From NCBI GenBank assembly GCA_964276515.1, contig OZ193909.1, forward strand, positions 4,402,001 through 4,466,000: a stretch of 64,000 bases of DNA, in the 5' to 3' direction. Below, in pieces: positions 1 through 64,000 of the stretch; the stretch's first letter is position 1, and each line of letters begins with the position of its first letter. Source of the stretch: Gordius albopunctatus. Taxonomy: Eukaryota. The translations under genes were made by a program, and so were the position numbers. The notes beneath the pieces were generated by a model. That model was not told where the DNA came from. It saw nothing but the letters and a program-made list of their open reading frames with translations, and ran no database searches.

Positions 1-1569
1 ATAAGTCTACAAGCTTTCGCAGGTTTGAAATTTGAATTAACGTGAATTAATAATTTTCTTATTTATAAAAAAAGTGATATAAAAAGGATTTTTTTCATTT
101 AAAATAGAAGGTATAAAGGCATTAGGGGGAAGAAATTTAACTTTGAAATAGTTAAATACGCAAAAAGAATTATTTTGAGGGTTGTGCACCTATATTTTAG
201 TCAAAATATAAATATAATTAATTAGTTGAAAAAATAAGGATTTAAGGAAATCGAAGGTTTTAGGCTCGAAGAGATCGACTTAGTTTAACAAAATAAATCC
301 AGCGTCTTTGTTAAATAAAAAAATCATATTTAAAAAACCATAATGTTCAAAATTTTATTTGAGGCCTGAGTAAATGCTACTGATCTTTTAAACTGAAAGG
401 AAGGGGGACATTTTAATAGAAATATTCAATAATGCCTCGAAGAGATTCCTCCAAAAATATGAGACTCACCAGTTAACATAATATTACATTTATTTGTGGC
501 CCCAAAAAACCTAAATTTTATTGTTTAATTCGAAACGCAAATCGCCGTTCTGTGATATTGCTTTAAAATGTTTGAGATCCTTTACCAATTTATCTCTTTC
601 ATAGTATATCCAATTGTGATCAAACCTTGTTAAACGATTGTCATATTTTTTTGTCCTTTTAAATTCTCAAATTGAATCCAAGATTGTTAAAATAAAAAAG
701 AAAGTTGAAAGTTTAATATATTGGATAGGTTTTATGGCAATATATTATAATTTATCATTTCTAATCGTTGGTTATTTTGATTTTAGTCCATGCCAAAAAA
801 TAACATAAGATTTAAATCACAAAAAACTTAAAATAGCATGTCTTTAGCCAATTTTAAGATAGCCACTCATTTTTCTGCCATTTGTTATTCGTATAAAAAA
901 TGTTAAATTATTCGTTAGAAAAAGAGGCATTCGAGCCAAAATGTTTTCCTGAATTAAGAAGAAAATATAGAATCAAAGTATTAATTTAACATTATAATTT
1001 TTTAGGATTTACCGCTCGGATGGGTTATAAAAGAGGGATATGATTTTCACTAATTTTTTATTTTGGCTTTAAATATAATAAAACACAACCGAATAAAAAT
1101 ATTTTACTATCCGGTAAGTTCTAAAGTTTAAATTTTTTCAATGTGGATAATATTTAATTTTGAATTATAAACAAATTATGCAGAACTATGTAATTTTTTA
1201 TAATATTTAGTCGCTTATTATTTCTAAACACCTTGCTTAAATGTATATTAGCATAAAGCCCTATCTTTTATTTTTAAAATTTATCAGTCATTTGCCCGTG
1301 CATTAAACTAATGTTGCGTAGCCAGGTTTTGGATTAGCGGAGGGGGGCAAAACATAATTTTATTTTAATTTTCAAAATAAATTATGAAACCATTAAAATA
1401 TTGTTTTAATTTTTTAGATTTATCGAACATGAAAAGGACGAAAGTTTGATAGGCAAAAAAAACAACATAAATAATATAACCCCCAAAGAGTATTATGCAA
1501 CACATTCAAAAGCTTATTTTTCATTAAATAATTGGATCATTTAAAGTTGTCTAATATGGCTGGCTCATA

Positions 1570-2550
1570 TCTTATATATAAAAATGAAACTATGTGTGTA
1601 TGTATGTTTGTATGTGTGAAGCCACAAATTTTGGAGAACTACCAGACCGATTTGGCTCAAAATTTCACAGTTTATTACCCACACTCCGGAGCATGTTTTA
1701 AGACATGTTCGAGCCAAATCGGTCAAGTAGTTTTCGAGATATTTTGTTTTATACGTTTTGACGTTAAAATGTCAATCAAACGCAACCTCATCGTGTTCTT
1801 TGAAAATTTCAATATATACAGTTCTTTAGTAAAAGTGTATCACTTATTGTATTTTCTAAAACGTAATCTTTTTTTAACGGTGACAACATAAAATGTATCA
1901 ATTAAACTTGAAATAAATAAAATTTCTTTCTAATTGGATTTTTTCATTCTTGGATTAGGCATGTGCTGCTGAAAATAGAAACTTTTTACGATTTGAAAGA
2001 TTAAATCAAGGCATGGGCGTACGCAGGTTTTGAATTAGGGGGGGGGGGTGTCAGATTAAAAAAAACATTTTCTCGACTATCCAAAAATTTTCATGAGATT
2101 ATATGATGGTCGTATCTCCTCCTGCGTGGCTAAATAAATTAAAAATCTAATTTTGTCATTTTTTGCGCGTTAAATAAGGAGAAAAATGAAAATGCTTTTA
2201 ACAAAGTGCCAATAAATGTTGATATATCTCAGTTCATCGGACATTATTAAGTTCAGAATTAAAAGTTTTATTCAGAAACAAATAATTATGATATTGTTTC
2301 TTAATTACAAAAAAAAATATAAAATAAATTGCTTGAAGGGTCAGGGGGCCAAAGACTTTTCCCATGGGTGGGGCAGGTTTTCTCTCTTGGGTGTGGCTGG
2401 GCCTTGGACCCTCTTTAACTATTTGCTTAAAAATTATCAAACTTTATTTTTACTTCGATAACCGCTTTATCATCATATATGCCCTAAAATTCCAACATAA
2501 TTTAATACACCCGGGTAAATGGCAAAACAACGTTTGCCGGGTTCATCTAG
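1570..2550 (+). mobile_element. Non-autonomous Helitron
   Basis: Starts A|TC followed by TTATATATAAAA and ends with hairpin GGCAAAACAACGTTTGCC plus CTAG|T (2547-2550). Its 3' ~600 bp resembles the 3' end of the RepHel Helitron at ~58140-58662. Confidence 0.85.
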
Positions 2551-4773
2551 TAATTTATAAACAAAAGTACGGTTTAAATCTAGTGAAAAGGTTTTTGAAA
2601 AATTAAAGCATGGGCGTACACAGGTTTTGGATTAGGGGGGGGGCAAAACGTATTTTTTTTTAGTTTTTAAGGATTTTTGCATTGGAAAAAAATATTTTTT
2701 CGCCATTTAGGGGGGGGGGGCGAATTAAAGTTTTAAATTTTTTATAATCTTAAGTTGAGATTAAACAGTTTCGCAGGTTCGGATAAATTTATGTTACATC
2801 AATATATCATTTTCAATGCATTATGCGGAACGGCTGTTTCATCTAGGCATTTTATGCCCCTCTATTTTGTTTTGGTAATATTTACAACAAAGGTTATATC
2901 CTTCGATTCCTCTCACAACCAACACCACATTAATTTATTGAGAAGATAACATCTTTTATCTATTTATTCAACGCTAAGCACGCACTTTAATTTACTCTTT
3001 TAAAAGAAGATAAAGAACAGTTGAGGGAATTATCATATAAATATTAACTCTCCTACACACGTTTTCTCTTCTTGGTAAACTTACTGAAAATATTTTAAAA
3101 TTTAATTTGCTTTTTTTATAATATACTGTCTAAGCTCAAAAGCTTGATGGATTAATTCTTTTACTGACCATTAAGTTGGTCACCTTAGTGACCACGTTCT
3201 CAAAAATCACAAAGCAATCAAAGGGGAAAGGGGGCAGTAACGAGAAATGGAAAGGTCGTTGCTGCAGTAATATATCATTTTGGCGGTTCATACATATTGG
3301 TTAAATTATGCGTCCACAAGCCATACACAACACACTATATGGGGGGGGGGGCAGATTGAGTAAAAAAAATATTTTTTTTAAATTATGATAATATGAAATT
3401 CTAAATAATAATTACTTATAAAATTGAATGATTAGCCTTACGTTATTTTTAGTCGTGTTGTGTATGTTACTACTTCTACTAACAACCCACTCGCACTGCC
3501 TCGCCTCGCATTGCGCTACCCCACCACATGCCTCCCTCCCTCTATAATACACTTTTTATCCCTTTGTGAGTTGAGGAGAGGGAGAGATAGAGAGAAAGGA
3601 AAGAGAAAAAAAGATATAGGAGTCTGAAAACGTTGAAACATTTATATATCATATTCATCATATATAAAAGATTATAAACAACACATTTTCATTTCCCAGC
3701 CAGCAGAGGCGCACAACAAACACAAGCACGACCACCACACCAAAACGCTTTGTAGTTTTGTTGTTTCAATAGTAAGTTTTAGTGGTGCTGGTATTATATC
3801 ATTCATTTCGATCGTCGTTCCCCGCGCATTAAGAGCTTTTCTCTTCTTTCTCTAAACATCTCCCTTTACCTACCAACAACCAAAAAATGGCTTTTGATCA
3901 CTCCTCCTGATTTAAATAAGCCACACCGCGCTTCAAAAGGAACCAAAGTAACAACTTTCCCTTTATATATTATTCGTCATCTACGACACCACAGCATTAT
4001 ATCGCATAAATATATATCATCGTGAGGAGAGATAATTGTAATTTAGTTAGGAGACAAGAATTCCTTTGTGAAATACCGGGGAACAACATTCTTTGAGACT
4101 AGTGCCTGCCTACAGTTAACAGGCAATAAAAGTTTCGCGTGCCTCTCGATCAAAACACAAAGAGTGAGGAGTTAGTCGGAATTACTACCTGCAATCAGGC
4201 GATGACGCTCTCTTCTTTATAATTAACGCCGCCGCCATTTTAATCATCATAATTCTGCGGGAGAACAAAAAAGATTCATCCCCTCCCATTTACACGTCAT
4301 TAAAATTTAAGTGGGGCGCAATCCCTTTATACTAGTTGCAGAGAAGGAGCAAAAGACACCAGCAAAATTTATAACTCTCAACACAAACAAAACTTCAAAG
4401 ACAAAAAGCCAAGTTGAATCGCTTTATTAGGAGGGTTTATTAGATGTGGCTCACCAAATTTATTACTTACCGTTCGTTACCTCAATGAACTACTTAAAAG
4501 ACAAACACAGGCCACTCCCTGCCTGCGCTAAAGGGAGGGACCTTTCGTTAAATTTTGACTCCGCCCATATTACCACCACGACCCTGGACTTCTCTTTTGA
4601 AGCCCGGCCATAGGTTGGGGTGAGAAAATTACATACCATACTACATAATATCTCATTGGTTCGTATGGCCATATGCGAACTCGACCTGCTTAATGAAAAT
4701 ATCTTCGTAAGACTCAACTTTAATTAAGAATCTGCAAAATAAAAGCTTGACTTTTAACCCGACAAAAACTTGA

Positions 4774-4947
4774 ATGCCCCATGTGAGTAATAATGTTAGC
4801 GTGGGTGGAGGTGGGAGCGGGGGCGAAGATGCCACTAGCGATGAAGTCAAGGTATTTACCGAAGAGGGAACGGAAGAAACCGAAAAACGAGATTCCGAAC
4901 GCGGTTTGGACGAAGAAAAAACTAGTCTCGTCAATATCTCCGACTCC
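4774..4947 (+). CDS. TCF: TCF exon 1, beta-catenin-binding domain
   Basis: MPHVS...[15 protein letters not shown]...[14 protein letters not shown] followed by donor GTAAGT at 4948. Confidence 0.92.
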
Positions 4948-7900
4948 GTAAGTCAAGACCCAACTCCCTTTACCTCCCCTATAAAAAATACCAAAATTTT
5001 GTAGTTAAATTACCCGAAAGTTTGAAATGATATTAATGTTAATTTTATTAAGTCTTTCCCATCTTTTGTTTAAAAGTTTTCGGCTAAAATAAAAAAAGGG
5101 TTTTTGAACGAGGGCGATCCGTGAAATGTTTTTTGATCGCACATGATTATCTGGCAAAGAAATCACCAAAAATTGTATTGATAGAGTGGGCAATTTATGT
5201 AGACCGATTAGATTGTCAATTATCATTAGTATATCAGATAAGAGAAATAACACGGGGTAGTTGGTAGTTTATTACATAATCATTCTTCTCATCCTTTATT
5301 ATCTATTTGCCTCCATATTTATGATGATTGACTTTTAGGGGTTGTTGTAAGATGGAGTCATTTAACACACAGAAACCGGCCTCCCTTTGTATAAAGGTGT
5401 TAAATAGAGGGAGAGGCAGGGGGACCATGCACGACACTGCTCTGCCTTCCCTGCCCTAGCAAAAATACTCGATAAATTCGACAATTAAGTATTAGCAATA
5501 CCATTGCAGCGTAGCAACAGAGTGCACATCAAAGGAAGTATAGCTCTCTCTCATCTTCTTTTACTGCTGCTCAAAGCTCGCTGGTTGGATGGCGGCGGTG
5601 TATTACATAAACCGGGGGAGGCGAGCTTGATATCGCGCAGAAATAGGGGGTGCAGTTAGAGAGGGGAGGGAGGGCAATCGGAAAACATAAAAGAGAAATA
5701 AAAAGATAAAAATAAATTTAATTACACCACTACCACATAACGTTCATTTTAGTAGTCATACATATTGTTTCTTTGCATTTAAAACGATACATTTTCCAAT
5801 TTTTAAGAGCAAATAGTTTTAGAAATCAATTTCCTCCAATCATTTTTATTTATTTTATACGTGATCATTCGCATAGGACAAAGTCGTAGCATCCTCGAAT
5901 TTTTTCTTGCCACAGGGTTCAATATTCGGTGGAAATCCCTTTCACTTAGCCGCGAGGTACAAAGGCGAAAATGGTGAGTTTCATTTAAAAACTAATTTAC
6001 AATATATATACACATACATGATTAAAATTAGCTAGTAAGGCACTTGTTTTTAATAAGTTTGAGAAATGCTTTTAATTCCGTACTAGGAGCGGGTGCAAAA
6101 AGTCTTTGCAATAAGGCGGTAGCTACTTTTATCAAAATGTGCTGCAAAGGCCGTACTTTTAGCATGCATTTTTTGGCAGGCAAATAACACCAAGAATGAC
6201 CTTCTCTCCTCTTTATTTACATAGCCACAACAACCGTTTGCGATTAATTAATTAAAGGAGGGGGGCGGCACGTTTAAAATCGTTAGCGCATGATTCACAT
6301 TTTAACCATGGTAAAATTGGGCACACAAAGAGCCCACGGCACGGGCTTTTTAAACAAAAGTAGCTGGGATTTAATTAAAATTGATATCATCATACCACCA
6401 CAAGAACGAGCAATTTAAGATGGATTAAGACGTGTATTTCTTAATTGCCCCCTTTTTTCGTGCGAGAAAAATGGCAAATAGAAATACTGCAGCAAATGGC
6501 TAGCTGCGCGCATTAATCACTCATTCCCTCTTCTGTGCTAAAGCCTCGTACACTACACGTACACACACACAGAGGATATTTTTTGTCATTGATGGATCGT
6601 TTTTCTCGTTTTCGTTTCATATCGGTCCGACAAAAGCGCACGTTATAGCCAACATTCGCCGTTCTCTCTCTCTATCCTAAAGCCTCTTGCGCCCCCGCCT
6701 TCCTTAATGCTGCTAATGGCATGTTTGTGGGGCTGTGGTGGTATTATATAGCGTGTGCCCTTTGAAACAAAGACCCGCTCCCATTCTATCTGAAATTGTA
6801 TGGTGTGTGTGTATGTGTAGTAAGTTGAAATGTAAATATGGCCCTAGGCTGGTTTTGGTGGAATGAACCAGGCAGGGCTTTACGTAGCGTCGGCCTAAAT
6901 GAGTAGATTGGGAAGGAAGTAAGATGTTGTAGGGGGTGGGCGGTCTATGCATGGGCGTAAGTGGCGACGGCCCCCCCTCTAAATCCAAAAATTTGTTGAG
7001 GGCTAAAATTTCCAAAAATGATTATTTTGCCCCTCTCTCCCCCCTGATGCTGGCTACGCCCGTATTTTCAGCAAAAAATAATTATGTATAATATTGTAGT
7101 TTTTGCCAAGTAATTAAAACGCCCGACCCCCTCTCTTCCTAAGAGAGCAGCCGACAAAAAGATGACCTGCGATGATGGTCTCTTTCTTTTCTCAAAACCC
7201 CAAGATGGATTACTATGTCTACGATTCTTCAAAGATGGCGCTGCTGGCTAGTTAAGATACGAGTGCAAAAACGTATGCTATATAATGTTTTTCGTCAAAG
7301 GGACTAGGTAGGAAAGAGATGAGGTGGTGGGCTATATTTTTGATGGGAAAATACCTAAAGGCCTGTTTGTAAGTTGGACTAGCTTTGCTGCTGCTGGTAT
7401 AATGTACGCACTCCACCCACACTACACATAAGGGGTTGCGAGACAGATAAAAGGAATCGAACGCTTAAGCTTAACCTTCTTAACAACCGTATAACGAAGA
7501 AATTGAGCAATGGCAAAGCCGTCCGTCTGGAATTTGCCATAACTCAAAGTGCGCCTAGAGAGTGATAAAGAAAATGGCCGGCGGCAAGCACAATTGCTTC
7601 CTAATTTTTATTTGTATATAATTTGTAGGTTAAAGGTGCTAATTTAGAAAAGATATATGTCATCATTATTAAATATGTGCATTTTCATTGCTTTGGGTAC
7701 AAGATAAAAAGGTATAAAAAATTTTGTTTTTTATATTGCTATTTGTCATTCTTATTTTTTTTCGGGAAAGGTAAACTTTTGGACCCCGCCACGTTATATG
7801 GGAATGGAGAAGCATTCCGATACTTCATTCCACCATACCCCCACCACAATGGATATCCCATGGTAATATCATATTTTTATAAAATTTGCAGAAATGTTGT

Positions 7901-10900
7901 ATATTTTCTGGGCTTAGCCAATAATCCTGGCTACTTCATAATTTTTATCTTTAATATATACAATAGCGATTATATTATATATGCAAATCTCATTACACAA
8001 AAGTTTATGATGTTGGACTCGCGTGCGACCACACATTTTTTTAATATTTCTCTCTTGTGACAGCAAAAGCGGATAAATGATTAATATCAAGAACGATGTT
8101 AATAATTAGAAACATAGAGGACACGCGACCTTTTTGGTGGCCTGTGCCTCTTTTACACTACTTCTCAGGAAGTTTTTATCGCTCCTTTAACGTTTCCCAT
8201 CAATTCTAACACGGCTACTATCTGCGCCTAAAGGCGATCTCGCAATTTATCATGAATAATAAATGCTTGGAAGCAATATTTGGTGTTTAAGTATAACTTA
8301 AGCTACTCGATAACTTATTAGGAAGCTATATATAGCAAGCACACGCACTGGTTTAAAACGGTCAAGGAAGTAATCTTACCTTTTAATGGACTAAGCTCTT
8401 GCGTGCAGGTTTATTGTAGTAGGATCTACAATCACCTCGTTGTTACAAGTGTTAAGGGGGTGCGAAAATAGTCATCTATCGCCATTGTACATTTTACATT
8501 GCAAAGTAAAGCTATTCCAAACTGTGGCAATCGAGCGAGCCCATAAATGAATACGAAATTAAACGGTTGAATTGTGGGAAACATTAGGCTTTAAATTGTC
8601 ATTCAAAAGGAGTGGGACTTTAAAATGGTTGGCTCACATATATATGTTTGTATAAAAATGTAAAGTAAATTCGGTTAAAAATTCCGTTTGATTCATCAGA
8701 TTTAACTATATTTACTAGTTATTGATATCCAGTTTATTGTGTATAATTTTTAAAACAAATCAATTATTGAATCTTAAAGAAGTCTTAAACTTTAATTAAT
8801 TTATTTTCACAAGCCTTTGTACCGACCAAAATATAAATGCACTTAGCACCTGGAATTGAGCCATAATATTTGCGATAATATCCACTAATTTAGTTGATAG
8901 CAATCGGAAATTGAGAGCCTTTTAATGCAGTACGAAACGCCATATTCACACAAACACAACATCTGAATTGATTGAGTTCATAAGGAACACGAAATTAATC
9001 ATGGCACACAGTTATGAATTTATTTTGGATATTAGTATCAATTTTTATTTTTAAGATTAATATATAATGAAAACTAATGTTTGCACTATATTAAACATCT
9101 TACTTTTTTGACACTATCTTTTGAAGAAATTTGAATATATTTTTACAACTAGCTTACAAAAAATACGGAAGTCAGGTTTTAATCTAATATAAATCAATTT
9201 TTTTTGAAAACCCTGATTAATATTATATCTAAATCTCTTGTTTGCTCAAAAACATTAACGATTTCGAGTGTGCCTTTTCAATTTATCTCCACCGTTTTCG
9301 GGAAACGCCAAATACTTTACACTCGATTGGTCTTGCAAGGATTATGTTTTTTCTTCTCAACCGCAAAAAGAAGACACCCCCCCTTCTCTCTTGTCAGATT
9401 TTATCTTTAGAATTGTAGAAAAATATATCCTTTAGCCTTGCCTTTTTGTGCGCTGCAAAATCTTCCATTTATACCTCTCATGTTGCGTTGCCTACCCCAC
9501 CAACCCACACCTCTCTCGCGTACAATTTGACAACTTTAATCATTTAAATTATTTTTTATCACGATCTATTTCCCCCCTTCAAGCCACACTGTCCACCACT
9601 AGCTTTCCATTAAAATACAATATTCGGTTTGGTTTAATTTGAGTTTTCGTGAGACATTGAGGATGTATAATAAGTTGGTTGGTTGCGTGTGTTATTTTAA
9701 GTTTGGCTGTCGAACAAAAAAATTGGCTAAAACGGACGGACAAGGGGACCACATTTTTTATTATTATTGTTAGCATCGGATCAGAGTTGTTATCAATTGC
9801 CTTGCTACACAACACGCACACCATTTTCTCTCTCGCCGCCCCCGACTTAATTTTCTTTCGCAAACTAAAGAAAGATTAATGAAAAAAAACGACTTTGGAT
9901 TTCGTTGAGATAATGTGAAACAAAGAGGAGGGGATTAAAACATGAGGGTTTTGTCGACAAATAGTGAAATACATATGCTTCTCCTCTCATGTCCACTCCC
10001 TCTCCTCCCCAGCTTTATTCAATTCCCTACCGTTTAAATTACAAAAATAAACCACGTACTACAATGCTAATTAACTAACATCACAAACAGCCACCCACAT
10101 ATTTTCTCGCCTTCTCAATACGGCAGAGGCAGACAGACATGTCATTTTCTCATTGTTCAGCCCTGCTGTGAAACTAAAAGGAGGCCTTAAATTCAAGCAA
10201 CAACACCATTACCATCCATATACATAAAACTTTTTGTTTTAACAAGCTTTAGGACTTTGTCTGTCTAGCTAGCATCCAAGTTATAGATTTCTCTTTGTTG
10301 CATCAAAGTTATGGGAGGTGCTTAAAACTATTTTAAAACACTTTCCTAAATAACACCCTTGATTAAATAATTTTACATTACATTTACGAGGGATTTTTTA
10401 ATGCTTGTATTGAAAAGGTAGATGTTGGCTGTCAATTAGTAAATGTAATATCTGAAATAATATTTAAAAGCAATGTTTTTGAGTGATGTCAATTTTGGGA
10501 AAAGCCTCGTTAATGGGATAAAAAGAGCTTTGTTTAATTAAAAAATAAATTATTAATTCGGCTGCTCTTTATAATGTTCTCTGACTTCCCTTTTTGCAGA
10601 GAGGTGAGGACTAAAGTAGATTTGTTAATTGATTTAGTTGAACTTTAAATATCCAACTCAGACAAATTTATCACATACAAATTTGATTTGTGAAATTTTA
10701 ATGAATTTTCTTTTGAGGAAATAACACTTTTTTTGTGCTAGCCAATGTTTTCTGTCGAGATCGGTTATTTTTAGATGCTGAGAGTAGGGAAGGGAGATTT
10801 TGAGGGAATGAAAATATAAATTATTAATTTAATTTGGCAAATTAAATTTTGCTGCGCTCGCCGCGGAGTAATTAATTAATTTGCCTTCAAAAGCAAAGAT

Positions 10901-13900
10901 AGAATTAGGAGAAACGAAGTTTTCCTCCTTTTCTATAAATTCGCTTAAAACAGCTTTTTTTAATTAAAACCCGCGGGCTGGACTAGTGTTTGAAGAACTA
11001 GGAAGTGTTTTTTGGCTTTTATGAGTTTTGGAATATTTGAATGAGGCAGGAAGAGAATTTGAAAGGTTCGGGATTTGTTTGCTAATTTTGCTTAAAATAC
11101 ACTGTCCAAACCAAATTTAGGTTCTTATCAAGGGAATGGGCAAATTTATTCCATCACCCTAGCAGTGGCGTACGCAAGGGGAGGGTTTTAGGGTTCAAAC
11201 TAGAGATCTACAAAGGGTCTTTTTTAGAAGGCCGGCCCGCCCGTACCCGTTTTCAGAACTTCAAGGCACGTCCGAGCCCGCCTGTAATTTTTTTCAACGC
11301 TTCAGGCCCGTCCGTAAATTTTTGAGGCCCGTTCGTACCAAAGCCCGTTCAAATTTTTTTGAAGAACTCCACCCGGCCCCATCAAAAATTTCATACAATT
11401 TCATTTTATTTTTTGACATATTTATAAAAAACATTATAATTATCATGTTAAAATAATAAATCATCAATTTATTTCTGAAGTTAATAGTACTACAAAATTT
11501 CAAAATAGTTCTACAAATTACTTTAAAAAATTACATGAGAATATTCCACTTTCAATAATTTATCTTTATTTGATTAATTTAAGTTAATACACCTAAGAAG
11601 TTAGAATATTAACATTAGATTAAAATACTTTAATAAAATTACATGAGAATATTCAATTTTCAATAAGCAGTTTACATTGATTTGATTAATTTATATCAGT
11701 TATACACCTTAGTTTTAGATTAGAAAAAAAATATTTATTAAATTATATGGCCCTAATAAATTATATAAAAATTAAAAATTCTAATTTTGGTGCATTGTAA
11801 CTAATTGAACTTAATTATAAAATAATATACGAAGACATAATCTTTAAGTATGCAAACGAAACCCCTTTCCCTGTGGATTTCGAAAACATATTTTTTATTT
11901 TCTAATATCGCATTATATAATAAATATTGCAGATAATTCTTTCCCATACTATTTTAACAAATTATATATGACGTTTATAATAAATATTTTTTGTGAATGT
12001 TTTATGATTTAAATAAATTTTAAAATTAATATGATTTTCATTTAAACCCCCCGCCCCCCGCAGAAAAATCCTGCATATGCCCCTGTCCCCTAGACATAAG
12101 CATAAAGGTCAGTGCCAATCAATAATCGATCAGTGATTGACATATTATTTTACATATTCAATTTTAATTTTTAGCATCAACTTTACCCATTAATACCTGT
12201 AAAATTAAGCTTAAACATTTTGGGGTTTAACCAAAAACCGCGCATTAATAAATATTGTTGCATATTCGCACCCTCCCTATCAACGAATACAAACCAACAA
12301 TTATTTAGTTTTTTGAGCCCTTTGGCTCAAATTTTAAAATGATGGATGAGAGGTTCCCCCGCTCTTTCATATGGCCAAATACATTATTTATAACATCTAA
12401 TGCGTGCGCTAACCATTAAAGACCTATTGTTCAATAGTCACTCTCCAAAATAACTAAACCCTTTTAAAAGTGTCAACTTCAATATAAATTATTATTTGTC
12501 AGACGATGCTTCGACGTACACCGACCGAGCGCTCTGCTCATTAATGAAAAGTGATACCGGGGGTTATATGTTGTTGCGTCCGCTTTTGTCCTGCGCGCGC
12601 CGTACGTGTAATGGACATTAAATATTTATGATAAATCATGCAGGGCGCACACTCTAAACAACTCTAGCAAGTCGCGATTGCCCCCCCCCCCCTCAATTTT
12701 ATTTTTTGGTATCAACAACGCGATGGCTAGAATAAAAGGTTAAAATCTCATCTTGGAGTTGGCAATTGACCAGCGACCACATTTAACGTTAAAATCCTGA
12801 ATAATGGCATGGACATGTGGAATTTGTCAAACCTTGCACCAGTCAGACTGACTGACAGAGGTGTGAATAGAGAGAGAGTGCCATTTGTTCTATCTGTATC
12901 TGTCATAAAATGCGAAAGAGGAAGGGGAGGGGGGGGGTATAGCCCTAAACTAATAAACTTTGAGCAATAGGTGTGGTAGGTAGGCAATTAGCTCCCCTAA
13001 TTTTATTTTAACCTTTAACGCCCCCGCGTGAACGTAAATTTTACGCTGAAAGAAAAATGATTATAACCATTGTTCGCTGGCTGGTTTACCCCAAAATTTG
13101 AACGAACTCTTCCCCGTTTAGCGATCACACAACTAACTCTGTTTTCTCTACCACACCTGATGCCTTTCATCAAAATCACAAATGTTTCCCTGATTTTTTG
13201 ATAAAAAAATGCCACAATAAAGTCTACCACACCACGAGATGGAATCCATCACTTTTCCACTGTTTAGTTTTGCGTTTTACGAACAACGGGGCACACGATG
13301 TACGCATTTGATTTGTGGTTGTTCAAGCGCTTGTTGGGGGTGTTTAAGCTAGAGGGGGGGGGGTGAAAATTTCACTTTTATCACGACCAGCCATCTAAGG
13401 CGAGTGACGTTAAAACTGAAAAGTGCTTAATATAAACACATAGAGGGAACCCAGATTGGGGATGGGATATCTTTGGTAATTATTGATTATTTTTCAAATG
13501 GCTCTCCCCCCGGTCGCTTCCCTTAGTTATTTGACAGACCGAAGGGACCGACAGCAAGCGGATGGTGTGTGTGCAATAGGCAGGCAGCTTATGTGTTTTG
13601 TTGCCTTATTATTTCACACGTCAAAGTAAGATTCGTGCAAAAATTGTCAGTCACCGTTTGTGACTTCCCTAAGTGACGGACGAGAGAAAGGACCAGGGAA
13701 ATAGATCGACATTTGGTTCTCCTTTAACCATTTAAGATATTATACACCATCCCGCTCGCACCATATCAATTTTTGCATCTTTCTTATTTGTCGTGCCGTG
13801 CGTAATTGCAATAACGATTTTCATTAAATTTTTGACACAAATTACAAAGTGATGATTAATTTTGTCTAGGGTCATGGGCCTAGCCAACATTGAAATTGGG

Positions 13901-16900
13901 GGGGGGGGCAAAATGATCAATTATTTAAATTCTGCTTTTAATAAATTAACATTTAGAGGGGGGCAGCCGCCCCTCCCTGCCCCCTTGCTACGCTCATGCC
14001 TAGAGTCAATAGCTACAAATTGATTTCGACCATCTTTTTATTACATCTCTCATCCACTTTAAATTTGAGAGTTTTGGGAGATAAGTTTGAAATAAATTAT
14101 CAAGGTTTTATAAGTACAGTTGTTTCCACAAAATTAAAATCTAAGCTGAAATATGATGTTTAGTGAAATGTTATTACATCAACAAACAACATTCATTTGT
14201 TAGAGTTAGAATACGCTTTAAATGAAAGGAGGACCACGTAAAGAGGAGATAAAAAAGATTAAACATTCATTAACTAACACTCACTCATAGACAAAGTAGT
14301 ATGAATGATGTGTCTGTTTTATGTGGTGTTGTTGTGTGTGCACGTTATGCTGCTTATAAGACGGGGGGGGGTCGAAAAGATAAAAATCATAAGTTATAAT
14401 AAAAACTCGAGTTGCTTTATTTCATTCAGGGCTGTTTTCGCTTTAATAAATTCCTATAGACGTAGCTGGGGGGGGGGGGGGGCAGGGACGGCTGCGCCCT
14501 CTAAATCCAGTTTTTTTTAATTTATTATAATTATAGCTAAAATTTAAAAAAATAATAATTCCAATGCTGACTACGCCCGTGTAAATTACCATTCGAATGG
14601 TTTTTGTTTTGCGGGAGGAATAAAAATTTTGAAGAGCAAATTGTTAATCAAATAAAATTTTATTTTCTAACCACGTTTTAATACTCTGCTGGGGGTATAT
14701 CATCCAGAATTTCCTTTCCGCCTGAAAAATAAATTGAAGCGCATCATATTTTTTCCTTGTCGTCGGAAAATTCCCCAAGGATTTACTGTCTTACTACTAC
14801 CCTGCCCTGCCAGATGCTTTGTGTCTCGTACCCTTAAAACGTCCGTTCAAGTTTATAACAAAAAATTAATGGATAATTAGAGAGAGGAAGCTCGATATTT
14901 TTTTTGTAAAGCAAGGTTCCGACACATGTGTTTCAGGGGAAATGGTTAAGTGTGTTTTCAGGCGCTACCGTAGTGCCAACCCTTAAATATCTCAACTTGC
15001 ATATTTAGGAAGTCAAAAGTGTGATCTGGAATTAAATACTTGACCTTTAAACGATAGTTTGCCAGGTGTAACACCTTGTGGTGCTGCAAAGTTTTCTCGG
15101 CTTTCTTACTTATCATCATTTCCCCTTTAAGGCGAATTCTAATTCGCAGATTTTTACGCCCACTTAACAACTATAAAATAAGATATGACCTCGGGTCATA
15201 GCTCTTATTAGGGCTGATATAATTAAGATTAATAAGCCTAAGAAATTGTGTAAAAGCGTATCAAACTATCTCCCTATGTCATTTTCTGTCAACGAAAAAA
15301 ATAGTGAAAGGGTACATCTATTGTATTTTTAATGTGAATATTGCCTAAGCATTGTGTGGATTAGACTAGATGTCGTCGGGTCAATTTATAATTTCACATT
15401 GCGCAGTGTCAAACAGGCAATGTGTTTTTATGAAAGGAAAAAATGTCTAGTTTTTGTGTGTGTGCTTTACAAAACTATTTGGCCAGAGTTAAAGTAAAGA
15501 AACTTTTTCAAAATGTCTAAACATTTTATACTTGCTTTATCTTCCCTTTCTAATAGGATAACAATGATAATTTGTTGGTGAATTAGGTTTGAATCTTATT
15601 ATTAGGCCATCAAGTTGCTGACAACAATGCAATTTTATAATAATTAGTTTGTTGGCAATAATATGTTTACTCCCCGTGCAAACTTAATTATCTCACGGGG
15701 GGGGGTTCTTACTATTATGAGTGTGGTCAATTATATTATAATCGTTTTTTGAAGCAATGTGACATGGTCTAGCTCAATGCCCATTATATAACGCTATTTT
15801 GTTTTGAATTACCCAAATTTTAAATAAAGGACGGGTGGGGGGGGGGGTGGTAAGTGATATTTTTTTGAAAATTTCAATGGGATTTCGAGAATTGGAATGG
15901 TCGGACCTTCTGCCAGTGGTCAGCTATTTTTAATTTTTCTGCCCGAACCCTTCTAAGTGTCCACTCAAATTGTTGAAATTATTTATTAGAGCCGTCCGAA
16001 CTTTCCGGCCCGGGATGATGTTAAATTTGAGTCACGTTTTTGGATTAGAACTACGATTATATAAAGTGACAAAATAATATCTTATTTAAAAAAATTTCAT
16101 TAAGCCCGAAATGCCCGAATTTTGTTATAGTGACAGTCCGAGCGTGCAGTTCAGGCGGCAGGCTGGGCTGGTCTTTTATAGTCCCTGCACCATCATAACC
16201 TATGACGATTTTGCTTAGTTTCAATTTATATGCTAAACGTTTATGAACTAAATATTTATTGAAGATGGAAATTATATATTTTCGCAGTTTCTTTAATCCT
16301 TTAAAAACTAGACGTCAATGATGTTCACGTTTGGGTTGCTTACATTTATAGCTTATATTTTAATGTTATCACAACAGTACAACGAAATGACTTTAAAATT
16401 TTATTACACAAATACAGGGCTTCCGGCCAAATACCAATTCCCTGGCCCAACTCATGCTCTATAACCAAGAACATTTCGCTCAACCTCCACCAGCCCACAT
16501 GGGTATACCTACCATGTCGATCGACCCCAAATCAGGTTATTTTACCACTACGGCGAAAGACGTCGTCGTCACCTTCACCAAATTTTAATTATTAACTCTT
16601 CTTTAATTGCACTCATTAAAATAATATTTTAAAACATGCGAGGTAGCCTTACAGTCAGAGTTTTAAAATTTCACCTTATTTTGTAAAAATTTGATGAGCT
16701 CTCACCATTGCAATACCAGCTTGAGATATACAGCTTACCCTGGCCGAGCCTAGTTATATTATGAATTAAAATTTTTTTATTAAAATGGCAAACTTATCAT
16801 ATTCCTTAAATATTGCTAAACCAATTACTTCCTTATTTTTTATTAAGATTGCCTTTTTTCCCATAAATAAATAAATGCAATAATAAGACAAAAACGGAGA

Positions 16901-19900
16901 TTAAATTCAATCCTCGGTGCTGGCTAGTCATCCGTTATGTTTCTTCTCTCGTCCGGCCCTCTTTTCTCATAAATAATAAATACATATCGCAAACCTAATC
17001 CATGTCGGTTCACGTACGCGAATTGTCACGAATTTTGGTGGCCGCCCCAAGTTGACAGTCATAAATAAGCATCGCTGCCCGCGCCTGTGTTTTGTTGTGA
17101 ATTATACATTCAGATCGCACACGCAGCGCTGCCTTTGCGCTCCCTTCTCCCATTTTACCCTCTCTTTAGCACGTCACTTTTTTGGCTGTGCGGTGAAATG
17201 AGATGAAATTCTGAAAGGGAGACACGAGAAGAAAACGATGGCATGTCATTAAGAAATTACCAACCATGTGGTGGACGTGGGGAAAGAATCGACCATTTTT
17301 ACCATATATTTCGCGTTTAAGCTAGCTCGGTGACACATTTCTTTTTTCTTGTGACACGTTAAAAGCATTTTTTTAGTTTTTAAAGCATCGGCAAACATTG
17401 GCTTAGCCAGGGGGGGGGGCTACCCCCTCTAAATCCAAAAACTTGTTGAAATTTATGAAAGGTATGGCTAAAATTAAAAAAATGATGATTTCGCCCCTTT
17501 ATAAACAAAGATTACCCCCCACCCCTCTCTGACAGATTTGTTTGGAATTTTATGCCCGAACCCGGCCCGGTTCAATTTTTTAATTTCAATGCCCTCCCGA
17601 GCCAGCGAGAACCCTTTTAGGTGTCCGCCCGGGCCCGCCCGAAACATTAAAGCTGTCCGGCCCGAAATATTAAATTTGCCCGTTAGGCCTAAAATTATGC
17701 GATCTCAGATTCTTTCAAACACTATTAAAAAATAAACATTAAATTAATGGCATGTTGATTAAAACAAATATGCAATATTTTATTATCACAAATAAAATCT
17801 AATTTTCTATATAATTTAAAAGTCGAATGATTTTTTCAAATGAAACTTTTAATCTTTAATTTTAAACCAAATAGGTCAAAAAAATTTAGAATTTGATCTT
17901 TCTAAAAAATTTGGCCAGATAGCACCGGCTAAACCGCTCTAGGTCCCAATATTTTAATAAGTTAATTGCTAATGCATTTAGGGACAAATATCTTACGTTT
18001 AAAAATCATATAATAGCAAAATATTAATTGCATGCAACCGATGTCCATGAAAATTTTAATTAAGTTTAAAGTATACATATTTAATTAATAATTCTTACAA
18101 TAAAAAATTATACTCTCCCTTTGAGTTAACCCGTTTGCCCTACCCTATAAATAAATTTCTAATGAATAAAATTAGTTTATTTAGTGAATCTGCGCTCTGT
18201 TAAAAATTACTTTTTTGATAAAAAAAAACAATAATTTATCAATGGAGTTTAAATGCAATTAGATTTTCATATGCAGTCAAATAAAGAGTAACAAAATAAT
18301 TAATACACTATTTAAAAAATCTCAATCCCGGGCCCGCCCGAAAATAAAATTTTAGGACAGTTGCCAGTCCCGGGAGCCTGTTCTGGCAGCGCGCTGGGCC
18401 GGGCAATCTGGTCTCTGCGACAAACATTATCAAAGTTATGTTTTCAGAATCCACGTCTTGCCTTAGTGAAGAATATGATGGTCCGTTGTTTTTGTTGAAA
18501 CGCTTTACCAAAAGGCGAACGAGAGTTTATCGCTCCTTCTCGATCTCTAACTCTCTTGGAAGGTAATGAGATAGATAAAGAAAGTGCTCTCTAAAGGCGT
18601 GCTAATCTAACGTTATGTATACGTGGTTGTGTAAAGGAATGTTGTTAAATTACAAACCATTTTTTATGCAGAGCTGTTGAATGACCAAATAAACTAAACT
18701 TTTCAAAACATTAGTTATTATTATGTCACGTTGAGTTACTTGTGTGAACTTTTACAAACTTGGGGCATCTCGAAACGATTTATGTTATTATATTTTATGA
18801 TGAACCCTTCTCGATAAGGGGAAGGCAAATAGCGCATTCCTTTAGCCAGCCTGCCTAAGACTTGGAAATAAATTAAAATCACACCTCAATTAGCCCAACT
18901 CCTGAATTAATTAGTTTGCGAGTGTTTGTTTTAAGCGTATGCAAACTTTAATTTTTCTCCCTTCGAGGTTTACCCCAAAAGAAATTTGAATCATTAGCGC
19001 GTTGTAACATTTCACTTTTTATGAGTTTCATCCTCAAATCCTTTGCTATCCGTATGTATGGCATTTGGGATTACGACTCGCACAAGCCATTTTTGGACAA
19101 CAAAGCCAAGCCCCCCCCCTCCTCCCCCCAACTCCTTCTAATCACTCGTACAATGCGAATGCCAAAATAAATGGTCTAAGTAAGGGAACGAGAGCGCGTT
19201 AAAGGGGGGCGCGCGCACCTTAATTGAATATTCATGAGAAAATGGAGAAAGGGCGAAAAAGAGAGAGTGTCTGCTGCTGGCTTTCATTCTCCCCCCCCCC
19301 CCAAACCCGAACTGAACCAAGAAGAACTGCCGATAAAGGCTCATTTATGAATTATAATCATACATTTTGCTCGCTAAAACTAGCCCCTGCCCTCACATTT
19401 CTTATGTGCCCCCCCCCCTTGGCTTTACCTCACCAAAATCGTGATAATTTATTATTTTCCTTTTGTTCAAATTCGTTTTGTCGCTAGCAAGCGGTATATC
19501 AGATATATACTCTTATTTACCGCGGCTTCACCAAACTTAAATGATATGGTAATGCTAATTTGACACGGGTTGAGCTCTTTGTTGGTCTCAGCAAGGAGTT
19601 GGGAATAATAACAATCAAAATATTAATTAACAGAGAAATTTTAAATGAAAAATTGTAGGATAAAACATTAATCAATGCATAGGGTTTCATAATGTTTATA
19701 AAGAAATTTAGAAGAGTTTTGTGGTTTTTACTTTCAAAAGTCTACCAAATACAGCATGAAAATCACTGATTGATTAGAACTTTTTAAAACCAATAAGTTG
19801 TCTAACTTGGGGGAAGAAAGTAAAAGGCGTGCTTTAATCAAATGTTTTAGAAAGGTTGAATATAATTCATTGTTATGGTGTCCTAAGATTTGCTATTGTA

Positions 19901-22900
19901 TGTCCCCACCCCCTTTAAAGTAAAGCTTCTATCTGACCATCATTTTCGACGTCTCTTAATATATTTCACCATTTTGGTACATACTTTTATTCAGGTATGC
20001 CAAGGTTATCCCCCTACCCATTTCCCTCGGCTCACCAATACACCCATCCCGGAGCCCTTTACGCCACCGATTTCAGACAGGGTTCTTGGCCAAGTGCCGG
20101 ATTGTATCCCATTTCCACTTCTAACTTCCCACCCATGCCCTATAGCCCAGCCCCTGGCTTTCCACCCAATTTCGCAAAGTAATCAATTTTCGAGAATTAC
20201 CAAGTTATTAGACCTTAACCATTAGTCGTCGTGAAGTACTTGCCGCGAATGCACCGTACAACCCATGGGGGGGGGGACAGGGAGGGGCTGTTGCCGCCTC
20301 TCTAAATCCACAAAAAACGTTGAAACTCATTAAAATTATGGCTAAAATTTCAAAAAAATGATCATTTTGCTCCGTATAATAATAGACTCATCCCCTATTG
20401 AATCATGGCCGATTTTTAGACGTTTTTGAATAGCTTATAAGATTTACTTTTTAAATAACTTATACCTGATTTTATCACAAACTAAATCTTAGAGGCATTG
20501 TGCTCAAATTTTTTTGGGAGGATTTGAAAAATTTATAATTTGAATGATTTAATTTCAGATACAGTCCACCGATATTATCCCCGGTCACTCCTGCATCGCC
20601 ATATGCCGCTGGCATGTCTCCAGCTTTCGGTGCGGCCAACTCCCTCAAAGGCGAATACATGTATCCAGATCTCAAGTAAAAGCCTACCTCAAAATTTGCA
20701 TTTAATATAAGAAAGTAATCCTCCTAAAAATTAGACCGCTCCTTTCTGCTTCCCTTAATTTTTTACATTTTCAAATACATGTTGATTTAATTATTATTAA
20801 TAATAATTTTTATTTTGTTATCAGAACGTCACCCCATTTTCCCATTGACCCACACCACCCACTACACGCTGCTGCCGCATTCGGCCTGGCCGCGGCCCAT
20901 CATTCGCCCCATCACCAGCAATTGCTACACCACCATCACCACCCAAATCCCTACGCCCACCCCCATTCCGTCAGCGCTGGGGGTGGTCAGTCTTCGGCTC
21001 ATCATCCAAACCCCTTTTTCATGGGACCACCCCTACATCCCCCCACTAACGGGTACGGAGGGGGGCCCGGGCTCCACCACCCCAGCAACAATCAGCTGAC
21101 TACCCATTCTAAGGGTCTGCACAACAGCACAACTCCTGCAGACAAGAGTGGTGCTATTGCCACTGCTAGCTCTTCGACCTCTAAAAATTCCACTTGCGGC
21201 GCTCCTACTAGCGTCAGTTGTAATTCTAGCGGTAACGCCAATAGTAACCACGATGAGGGGACGAATGCTAACGCGATAGCCGCCCTCACTAAGCCTAGCA
21301 AAAAGAAGAAGGCGTCCTCTTCGTCGCACCACGGCAACCCTAATTCGAGTTCGGGAGGTGGCTCCGGCCAAAATGCCGCTGTACCGCACATCAAAAAGCC
21401 CCTGAACGCCTTCATGCTATTCATGAAGGATCAACGTTCCAAAGTTATGGAAGAGTGCACGCTCAAAGAAAGTTCGGCCATCAATCAGCTCCTAGGGCGC
21501 AAGGTAGGCCCTCTTTTCCAAGCCAAATTGCTTTACATATATTGTAAAAATCAACGAAAAAAACCCAAGTATTTTGATTTGAGTATGGTAAAGTATGAGC
21601 TTGAATTCGAACACGACCAACATTTTCAACTAATCCCGGTTGGTTTTTGGTCTAAAGTGGTGGTGGGGTCCTTCGGGGAGTAATTCAATTAGACTGAATA
21701 CCTTAATTTTCCATAGATAATCATCGTTTGATGAATTCTATTGAATGGACGCTATCCTTAGTCGCCTATATAATATAAATTTTAGTCCCGTAGATTTTAT
21801 GACAAAATTATTATTATTTGTTAGACAACTTTTGTAAACAAAGATAGGATAGCTTACTTTTGGGTATTTTACACGCGCTACATATTTATAATTTGTAGCA
21901 GTGAAAGTGGTATGGAGTGCATTTTTGGGATTAAAAATCGTGGAGACTATTATAACTGGATCTATCTCTAGTTGCTGTATAGCTCAATCCACGCTAAAAA
22001 ATCACAAAAACTTTAGAAAAAATGACACTAGTCACCTATCTATTATTTTAATGCTAAAAACACTTTTCGATAATATAATTACAAAATATTTTATCATCAA
22101 AGTGTGAAATCTTTACGTCTATTTTGTGTTTGCAGTGGCACGGCCTAACTCGTGAAGAACAAGCCAAGTATTACGAGATGGCACGCAAGGAGAGGCAGAT
22201 CCACATGCAATTGTACCCGGGATGGACGGCTCGGGATAATTACACGTCTCACAACTGCATCAAAAAACGGAAGAAGAAGCGGGAAAAAACCATAGACCCC
22301 ATTGACATTAATGGTGCGCTACCTAACTAGTTGTTGAAACATTAAAAATTGTAATGGTGGTCGTGATGTTATTTCAAATACTTTTTCTACATACTTACTT
22401 GTAATTCTTCCTCAGCTCTTCTTTATCAAGTATTCGGTCCCCTATAGTCGTGGTGTTTGTTATGTCGAGTTTTCCATAATTATTATTCTATTTCCTTCCC
22501 ATAACTTTGTCCACTTTCCACGTGATATCTTCTTCTCTTTCTTGGTACCTCCATGCCCAGTATTTTTCGATTTACATCCTTCGTCTCCCTTCACAGTTGT
22601 AAATATTGCCTGAAAATAAAGGCAGCGAATGATTAAAAAGAAAATTGTTGTGTATTTGATGCTTATTTTTATCCATTTGCCCCGCCCCCCCCCCTTAATT
22701 TCCAAATTCTGACACCAATAAAACATACATTCCTGGAAAGTACTAAGATGTGTTACTATATATGTAATTTAATATTATTTTTATTGGGAAAAAATGACGT
22801 GGCTCTTATTTTTTTGCCGTGTAGATTTGTCGGCCTCCAAAAAATGTCGCGCGCGCTACGGAATTGAACAGCAGAACAATTGGTGCAAACCCTGCAGGTA

Positions 22901-25723
22901 CTATCCCTCGGTAATTTTAAATATACACTTAAAAACATACAAACTGCTTTATAACAACGGTAAACGTCGCGTTTTTTTTCGACATTTTTACTTAAACCCT
23001 CACAAATTAACAAGCATTTAGATATAACTTAGTCCAACAAGTATAGAAAAATCAACCGATTAGGATATTCAAAAGCTTCATAAAATGGTAGAATATTCAC
23101 AAACGGTTTAATTCTTTGTTATTTTGTTATAGTAAATTACGGGGCTAATTTTAAGTCTATTTTAAAGGGTTTAAAATGTGCTTTTATAGATAATCAATAT
23201 TATCATGAAAATGCCTATAAGTTTGAGTATCATTTATGTTTCATTTGATTAACCCGATCCCTGTCCTGCTCCTCGATTAGGAGGAAGAAAAAGTGCATCA
23301 AGTTCATTGACGATTCCGACTCCAATAACAACGATATCGACTACGACGACGAAGATAATAACAGTCAACACTCGTCGTCGTCGATCAATAACAACAACAA
23401 CAACAGTATTCCATCACCAGCGACGGCCACCTTCATTTCAACCGCCACCCCATACACTCAAAACCCATCCACCACACATGTCGAACTGGCATCTCGTTCA
23501 CTCATAACAACATCAGACACGACCACCACCCTTCTAACTCCTTCCACCACCAACCCAACCATGACCATCTCCTCTACACATTCGATAGCAGCTAGCAGTC
23601 CTCTGGCCTCCTCGTCGGCAACTTCGAAATCGCTTTCTACCGCGGCTAAAACCAGTGGTCCGAGCGAGGGCGAGCCTGATAAGAGTTGCCCTAAACCTTC
23701 CTCTCACCACAAAACTAAAAGTGGCGGGGGCTCGCGCGATTGCGATTGCTGCCACAACAGCCATCACCACCACCATCATCACGGTTATAGGACGGGTGGG
23801 GGCGCTACCAAGGGTTGTCGCAAAAAAGTGACAGCCCTCATGCCACCTCTCCCCCTCAATCCTTACTACTTCGGGCCCCACCATCCTCACCCCTATTTTT
23901 TCGCTCCTCCTCCACCCTCCGCCCCTCTTCACGCCCCACGTCGGCACGAGAGCTCTTCCCCCTACTTCACGTTTACGAACGAGCGCGAAGAAGAGTTGTT
24001 GGTGGGTGGGGACGGGGGCCGGGCTAGGGCCGAATGTTGTCACCACGCTATCGTTGAAGATTATGACGGAGGCTCACCCTTGTCCCCGCTCTCCCTTTCC
24101 CCACCACCTGCCGAAAAAATGACCGAGGATGGCGAGGCCGAATCTTCCAACAACCCTACTACCGATTGTCAGACCCCCGCCACTAGCGAAACGTCACTTC
24201 ACGCGCCCTCTCCACTCAAGATGCACCCAGCTGCTCGTAATTCTTTGTCACAACAGGCGGGCGGTGGTGCTAATAGTCAGGGTGGTGGTAAGACGGGTAA
24301 ATCGGGCAAGATGTTTCTTAGCCCACACCATTTCTTATCGCTCGGCTCGCCAGAAGCCGCTGCGCTCGGTTACAATTTTTTTAACCAAGCCATGCAGTAT
24401 TCGCCCTACGTACCGAATCCCTTTCACCCGGCGGCTCACCAACAAAACACGGAAAAATTGTTGAAGACGCAGCTGAAAAAACAGCATCGAGAACACAAGC
24501 ACAAGGAGGATCGCCCAAACGAACGGTGCACCAATTGTAATCCCGAAGGAGCTTCGAATGATTCGGCAGCACCTAAGCAACAACCGCAACCCGGCAAAAA
24601 ATGTCGTTGTCGATCGAGCGTCATGAGGGTGGGAGAATCGGGTTCTCACAACCCCTACGCCGACTTTTACCATCACCAAGGCAAAAGAGTGACACCACCC
24701 ATGCCTTCACCTTTTCCACCACCCGATTACTACTTCTACAATTACATGTACAATAACTATCACCACCACCACGGTAAAAGCTACGGGGCCAAATCATCTC
24801 ACGCTGTGGGGAGCGATAGTGAGGCGTTAGATAGCGGGAGCAACGTGTACGTCTTTGACGATGATACCGACGAAGAAACCGAGAGCGTGGTTGAGGGCAA
24901 GGGTAACAATTCGCAAGGCACCGATGTCACAGCTAATAACAACGGAACCACGAGTAAGAAGTATACGGGCTCAAAACACTCTCATAACAACGGATCTTCG
25001 CATAAGTTTACCGTGCCCCGCAAGAAGCTCAAAACCGAAGGCGTGAAGATGTTAAACTTGGACAAAAGTCAAGGTGTAGACGGTATAAGTTCACCCAGGA
25101 TCACCTCTAACACGAACGGGTCTGGGACGTTGGGCGAAGAAAATGTCGCGATACCATCGCCTTTAGCGCCGCCGGACTCAAGTTCCGATCTGCCGTTGCA
25201 CAAAGTTTTGGTAAAGCCGCCGCAGGATTGCTCGTGTTCATCTCAAGAATCACGACAGCAGCAGACTACCACAGTCGAAGAGTTACAGGTAGGCGGTGAC
25301 TCTATAGCTCAAAATGAATCGTATGCCTGTGGAAAATGTAGGGGCAAAAAGGGGCATCCGCCCCCTAATCCAGTTAGCTCGGGCGATGGCGTCAGTGAGA
25401 TGACTCTTTTGCAAGACGACGATAACTTGCATTATTATCATTACGAAGGAGGCGACACGGATCAATTAGTTATCCCTCCCGAAGACGAACTCGAGGAAGA
25501 AGATACAAATGCTTCGGCAAAGACTCAGCATCCCAAGACCAATGATCGTCAAAGTAGTCATAATGGTGACAACCGAATTGATCAAAACTGCAAACAAAAT
25601 GAACCGATTAATAACGCTATGACATCCCAGTTAAATAGTCAGAGGATGGAATACAATTCGTGCAGTCACAGCGAAAAACCCCCTCTCGTTACATCTAGCC
25701 CTTTAAAGCTTAAAACAACCTAA
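4774..25723 (+). CDS. TCF: TCF/LEF family HMG-box transcription factor (pangolin/TCF), 10 coding exons, ~1384 aa
   Basis: Exons 4774-4947, 5877-5973, 7771-7862, 16418-16535, 19995-20178, 20559-20675, 20825-21503, 22136-22313, 22825-22897, 23281-25723. All introns are GT-AG with matching phases; total 4155 nt. Motifs: DEVKVF...[10 protein letters not shown] (beta-catenin binding), [23 protein letters not shown] box [15 protein letters not shown]...[36 protein letters not shown], basic tail [10 protein letters not shown]-clamp [25 protein letters not shown]. Confidence 0.93.
5877..5973 (+). CDS. TCF: TCF exon 2 (predicted)
   Basis: Acceptor CATAG, donor GTGAGT, open frame [14 protein letters not shown]...; phase 0 to 1 fits exons 1 and 3; no conserved motif recognised. 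Confidence 0.65.
6950..7063. mobile_element. Short GC-ended MITE (CATGGGCGTA...TACGCCC family)
   Basis: Terminal inverted repeats. Related copies lie at ~2012, ~2609, 13873, ~14453, ~17400, ~20264, ~34088 and ~63540. Confidence 0.7.
7771..7862 (+). CDS. TCF: TCF exon 3 (predicted)
   Basis: [35 protein letters not shown] sites; phase 1 to 0. Confidence 0.75.
11163..12085. mobile_element. hAT-type MITE with nested CCCG-rich element
   Basis: Ends CAGTGGCGTA...TATGCCCCTG; flanks caccctag/tcccctag (degenerate 8-bp TSD); internal GGCCCG repeats. Confidence 0.7.
13873..13998. mobile_element. hAT-type MITE (CATGGGCGTA family)
   Basis: TIR CATGGGCCTAGC/GCTACGCTCATG; flanks tctagggt/cctagagt. Confidence 0.72.
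16418..16535 (+). CDS. TCF: TCF exon 4 (conserved PPPAHMGIP motif)
   Basis: [40 protein letters not shown], a motif typical of invertebrate TCFs; not in the ORF track. Confidence 0.88.
17530..18418. mobile_element. MITE with GCCCG/CCCGA subterminal repeats
   Basis: GC-rich CCCGG-type repeats at both ends of an AT-rich core; similar blocks at ~15900-16190, ~36920-38717 and ~53190-53480; boundaries approximate. Confidence 0.6.
19995..20178 (+). CDS. TCF: TCF exon 5
   Basis: [11 protein letters not shown]...PPNFAK; TTCAG acceptor, GTAAT donor; phase 1 to 2. Confidence 0.85.
20559..20675 (+). CDS. TCF: TCF exon 6
   Basis: [18 protein letters not shown]...YPDL; TTTCAG acceptor, GTAAAA donor; phase 2 to 2. 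Confidence 0.8.
20825..21503 (+). CDS. TCF: TCF exon 7, His-rich region and first half of the HMG box
   Basis: In frame with ORF 20922; ends ...[12 protein letters not shown] with donor GTAGG. Confidence 0.92.
22136..22313 (+). CDS. TCF: TCF exon 8, second half of the HMG box and basic tail
   Basis: TTTGCAG acceptor; [36 protein letters not shown]...KKRKKKREK. Confidence 0.95.
22825..22897 (+). CDS. TCF: TCF exon 9, C-clamp (73 nt)
   Basis: [31 protein letters not shown] acceptor, GTACT donor. Confidence 0.93.
23281..25723 (+). CDS. TCF: TCF terminal exon (RKKKCIKF plus long low-complexity tail)
   Basis: Acceptor ATTAG; RKKKC completes the C-clamp; continuous frame into ORF 23561-25723; PLSLS at 24086-24100. 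Confidence 0.85.
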
Positions 25724-26443
25724 CATTTTTAGTCTCTAACTTGGGGTTGTGTGGAATATAGGTGGCCGTCGTTTTATTTTTATAAGCTCCTTTATTTATT
25801 CCACAAACCCATACGCACGCACGCACTTTTATACAAATATCTTATATATTTTTTGTCTATTGAACCTGTCGCGCCTTTAGTATTATATCATTTACGCTTT
25901 ATAATATCTACTAAATATTGATGATTCTATCGTGATAACTTGAAACAAGGGTATCTACTTAATTTGTTACACCATTGCGTTAACTGTTTCTCTCATCATT
26001 ATATATTTTTACATATTTTATGATAAGCGCATAGTAATTAGTTTTGAAAACTATCCATTTATATAACTTTTATTCTACTTCCCCTATGCATAAGAGCTCT
26101 TCGCCACAACGCTGAATGATGTTAAGCCAGTTAAAACGATGTTAGAATGGCTTTGTTGACGCTAACTCCGCAATTTTTATATATAACATAGATAAGGAAT
26201 CATGTTAGTCTTAATAGATGTGCTATCTACCAAAATATAACCCAATCCTACTCCCCCCCTCTCCCTACTATATTTTTATGCATTTTATCAATTGTGGTAT
26301 TATTATAGTGATGATTACTTTTTTTTGCTCAAACGCATGATAATTATATACCTTTCTAAATTATATCCTATTTTGTACCAAATTACTTCTAAAGTATATT
26401 TGTTTTCATATGTTGATCTACGATATTTTTATAAATGATGGTA

Positions 26444-26449
26444 AATAAA
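26444..26449 (+). terminator. Candidate polyadenylation signal of TCF
   Basis: AATAAA ~720 nt after the stop, followed by GT-rich sequence and just before the TE field. Confidence 0.4.
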
Positions 26450-27846
26450 ATTGTGTACAAATTGTGATACGGTGTTTGAATTATAAAGAATATATATAAT
26501 ATTGGTGGTTTGTACGACGATTTTTTTAATGTTAGTAATACGAGAATCTCGTGTTATATGTGCTTGGACGCATAAGCTCTGTCATCAAGAGGGGTAAAAT
26601 GCTTAAGAGGTTAAGTTGTAACAGCAAATACAAACTTAAGCAGAAGGAATGAGGCGGTAGAACAACTTTAAATAAAAGTAGTTTTGTGCGAGCAATTGCT
26701 GATAGGCAAGCTGCTCATCCATTTTGCTCAACGAATGTCTTAATTAATTATGTGACATGTCGCAATTAATCTGCTCAGTAAATGTGTTGGAATTGTGGAA
26801 AATGAATGAGACACGCTTTCCGGCACTCAGCAAAATGGCTAAAGACTATTTAGGGCAGTCCACCACTTCAGTTCCGAGTGAACGAATGTTTTCTTTGGCA
26901 GGAAATATTGTTACAGCTAGAAGAAATCGTTTGTCCTCAAATACAATTACCCAAATTATGTGTGTAAAGTCTTAGGGAAATGTTAATTTAACAATAATAG
27001 TTGTAATTTTAATTTATATGTCCATTTCGTGAAATTTATTAAAATAATAATGCTGATTTGGTGTCAATACTTTAATTTGAACTAAAAACAGATATAAGAC
27101 ATCTAAATCAAATATATGTAAATAAAAAAATATTTTTGCCATGTTTTAAACAATAAATTTGAAAATCTTTTACAAAAAAAATAAATTCTCATCTTTAATA
27201 AAACTATTACATTGTAACCTGGCTTAAAAACCCATATTAAAAATGTCAAAAAATTTATTAGCATTTTGGTGAGACAGAATATTCAAAATTTTTTAAAACA
27301 TATTTTTGACATGTATAAAAAATAAATTTTAATATCATTAATCATATTTTAGCCATATATAAAGAATATTTTATAAAGCGAAATTTCCCACTTTTTATAA
27401 AACTTGGCACTGTGACCTGGACTTAAAATATTATTAAATATAAATTTAGAAACATTAAGACATATTAAGAATGTCATAAAAATATTTATACAATAAAATA
27501 TAATTTCGATATTTATAAAAAATAAATTTTAAAAATCATTTTAGATATATATAATGAAAATCGAAAAAGTTAGTTCGCACCTTTAATAAAATTTTAACAT
27601 TGACACATGTTCTTAAAAACAATAAAATATAAAGTTAAACCATATTAAAATTGTCAAAAAAATCATTACCAAAATTTTTGGCATGTAAAAAAAATAAAAT
27701 TTAATATCATTAAGCATATTTTAGTTATATATAAAGAAAATTGAAAAAAACAAATCGTCTGAAAAAATATAAATTCATAACAAATAGCCACTGGCGTAGG
27801 GAAGGGGTGGTTGTCCGGTTAGAACGCCTCCCATGATGTTCAATTT

Positions 27847-27923
27847 ATATTTTTTCTGTTCCACGTGTTTTACGCACTTGCCCTCTCTGCCTTCTTACTT
27901 TACCCTTATTCTCCCCCAAAATT
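27847..27923 (+). repeat. 5' terminal direct repeat (77 bp)
   Basis: Identical to 31999-32075. Confidence 0.95.
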
Positions 27924-27947
27924 GCTTTCTCGCCTTTTCCTCCTCAC

Positions 27948-30900
27948 ATGCCTAGAACTAGAAACACGGAGGACGGCCAGGAGGATAATAGCACTCCGCT
28001 GAGCCCTGTTAGACCAGGAGTTCCCGGTGCGGGCTCGGCGGACCTAATATCCCAGTTAGTGGAGATGCAGAGAGAACAGAACAGAGCGAATCAACGCCAG
28101 ATCGATAGCCTAAGGGAAATGTTAGCGGCATCGATGTCTGTGGTGGGGCCTAGTCACAGGCAACTAGAGCCAGCGAGCGTAGCTCCGATCCAAATGCCAT
28201 CAACAGTCCAAATTATACCGGCACCGGACCCACCAAAGACCCCGGCTTTCCTATGCGAGGAAATTGCGAAACATACGCAAGGTCTAGAGGAACTGCTCAG
28301 AGACCCAGACCAACGTGTCCAAAAAAGAGATAGACACGAAGCCAAGTACGCTATAATGATGTCTCAAGTATGTCTACCAACATCGCCATTAGACATACTA
28401 ATAGCACACGACAAGCGACTTAAAACCTTGTGCTTGGCCATAAAATTTAATTGGGCAACCGCAGCCAAGCATGACAACAGGCCCTCGGGCGAACCGACTC
28501 TCAACGGGGATAAAGACTCGGGTTCTCCCAGGTGGTGGCAACAAATTAAAAATTTTCTAAGGGAGACCCGCCGCCAGATCTTTTCCCCAGCGCAACCGGT
28601 AGAAGACGATAATTCCGATGGGCCAGCGCAGCCCCCTCCATTACCGCCACGAAAGTATCCTAAGATACCCACCGACGTTAGCGACCGCACTAACCCTGAT
28701 GACAAATCCCTCGGCGGGGACACCGGTTCGGGACATATCCCGGACCTTGTGGATAGGCACAAAGCCATCTTCCTATGGGGCAAGCAAAGCGTAACGATCA
28801 GGCCCAAAGGGCCTCTCGACATAAAAACATCTAGGCTGAAGCCGCATCCTTTAATGTCGCCCTTCACGCTAAAAGTAGCGTTTGAAGGATTCAAACCGCC
28901 ACTCGACCTCCCGAAAATAAGGAGGAATGACGGCCTGTTCAGGCCAGACAGGCGTAAAGGTATCTCAAAAGGAAGCCCAACTTACTTCACCACTATGAAA
29001 GAAGCGGGGGTTGTATCCGAGACTCAGTCGCTCGCCATCACCTCCGCAACCTTTTTTATAGCTAAACAAAATGGGGATGCCCGCGTAATCACAGATCTGT
29101 CAGAGGCTTCAAAAAATTTTAAGCATCTACCAGTCAAGTTGGCAACCATCCCCCTCACAGCTAAGAAACTGGCTAAAGCCAATTATGCGGCCAAGATTGA
29201 CATTAAAGCCGCATTTTTTAGCATACCGTTACACAAGAATGCTAAACGATACTGCGGCTACAAATGGCGAAACAAACTATATCAATACGAAGTCCTCCCC
29301 ATGGGGGCCTCCTTCTCGCCTTTTGTGCTTCAAACAATAGTTGCAGATTTGGTTAAAAAAGCGGTAAAACGTTGCAACTACAACGTATACCTCGACGATA
29401 TCCTGATCTTCGCTGAAGACGAGAATCACGTCATGGAAGACCTGGGAAACGTCGCCGAACTGGCCAAGGACTGGGGCCTCACAATAAACGTCAGCAAATC
29501 ATCATTATGGCCAGAAGACACAATCGAATACCTCAGTCTGATACTCGACTTCCGGACACACTCGATCAAAGTATCCACCAGCACTCAGACACGACTAAAA
29601 TATTCTGCGGACATACTCCACCTCTTCCTGTCAACGCCAACGCCGATAACGGACTACACACTAATGGAAGCCCTAGGGGTGCTCAACTACTTCTACTACA
29701 ACCTCACCGGGATGCCAAGGTTGTTTAGCACTTTCTACGCGATAGCCGCAAACAACAACGTCACTACCCACGATAGATCAGCAGCCCAGGCGAAACTACA
29801 GGGGTGCCTGGAAATCCTAAACCAAGTCATACCCTTACATAGAGAGCATGACACAACAATATACGCCGATGCCTCAGACGATCACATAGGCATCTCCTGG
29901 GGAGAACAAAACTTCTCCATAACGTTCAGGGACGCAGCACGAGCAATAGGACTAGAATGGGTGCACGAAGGGCACATCACCGCCACAGAGACTATTGCAG
30001 CTATCTACGCCTACCTGCATGCAATCCACAATGGAGCAAACTACCCGAAGGTCGTAACCGATTCCACAACAGCGTATTTTGTCCTACTCAAAGGAGGATC
30101 CAATTCCCCTATACTGGAATCAATTATCGCAAACTTTGTAGAGGCTACGAATTTAATTAAAAAACCTCCTTTCGCACGCTACTTTCACTTGACCCCGTCT
30201 AGGCAAATTTCTAACACGTTACTTTGGTTAATAGCTCCTCGCTTATACTTTATCATCGCCTGACTTATTCAAATTATTATTCACGCACCCTAATAATAGC
30301 TCCTCGCTTATACTTTATCATCGCCTGACTTATTCAAATTATTATTCACGCACCCTAATCATAAAAGTGAATACATTTAAGTATTTGAATGTCTCGCAAT
30401 TTACCTTATTATATACACAAATAACCTCGCAGAGATGTGTATATAAACGCGATGTTATTAAATAAAAGTATTCATTCATTTTTCCATTATCTTTTAACTT
30501 AACAGCACTTTAAACTTAACATTTGGTGACCCCGACGTTTCGGGGGAGCCGAAATTTTTGTTTATTCCTCCCCCTATAAATTTATAACCCAGGTCTACAT
30601 TGACCAGACTTTCAGGGGACACATAAATTTTCTCCACAATAACAGTCCCGTCAGTAATGGTGTTTGGTTTTCTTAGTTAAAATAAAACAATTCAGATATA
30701 GGGCATTATCTTCTAAATTCGGCATCCATATTTGTCCGACTGCTGGGAAAGATACAATCTACCTAACTATCTAATTGTTAATACGAAGAAAACCAGGTTA
30801 CCCTACTACTCCGCTACACAAGCAACAACATCGTCTACTGAACGTCCTATTGGTCCACTGCCCTGCCAATGAATTTATTTACAAAACACATCGCAGGACC

Positions 30901-31945
30901 GCTTGCAACGAGCAAAGACGACGTTCGGCAACGCAAAAACACTTACTACTACCTACCACTATCAAGGTTTTAACTAATACTGATCGATTTAACCGAGGGA
31001 AGAATGCGATTCTAAAATAGATATGTCTGCTCCGACAAATCTAATTATATATTGGATAGCACATCAACTTCTAGGGTCCTCGGTCACAACACCAGCAAAC
31101 ACTAGTGCAAACAATAAGCCTTTGATAAACTAAGCTAACTGAGTATTTTTACTACAACACGGATACCGAAAATTCAAATCCATCCAAATCTAGGCCTACC
31201 GACAAAATCGCTGAACCAGCTAACTCCGACACAGACCTAACAAAATCAAAAGAAAACCCATACATCACATCGAGAGGAAGGCACGTGCATTGGCGCTATA
31301 AACTACTACACTAACCACAACTCTGCGAGTGAAGGCCCGATGATAGTTGTAGAGGCTACGAATTTAATTAAAAAACCTCCTTTCGCACGCTACTTTCCCT
31401 TGACCCCGTCTAGGCAAATTTCTAACACGTTACTTTGGTTAATAGCTCCTCGCTTATACTTTATCATTGCCTGACTTATTCAAATTATTATTCACGCACC
31501 CTAATCATAAAAGTGAATACATTTAAGTATTTGAATGTCTCGCAATTCACCTTATTATATACACAAATAACCTCGCAGAGATGTGTATATAAACGCGATG
31601 TTATTAAATAAAAGTATTCATTCATTTTTCCATTATCTTTTAACTTAACAGCACTTTAAACTTAACAACTTCATAGCCTCTTATGACTTATCTCACCTCT
31701 TAAAACTACACTACAACATAAGGTGGATATCAACAAACAATAACCCAGCTGACCTACCATCTAGAACCTGGATGCCACCAGAAAGATACTCGGTGCCTGA
31801 TAGCCACTCTAACATCCCTCCACAGGGATTCGAAATACCGGAGATCCAACCCGACGAAATAGACGACCAAATAGACTTAGGTTTCTGGGAGAACGAAAAC
31901 CTTGGGGAAAGCAGCGAGGAAAACGAAAGCGAAATCCCTCGGTAA
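27948..31945 (+). CDS. Gag-like/RT/RNase H polyprotein, 820 aa when rejoined (27948-30136 + 31672-31945); interrupted by an LTR insertion
   Basis: RT motifs FFIAKQNGDARVITDLS, KIDIKAAFFSIPL, LPMGASFSPF, YLDD (29388-29399). RNase H motifs YADAS, HITATE, TDSTTA..KGGS, and after the insertion RWISTNNNPADLPSR (NPADLPSR at 31742-31765). The last ~42 aa of track ORF 27948-30263 are LTR read-through. Confidence 0.88.
30137..31667 (+). mobile_element. Non-autonomous two-LTR element (TRIM-like, Gypsy-derived)
   Basis: LTRs 30137-30521 and 31348-31667 (TG...CA); 4-bp TSD ACTT; PBS TGGTGACCCCGACGT (30524-30538) complementary to the tRNA-Trp 3' end; internal remnant YITSRGRHVHW resembles a Gypsy pol C-terminus. 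Confidence 0.92.
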
Positions 31946-31946
31946 A

Positions 31947-31994
31947 CACGTGACAAAGAGTATATAAACGGAAAAAAAGACAGCACCATCATTC
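31947..31994 (+). promoter_or_regulatory. Core promoter at the 3' end of the RT element (E-box, TATA, Inr)
   Basis: CACGTG 31947-31952; TATATAAA 31961-31968; TCATTC 31989-31994 with its A (31991) 30 nt downstream of the first T of TATA. Confidence 0.65.
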
Positions 31995-31998
31995 GCTC

Positions 31999-32075
31999 AT
32001 ATTTTTTCTGTTCCACGTGTTTTACGCACTTGCCCTCTCTGCCTTCTTACTTTACCCTTATTCTCCCCCAAAATT
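31999..32075 (+). repeat. 3' terminal direct repeat (77 bp)
   Basis: Identical to 27847-27923. Confidence 0.95.
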
Positions 32076-33287
32076 TTCGTTCTAATACCCACTTACATAC
32101 ACGCGCTCCGATTGTTATAAATTTGTATATGGGAATAACGCGTTAATAAAATACCCCCTGGTGAAACGTAAAAGCGTAGCCAGGGGATCCGAAAGGAATG
32201 GCATAACCAACCTTTCGGATTTATACGATGGAATTTTACTTTTAGTATTTTATTATTTTTATGCCAATGTCACCTTAAACTTTTAGGAGACAAAACATTG
32301 ATCAATAAAAATAGTTACAAAAAAATTTGAACTTACAATTTTTTTAACCCCCCCCCCCCTTGAGGAAATCCTACTTACCCCTATTCAAATAGACATAATT
32401 ATTGTTGAACAAAAGAGGAATATACTGTGTTAAAATAAAGTGCTATGAGCAACAGCATTTGCTCATATTGAATCTGTTAGTAAAATTTTACCGCTGCTCA
32501 GGCAGACAGCTCTATACATGAGTTACTTTTTGCTACTACCCAACCCACCCCTTCACCTCTCGAGCATTTTATCTGATACTGTATCCTACTCATGAGTAGA
32601 GTAGGATACACCATGCTTGTGATGGGGCAAGCTCACAGTGAGCAAATCAACATCACTATACGAGATAATAGTCTTGTTAAATCAATCGGGAAAGGGTAAG
32701 AAATATTGAGAGAGTTTTTTGTGACGAATTCGAATATGATTAAAAATTAAAAATAGAGCATTTGGGCCGTAAAATCAATTGTAGATTTCGACCTAAATTT
32801 TCCTTAATAGACATTTGTATATAATAAAAATTAACTAACGCCTTATATTAAATATTCAAAATCGTACTAGACATCATTCCTCATTTCATTGGTAACATAT
32901 AAATACTGATTAATAGTGTTAATTGTTTGAGACATTTTTATTGAGAGAAGGGTAAAAGTAACTATTTTATTTATGCATACAAATCAATGGAATAATAGGG
33001 AAGGGAAGGAGGCTAAAATTCTAGGGCGATTTTCAATCTTTTTAAAAAATTAAATAAAGTTTAACCCTAAGCTAGTTTTACAACCTAGATGCTTTTTTTA
33101 AATTTGATCAATTTGCTTTTACAGAACACATTTTTAAAAAGAGGCAAAACGCTTATTTTTGCAATTTGGCACCAAATTAGTTTATGAAATTGGCGTTTAC
33201 TGAAAAAACATTCGTGTATAGCACAATGAACTAAGACTCTTAAAATCTGTTAGCCGCGTTAAGGTTGATTTTATGTAGGCCAGTGAT

Positions 33288-35628
33288 TAGTGTTTCGATC
33301 TCGTCTCGGTCTCGAAAAAAAATCTCGTATCGGGAGCGATTATTAAAATCTCGTCTCGGCGAGAATTCTCGTCTCGTCTCGACTTATAAAAATAATTATA
33401 CCATATTTATTTTTTCTAGCTCTTATAAATTATTATATAAGATATAAAATAATCATAATGAAACTCATTTTTTATCTCAAACCCCAAAACACAAATTAGA
33501 TGAGTACTTAAGGTAGGAAGCATTAATATACGTGTTATATACTACTTAAGTCGAAGGTATAAAGTTGCTAATTAATAACTTTTATGGCTAAGGCTCAATA
33601 AAAGGATAAAGTTTTATAATATCATATTTTATTTTAACATAATAATTTATTGAGATTCTATAATAACGTTAAAATAATGACGAAAATGCTAGAGTAAACT
33701 TTTAAAAATATTATCATTATTTATAACAAGTAAAATAGGCATTATTGTTGGAATAACATAAAAGTTTTGAGATCTTACGCTAATTGCACATGTATAATTT
33801 AATTAAAGTTATCAAATATAAAATTTATCCAATTCTATTATAGTATGACATCCCCTTAATCCATTTATTATTAATTTTAGCATAAAATAATTACGTACTA
33901 ATAAAGCTTATGTTCATATATTTTAATTCATTGATAAATTGCAGCATTTTGCAAAAAATTCAATTAATTTAAATGCATATATGCCAAACCTACATCTTGA
34001 CGTAAAATCTTATGAATGCGATGGGTTGAAAATTGTTGAGGTGTGCAATGAGTTTAGGCATAGCAAGCTCCTGACAGATTCACGAGCATGGGCGTAGCCA
34101 ACATTGGGATTAGAGGGAGGGGGCAATAATAATTTAGGGAGAGGCAAAATGATCATTTTTGAAATTTTAGCCATAATTTTAATGAATTTCAACAAAATTA
34201 TGAATTTAGAGGGGTTCCCACCTTGGCTTTTCGAATTGTCAGACGATTTCGAAAACAATCTTTCGGCAGGCACCGAGGTCGCCGGAGTGCTCAGAAAATC
34301 TCTAGTCATGGCTTTTAAAATATTTTAACCAAAAAATTATATAATATATAGAATTATTTAGTTATTTTTAAAGGATAAGTTTGACATATAATAGCTGTTA
34401 AATGCTTAGATTTTTTAAAGCTTCTAGGTTGGCTGGGAAAAAGTTTTTGGGCAGTTTCATTCATTATTAACTTAAGATAAATAGTTCAAATTATTCTTTA
34501 ATTAAAACCGCCTATAGATGGCGCTAATTAGATGATACTTATAATTTAATTGCGGCACTCCTGAAAAGGGCTATTATTATCTTTAATTGCGGCACTCCTG
34601 AAAAGGGCTATTATTATCTTCATCAAAAAACCTGCAATTTATTAACAAATTTCTAATGTTATAAAAATCCTTATGATGGTAACGTTTAAGATGTTGTTGA
34701 AGATCACTGCTTTAAAGCAAACTTTAAACTAACCCATTTTATTGGATTCATCCTTGGATACTGTGAAATCCTTGAGCAGCTTGCTCTTTTTTGAGTTGGA
34801 GATGAACTTGTTGCTCATAAACTCATTATATGTCTACAATTTTTATATTATATAATAATGCTATAAAAATAAGTAATAAATACTAAAGAACGTTACTATT
34901 CCATTAATAATTACTCATAAAACTTTCTTTTACATAAAACTACTGAAAGAATCAATATTCTTACCTTTCATTAATTTTAATTCAGGATATTTACTTATTT
35001 CGATAATTTCCATAATTACCAATAGAATATATCAGCGCAACGTAATATATTAAGCGAAACTTTAAACGCGAAAAAAGGAAACTAAACTATTAATTATCAA
35101 GTACGATCAGTCAAGCATGACCTGCCAGCTTCGTAATACGCGTATAATAAAGCGAGGAGAGAGAGAGGTGAGGGGGGAGACGTGTATGGTATTGGTATAC
35201 TGTGCAGCAATGAGAGACTGCGTAAGCGAGAGAGACTGCGTAAGAGACATCCACGACAATACATAATTAATTGTTCATATACCCTAAGGTCCACTAATAA
35301 TATGTTGTCTATTGAATAAGATTATATTATAAATTGAAATTTGCGCGAAGCGGATAATTAGGTGCTTAAGTAATTTAGTATCAAAAGTTTCAAAATCATA
35401 TTAATTAGCATTTAATATCCTAAATGTAAATCTCATAAAATAAAAATTCCTAATTAGCTAAATTAAGTCTCAATAATTAAAAATAAAAATTAAAACCGAG
35501 ATCTCGCTGTAAAAACTCGTCTCGAGGTAAAAATTCTCGTCTCGATCTTGACTTAATTTTTAAATTCTCTTCGAGATTTTTCGAGACGAGACGAGACCGA
35601 GATTTTTCTAGGTTTTTCCGCATCACTA
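33288..35628 (-). mobile_element. hAT derivative (TAGTGTT...CATCACTA, TCTCG subterminal repeats) with transposase C-terminal remnant
   Basis: TSD ccagtgat/ccattgat; minus-strand RDFLSTPATSVPAERLFS at ~34250-34309, interrupted by a MITE. Confidence 0.85.
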
Positions 35629-37053
35629 CCATTGATATTTAAATAGTGATGTGATTTATCTTAATTTTGCTCGAACTGAGAAATATTAAATATCGCTGAA
35701 TTGATATTTTTATAAATTGTACATATTTGTAATTTGGCTGCTTGAGCTTCTGCCTTTGTGATAATTTTAATACAAAATTTCTCTCCTATACCCTAATTTA
35801 TATGACTCATAAAAAAATATGTAAGCAAGCCAAATCAAAATTCTGCCAATGAGTTATGACGTATGGTCATATTCATTTCTTTGGATGTCTATCTTGTTTT
35901 TATTTACTTTTTTAAAACATTGTATTTTTCAGACCTTCTAGCGGTTTATTTCTATATTAAGCATGAGTCTAAATGGTGTAAAATGCATTGTTTCTTGAAA
36001 GGTTTCTTAGTACAAAGTTCTAACATATGATCGTTTCCTTTAATTATAAAATTTAGCGCAATTAATTATTTAAATATGTCGAGTTACATTATTGAGGTGC
36101 TTTACACATAGGGAAATGCAACAAGTGGTGCAAATTAATTGATATTTAGAAAGTCAAAAATGCCTCTTATTAGAGCTAAGCAATCGAAAGGAGTAAACCT
36201 TAGTACCACCACCATCAAAAGAGTCTAGCATGACAAACGCTTCCTTAGTGTAAAATGCTTTTTTAATTGTTATTAATCTCTTTCTCTACGATCCTTAATT
36301 TAGATAAAATTACAATGGGCCAAAGGTTTTTATTTTTTAACACCTCCACATGTGTTTTATTTTCTAGCTACACTTCCTTCAGCTCACATTATTTGAAGAC
36401 GATATTACCGGAAGCACACAGCGTGTTACCAACTAGTTCACATTGTATAATATATTTAATGGCACATCCGAGTCTCTATGAAAAATAATATACTAATGGT
36501 CGGCACCTAGTTAAAAAAGAACAGAAAACTGGCACTTATGATATGGCTATTTTATGTACACCTAATATTATTCCAGCAGACCCCTCAGAACTCCTCGCAG
36601 TCGTAGGAAAGTGGTAGAACCATGTGACGTCATTAAAGGTATTTTCTATATAGGACCAACAATCTTAAAGCAAACTTTAAATTTCTTCTTACACTATGGG
36701 GTGTCGGCAATTGTTAATTGCTATGGCACAAATTTTTTTAAAGTTTATTTGTTAAAAATCCGTTGACAGTAATATAATATAAATACATGAAATATAAAAA
36801 CAAAATGCGTCGAATAAAATAATACACTATTCTGATATATCATCATCGAGGAGATCTCCCAAAAATTGGCCAAGAATCCGCAAACGATTTAAAATTGTAC
36901 TTGGATATAAGAATCAAAGGTCATTAGAATTTTTCTGCCCGAACCCGGTCCGGCCCGATTTTATAATTAATCTGCCCGCACGAGCCCGCCCGAACCCTTC
37001 TATGTGTCCGCCCGGTAATGCCCGAATTATCAGAGCTGCCCGAAATGCCCGGT

Positions 37054-38448
37054 TAGTGTTTCGATCTCGTCTCGGTCTCGAAAACAAAATCTCGTCTTGT
37101 CTCGGCAGCGATTATGAAAATCTCGATCTCGTCTCGTCTCGGTCTAGAAAAATCTCGTCTCGTCTCTCGACTTTTTAAAAAAAATATATACGGAATAAAA
37201 TTCTCTCCTGTTTTATTAAAAATATTAAATAAGTTTTAAAAAATTAAAATGGCAAATTTTTATATTTTTTGATAAACTTTAATACACAAACTTTTTAAAG
37301 ATTTAGCGGGACACGACATCTCATTGTCAATAAAAAGATATGAATTCATTAAAAAAAATAACATTTTCTATGGAAAGTGCAGACTAAAAAACTATAAATA
37401 AATTTGAAGTATAGAAAATTAATAATTTCGGTTATATTTGACTTAGTTGCACAATTTAGCAAATTGAGACCCTTTATTAACCCTGGCTAAAGCTTCAAAG
37501 TAGACCTTAACTAATTTAAGGCAAGCATTTAAGTCCATTAGTACCATGCTTAATTAAGGCTCATAGTGTTTATTGCATGTTTACTATAGCGTTATAAACC
37601 ACAATGTTCGAGTGAATTTTAATGGATAATATTATTATTTACAGAATTGATAACTAGATGCACATATAAAAACGGATAGAAACAACAATAAAAGCAGCGT
37701 TGTTATAGGATTAGGAATATGAGGTTTTAAACTCTAAATTGCACGTATTTAAATTTATGACAAAAATCACCAAATAATTATCTTCCAATTCTAACTAACT
37801 TTGACATTAAATAGTTATTTATCGAACATAGTTGAAGCATAAAACTTCTAGAAAACTCATGCTTTAGATTTAATCTATTGCGGTGTCATTAAATACTCTA
37901 TTGTACTTTTGAAATCGTTAGGCGGGTGCTAAAAAATCTCGAGCCACCTTAGCTTAACTAGTTTAATTATTCAAACTGATTGACCACCAATTTATAATTA
38001 CCGCATTATGCAGGATGAATAACTGCGAAATATAAATATGCTTTGTTTATATTTACTATTCAATCAGAACTCATTCTAAGCCTATAATTTTGTAATATTT
38101 AATAATGCTATGGATTTAAATATATGATAAAGATATTATAAAATTATTCACATACCCTAAGGGTCAACCATACTTAGGTAAATCCTGCAAAAAATATAAT
38201 ATTTACAGGAATTTTTTTAATGTCAAATATATTCCATACGTATTAATTTAAACTTAATACCTTAATAGTAAATCATGCAAATTAAAATACACAATAATTT
38301 ACTAAAATATAACGATAAAAAAGTCGAGATCTCGCCGATAAAATCTCGTCTCGTCTCGACATCAAAATTCTCGTCTCGATCTCGACTCCATCTTTTGAAT
38401 TCTCGTCTCGACGAGACCGAGATTTTTCTCGGTTTTTCCGCATCACTA
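37054..38448. mobile_element. Non-autonomous hAT element (TCTCG family)
   Basis: Same ends as the 33288 element; TSD tgcccggt/tgcccggc; inserted in a CCCG-type MITE. Confidence 0.88.
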
Positions 38449-39649
38449 TGCCCGGCCCGAAATGGTGTGTTTTAAAATTTTTAGCACTAATATCGTATAC
38501 ATTTAAAAATTTTATATTAATTTTTGATTTTTTTTAAAAATGACAACTAGGATTAACAAATATTATAAAATCAATTAAAAAAGTGGCAAAATATATACAA
38601 AAACAATATAATACATTATTTTAAAAACGAAATTGAGCCCGAATCGCCCGCATCTTGTTATGGTGCCCGCCCGGGCGCGCCTGAAAGTTAAAATTTACGA
38701 CAGTTGCCCGGCCCGGCTATAAATTTGTATTATGATCATACTATCTTGGACTAATCTAGTTCCTTCAAAGTTTATATTTTAAAGAACACTTGATCATTTT
38801 TCAAGGTTTGGACTTTGGACTAATTAAAATTAGTTTATTTCAAAAAAACTTCAAAAGGTTTAACTTCTGATGTTTGAGTATAATAGGGCTTTGTATTTAT
38901 TTGTTCCCCCCCCCTCTGCGACAGCTAAAGAATCATTGTTGTAGTTAGAGGGGGCAAATAGGTCAATACATGTGGAGTCCCATTTAAGGTGAAGACGATT
39001 GCTCCATGGGACTAAAGAAGATCAAGCAGGACGCATACGCCCCTCCAAGGAGGGGTCCGATGGATCCAAGATGGATGGGATCTTTGCTCTCTTCAGAGCA
39101 CTTTGAATTAAGGCATTGGCCTTATTGTGCCTTACATATTTCAATTTGTTTGCCAGGCAGTGTAAGGGATGCCTGGCTTGTTCGTCAAAATTTAAACGTC
39201 ACATAACGCTTCGTACTAAATGGTTGCTGTCGGTGCCCTATCAACTCGCCAAAAACCATCTCGCCGAATGTATTGTCCCCCGGTTAAAAAAGGTCCCCTA
39301 ATTTAAAATCGTCCCCCATTCAACCGGTTCCTAGGCTAAATCCCCAAAGCACATAATCCCGAATTTCAATGCTACACTTTTACACCATTTAATCGTATCA
39401 ATGCATTTGCCAACAGTTCACTTACCTAAACTCACATCTCACCTAAACTCCTGTCCATTTTTAATTTTTAAGCCTAAAATGTCTAAAGTTCAATATAATT
39501 ATGTAATACCAATCATTTGAATAATATAGAATTTGTTTGAAACAATGGTAATCTGGGTTTGATAAAATTCCACCCTCTCATTTTAGCAATCGATTACAAA
39601 TGTAGAACTAATAAATGTGCACAATATTTCTAGTAAGTTAAAAACACCT

Positions 39650-39860
39650 TTTATTATTCCAACATCCCTTATTTGTAAGTTTATTTATAAAAATTCTATT
39701 ATTTTTATAAATGGTGTATCAGTTCCTTCTACAAATCCTAAGTCTCTCCCATATCCAGCTATTATTCCAACATCCCTTATCTGTAAGTTTATTTATAAGC
39801 ATTCTTTGATTTTTATAAAGGGTGTATCAGTTCATCCTGCAAATCCTAAGTCTCTCCGAG
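39650..39860. repeat. Two-copy tandem repeat (~109 bp)
   Basis: TATTATTCCAACATCCCTTAT...AAATCCTAAGTCTCTCC occurs twice. Confidence 0.75.
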
Positions 39861-39891
39861 CTCCTGCCTCACCTTTTAGTCACCCCACAAC

Positions 39892-41168
39892 TAGAAGCCT
39901 GCAAATTCACTTTTTTCCAACCCGAACCCGACCCGAAAGCGTTTTTAAATTTTCAACCCGAACCCGAATTGAAGCGTTTTTAAAATTTCAACCCGAACCC
40001 GACCCCACCCGAAAGCGTTTTTAAATTTTTAACCCGAACCCGACCCGATCCGAAAGCGTTTTTAAATTTTCAACCCGGATTCGAACAAGTAGAAAAATTT
40101 GAGGATAAAAGATTTATTCGACAGAAATGATCATACAAAATTTGATTAATAAATTTATTAAATTGATTTACTATAATTATGTATAAATATGATGGCGTCT
40201 ACAATTTCGGGGCGTAAATTCGACCTTCTCTCTTCTATAATTCTCCCAGCAGTGGAAAAAGACCTCTCACTACTGGTAGAAGAAGCGGGTATGGCCAAAA
40301 ATTTACGAGCTAATTTGGACAATGTCGGATATTTACACGAATTAATCTTCCACCATTCCAAAAGCTCGTAATTTTCATCCTTCTTCGTGATTTTGTGATT
40401 AATGTATTCTTCGAGTTCGCCCTTTCCTTTCACATTATCGTCCATACAATTTTCTTCCCACCTAGAAAAATCGAGAAACGTGGATTGGGCATCCTTATTT
40501 TCTACAAAATAAACAAATAATAATTATATGTTAAATACCTAGCTGAGTTCCCTTCAATGTTTCCCTTTCACCAACTACCGGCTTTTTTTGTTCACATTCA
40601 TGACTAAAAAATAATTGAATCTCATTATAAACATTATTGAGCTCCTGGGGCATCAACATCTTTATTGCTTTATATTTTGTACTAAAAAATGTTGCAATTT
40701 TATAATACTGATCCAAATCAATTTTTTTATTCAAAATTTTTTGGCACCTTTTGGCTAAGTCTTTTAGCTCAAAAGGCAAATTAGAAATTAAACCATGATT
40801 TAATTTAAAAAACAAAAGAAGGACTTTATGTAGAGTTGGAGCCTTGTCAGCCTCAAGCTCGGTAATTGCAAGATTAAACGGGGTCAGAAATTCAATCAAA
40901 TCTTTTATAATCACGATGTTGACGCATTTAATTTTGCTGAAATCACCACCATGAGATGTCAAAATAACCTCCATTTCTTCATAATCTTTCTAAAATTATA
41001 GATAATAGCATTAATTTAACAAATACGTTTCGTTCATTTTGTAATGTAAGAATCCTTTGACCCGACTCTATAAATCCAACCCGATCCGAATGCATCCTAA
41101 AATTTTCAAACTGACCCCCCCCCCCCGAAAATTTTTAACCCTATTTGGGTTACCCATGCAGGCCTCTA
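39892..41168 (-). mobile_element. Internally deleted hAT transposon
   Basis: TIR TAGAAGCCTGCA/TGCAGGCCTCTA; perfect TSD cccacaac; ACCCG subterminal repeats; transposase C-terminal fragments at 40531-40974 and 40158-40445 (WWK..KYPTLSKLARKFLAIPASSTSSERSFS). Confidence 0.92.
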
Positions 41169-42453
41169 CCCACAACTCATATTTGTAATTGCAAATATCC
41201 ATGTAAGGATCTGTAACCTTTCCATGAGGGGATTAGTATTATAGCGAGGATTAGTATTATAATTTGTATTTTTGTGTTATATAAAATGTTGATTATCAAT
41301 GTTGTAACGTATTGACAAAATATTTTATATATTGGTATCAGGTGTTTTTGTATTTTTCGATCTGGATATTAATTAAACAATTACCTACACCTTGTAAGAG
41401 AAAACGACTGTTAGTCGGGGCGGACCTATCTATCTATCTACCTACACCTTTTGAATAAATATTTTGAGTACATCATTTCGAAGAGTGTGTTAAAGCTAAA
41501 CAATTGGAGCTAAACAATCCATATAAATGTATTTACAAGTGTATGATTTAATTTCTGATATATAAATAAAATTTGTTTCTTGTTTTATAAATACTTATTA
41601 AGTAAAAAGTTACTCAAGCTATTTCCTTTTTTAAATGTAACAGCTTTAATTTCAGTGTAACTGTAAAACTGCAGGAGATTTTTAGATAACTCTTAAGTAA
41701 ATTTTCTTACTGATTTCAATTATAAAAGGCAAATGATTTGTATACTAATATTTTAATAAGTGATTTTAACTTTAATCATCAGTAATGAAAGATAATATTC
41801 ATTAGAATAGATTTGCTAAACACATCCATGAACATTAAAAAAACAAGTGAAAGTAGGGAATATTTTTAACTCCTACCCTTTAAATTATAAAAAAAATATC
41901 ATTAAAAATTTAATTATATATTGCTAATAGCATAGTAATGATAAGAACATATAAAATAAGGTATCAAATTTAATTTGTTGTAGATTGAAAAGAAAGTTAT
42001 ATTAAGTATTTATGAACAAACATTAGTATGATAAGTCCATTAATTTATAATTTGTTAGTGTATTAAATTGCTTAGCATTAATATAAATATAAAGTATAAA
42101 CTCCTCAAACTAAATGAATTTTGATTACCTAAATTAATATTAAAATTTTTAATACACTTAATGTTCGACAACAGAATTTAAATTAACTTTTTAAAAGTAT
42201 AATCAATCTTTAAAAGATTGTTAATCCATCATAATGCATACAAAGTCTAATAAAATATTAAAGCAATAATATTAAATGTTTTATTGTATAAAGCTAACAA
42301 TATATATAAATTTGTTCCAGATTTTATAAATTTTCATGTACAAGTAGATATAAAACATTGCACCCAAATCTGGCTTCTTGAATTAATTGAAAGTAATTGT
42401 TAAGGGCTGATATTTATTCACGTAAACCATTAGGAGTGTGATACAAAAACACG

Positions 42454-45400
42454 ATGAAAAAGTGTCGTGGCGTATATACCCAACGCCTTTATATGTTACA
42501 ACCAATTAACGATAATTTGATCGCCAACGCGCGTGTAAATAACATCAACACGCAGGTAACTATCGTATCCCTGGAGGCACTTTACCTCTCTACAGTTCCC
42601 CCTTTTCACAGACCAAATCCTTACGGAATGCTGGCGGTTTTTTTGGGGTCTTCTCCTCGACAAAATTCACTATGTAGCGCTCCATGGCGGTTCGCGAATT
42701 CCATTTGGCTAGCTCCCATACGTCTTTTCCGAACTCTTTTATCAGTGCTTTCCGAGTACAGGCGGTCCCTTTACATCCGCCACCAACAGCGGCAGCGATA
42801 AATCCACAGAAGACAATATTCTTAAACGAGGATCAGGTAAAATCATTTCAAAGAGCTAGTGATGCGGAAAAACCGAGAAAAATCTGGGTCTCGACGAAAC
42901 GAGAATTTGAAAATTGGAGTCGAGATCAAGACGAGAATTTTGATGTCGAGACGAGACGAGATTTTTTCGGCGAGATCTCGACTTTTTCTTGATTTTTAGA
43001 TTTTAGTAAATTATTGTGTATTTTAATTTGCATGATTTACATTTAAGGTATTAAGTTTAAATCAATATGTATGGAATATATTTGATATTAAAAAAATTCC
43101 TAAGTGTAGTAAATATTATATATTTTTGCAAAAAATTTAAAATTTGGCAATCAACTACCTAAGTAAGGTTGACCCATAGGGTATGTTAATGATTTTATAA
43201 ATCACAAATTTATATCCATAGCATTATTAAATATAAAAAAAATTTTAGGGTTAAAATGAGTTCTGATGGAATAGTAAATATTACTAAAGCATATTTATAT
43301 TTTGCAGTTACTCATCCTGCATAAAGCGGTAATTATAAATTGGTAGTCAATCAGTTTGAATAAGTGGCTCTAGATTTTTGAGCACCAGCCTAACGATTTC
43401 AAAAGTACAATAGAGTATTTAATGACACCTAACTAGATGAAAATTAAATCATGGATTTTTTTAAAGTTTCTATGCTTCAACTAGTAGTATATCTTCCAAC
43501 TTTTTTAATATTAATAAGACATTAGGTGAATACATAGTTTTGTCAAATGCATTACTTTTCACATTATGAGCACGGTTGGTAGGTGCATTTAAATTTATTA
43601 TGTTTCCATAATTGTGCAATATAAAATAAATACACGAACCTATACTGTATTCGATAAATAATTATTTAATGGCAAAGTTAGTTGGAATTGGAAGGTAATT
43701 ATTTGGAATATAAATTTGATTATAATAGTTTCTATCATAAATTTAAATACGTGCAATTTAAAGTTTAAAACCTTATCTTATTAATCCTATAATAATGCTA
43801 CTTTTATTGTTGTTTTTACAACGTTTTGATATGTGCACCTAGTTATCAATTCTGTAAACAATAATATTATAATTAAAAGTCACTCGCACTTTTTGGTTAA
43901 AAACGCTATAGTAAACATGCAATAAACACTATGGCATATAATGGATGATGGTAACAATAGACTTAGTCTATTAAGAAGCTTTAGCCAGGGTTAATAAAGG
44001 GTCTCAATTTGTTAAATTATGCAAATAGGTCAACTATAAGCGAACGTATTATTAAGTCTATTTATAGTTGACAAAAACAGTGAATTTGATAAAAATGTTA
44101 TAATTTGCTAGAACAATCACATTTAATTTTCTATACTTCAAATTTATTTATAGTCTTTTAGTCTGCACTTTCCATAGAAAATGTTATCTTTATGAATTAA
44201 TTCATATCTTTATATTGTCAATGAGATGTCGTGTCCCGCTAAATATTTGTAAAGTTTGTGTATTAAAGTTTTTTAAAAAATATCAAAATTTGCCATTTAG
44301 ATTTTTAAACACTTTTTTAATATTTTTAATAAAACAGGAGAAATTTTTATTCAGTATATATTTGTTTTTAAAAAGTCGAGATGAGAAGAGAATTCTCATC
44401 GAGACGAGATTTTTCTATGCCGAGACGAGATCGAGATTTTCATAATCGCTCCCGAGACGAGACGAGATCGAAACACTCGTCGTGTCCCGATAAATCTCGA
44501 AAAAGTTTGTGTTTTAAAGTTTATCAAAAAATATAAAAATTTGCCATTTTAATTTTTAAACACTTACTTAATATTTTTAATTAAACAGGAGAAATTCTTA
44601 TTCCGTATATATTTTTTTAAAAAGTCGAGACGAGACGAGATCGAGATTTTTCTAGACCGAGACGAGATCGAGATTTTCATAATAGCTCCCGAGACGAGAT
44701 TTTGTTTTCGAGAACGAGACGAGATCGAAACACTACAAAAAGCAAAAACTGCGCTTTGTAATTTTACCGCCTTAACCTTTTTGGATACGGGACCTAATAT
44801 TCAAATAACCTTAACCACTGACGCCTCCAATTCCACAGTGGGTGCTGTCTTGCAACAAGTAATAGCAGGAAAATATTTTCCATTTGCGTTATTTTCGGCG
44901 AAATTGCAACTAACGCAACAGAGATACAGCACATTCGGACGCGAACTCCTCGCAATATACTTAGCGATCAAAAATTTTAGACATATTTTAGAAGGACGCG
45001 TTTTTATAATCTACACCGATAATAAACCACTGATTTATGCGTTCGGCGCGAAACCTGATCGTTATTCCCCCCGAGAAACGCGACATCTGGATTTAATATC
45101 TCAATTTTATACCGATATACGATACATTAAAGGAGAAAGCAATACGATAGCTGACACTTTATCTCGGATCGAGGTAGATTCAATCCAACTTTCAAAGATA
45201 CCGGGCATTGTGGATCTCGCGTCAAATCAAAACATTACAGAAATACAAAAGAATCTACAAAATACCTCCTTCAATTTACAGGAAATGCCCATCCCCAGTT
45301 CTGATAAACGAGTTCTTTGCGACGTTAAGACTGGCAAGCCAAGACCAGTTGTACCCGGGCAACTTCGCCGAAAAATATTCGACCATTTTCATGGAATTTC

Positions 45401-45830
45401 ACACCCTGGCATTCGCGCAACAAGTAAAATGATTTCGAAACTATATGTTTGGCCTTCTATGAATCAAGACATCAAGAAATGGGCCAAATGCTGTTTAAAT
45501 TGCCAGAAAAATAAAGTTTACAGACACACTGTAACGACACCTGGTACTTTCGCAGAACCTGATGCACGATTTTCTCATAACATATCGATATAGTAGGACC
45601 TCTACCTCCATCTAATGGTTTTCCATATATTTTAACTGTAGTGGATCGTTTTTCGAGATGGCCCATGGCCGTTTCACTAAAATAAACGTCCACAGAGCAA
45701 ATCGCCAGTAAACTAATTGTAATTGAGAGATGGATTGCTAATTATGGAGTCCCTAGTACGATCACTACAGACAGAGGCTCCAAATTCCAGTCTAACCTAT
45801 TCAAAGAATTATCTAACATTCTAGGATGTG
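42454..45830 (+). pseudogene. Fragmentary Gypsy LTR retrotransposon pol (RT connection, RNase H, integrase)
   Basis: LTTDASNSTVGAVLQQ, YSTFGRELLAIY, H...HPGIRAT...C..CQK zinc finger, IVGPLPPSNGFPYILTVVDRFSRWP, ITTDRGSQF; frameshifts and stops; split by a hAT element. Confidence 0.85.
42857..44735. mobile_element. Non-autonomous hAT element (TCTCG family), opposite orientation to the 37054 copy, with duplicated right end
   Basis: TAGTGATG...AAACACTA; TSD caaagagc/caaaaagc; Gypsy frame FQRA|KTALC rejoins across it; ~44229-44477 repeated at ~44480-44735. Confidence 0.88.
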
Positions 45831-45835
45831 AGCCC

Positions 45836-46905
45836 AATAGGATCTCAACAATCCTTTGAATAATATCAGGTATCAATAAATTGTTAATCTTATTATTGTA
45901 GTGTCATTACGTCCACCTTCTTCCAATACTCCAAACAATTCATAGGATCTCAACAACCTTTTGAATAATATCAGGTATCAATAAATTGTCAATCTTATTG
46001 TTATTGTAGGGTACAATTCATAGGATCTCAACAACCTTGCAAATCCACCTTCTTCCAATATTCCAAACAATTCATATGATCTCAAAAACCTCGCAAATCC
46101 ACCTTCTTCCAATATTCCAAACAATTCATAGGATCTCAGCAACCTTTTGATTAATATCAGGTATCAATAAATTGTTAATCTTATTGTTGTTGGGTCATTA
46201 CGTCCACATTCTTCCAATACTCCAAACAATTCATAGGATCTCAACAACCTTTTGAATAATATCAGGTATCAATAAATTGTTAATCTTATTATTGTAGGGT
46301 CATTACGTCTACCTTCTATCAATACTCCAAACAATTCATAGGATCTCAACAACCTTTTGAATAATATCAGGTATCAATAAATTGTTAATCTTATTGTTAT
46401 TGTAGGGTACAATTCATAGGATCTCAACAACCTCTAAATCCACATTCTTCCAATACTCCAAACAATTCATAGGTTGTTGAGATCCTATGAATTGTTTTGA
46501 GTATTGGAAGAAAGTGGATGTAATGACCCTACAATTCATAGGATCTCAACAACCTCGCAATTCCACCTTCTTCCAATACTCCAAACAATTCATAGGATCT
46601 CAACAACCATTTGATTAATATCAGGTATCAATAAATTGTTAATCTTATTGTTGTAGGGTCATTACGTCCACCTTCTTCCAATACTCCAAACAATTCATAG
46701 GATCTCAACAACCTTTTGGATAATATCAGGTATCAATAAATTGCTAATCTTATCGTTATTGTAGGGTACAATTCATAGGATCTCAACAGCCTCGCAAATC
46801 CACCTTCTTTCAATACTCCAAACAATTCATAGGATCTCAACAACCTTTTGAATAATATCAGGTATCAATAAATTGTTAATCTTATTGTTATTGTAGGGTC
46901 ATTAG
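45836..46905. repeat. Complex tandem array, ~105-bp unit with partial units and one inverted segment
   Basis: CAATTCATAGGATCTCAACAACC recurs (e.g. 46227 and 46332); inverted unit at ~46471-46535. Confidence 0.9.
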
Positions 46906-47989
46906 TTATAATTTTCATATTTTATTTAAAGATATGTTTAAAACACAAATAGACCATATTTAAGGATATATTTTTATTTACTAATCATAACTCATCTGAA
47001 TTTGTACCATCATTATTTAAGTTTTTAAGTAATCTATAGCAAAATAAAATGAGATTGATTTATAGTATTTGTGGAATTATTTTGGTCAAAAAATATATTT
47101 ATTCTGGGATGATTGTGAAAATAACGATTAAACTTGCAATTATTATCCACTAATCAAACATTAATTCTCCTCAGTTCATTGTTTGCATGATTTAAAAGAG
47201 ATTTTTTTCAACATACCCTATTTATAGGTAACAATGCCAGCTAAACGCAAAAAGAACAATTTAGGTCATCAAACAAAAAAGAATTCATTAATGAAAAAAA
47301 TAAGATCTCAAAGAACAGACGAACAAATCCTACAAAACAATGCAGATAAGCGTGTGAGCATGGCACAAATACGTGAATCACAATCGTAAGAGGCACAAGA
47401 TGAACGAAATCAACAAAGACGATTAAAAAAACAAGCCCGCCGATTTGTAAGTAACACACATAGAGAAAATGACCTACAACGTCAACAAGTACATCGAGCT
47501 TTTAAATCGGCTTCATTCCTTCGACTAGCATTCCAGTATGAGCCTGATGTTGAATATTACGCCCATTCCAAAGTGGTCATTGGTTATATAGACAAGGAAT
47601 GTCCACATTGTCATGCACTTAAATTTAAAAATGAGCCACCAGGGATGTGTTGCGCATCAGGAAAAGTACAACTAACGGCAATTGAAGCACAACCTGAACC
47701 ATTGCACGGCTTACTAATTGGCACGGATCCTGATTCTAGCCTATTCCTAAAGTCAATTCGCACATTTAATTCATGCTTCCAAATGACATCGTTCAGAGCA
47801 ACAGAATTAGTTAAAACTGATGCTGGAAACGGTCAGCTATTTAATTCAACGTTCAAAATTAAAGGCCAAGTTTTTCACAAAGTTGGCTCACTGCTGCCAA
47901 TGCCAAACGATTCCTATAAATTTTTACAAATTTACTTTATGGGTAGTGAGGACTCTGAACGCGCACTAGCGAATCGCGTAGATGTACGT

Positions 47990-49719
47990 TTGAGCCCTGC
48001 ACGGGTGACCCGAAACCCGACCCGACGCCCGGGTCGGGTTCGGGTTGAAAATTTTAAAATACCTTCGGATCGGGTTGAAAATTTTATAATAGTTTCGGGT
48101 CGGGTCGGGTTGAAGGTTATAAATCTTATATTTCATAACAAACATATCTTTCAAATTAATGCTATTACATATAAAACATTTTTTAATTAATTTTGAAATG
48201 TATCATTAATTAATCTCATTCATTCATTTAATTGATTGAAGAGGATAAGAAAACAGGTGATAATGTAAGTAAAGAATTGCTAAGACATTTTACATCTCAA
48301 GGTACTTTATTAAATTTTTATAAATATTTTTTAAAGGATATGCCAGGGATGACTTTGTTAACTTATCACGGATCAAGGGTCGAATATGATTAAGGCGCTT
48401 GAATCCCAGAAGCGCCTTAATTGTGCTTGCCATTTATTAAATACAGTGTTGAGAAACACTTTCGATGAGGAAGTGTTGAAGAAAGATTTCTTGGAAATTT
48501 ACAATTGTCTAAAAGTCACTAAACTTTTAGTTACGTATATGAAACAGTCTGGGTATAATATTTATTTATATTAATTAGACGCTCATAATTTTATTTTAGC
48601 TTGATTAATAGATTAGATAGAAAATTACATGGTTATGTAGAGACGCGGTGGAATAGCCGTTTTAAAATGCTAGACTCGGTGTTGAAGAATTATGAAGAGG
48701 TCGAAACGCTTTTGACCTCTACCGGGGACTCTTCAAAGATAAAATGTATTGACATTTATATGCTTGATGAGTTGGCAAAGTTCTTAACGCCATTCAATAT
48801 GGCAATTACAGAACTTGAGGCTGACAAGGCCCCAACTTTAAATAAAGTCCTTTTATATTTTTACAAATTAAATGATTTCACCAAAAATTACGACATTAAA
48901 TCAGAACTACATGGTATTGCCAAAAGGTGCAAGCAAATATTAAATAAAAAATTCGATCAAGATATGTACTACAAGATAGCTACATTTTTGACGCCGAAAT
49001 ACAAACAGATGAAAATGTTGCAGCCTGAAGAGCTCTATGACGAGATGAGGTCATTAATGAATGATAAAAGTTGCGAAAGTCTAAAGGAAAAGCCAGTTGT
49101 TGAAAGGGAGGTATCAAAGGAAAATAATCAGCTAGGTATTTAACATATAACTTCATGTTAAAATATATTTTAGAAAATAATGCTAACTTGTCTTTCATGG
49201 ATTTTTCCGGTTGGGAGGAATGTGCAGATGAAAATGTTCAAGAAAAAGATGAACTTGATGAATATATTCATTATAAACCTACAAAAAAGGATGATGAAAT
49301 ATACGACACATTAGAATGGTGGAGAATATATTCTTATAAATATCCTGCTTTAGGGTTATTGGCTCGTAAATTTCTGGCCATACCTGCCTCCTCTGCGTCC
49401 AGTGAGAGATCTTTTTCTACAGCTGGATACATTTTAGAAGATAGGAGGTCGAGTTTACGACCTGAAATTGTAGACGCTATTATATTTATACATAATTATA
49501 ATAATTCTCTCAAATAAATTTATTATTCAAATTCGTGGCATCAAATTGTTTCTCCAATTTATTTTGGCAAATCAATTTAAAATATTTAAAACGCTTTCGT
49601 GTCTGGTCATTTTTGGGTTGAAAAATTTTTAAACGCTTTCGGGTCCGGTTCGGGTTGAAAAATTAAAAACGCTTTCGGGTCGGGTTCGGGTTGAAAAAAT
49701 GTGACTTTGCAGGGCTCTA
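47990..49719 (+). mobile_element. hAT transposon (deleted), same family as the 39892 element
   Basis: TIR TTGAGCCCTGCA/TGCAGGGCTCTA; TSD atgtacgt/acgcaggt; CACHLLN, ETRWNS and WWR..KYPALG..LAIPASSASSERSFS motifs. Confidence 0.92.
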
Positions 49720-50054
49720 ACGCAGGTTGCGGTTACAATAACATTAATTCACCTTTTGCCAGACGCATCGTCAGCGATCTGGACGTTCTGTTGACTGAGC
49801 ACAATGAATTGTTAAAATTATTTAAAGCACACATGCCCAAATTAATATGTGACAAACACACTATTGTCATCTATCCTGATAAAACACCTGCAGGACAGCA
49901 TATACCTCCTGTTTGTAAACTATAATAATATAAATCCTCTAAATTATGTTTTTCCAGATCTTCCAATAAAAGGACGGTGGGGTCGAGAGGAGGGATGGCG
50001 GGTTATAAACGGATCAGGAATTTGTTTTAGTTAAGTATATTAACACATTATTAA

Positions 50055-51797
50055 TTGCTATGCAATTTATGGGCTCGTTTTTGGTTGTCCGTCCGTCCGT
50101 CCGTCGTCCACCAAGTTATTTACACCAGCTTCCCGACCTGGAGGTTGCGGGTTCGAGACCCGGAGAGGACAAAATTTTTTTTTTTTTTTAAATTAAATTA
50201 ATATTTTGTTCTTGTTAATACCATTGATAATATGACTTTTTGACCGTCCGCAGGGTACTGACCAATGAAAAAATGACCACTGGCCAGATAAATCGAAATT
50301 TTTAATTTTTCGTTTTTGAATAGTTTAACATTGATAATTACCCTATGCCCTCCCCTACAAGGGCCTATGGCTCTATTTATATGGTTCCCTGTTCCCCTCC
50401 AAAGGCTTATGCCTCTATTTAATGTGGGTTTGAATCCCGGCGAACGTTCTAAATTGATGGTTCGAGACCCGGAGAGGACAAAAATTTTTATTTTTTTTTA
50501 AATTAAATTAATATATTGTTCCTGTTAATACCATTGATAATATGAATTTTTGACCGTCCGCAGGCTACTGACCAATGAAAAAATGACCACTGGCCAGATA
50601 AATCGAAATTTTTAATTTTTCGTTTTTGAATAGTTTAACATTGATAATTAACCTATGCCCTCCCCTACAAGGGCCTATGGCTCTATTTATATGGTTCCCT
50701 GTTCCCCTCCAAAGGCTTATGCCTCTATTTAATGTGGGTTCGAATCCCAGAGAGGGCAAAATTTTTATTTTTTTAATTAATTTAATATTTTGTTCTTGTT
50801 AATACCATTGATAATATGACTTTTTGACCGTCCGCTGGCTACTGACCAATGAAAAAATGAACATTGGCCAAATAAATTGGGTTAGAATCCCGGAGTTTTT
50901 TTTGACTCTTATGATTGTTCTTGTTACTATCAATGATAATAAGACTTTTTGGCCGTCCGCTGGCTGCTGACCAATGAAAAAAATGACCATTGGCCAAAAT
51001 GTGTATCCGAGTTTATTTTTTCGTTTTTTTTGAATATTATGATTGTTCCTGTTCCTACCATTGCTATTATGACTTTTTGGCCGTCCGCTGGCTGCTGACC
51101 AATGGAATAAAATGACCATTGGCCAAAATGTGATTCGAAAATTTTTTTTTCGTTTTTTTTGACTGTTATGAATTTATATCCACTTTTACCGTGTCCTGGC
51201 TGCTGACCAATGGAAAAAAATGACCATTGGCCAAAATGTGAATCGAAATTATTTTTTCCGTTTTTTTTGACTATTATGATTGTTCCTGTTCCTACCATTG
51301 CTATTATAACTTTTTGGCCGTCCGCTGGCTGCTAACCAATGGAATAAAATAACCATTGGCCAAAATGTGATTCGAAAAATTTTTTTTCGTTTTTTTTGAC
51401 TATTATGAATTTATATCCACTTTTACCGTGTCCTGGCTGCTGACCAATGGAAAAAAATGACCTTTGGCCAAAATGTGATTCGAAAATTTTTTTTTCGTTT
51501 TTTTTGACTATTATGATTGTTCCTGTTCCTACCATTGCTATTATGACTTTTTGGTAATACAAATCCCGTAGAATTTAACTAACCATAAAGCTTCCCCTTC
51601 GCTCCCTCTCTCCCCCTTTATGATATTTGGCATATACACTTATTTAGTGCTTCCAACCTTCGTTTTGCAATATTCACGTAAGTATTTCCATAAATTGCAT
51701 AGCAAATATGATACATTTATACGGAGTTTAGATGAGTTCCCCCTTCCCTCCCCTCCTCCCCTTCCCCCTTCCCACGAGGGCCGAAGGCCCGAGTTTT
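50055..51797 (+). mobile_element. DINE-1/HINE-like non-autonomous Helentron element with internal tandem repeats
   Basis: 18-bp sub-terminal inverted repeats at 50055-50072 and 51688-51705; (GTCC)n at 50087-50102; central tandem repeats; 3' hairpin GGGCCGAAGGCCC at 51778-51790 followed by a T-run. Confidence 0.8.
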
Positions 51798-52482
51798 AAT
51801 TATGTTTTAAATTTATATTTTGAAAATTGCTGGCCAGCATTCCATTTTTTATTTAAAATTATAAGATCCTGACTCGAAATTAGAAGATGCTATAAAATAC
51901 AAAACTAACGAATGTACATATAGCAAAACAACGTTTGCCGGGTCAGCTAGTATAAATATAATATTAGGTGAAGAAAAAAATGCAGTCCTGAAAGGTATTT
52001 ACTTAGTGTTAGTGTTTTCATTCATTTATTCAAATACAAATTTATAGAAAATGAAAAGGAGAATTACATTGACAGTAATAGCTCTTCATCCTCAACCTCG
52101 AGTAATTAATTATATTAAATAATTTCAAAGCCATAAATTAGGTTACACTGAAGGTCTTATTAATTTAATTGAAAATGGAATTCTAGAAAATTCCAATCAT
52201 AAAAATAAAAAATTAATTTCAAAATTGATTTATATTATCCTTTCATCAATAGAATAATAGCAGAATTAAACATAAGATTTTCGAAAATTAATTGTAATTT
52301 ATATAAGTCCTTAGAAGATTTAAACCCTTCATCCCCTTTTTTGCGATAAATCTTTTTTATCAGAAATAATTAACCATTATGAATTAAAGACGGCGAAATA
52401 GAAATGGCAAAAAGTTTTGTAACACATTATAACCCTTTATCTTAAAATAAAATGCAATGATATTTTTTCACTTATTAAAATC

Positions 52483-52749
52483 TTGCCCCCGATAGTGTTT
52501 CCAAATTTTACTATTTTGATTAAAATAATTTTAATTATCCCAATAACTTCATGTTCATGCGAAAGATCGTTCTCATTGCTAAAACGGATTAAAACTTATC
52601 TTCGTTCCACAATTGGACAAGATAGGTTATCTTCCCTAGCTTTATTGAGCTTAGAACATGACTTTGTAAATGTTATTCCCCTGGTTGATATTATAAATTC
52701 GTTTGCAACATCGAGTAAAAGGCGTAATGAACTACTATTAAAAGACTAA
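52483..52749 (+). pseudogene. hAT transposase C-terminal dimerisation domain remnant
   Basis: FPN...LIIPITSCSCERSFSLLKRIKTYLRSTIGQDRLSSLALLSLE. Confidence 0.8.
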
Positions 52750-53504
52750 TTTTAATATTTAATAAAAAAATTATCTGGGCATTTAAACTTGTTTTAAACT
52801 TTTTAACATTTTCAAAATATATTAAAATATTATTGAATTTACGAAAATTCCATCCTGATTTCAATTTAATTGTCCATCTCACATGCTTATATCTTGCATA
52901 TTTTTATGTACCACATGCACATATAAAAAAAATTGTTTGTACACCATTTTTTCCCTTTATTAGTGATATCCCATCATAAGTTTGATAAATTAATATTAAT
53001 AACCAATTCCTGAATTTTATTCAATTGTTAACGCATCAAAACTTTCAAAAGATCAAAATCCTAAAAAAATATGTTTGTCTTTGGACGCTAAGTTGTTCTG
53101 TGCATCTCACATATCTAATTTCATCTAAAATTATCAAATAAAATTTTGATTCATTCAATGGTGTTGTGACAGAATATTTTTAAGGTTCATTTCAGAGGTC
53201 AGATTTTTTACAATTTTTCTGCCCGAACCCGGCCCGATTTTATAATTAATCTGCCCGCCAGAACCCTTCTATGTGTCCGCCCGGCAATGCCCGAATTATC
53301 CCAGCTGCCCTGCCCGAAATGGTGTGTTTTAAAATTTTTAGCACTAATAAAGTTATATTTTTTTAAAAATTTTATCTTAATTTTTGATTTTTTGTTTTAA
53401 ATGAGAACTGGATTAACAAACATTATGAAATCAATTTAAAAAGTGGCAAAATATACACAAAAACAATATAATACATTATTTTAAAATTTTTACAAATTTA
53501 CTTT

Positions 53505-56500
53505 ATGGTTGGTGAGGACTCTGAACGCGCACTAGCCAATCGCGTAGATGCACGTTGCGGCTACAATCACCTTAATTCACCTTTTGCCAGGCGCATCGTC
53601 AGCGATCTGGACGTTCTGTTGACTGAACACAATGAATTGTTAAAATTATTTAAAGCACACATGCCCAAATTAATAAGTGACAAACACGCTATTGTCATCT
53701 ATCCTGATAAAATACCTGCGGGACAGCATATACGTAGATTTAATGCACCTGTTGTTGACGATGTTGCTGGAATCATGATTGGCGACCGTACAGCTTCGCG
53801 CCAAATCGTGATTCGAAAAAGAGATGATAATCTACAGTTCATTCCTGATACCCACCGTTCCTATGACGCTCTCCAATACCCGCTCATTTTTTGGAAGGGG
53901 CAGGACGGTTATTTTATAAACATTAAACAACGGGATCCCCGAAATGGTATTACTCATTTTTAATTTTTTTATATGTATCATATCACAGGAGCTGAAACCA
54001 GCAAAAAAGGGAGCTCGATGGATTATTATGCCTATCATTTGATGATTAGAAACGGTGAGGACAACATCATTCTACGCTGTCGAGAGCTTTGCCAGCAGTT
54101 CATTGTGGATATGTATGTGAAGATTGAGAGCGAGCGCTTACGCTTCTTACGTTATAACCAGAAAAAGCTGCGTGCTGAAGAATACATCCACCTGCGAGAC
54201 GCTATCGCTACCAACGCTGACGCTGCCGAAATTTGTAGCTCCATTATTCTACCATCATCGTACGTAGGTAGTCCCCGTCACATGCAAGAATACATACATG
54301 ATGCCATGGCTTACGTACGCTAATACGGACGACCATGTTTATTTATCACCTTTACAAATTACATCGTTACTCTTACCAGGACAAAATTCAATACATCGTC
54401 ATGACATAATAGCCCGTGTGTTTAAACAAAAATTAAGGTCTTTCGTTAACTTTATTACAAAATTACACATATTTGGCCCCGCACGTTGTTGGATGTATTC
54501 GGTTGAGTGGTAAAAGCGTGGATAACCTCATGCACATATTTTGATTTGGTTCATTGACAAAATACGCCCAGAAGACATAGATAGTTTAGTATCCGCAGAA
54601 ATGCTAAATCCTTCTACTGATCAATTATTGTTTGATATTGTCACCAAAAATATGATTCATGGCCCATGCGGGGCTTTAAATGCTTCATCGCCTTGCATGT
54701 TAGATGGAAAGTGTACAAAACGTTTTCCTAAAGATTTCACCAACGATACGATCACACATGGGGACGGATATCCTATTTATCGTCGAAGAAGTACCGATGA
54801 TGGCGGACAATCATTTAGTAAAACTATCAGTAACGCAGACATTAACATCGACAATCGTTGGGTCGTACCATACTCACCTCTCCTCTGTAAAACATTCAAT
54901 GCTCATATTAATGTTGAGTTTTGCAATTCGGTCAAAAGCATAAAATACATTTGCAAATATATTAATAAAGGAAGTGATATGGCTGTATTTAGAGTTGAAA
55001 ATACCAATGTGAATGCTACGCCATTGAATGACAGTGATGAAATCACCAACTACCAAATCGGACGATACATCAGCTCCAATGAAGCTATTTGGCGAATCTT
55101 CGGGTTTCCAATTCATGAACGTCATCCAGCAGTTATCCATTTAGCTGTTCATCTTGAAAACGGCCAACGCGTTTTTTTCACAAACGAGACGGCTTTTGAT
55201 CGTTCAATAAATCCACCAAACACCACACTAACAGCTTTTTTTGCTTTGTGTAATTCCTCCGATGCTATTGGTGCCTTCACACGAACACTACTTTATTCAG
55301 AAGTACCGCGCTATTTTACGTGGACGCAATCGAGAAAATGGATGCCGCGCAAGCAAGGCACACAAGTGGATGCATGCCCCGGTTTATTTAAATCAAACAA
55401 TTTAGGTCGTGTATATACAGTCAATCCAAGACAGACTGAGTGCTTTTATCTGCGCCTGTTGTTTGTTAATGTCACCGGCCCTTTGTCTTTTCATGATATC
55501 CGTAAAGTAAATGGACAACAGTATCCAACCTATAAAGTTGCATGCCTTGCATTAGGATTGCTAGAAGACGACAATCATTGGGACAGTATGCTTACTGAAG
55601 CATCATTAAACTGTACAGGAGCGCAAATTCGTCTAATTTTCGCCATAGTGTTGACTACATGTTTTCCTGTCCGAGCACAAACGTTGTGGGATAATCACAA
55701 AGGTTCTATGACTGATGATATATTGCATCGATATCGTCATATGAGCAACGATCTAACGATACCATTCACCGACTCCATGTACAATGAAACATTGATAGCT
55801 ATTGAGGATCTTTGCATTGTCATCGCCAATTTAAACATCAGCCATTTCGGTATGCGGTCACCAAATCGAAATGCATCTGATTTACTCAATACTGATATGA
55901 ATCGTGAACTACAATATAATACTATATAATTGGCAGCATTCGTTACTCGCAATGTCCCGCTACTCACTAATCACAAAAAATCATTTACGACCGCGTTTTG
56001 CTTGCAATTTCTGAAGGACAAGGAGGTTTCTTTTTTTGGATGCACCGGGAGGGACTGGCAAAACATTTCTAATTTCGCTAATTCTTGCTGAGATACGATC
56101 AAAAAATGGCATCACTTTGGCCGTTGCTTCATCTGGCATTTCAGCTACTTTATTAGATGGAGGCAGAACAGCTCATTCAGCATTTAAGCTACCACTTAAT
56201 ATTCAAAATAACCCTGAAGCAATGTGCAACATAAAAAAAAACAATCGTCCATGGCGAGAGTGCTCAAACAATGTAAAGTTATCATCTGGGATGAATGCAC
56301 TATGGCACACAAACATTCGCTTGAGGCATTGAACAGGACATTAAAGGATCTAAAGAACAACGACAGACTTTTTGGCGGTACTCTTTTACTGCTTTCAGGT
56401 GATTTTCGACAAACACTTCCCGTTATTCCGCGTTCAACATACGCTGATGAGATCAACGCCTGCTTAAAGTCATCCTCACTTTGGTGTTATGTTGTGAAAC

Positions 56501-57333
56501 TACAGCTGAAAGTAAACATGCGCGTTCAAATGCTTAACGATGCATCCGCTGAAAATTTTTCAAGACAACTGTTGAATATTGGTGATGGAAAATTAGCTTT
56601 ACATGAAAATACTGAATGCATGAAATTACCATCGGATTTTTGCACAATTGTAGAGACGCAAACTGCTCTCATTGACCATGTATTTCCGAATCTATACACA
56701 GAATACAACAATCTTGATTGGCTGGCAGAAAGAGGAACATTATCAGCAAAAAATGTGGACGTCAATGATTTAAATTACAAGATAAAACAGTTGTTGCCAG
56801 GTGACTTAATATCATACAAATCTATCGATACAGTATGTGATGCCAACGAAGTTGTAAATTATCCGATTGAGTTTTTGAATTCTTTGGATTTGCCAGGCAT
56901 GCCACCGCACCATTTACAGCTAAAGGTCGGATCTCCTGTAATTTTACCTCGTAACCTAAACCCACCACGGCTTTGCAATGGCACACGATTAGTAATGAAA
57001 AAATTATTACAAAACTCTATAGAAGTCACTATATTGAATGGCGAATTTCGCGGTGAAAATATATTGTTGCCACGAATTCCTATTCTTCCCTCAGATGTAC
57101 CCATTCAATTCAAACGCATTCAATTTCCGATTAGATTAGCTTTCGCAATGACAATTAATAAAGCCCAGGGCCAAACAATGTCTATTTGTGGCTTAGATTT
57201 GAGCACACCATGCTTTTCCCACGGACAACTATATGTGGCATGTTCTAGCGTGGGTAAACTATCCAGTTGGTTTGTCTTGGCTAAAGACGGTCTAACCAAA
57301 ATAATTGTATACTCCATAGCACTTAGAGATTAA
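53505..57333 (+). pseudogene. Helitron Rep/helicase (HUH endonuclease plus Pif1-type helicase), disrupted
   Basis: YDALQYPL, YVGSPRHM, VEW*KRG*PHAHILIW (HUH), YICKYINKG, DAPGGTGKT, IIWDE, GDFRQTLPV, QFPIRLAFAMTINKAQGQT, FSHGQLYVA; in-frame stops and frameshifts; 42-nt intron at 53947-53988. Confidence 0.93.
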
Positions 57334-57459
57334 TTATGAAGTAAAACGGATCAGGGATTTTTTTTCGTTTCGGTAAGTATATCAATACATTATAGATGAT
57401 TTAATTAAGTTAAACTTTAAATATTTGAAATATTGTGTCGATTATGTTATACAATAATC

Positions 57460-58090
57460 GTATCCATTAATTGGACGGTGGCGTGGAGAGGAGGGATGAC
57501 AGGCGCATTACGGATTTATTTTCATCGTTTATGTAAGTTTCAAAAAATGTATAAAATAGACAAAATTTCTCCTGTTTATAGATTATGATAAAATAAATTG
57601 TCAAAATTATGTTTTTCCAGATCTTCCAATCGAAGTACGGTGGGGTGGAGAGGAGGGATGGCAGGCGCATTACGGATTTATTTTCATCATTTATGTAAAT
57701 GTCTAAAAATGTATGAAATAGACAAAATTTCTCCTGTTTGTAGACTATGATAATCTAAATCTTCTAAATTATGTTTTTCCAGATCTTCCAATCGAAGTAC
57801 GGTGGGGTGGAGAGGAGGGATGGTGGGCACATTACGGATTTATTTTCATCGTTTATGTAAGTGTCTAAAAATGTATGAAATAGACAAAATTTATCCTGCT
57901 TGTAGACTATGATAATCTAAATCCTCTAAATTATGTTTTTCCAGATTTTCCAATAGAAAGACGGTGGGGTGGAGAGGAGGGATGGCGGGCACATTACGGA
58001 TTTATATTCATCGTTTATGTAAGTGTTTAAAAATGTATAAAATCAACAAATCCTCTAAATTATTTTTATCCAGATCTTCCAATCAAAGGC
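57460..58090. repeat. ~160-180-bp tandem repeats in the Helitron 3' region
   Basis: ACGGTGGGGTGGAGAGGAGGGATGG...TTTTTCCAGATCTTCCAAT occurs about 4 times. Confidence 0.85.
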
Positions 58091-58662
58091 CCTCATCACG
58101 TATTGCCTATCTATCGTTGTAGGTAGTGTGATAAATGCAGTAGGCATGTGTCGCAGAAAATGGAAACTTTTTACGCGCTTTGAAACATCAAAGTCATTTT
58201 TTTGCTTATTTTTCAGGTCAAATATTTATTTTTATAGGACGGTGGCGTCCCCTCCTGCGTGACTGAATAAATTAAAAAATCTAATTTTGTCATTTTTTGT
58301 GCGTTAAATAAGTGATATATCTCAGTTCTTCGGACATTATTAAGTTCAGAGTTAAAAGTTTTATTAAGAAACAAATAATTATAATTATGATATTGTTTCT
58401 TAATTACAAAAAATTTAAAAAAATTGCTTGAAGGGTCAGGGGCCAAAGATTTTTCCCTTGGGAGAAGGGGCCCATGGGGCTAGGTTTTCTTTTAGGTTGG
58501 GCCTTGGGCCCTCTTTAACTATTTGTTTAAATTTTTTTGCATAATAAACACTTACCAATTATATTTGATATATTCTTAATCTATTGAAATTTATCTATAA
58601 GATGATATATTCTGCGAATACACCGGGGTAAATGGCAAAAAAACGTTTGCCGGGTCAGCTAG

Positions 58663-58985
58663 TGTTTATATAGATTTTTAGGGTTAAAAACTAAGTTATT
58701 TTCAAATTTCCAAAAATGTGTACAGTATAAGTATTTAAGTTTAAGATTTGAAATACATAGCAAAATAATATATTTATATAGAGAAGGTTAGAAACTAAGT
58801 TATTTTCAAATTTCTTAAAATGTGTAGAGTATAAGTATTCAAGTTTAGGATTTGTAATACATAATAAAATGTCCTGTTTATATAGATTTTTAGGGTTAGG
58901 AATAAAGTTATTTTCAAATTTATAATATTTACCAAAATTTTATTGTCATGTTTAAGATTTTTAGGGTTAGAAACTGTTATTTTCT
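58663..58985. repeat. Degenerate ~100-bp tandem repeat
   Basis: TTTATATAGATTTTTAGGGTTAGAAACTAAGTTATTTTCAAATT-like unit recurs 3-4 times. Confidence 0.65.
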
Positions 58986-59601
58986 ATATTATAAAAAGAT
59001 CAGCACAGTCTGCAGCAACATCTGATTTTTTGAAGGGTGTAACTATTTCTAACCCCAACATAATTTATAATTATAAATTTTTTAAGTGTGTTTCTAAAAA
59101 TTTGTGATTAATAACATATGTAGGCGGTTTTACTCAACTTATTTAGAATGCATTTTGCATACAAAATGGATACAATGTTAAATTTAATTAGGGAATAAAA
59201 TTAGTTTACGGCTATGATTATATCACTTCAACTTTTTAATTAATTTTATAAAATAGCATATTATACAATTTACACTGATATACAATATTCTATTATATTC
59301 TTATATCTTAGACTAATATATATTGTGCCATTCTTATCTTACCTTACAAAGAAAACTACAATATTATCCATTTATACTCCAATATAAAATAATCTATCAC
59401 ATTCATGCATTATCTTTAAGTAGTTTAATTTTGTGCTATTTATAGCTTTTTATATTTATATTTATTATAAAAGTTATAAAATTATACAAATTTTACTTTA
59501 GAATCGTATGTTCATATGTTTTAAAAGCATTAACAACGACATCCATCCATCGTTTTTGTTGAGTTGTAAGTTTCCCAGTTGACTCTGATTCACGTTGTAA
59601 A

Positions 59602-61298
59602 ATGATGTACAAAATAAGATTTCGCACACATCTTATAATCATCTCGACTTCATTATTTTGGGTCCTTATGGATGTTTTTTTATTGATGTTTTTTGCTGAT
59701 AAAAATCCTTACTGTATATTGAAAAAATTTTCAAATGAATCTCGTTACTCTTTTGTTAAAAATATCATTAATCCTAAAATTCTAACTCCTATCGCTCTTA
59801 CTTCAGCAGGTAATTTATGGAAATTTTATATTATAAGAGAATAAGCTAGCTCAAATTTTATATAACATCCAAATTTTCAAGTATTTAAAATAGAGTTTAG
59901 ACAGTTAAATTTTATTATCTAAAATTTTTAAAAACATATATAACTAAGTATATTGCTGTGCATTAGCATGAATGATTGTTGGTAGATTCAATTTATAACA
60001 TACAAAATTTTATGATATTTAAAAACCTTTTGAAGTTTTTTTTGAAATAACTAATTTTAGTTAGTCCAAACCTTGAAAAATGCTCAAGTGTTCTTTAAAA
60101 TATAAACTTTGAAGGAACTAGATTAGTCCAAGATAGTATGATCATAATACAAATTTATAAAGCTTATAGTTAATAGTAATTGTTCACTTGTTATTAAAAC
60201 ATGTCAAAAGATGAGACTAAAATTTTATAAATTTTATATATTAAAATTTTCCAACAAATGTATGCAAAAATATTAAAATATTTTATTTAGAATTCGTGTA
60301 AAGCTAAAAAAGTAAATGATGCTCTTTAAATGGAATTTTTTCAAATAATTAAATATTTTTATTTTACCCACCTAAAATTGAATTGGGAACCATCACAAAC
60401 TGGATTGTTTAAGCTTAAAATGTTTTATAACGGGTGTACATTAGTAGTATTGATTTATTAAATAACTATACCTCAAGATGAGATATTTCATTAACCAGAA
60501 TTTATATAGCATATTATATATGTCTAGTGTTATTCCATATCCCCCTCCCCAAGCATTTTTAAATTATTATTAGCAAAATACCTTTATTCTAATTATTACT
60601 TTAAACCAATATATTATAATATTTAATTATCTTACTTAAGGACAACCAGTTTTTACTTCAATAATTTATATAAATGCATTGTCTAATGCTATTTCTTGTC
60701 AGATAATTATATTTTAATTACAATAAATAAAAATCATAATAAATTATAGAGGAATTGTAAAATATTACAAAAGCTATTAACCTGATATAGAAGGGGTTAT
60801 TTCTTTAATACTTATCATTAAAAATAATTAATTTACTCTTTTTTTAGAAATTAAATTAATTATTATTGTAAAAATTTATTATCAAGCAATACTTCTTTTT
60901 GAAGCAATTATATTGGGCTGTATATTAAACTAATCAAAAAACTTTTTTAAATCAATTGAATTGTTTAATTTGTTTTAGTATTCAAATCATCCAGTATTTC
61001 AAAAATCAACCAAGCATATAAACCTGGCCCTAAAATACTGGAAAGTGATATTAAGGGTAATTTTAACTTTGTTGAATACTCATTAAACCTACATATATGT
61101 AATATAACTTAAAAAATTAAAAAAATTGATATTTTATTAATAATGCTGCTTAGGTCCTGGAGCCCTTGGTACGGGCGTTGTGATACCTGAAGAAATGAGT
61201 GTTTTGCAAAAAGAAAAATTTGCGCTAAATCAATTTAATTTAGTTGCGAGTGAGATGATACCTTTGAACCGCAGTTTAAAAGACCACAGGCTTCCAGG
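59602..61298 (+). CDS. GALNT: Polypeptide N-acetylgalactosaminyltransferase (GALNT1/pgant5-like), first three coding exons; the rest was not found in the window
   Basis: Exons 59602-59809, 60979-61056, 61154-61298 with consistent phases; type II TM anchor [31 protein letters not shown]...[26 protein letters not shown]. Confidence 0.88.
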
Positions 61299-61364
61299 GT
61301 ATATATTTGTTACATTATAAAATCTATGAGATACAATAAATTTTTTTTATATATACTAAGGATT

Positions 61365-62403
61365 AGTGCTGTAAACATTTGTAAAAAAATCGAACGCGTT
61401 CAACGTTCATTGACAAAAATCGAACGCGTTCACGTTCGTTTAAAAAGAAAAGGAACGCGTTCACGTTCGTTCAAAATTTTATGATAAATTTTTTTAAAGT
61501 TTATTTTAATATAAATAAATGTCTTATATTTTTTACTACAATAAATAGCCATGATAAAAAATAATAGTTTTATTTCGAAAATATAATTATAAATCAATAT
61601 AATCTATTTTCTTAATAATAATTGTTTTTCAAAATTGTCGTCTGATAAGCAGGAACGCTTGGCAGTTAATACAGCATTAGCTATACTAAAAACCTGCTAC
61701 ACAGGGGCAGATGAGGGGATTGGAGTATTATACTTAAAAGACAAACTTTTTAAAGGAGGAAATTTATTAAAAACTTTTAATGTTTTGTCCCTCGCTTCAA
61801 AAAATTGCGACAAGATATCATCCTCCAATGCGTCCTCTACTTCCTCGCCAAAAAATGATATCTCGGAATCGACAGCTCTTTCATTATCAACTCTAGGGGT
61901 TTCAATCCCTTTTTTCAATTACAATAAAAGTTTATTCTTTATAGTTTCATTTTAATTATTGAATTTGATCTTTTATATGAAACGAGTGAAAAACATTTTT
62001 CATATTTTTGCCATGGCAATTTCAATTCATCTGCTGATTTTGAATATTCAGAATCTGAAGATGACGACGATGTAATATTATGATTGTCCATATTAACCTA
62101 TAAATTAAACTATAATTAACAATATCAAACTAATTAACTTTAATCTTATCTTCTTTTGCACGTTATAGTATGTTAAAAGTATTCCGGAATTGGTAATAGG
62201 AAACAGGAAAAACAGCTGATTAAAAAATATAATACTTTTTTGTTAAAAATTCGGATTGACATTAATTTTCTAATAAATAAAAACAAAAAAGGGTTTTTAA
62301 AATTGAACGAACGTTAAATTCGAACGCTTTCATCAAAAAAAGGAACGCGTTCACGTTCAAAGTTTACCAAAAAATAAAAGAACGCCGTTCATGAACGCGT
62401 TCA
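61365..62403 (-). mobile_element. hAT remnant with GAACGCGTTC subterminal repeats, in a GALNT intron
   Basis: Starts TAGTGCTG; minus strand KYNTPIPSSAPV*QVFS...KRSCLSDDNFEK (hAT C-terminus). Confidence 0.75.
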
Positions 62404-63313
62404 TAGGAGACCGGGGCTAGTCGTAGCCCTTTTTGTAAAATAATAATGATATATTATTAAAATTTAAACCATATATCCATGCTTTCATGAGGAATAATAA
62501 GTAAAAAAATTTTTGTTTAGAAAAAATAAAATTTAAAATTTTTATGGATGAAAAACGATTTTTCGGGGCTATTAGTAGCCTTGACAAAATTTTGTATTTT
62601 GCACATAAAATTTTTTTGGCTCTATATTTTGGACTAATTTATGTTTTATCTTATAAAGAGGTATTTTTTATATAAAACCGCCTAATGATTAAATTTTTAT
62701 TCGCAATATAACATGTTGAATTATTAATTGTTCATAAAAATAGGGGTCGGGGCTTGTTATAGCCATTTTTCATTGGGCCTTACAAATGAAAAGATTTAAA
62801 AAACAAAAATCTTGTTTATAATTCAACTTAGTGTAATTAGGAATAGAAATAGACTATGATTATACTTAAAAAAACGACTAGAAGTTTTTTTTACATGGCA
62901 GAATATGTCTTTTAGGTCTACTTAAGTCAGATTATCATCTTGACCCTTTTTTATTTTTTTATTATATAAAATACAATCATATTACATTTAAATTTTCTTT
63001 TTTTTATATAATGTAACAATATTTTTATTGATTTAAGTTAGCATACACTATTAAGAATTTAAAACATCAGGGTTAATCTATCACCTAAACAGCTATAACT
63101 AACCCCGGGCACTTTTGAAATTTTTAGGATTTTTGATTTTTTTGAACTCAATTTATAAAAAAACTCTACGCTCTTTTTTTCTCAATTTCCTTTCCTATAA
63201 TAGAAATAAACTATAAAAATGTATTCCAATAAAAAAATTATAAAAATCTTCATTAGTTTTTTTAAAAAAGTGGTTTAATTTTTTTATGGCTATTTAGGCC
63301 CCGGTCTCCCCTA
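62404..63313. mobile_element. TIR MITE, probably Tc1/mariner/pogo-type
   Basis: TAGGAGACCGGGGC...GCCCCGGTCTCCCCTA inverted ends bounded by TA. Confidence 0.75.
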
Positions 63314-64000
63314 TCCATTAAGTGTAGCAAACGGTTTAAATGACCGGATCAATGGATGCGATAAATTTTGCCCTTGCCCAAAGTTATAATTTGTTTAATA
63401 ATATCCAACCAAGGTTCACGGGCGGGCGTGGCTAGGATTGAAACTGACGGGATTAAAAATGTATAGCTTAGGGAGGAGGAAAAATGAAATGATTTCCTTT
63501 CATGATTCTCCCCTTGTCCAATACATATAAAAATATATTAGTTGAGGGATGGGGGGGGGGTGAGGGAGGATCGGCTGCTCCCCCTAAGTCCAAATATTTG
63601 TTGGAACTTATTAAAATTATGGCTAATATTTCAGGAAATGACCAACCATTTTGCCCCTCTCTAAATCATTATTGCCCCCCTCAAATCCCAATGCTGCCTA
63701 CGTCCATACCATCGCCTGGGTACGCCTTTATAGATGTGCGAGAATAAAGTATTATGCGCCAAAATGACAATCTAGGCGCTTAAATCTCCTATTGACTGCA
63801 CCATTAAGACCGGAAAGCTGTGATCAATTTTTCTGTAATATCTCCTAAATCAAAGCCCCGTGTACAAGTTTTCATTCAGGGCTTCTCCTTAAGTTGAATC
63901 ACTATTTCGTTACTTTCATCGTGGATTTTCTATCATCCAGGTGCCTAACCAAAGATTATAAACCCGCTCAACTCAAGCCCACCAGCGTAGTGATAGTGTT

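Follow-up and report, generated by a model that had tools for sequence, protein, structure and literature searches.

To our knowledge, the known groups of LTR-like retrotransposons bring their own integrase or recombinase. Hepadnaviruses and caulimoviruses have RT–RNase H with neither enzyme. According to the accessible parts of two reports, DIRS1-like elements in most cases carry NTT at both their start and their end, ATT being the most frequent form, and insert by recombination with no target duplication (PMC3266345), and a 3′ hairpin has been proposed as the primer of DIRS-1 (PMC7192593). Kuafuorterviruses/Troyka are marked by LTRs, a protease, an integrase and an xADD motif (PMC11673190); these marks were not encountered here, and the group was excluded.

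Here we describe an element from the window, a 64-kb stretch of Gordius albopunctatus DNA, that has the LTR-like RT and RNase H of the DIRS order and, like that order, neither protease nor DDE integrase, but lacks a tyrosine recombinase (YR) of its own.

Organization of the element

The sequence-only reading had described a 2,694-bp element with a single 820-aa ORF, once an LTR insertion is removed, bounded by identical 77-bp direct repeats. Both lengths agree with our reconstruction, and the pyrimidine-rich repeats A1 and A2 are indeed identical, but the right boundary at 32075 does not hold, as the element extends to 32220. Logan contigs continue out of A2 into 32076–32183, and one copy departs from the window sequence behind 32220, giving a unit of approximately 2.84 kb without the LTR insertion. 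That reading had missed three features: the hairpin-bearing 3′ extension, a 7-bp repeat at the junctions and a promoter-like pair ahead of A2. The layout is A1, ORF, segment X, A2, spacer and twin hairpins:

27843–27849, + strand: left junction core ATTTATA, overlapping the first 3 nt of A1
27847–27923, + strand: 77-bp direct repeat A1 at the element's 5′ end, 100% identical to A2
27948–28980, + strand: ORF N-terminus of about 345 aa (low-confidence models; pre-RT stretch by alignment)
28981–29560, + strand: RT core, catalytic YLDD at 29388–29399 (Pfam RVT_1, E 4e-25)
29561–30136, + strand: thumb/connection, then the start of RNase H (YADAS 29862, HITATE 29973, VTDS 30054)
30137–31667, + strand: non-coding LTR element (TRIM-like), not part of the retroelement; TG...CA ends, 4-bp TSD ACTT on each side
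31672–31945, + strand: remainder of RNase H, with NPADLPSR at 31742, then the 59-aa acidic tail and stop
31944–31998, + strand: segment X, with TATATAAA at 31961–31968 and initiator-like TCATTC at 31989–31994
31999–32075, + strand: direct repeat A2, 77 bp, 100% identical to A1
32076–32154, + strand: variable spacer, element-borne, bridged by contigs from A2 to hairpin 1
32155–32186 and 32187–32220, + strand: twin stem–internal loop–stem hairpins (z −6.1, 0/200 shuffles)
32219–32225, + strand: right junction core ATTTATA, the same 7 bp as at the left junction

The long frame opens at ATG 27948, is stop-free up to the LTR insertion and resumes behind it for 90 codons until the stop at 31943–31945. 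This single frame carries, in order, the N-terminus, the RT with YLDD, RNase H and the acidic tail (16 D/E and 2 K/R in 59 aa), and the motifs cited in its first description were located (ARVITDLS 29079, DIKAAFFSIPL 29199, PMGASFSPF 29298 and NPADLPSR 31742). Pfam finds RVT_1 only, in keeping with the earlier statement that no integrase, tyrosine recombinase, protease or endonuclease is recognisable, and none of 45 other frames or sub-regions gave a meaningful family. A YR profile that detects YR in 45 fetched loci reached no more than 1.5 bits across the whole 64-kb window and was negative directly behind the RNase H motif; no recombinase donor was seen in the window. DDE integrase and methyltransferase domains were not found in the element, and the search for a protease returned two D[TS]G matches only, both in low-complexity linkers. 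Nor is there a second long sense ORF: within the 5′ part no other sense frame exceeds 103 aa. One antisense frame of 205 aa matches no Pfam family.

Single-sequence structure models were poor (pLDDT 37 and 49). At this low confidence they predict a helix or coiled coil at aa 30–63, a small domain at aa 95–215 and a proline-rich linker in the N-terminus, and the secondary-structure order of the RNase H fold in the RNase H region; a fold search with the models returned nothing at E 0.001. The stretch ahead of the RT can be aligned with DIRS-type proteins. Several searches found no homologue of the N-terminus, and the protein has no CCHC motif; from position only, we infer a Gag-like role. Comparison of the N-terminus with ORF1 of a metagenome contig (L078) and with a PAT/Ngaro Gag motif gave no support for a resemblance.

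The LTR insertion has a 5′ LTR at 30137–30521 with a 65-bp internal duplication, a 3′ LTR at 31348–31667 with 3 mismatches in 320, and a PBS-like TGGTGACCCCG; it is young. That it interrupts the ORF is borne out by contigs in both runs that span the site without it (joint 30131>31667), so uninterrupted relatives exist.

Ends, segment X and twin hairpins

The ends are not canonical for the DIRS order. ATTTATA is common to both ends of one copy (chance approximately 0.01, for any of 5 offsets) and overlaps element-owned sequence at both junctions; a second 3′ junction, from another copy in the contigs, agrees with this core in AT only, and no empty site joining both flanks was found among the contig matches listed. 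A simple target duplication, or coincidence (about 0.01), could account for ATTTATA. The flanks are AT-rich. We found no poly(A) tail at the element end, no tRNA primer site behind A1, and neither inverted terminal repeats nor a DR1/DR2-like repeat in the element. The element may sit inside a MITE-like repeat at 27789–32385 with the near-duplication CAAATAGC/CAAATAGA.

Segment X holds a promoter-like pair of motifs, matched to the TATA and initiator consensus. They are spaced 30 nt apart, repeat A begins 8 nt past the predicted start site, and the pair precedes A2 and is absent before A1. The initiator-like motif is preserved in one diverged contig; TATATAAA is at the same time complementary to the junction core. 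X can also pair with the beginning of repeat A (z −3.9). Its ICR-like match to the joined element ends is degenerate (26/34 columns, p 0.02–0.05), and as a B1/B2 pair with the 3′ end it is weak, with an equal score in 7 of 431 window tiles under lenient gaps and in 142 of 431 under strict gaps.

The second hairpin closes precisely on the element's 3′ end, 32220, and read depth in Logan contigs peaks on hairpin 1, far deeper than on the ORF. Rfam gave no match for the twin hairpins. A likeness of hairpin 1 to hammerhead stem III with GAAA and GUA was rejected as a hammerhead, there being no CUGANGA box nearby and no Rfam match.

Relatives and selection

Copies were seen through Logan contigs from two runs (X1 and X2) of one study, possibly the source of the window itself, in which summed contig depth does not equal copy number. 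(A third run, X3, contained a single exact 151-bp piece at depth 2 and was left out.) No RNA run was listed as containing the element. The uninterrupted relatives are 12–16% diverged (about 84–88% identity). At least three diverged forms pass from RNase H into A2 without any insert (X1 records 4 and 6; X2 records 9, 13 and 15), and two contigs (X1 record 8 and X2 record 16) connect A2 to hairpin 1 with 11–12 differences and 3 gaps. The earlier reading had allowed that other copies might carry a recombinase or integrase ORF; in the contigs there is no room for one between RNase H and A2.

Among the coding differences between relatives, 15 of the 17 listed are silent, against 0.20 expected (p 3e-9); these 17 are the best-supported rows, with 116 further rows beyond them. 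This pattern shows purifying selection on the protein, acidic tail included. Together with diverged relatives of the same RNase H-to-repeat layout, the silent differences show a multi-copy family under selection with several subfamilies, not one deleted copy. When the protein was used to scan for relatives, none came up among viral contigs (0/9 pattern matches), metagenomes (0/78) or phages.

Affinities of the RT and RNase H

The motifs had been read as a special affinity to hepadnaviruses, and this did not survive comparison. In pairwise RT scores, DIRS-type (76 bits) and Gypsy (71) proteins stand above hepadnaviruses, which at best 42 are the lowest of the compared groups; the best RT match is a DIRS-type protein. 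RNase H scores highest with YR-bearing retrotransposons, in a set chosen by the NPADxPSR-type motif, and that motif is frequent among recombinase-bearing retrotransposons, 20 of the 30 RT-bearing loci retrieved with it having a YR. Ahead of the RT lies a T3-like motif; its hepadnaviral reading was rejected, since YR elements have it too. TP and T3 profiles built from 11 hepadnavirus frames did not place the element within the top 10 of 122 targets, DNA_pol_viral_N (Pfam) has no match in the element, and neither a core ORF nor YMDD was found there. The top Atlas clusters include two that are mostly euglenozoan (0.95 and 0.94), which we take to be where VIPER/TATE occur; hepadnavirus P is a match at 0.92, rank 19 of 30.

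Trees were built from RT domains (64/140) and from RT–RNase H (45 rows), with the group labels of unnamed rows (DIRS-type, Ngaro-like, VIPER-like, Bel/Pao) being our reading of motifs and domain content. In both, the RT is a long unplaced branch with no supported union with DIRS-type, Ngaro-like or YR/NPAD clades. The best tree sets it between hepadnaviruses and the YR/NPAD clade (SH-aLRT 45–57). A position as sister of hepadnaviruses (Blubervirales), not that of the best tree, is neither supported nor rejected by the AU test (p-AU 0.38). Within the trees built, the RT of the family falls in no known group, with no supported nesting in a known DIRS/Ngaro clade, and is apparently an unplaced lineage.

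What remains of the proposed minimal HEART/DIRS-related retroelement is a minimal RT/RNase H unit without an integration enzyme, related to the DIRS order; the hepadnavirus affinity by motifs does not remain. The other proposal of the sequence-only reading, an endogenised pararetrovirus-like replicon, finds no support, core, TP and DR1/DR2 not being found, though the AU test does not reject a hepadnavirus sister position (p 0.38).

Proposed mode of propagation

We consider the element, at a rough probability of 0.5, a recombinase-less retroelement of DIRS-order grade, likely derived from split-repeat YR retrotransposons and likely inserted by a borrowed recombinase. RNA would be made from A1 through the hairpins, and the base-paired 3′ hairpin would serve the RT as primer, as has been suggested for DIRS-1; we propose hairpin priming because neither a tRNA primer site nor a terminal protein was seen. 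RNase H would leave single-stranded cDNA, whose ends repeat A and the ICR-like X could bring together into a circle. The circle junction might then recombine with a short matching AT-rich target, so that one core stands at either end. A self-sufficient mode of copying would explain selection on the RT in cis equally well.

A real but lesser possibility is a self-sufficient, circle-forming pararetrovirus-like replicon, of which host repair would capture linear products as chromosomal copies, no dedicated integration enzyme being involved. Recombination of A1 with A2 would yield a circle of 2,617 bp, the A1-to-A2 unit length, placing the X promoter before the ORF and allowing a terminally redundant RNA. 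This would account for a promoter-like pair before A2 and not A1, with its 30-nt spacing, its start site 8 nt before A and an initiator-like motif kept in a diverged copy, and it is consistent with the position of the RT between hepadnaviruses and YR/NPAD (SH-aLRT 45–57; p-AU 0.38) and the Atlas score of hepadnavirus P (0.92). However, a circle of A, ORF and X has no room for the spacer and hairpins that follow A2 in other copies, the contig matches listed include no joint from X–A to the ORF start, and TP, core, DR1/DR2 and YMDD were not found; the promoter-like pair is a consensus match, and TATATAAA doubles as the complement of the junction core.

Somewhat more doubtful is a deep undescribed lineage of integrase- and recombinase-free retroelements without a mobile partner, a living intermediate between YR retrotransposons and hepadnaviruses, in which one RT–RNase H protein would self-prime at the terminal hairpins, circularisation through the repeat would switch the promoter before the ORF and host repair would insert the product.

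Membership in HEART, or an endogenised virus of proto-nackednavirus grade, is improbable. The animal host and the resemblance of RT motifs to hepadnaviral ones would suit it, as would the accessible parts of two reports, in which one rotifer proto-nackednavirus likewise has no core ORF (PMC12691608) and the mobilisation of HEART is unresolved (PMC12440569). Yet the 7 HEART RT rows of the accessible data set carry (Y/H)(I/L)DN and PFG(I/L)RP against YLDD and PMGASFSP here (PMC12691608, Data set S6), the TP profile has no match, hepadnaviral RTs score lowest and the motifs occur in YR elements as well.

Equally hard to favour is endonuclease-free, target-primed insertion onto nicked AT-rich DNA, with ATTTATA as a 7-bp target duplication. 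The direct repeat at both ends, the AT-rich flanks and a structured 3′ end as a possible RT loading site agree with it; the RT is LTR-like with RNase H rather than of non-LTR or Penelope type, poly(A) is absent and ATTTATA overlaps element-owned sequence on both sides. The reading as a dead derivative, arisen by deletion from an ordinary DIRS/Ngaro element and carried passively inside another transposon, would suit a copy broken by an LTR insertion and possibly lying within a MITE-like repeat, but is already disfavoured by the YR-less layout common to diverged relatives, by strong purifying selection including the acidic tail and by A1 = A2.

Discussion

An RT kept under selection without an integration enzyme would mean either a new half-autonomous parasite, with its own RT and a borrowed recombinase, or a family that models how retrotransposons turn into non-integrating DNA viruses. 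Priming and circularisation in the DIRS order should be easier to study on ends as compact as these (77-bp repeat, 3′ promoter-like segment, twin hairpins and 7-bp core), and pipelines that demand a YR domain would overlook recombinase-free families of this kind.

Several described systems share parts of this design. The 3,007-nt contig L078 has an RT–RNase H frame that aligns continuously from RT to RNase H (24% identity, E 1e-14) and ends soon after NPADVPSR, with no YR seen in a contig that ends 150 nt past the stop; it differs in a separate upstream ORF and no terminal repeats, and is no supported sister in the trees. Hepadna-, nackedna- and proto-nackednaviruses, in the accessible parts of the reports, resemble the element in small size, RT–RNase H as sole enzyme, a terminal redundancy-like repeat and several RT motifs (PMC11551314, PMC12691608), whereas TP, core, DR1/DR2 and YMDD were not detected in the element, which belongs to a chromosomal multi-copy family. 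HEART, as far as its accessible description goes, is likewise of invertebrates, with an LTR-like RT, no integration enzyme known and an unsettled mode of mobilisation, differing in (Y/H)(I/L)DN versus YLDD, a comparison made by 7 RT rows alone (PMC12691608, Data set S6).

Judged by the accessible parts of two reports, DIRS1-like elements share the best RT score, an ATT-type junction at both ends, an internal segment complementary to the ends in ICR order and a 3′ hairpin as candidate primer (PMC3266345, PMC7192593); here, by contrast, the terminal repeats are direct and not inverted, YR and a methyltransferase domain are missing and the ICR-like match is degenerate. Compared with VIPER/TATE, Ngaro and PAT, the element has no YR, carries its N-terminus and RT in one frame, measures about 2.8 kb against roughly 5–6 kb, and has no identical B1/B2 pair, although A1 equals A2; the TATA/initiator-like pair before A2 and the twin terminal hairpins are its own, and its RT joins none of them with support. 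With these same groups it shares RT–RNase H without protease or integrase (PMC6681497, PMC8547959, PMC12278014), a repeat A that stands at the 5′ end and recurs towards the 3′ end, followed there by further element sequence, an NPADxPSR-type RNase H and a predicted helical N-terminus in the Gag position. VIPER, finally, has a known short A2+B2 derivative, SIRE, and here reads cover hairpin 1 far more deeply than the ORF.

Anatomy of the element

The element exists, belongs to a multi-copy family and is unusual; it is a new form of DIRS-order-grade retroelement. Its parts are:

27847–32220: the element
27847–27923: A1, first 77-bp direct repeat
27948–31945: reverse transcriptase (RT)–RNase H open reading frame (ORF), interrupted
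30137–31667: LTR element interrupting the ORF, young and non-coding, with a 4-bp target duplication
31944–31998: X, the segment before A2
31999–32075: A2, second 77-bp direct repeat
32155–32220: two adjacent hairpins, the second closing at 32220

The sequence-only reading had described identical 77-bp repeats, a long ORF restored by removing the insertion and no second recognisable enzyme. All of this was borne out: A1 equals A2, both frame parts are stop-free with lengths summing to the claimed figures, and RVT_1 is the sole Pfam family on the element, with a meaningful family in 0 of 45 other frames or sub-regions. GC content is 46–50% in the coding parts versus 22–29% in the flanks.

The LTRs of the inserted element differ by 3 mismatches in 320 bp. 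This insertion is TRIM-like: it carries a PBS-like TGGTGACCCCG, and of its two LTRs the 5′ one alone contains a 65-bp tandem duplication. The insertion has very high read depth and is likely to represent a young, abundant non-autonomous family.

The surrounding host genome is AT-rich and animal. At about 21500 lies an HMG-box exon that we take to be of TCF/pangolin type, with what are presumably Helitron-, hAT- and Gypsy-like pieces nearby: fragmented frames assumed to be Helitron-like Rep-helicase (47390–57333), two putative hAT-like fragments (40531, 48589) and one putative Gypsy-like fragment (44553). Within 20706–25723 the TCF/pangolin-like exon is followed by an 824-aa low-complexity exon, for which Pfam gave no family.

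A multi-copy family under selection

Family copies were assessed in assembled contigs of X1 and X2, two sequencing runs of one study containing the stretch. First, the insertion point is bridged without the LTR insertion, with ~14% differences (joint 30131>31667; X1 record 3, X2 record 10). Second, at least three diverged forms (about 84–88% identical) continue from RNase H across X to the second repeat with nothing inserted, and one X2 contig joins the first repeat to the ORF start. Exact contigs have depths of about 576–641 in X1 and 160–174 in X2; the summed depth over the ORF, which is not a copy number, is several-fold to tens-fold greater.

Third, of the 17 differences listed for the 3′ part of the frame among the best-supported 40 of 156 rows, 14 fall at third positions and 15 are silent, where a fraction of 0.20 would be expected (p = 3e-9). 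Purifying selection therefore acts on the protein, acidic tail included, in elements that have no recombinase where one normally lies.

A closely related copy that matches exactly on either side of 32093–32133 differs within this patch at about 11–13 of 41 bases plus gaps, a pattern suggestive of mosaicism between subfamilies.

Absence of a tyrosine recombinase

A tyrosine recombinase (YR) profile made from retrieved loci, which detects YR in 45 loci, reached at most 1.5 bits over the whole 64-kb window. A scan with this profile, in the same geometry around the RNase H motif, likewise found nothing in the window; it detected 27/41 and 33/41 YR-positive controls, rates biased by the profile having been built from the same loci.

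Affinity of the RT and RNase H

The initial homologue search returned 37 matches among 7797 candidates, all at ≤30% identity, with DIRS-type proteins on top. Pairwise RT scores were 76 bits for DIRS-type, 71 for Gypsy, 56 for Ngaro-like and at best 42 for hepadnavirus sequences, the last depressed by the hepadnaviral insert in RT. The top Atlas ranks are unnamed RT clusters (one eukaryotic and mostly chordate, at 0.96; two chiefly euglenozoan, at 0.95 and 0.94), with hepadnavirus P at 0.92 (rank 19 of 30).

NPADxPSR had been listed among motifs resembling HBV polymerase and DIRS-type RT/RNase H. A scan for W(I/V)x(S/T)xxNPADxPSR gave 120 metagenome loci, 80 with flanks, and 20 of the 30 having an RT domain carry a YR; the motif is therefore common in YR retrotransposons, and a special hepadnavirus affinity is not supported by it. 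The ten without YR comprise four Bel/Pao-like loci, two unplaced and four ending ≤369 nt past the RT–RNase H stop. With hepadnavirus TP and T3 profiles, the element fell outside the top 10 of 122 targets. A T3-like pattern was rejected as a hepadnaviral sign, being present in YR elements too.

We built an RT tree (64 of 140 rows) and, quickly, an RT–RNase H tree (45 rows, an "X" placed at the break), both without HEART, VIPER, TATE, PAT and nackednavirus sequences. The RT tree supports hepadnaviruses (100/100), DIRS-type (99/98), Ngaro-like (99/89) and Gypsy (100/98) sequences and a YR/NPAD group including the metagenome contig L078 (96/92), and places the element in no supported group. In the RT–RNase H tree the element sits on a long branch that falls between the hepadnaviruses and the YR/NPAD group (support 45–57). 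The suggested separate lineage is apparently an unplaced one; a hepadnavirus grouping is absent from the best tree, yet constraining it is not rejected (p-AU 0.38). Overall, a DIRS-order-grade retroelement without an integration enzyme holds, and hepadnavirus kinship is undemonstrated.

Ends and insertion

ATTTATA occurs at both junctions (27843–27849 and 32219–32225), overlapping element sequence on both sides (chance about 0.01). One X2 contig departs from the window sequence behind 32220, a different repeat starting at about 32222. The twin hairpins (z = −6.1; 0/200 shuffles) have no Rfam match, and in two contig records (X1 record 8, X2 record 16) A2 leads through a variable spacer to the hairpin at 32155. 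Contig depth is maximal on hairpin 1 (32152–32193), at roughly ten times that of the ORF; this hairpin may also occur in short derivatives of SIRE type or in many further diverged subfamilies.

X contains TATATAAA and, 30 nt further on, TCATTC, which we take, by consensus, for a TATA/initiator-like pair. In addition, X is complementary to the beginning of repeat A (z = −3.9; equal score in 9 of 646 window tiles). Against the complement of the joined ends, X has the order of a DIRS1-like internal complementary region, with a degenerate match (p = 0.02–0.05), and its colinear likeness to the 3′ end is equalled by 7 of 431 tiles under lenient gap costs and 142 of 431 under strict ones. We treat this order, and a putative relic B1/B2-like pairing of X with the 3′ end, as leads only.

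Around the element, 27789–32385 is a possible MITE-like repeat. Its terminal inverted repeats are weak, and CAAATAGC and CAAATAGA form a near-duplication; none of the contig rows listed has its empty site. Just upstream, 27084–27754 is an AT-rich degenerate repeat array (period about 180–200 bp) with high depth in both runs.

To the directly observed anatomy, family, selection, YR absence and junction repeat we add a mechanism, to which we give a probability of about 0.5. Reverse transcription would be primed at the hairpin, the cDNA ends would be joined via repeat A and X, and a recombinase supplied in trans would insert the product at a short AT-rich core. Its main rival is a circle closed through A1/A2 and inserted by host repair. 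Such a circle would put the promoter-like segment before the ORF, accounting for its position, but fails to account for the hairpins travelling with the element, and we consider it rather unlikely.

Comparison with known systems

L078 (1–3007, 3 kb) has a similarly compact build, and its alignment with the element extends unbroken from RT to RNase H. Its 790-aa RT–RNase H ORF is overlapped by a short ORF upstream, and its 150-nt 3′ end is structured; no YR is seen in this contig, which stops 150 nt past the ORF stop, and it is possibly another compact YR-less element. A second, truncated contig, L071 (1–3076), has a Gag-position ORF overlapping a 940-aa RT–RNase H ORF. Its catalytic site is YIDN, as in the HEART rows of Data set S6 of PMC12691608, which have (Y/H)(I/L)DN; the element differs in having YLDD.

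The literature searched on YR-less DIRS-order families or HEART, with most subscription papers and Repbase outside the search, gave no account of this architecture; the sources compared were PMC12691608, PMC11551314, PMC11673190, PMC6681497, PMC12440569, PMC7192593, PMC8547959, PMC3266345, PMC12278014, PMC3783388, PMC6282271, PMC12241316 and bioRxiv 829473. What distinguishes the element is family-wide YR loss under continued selection, a fused single frame, an unplaced RT and its end structure.
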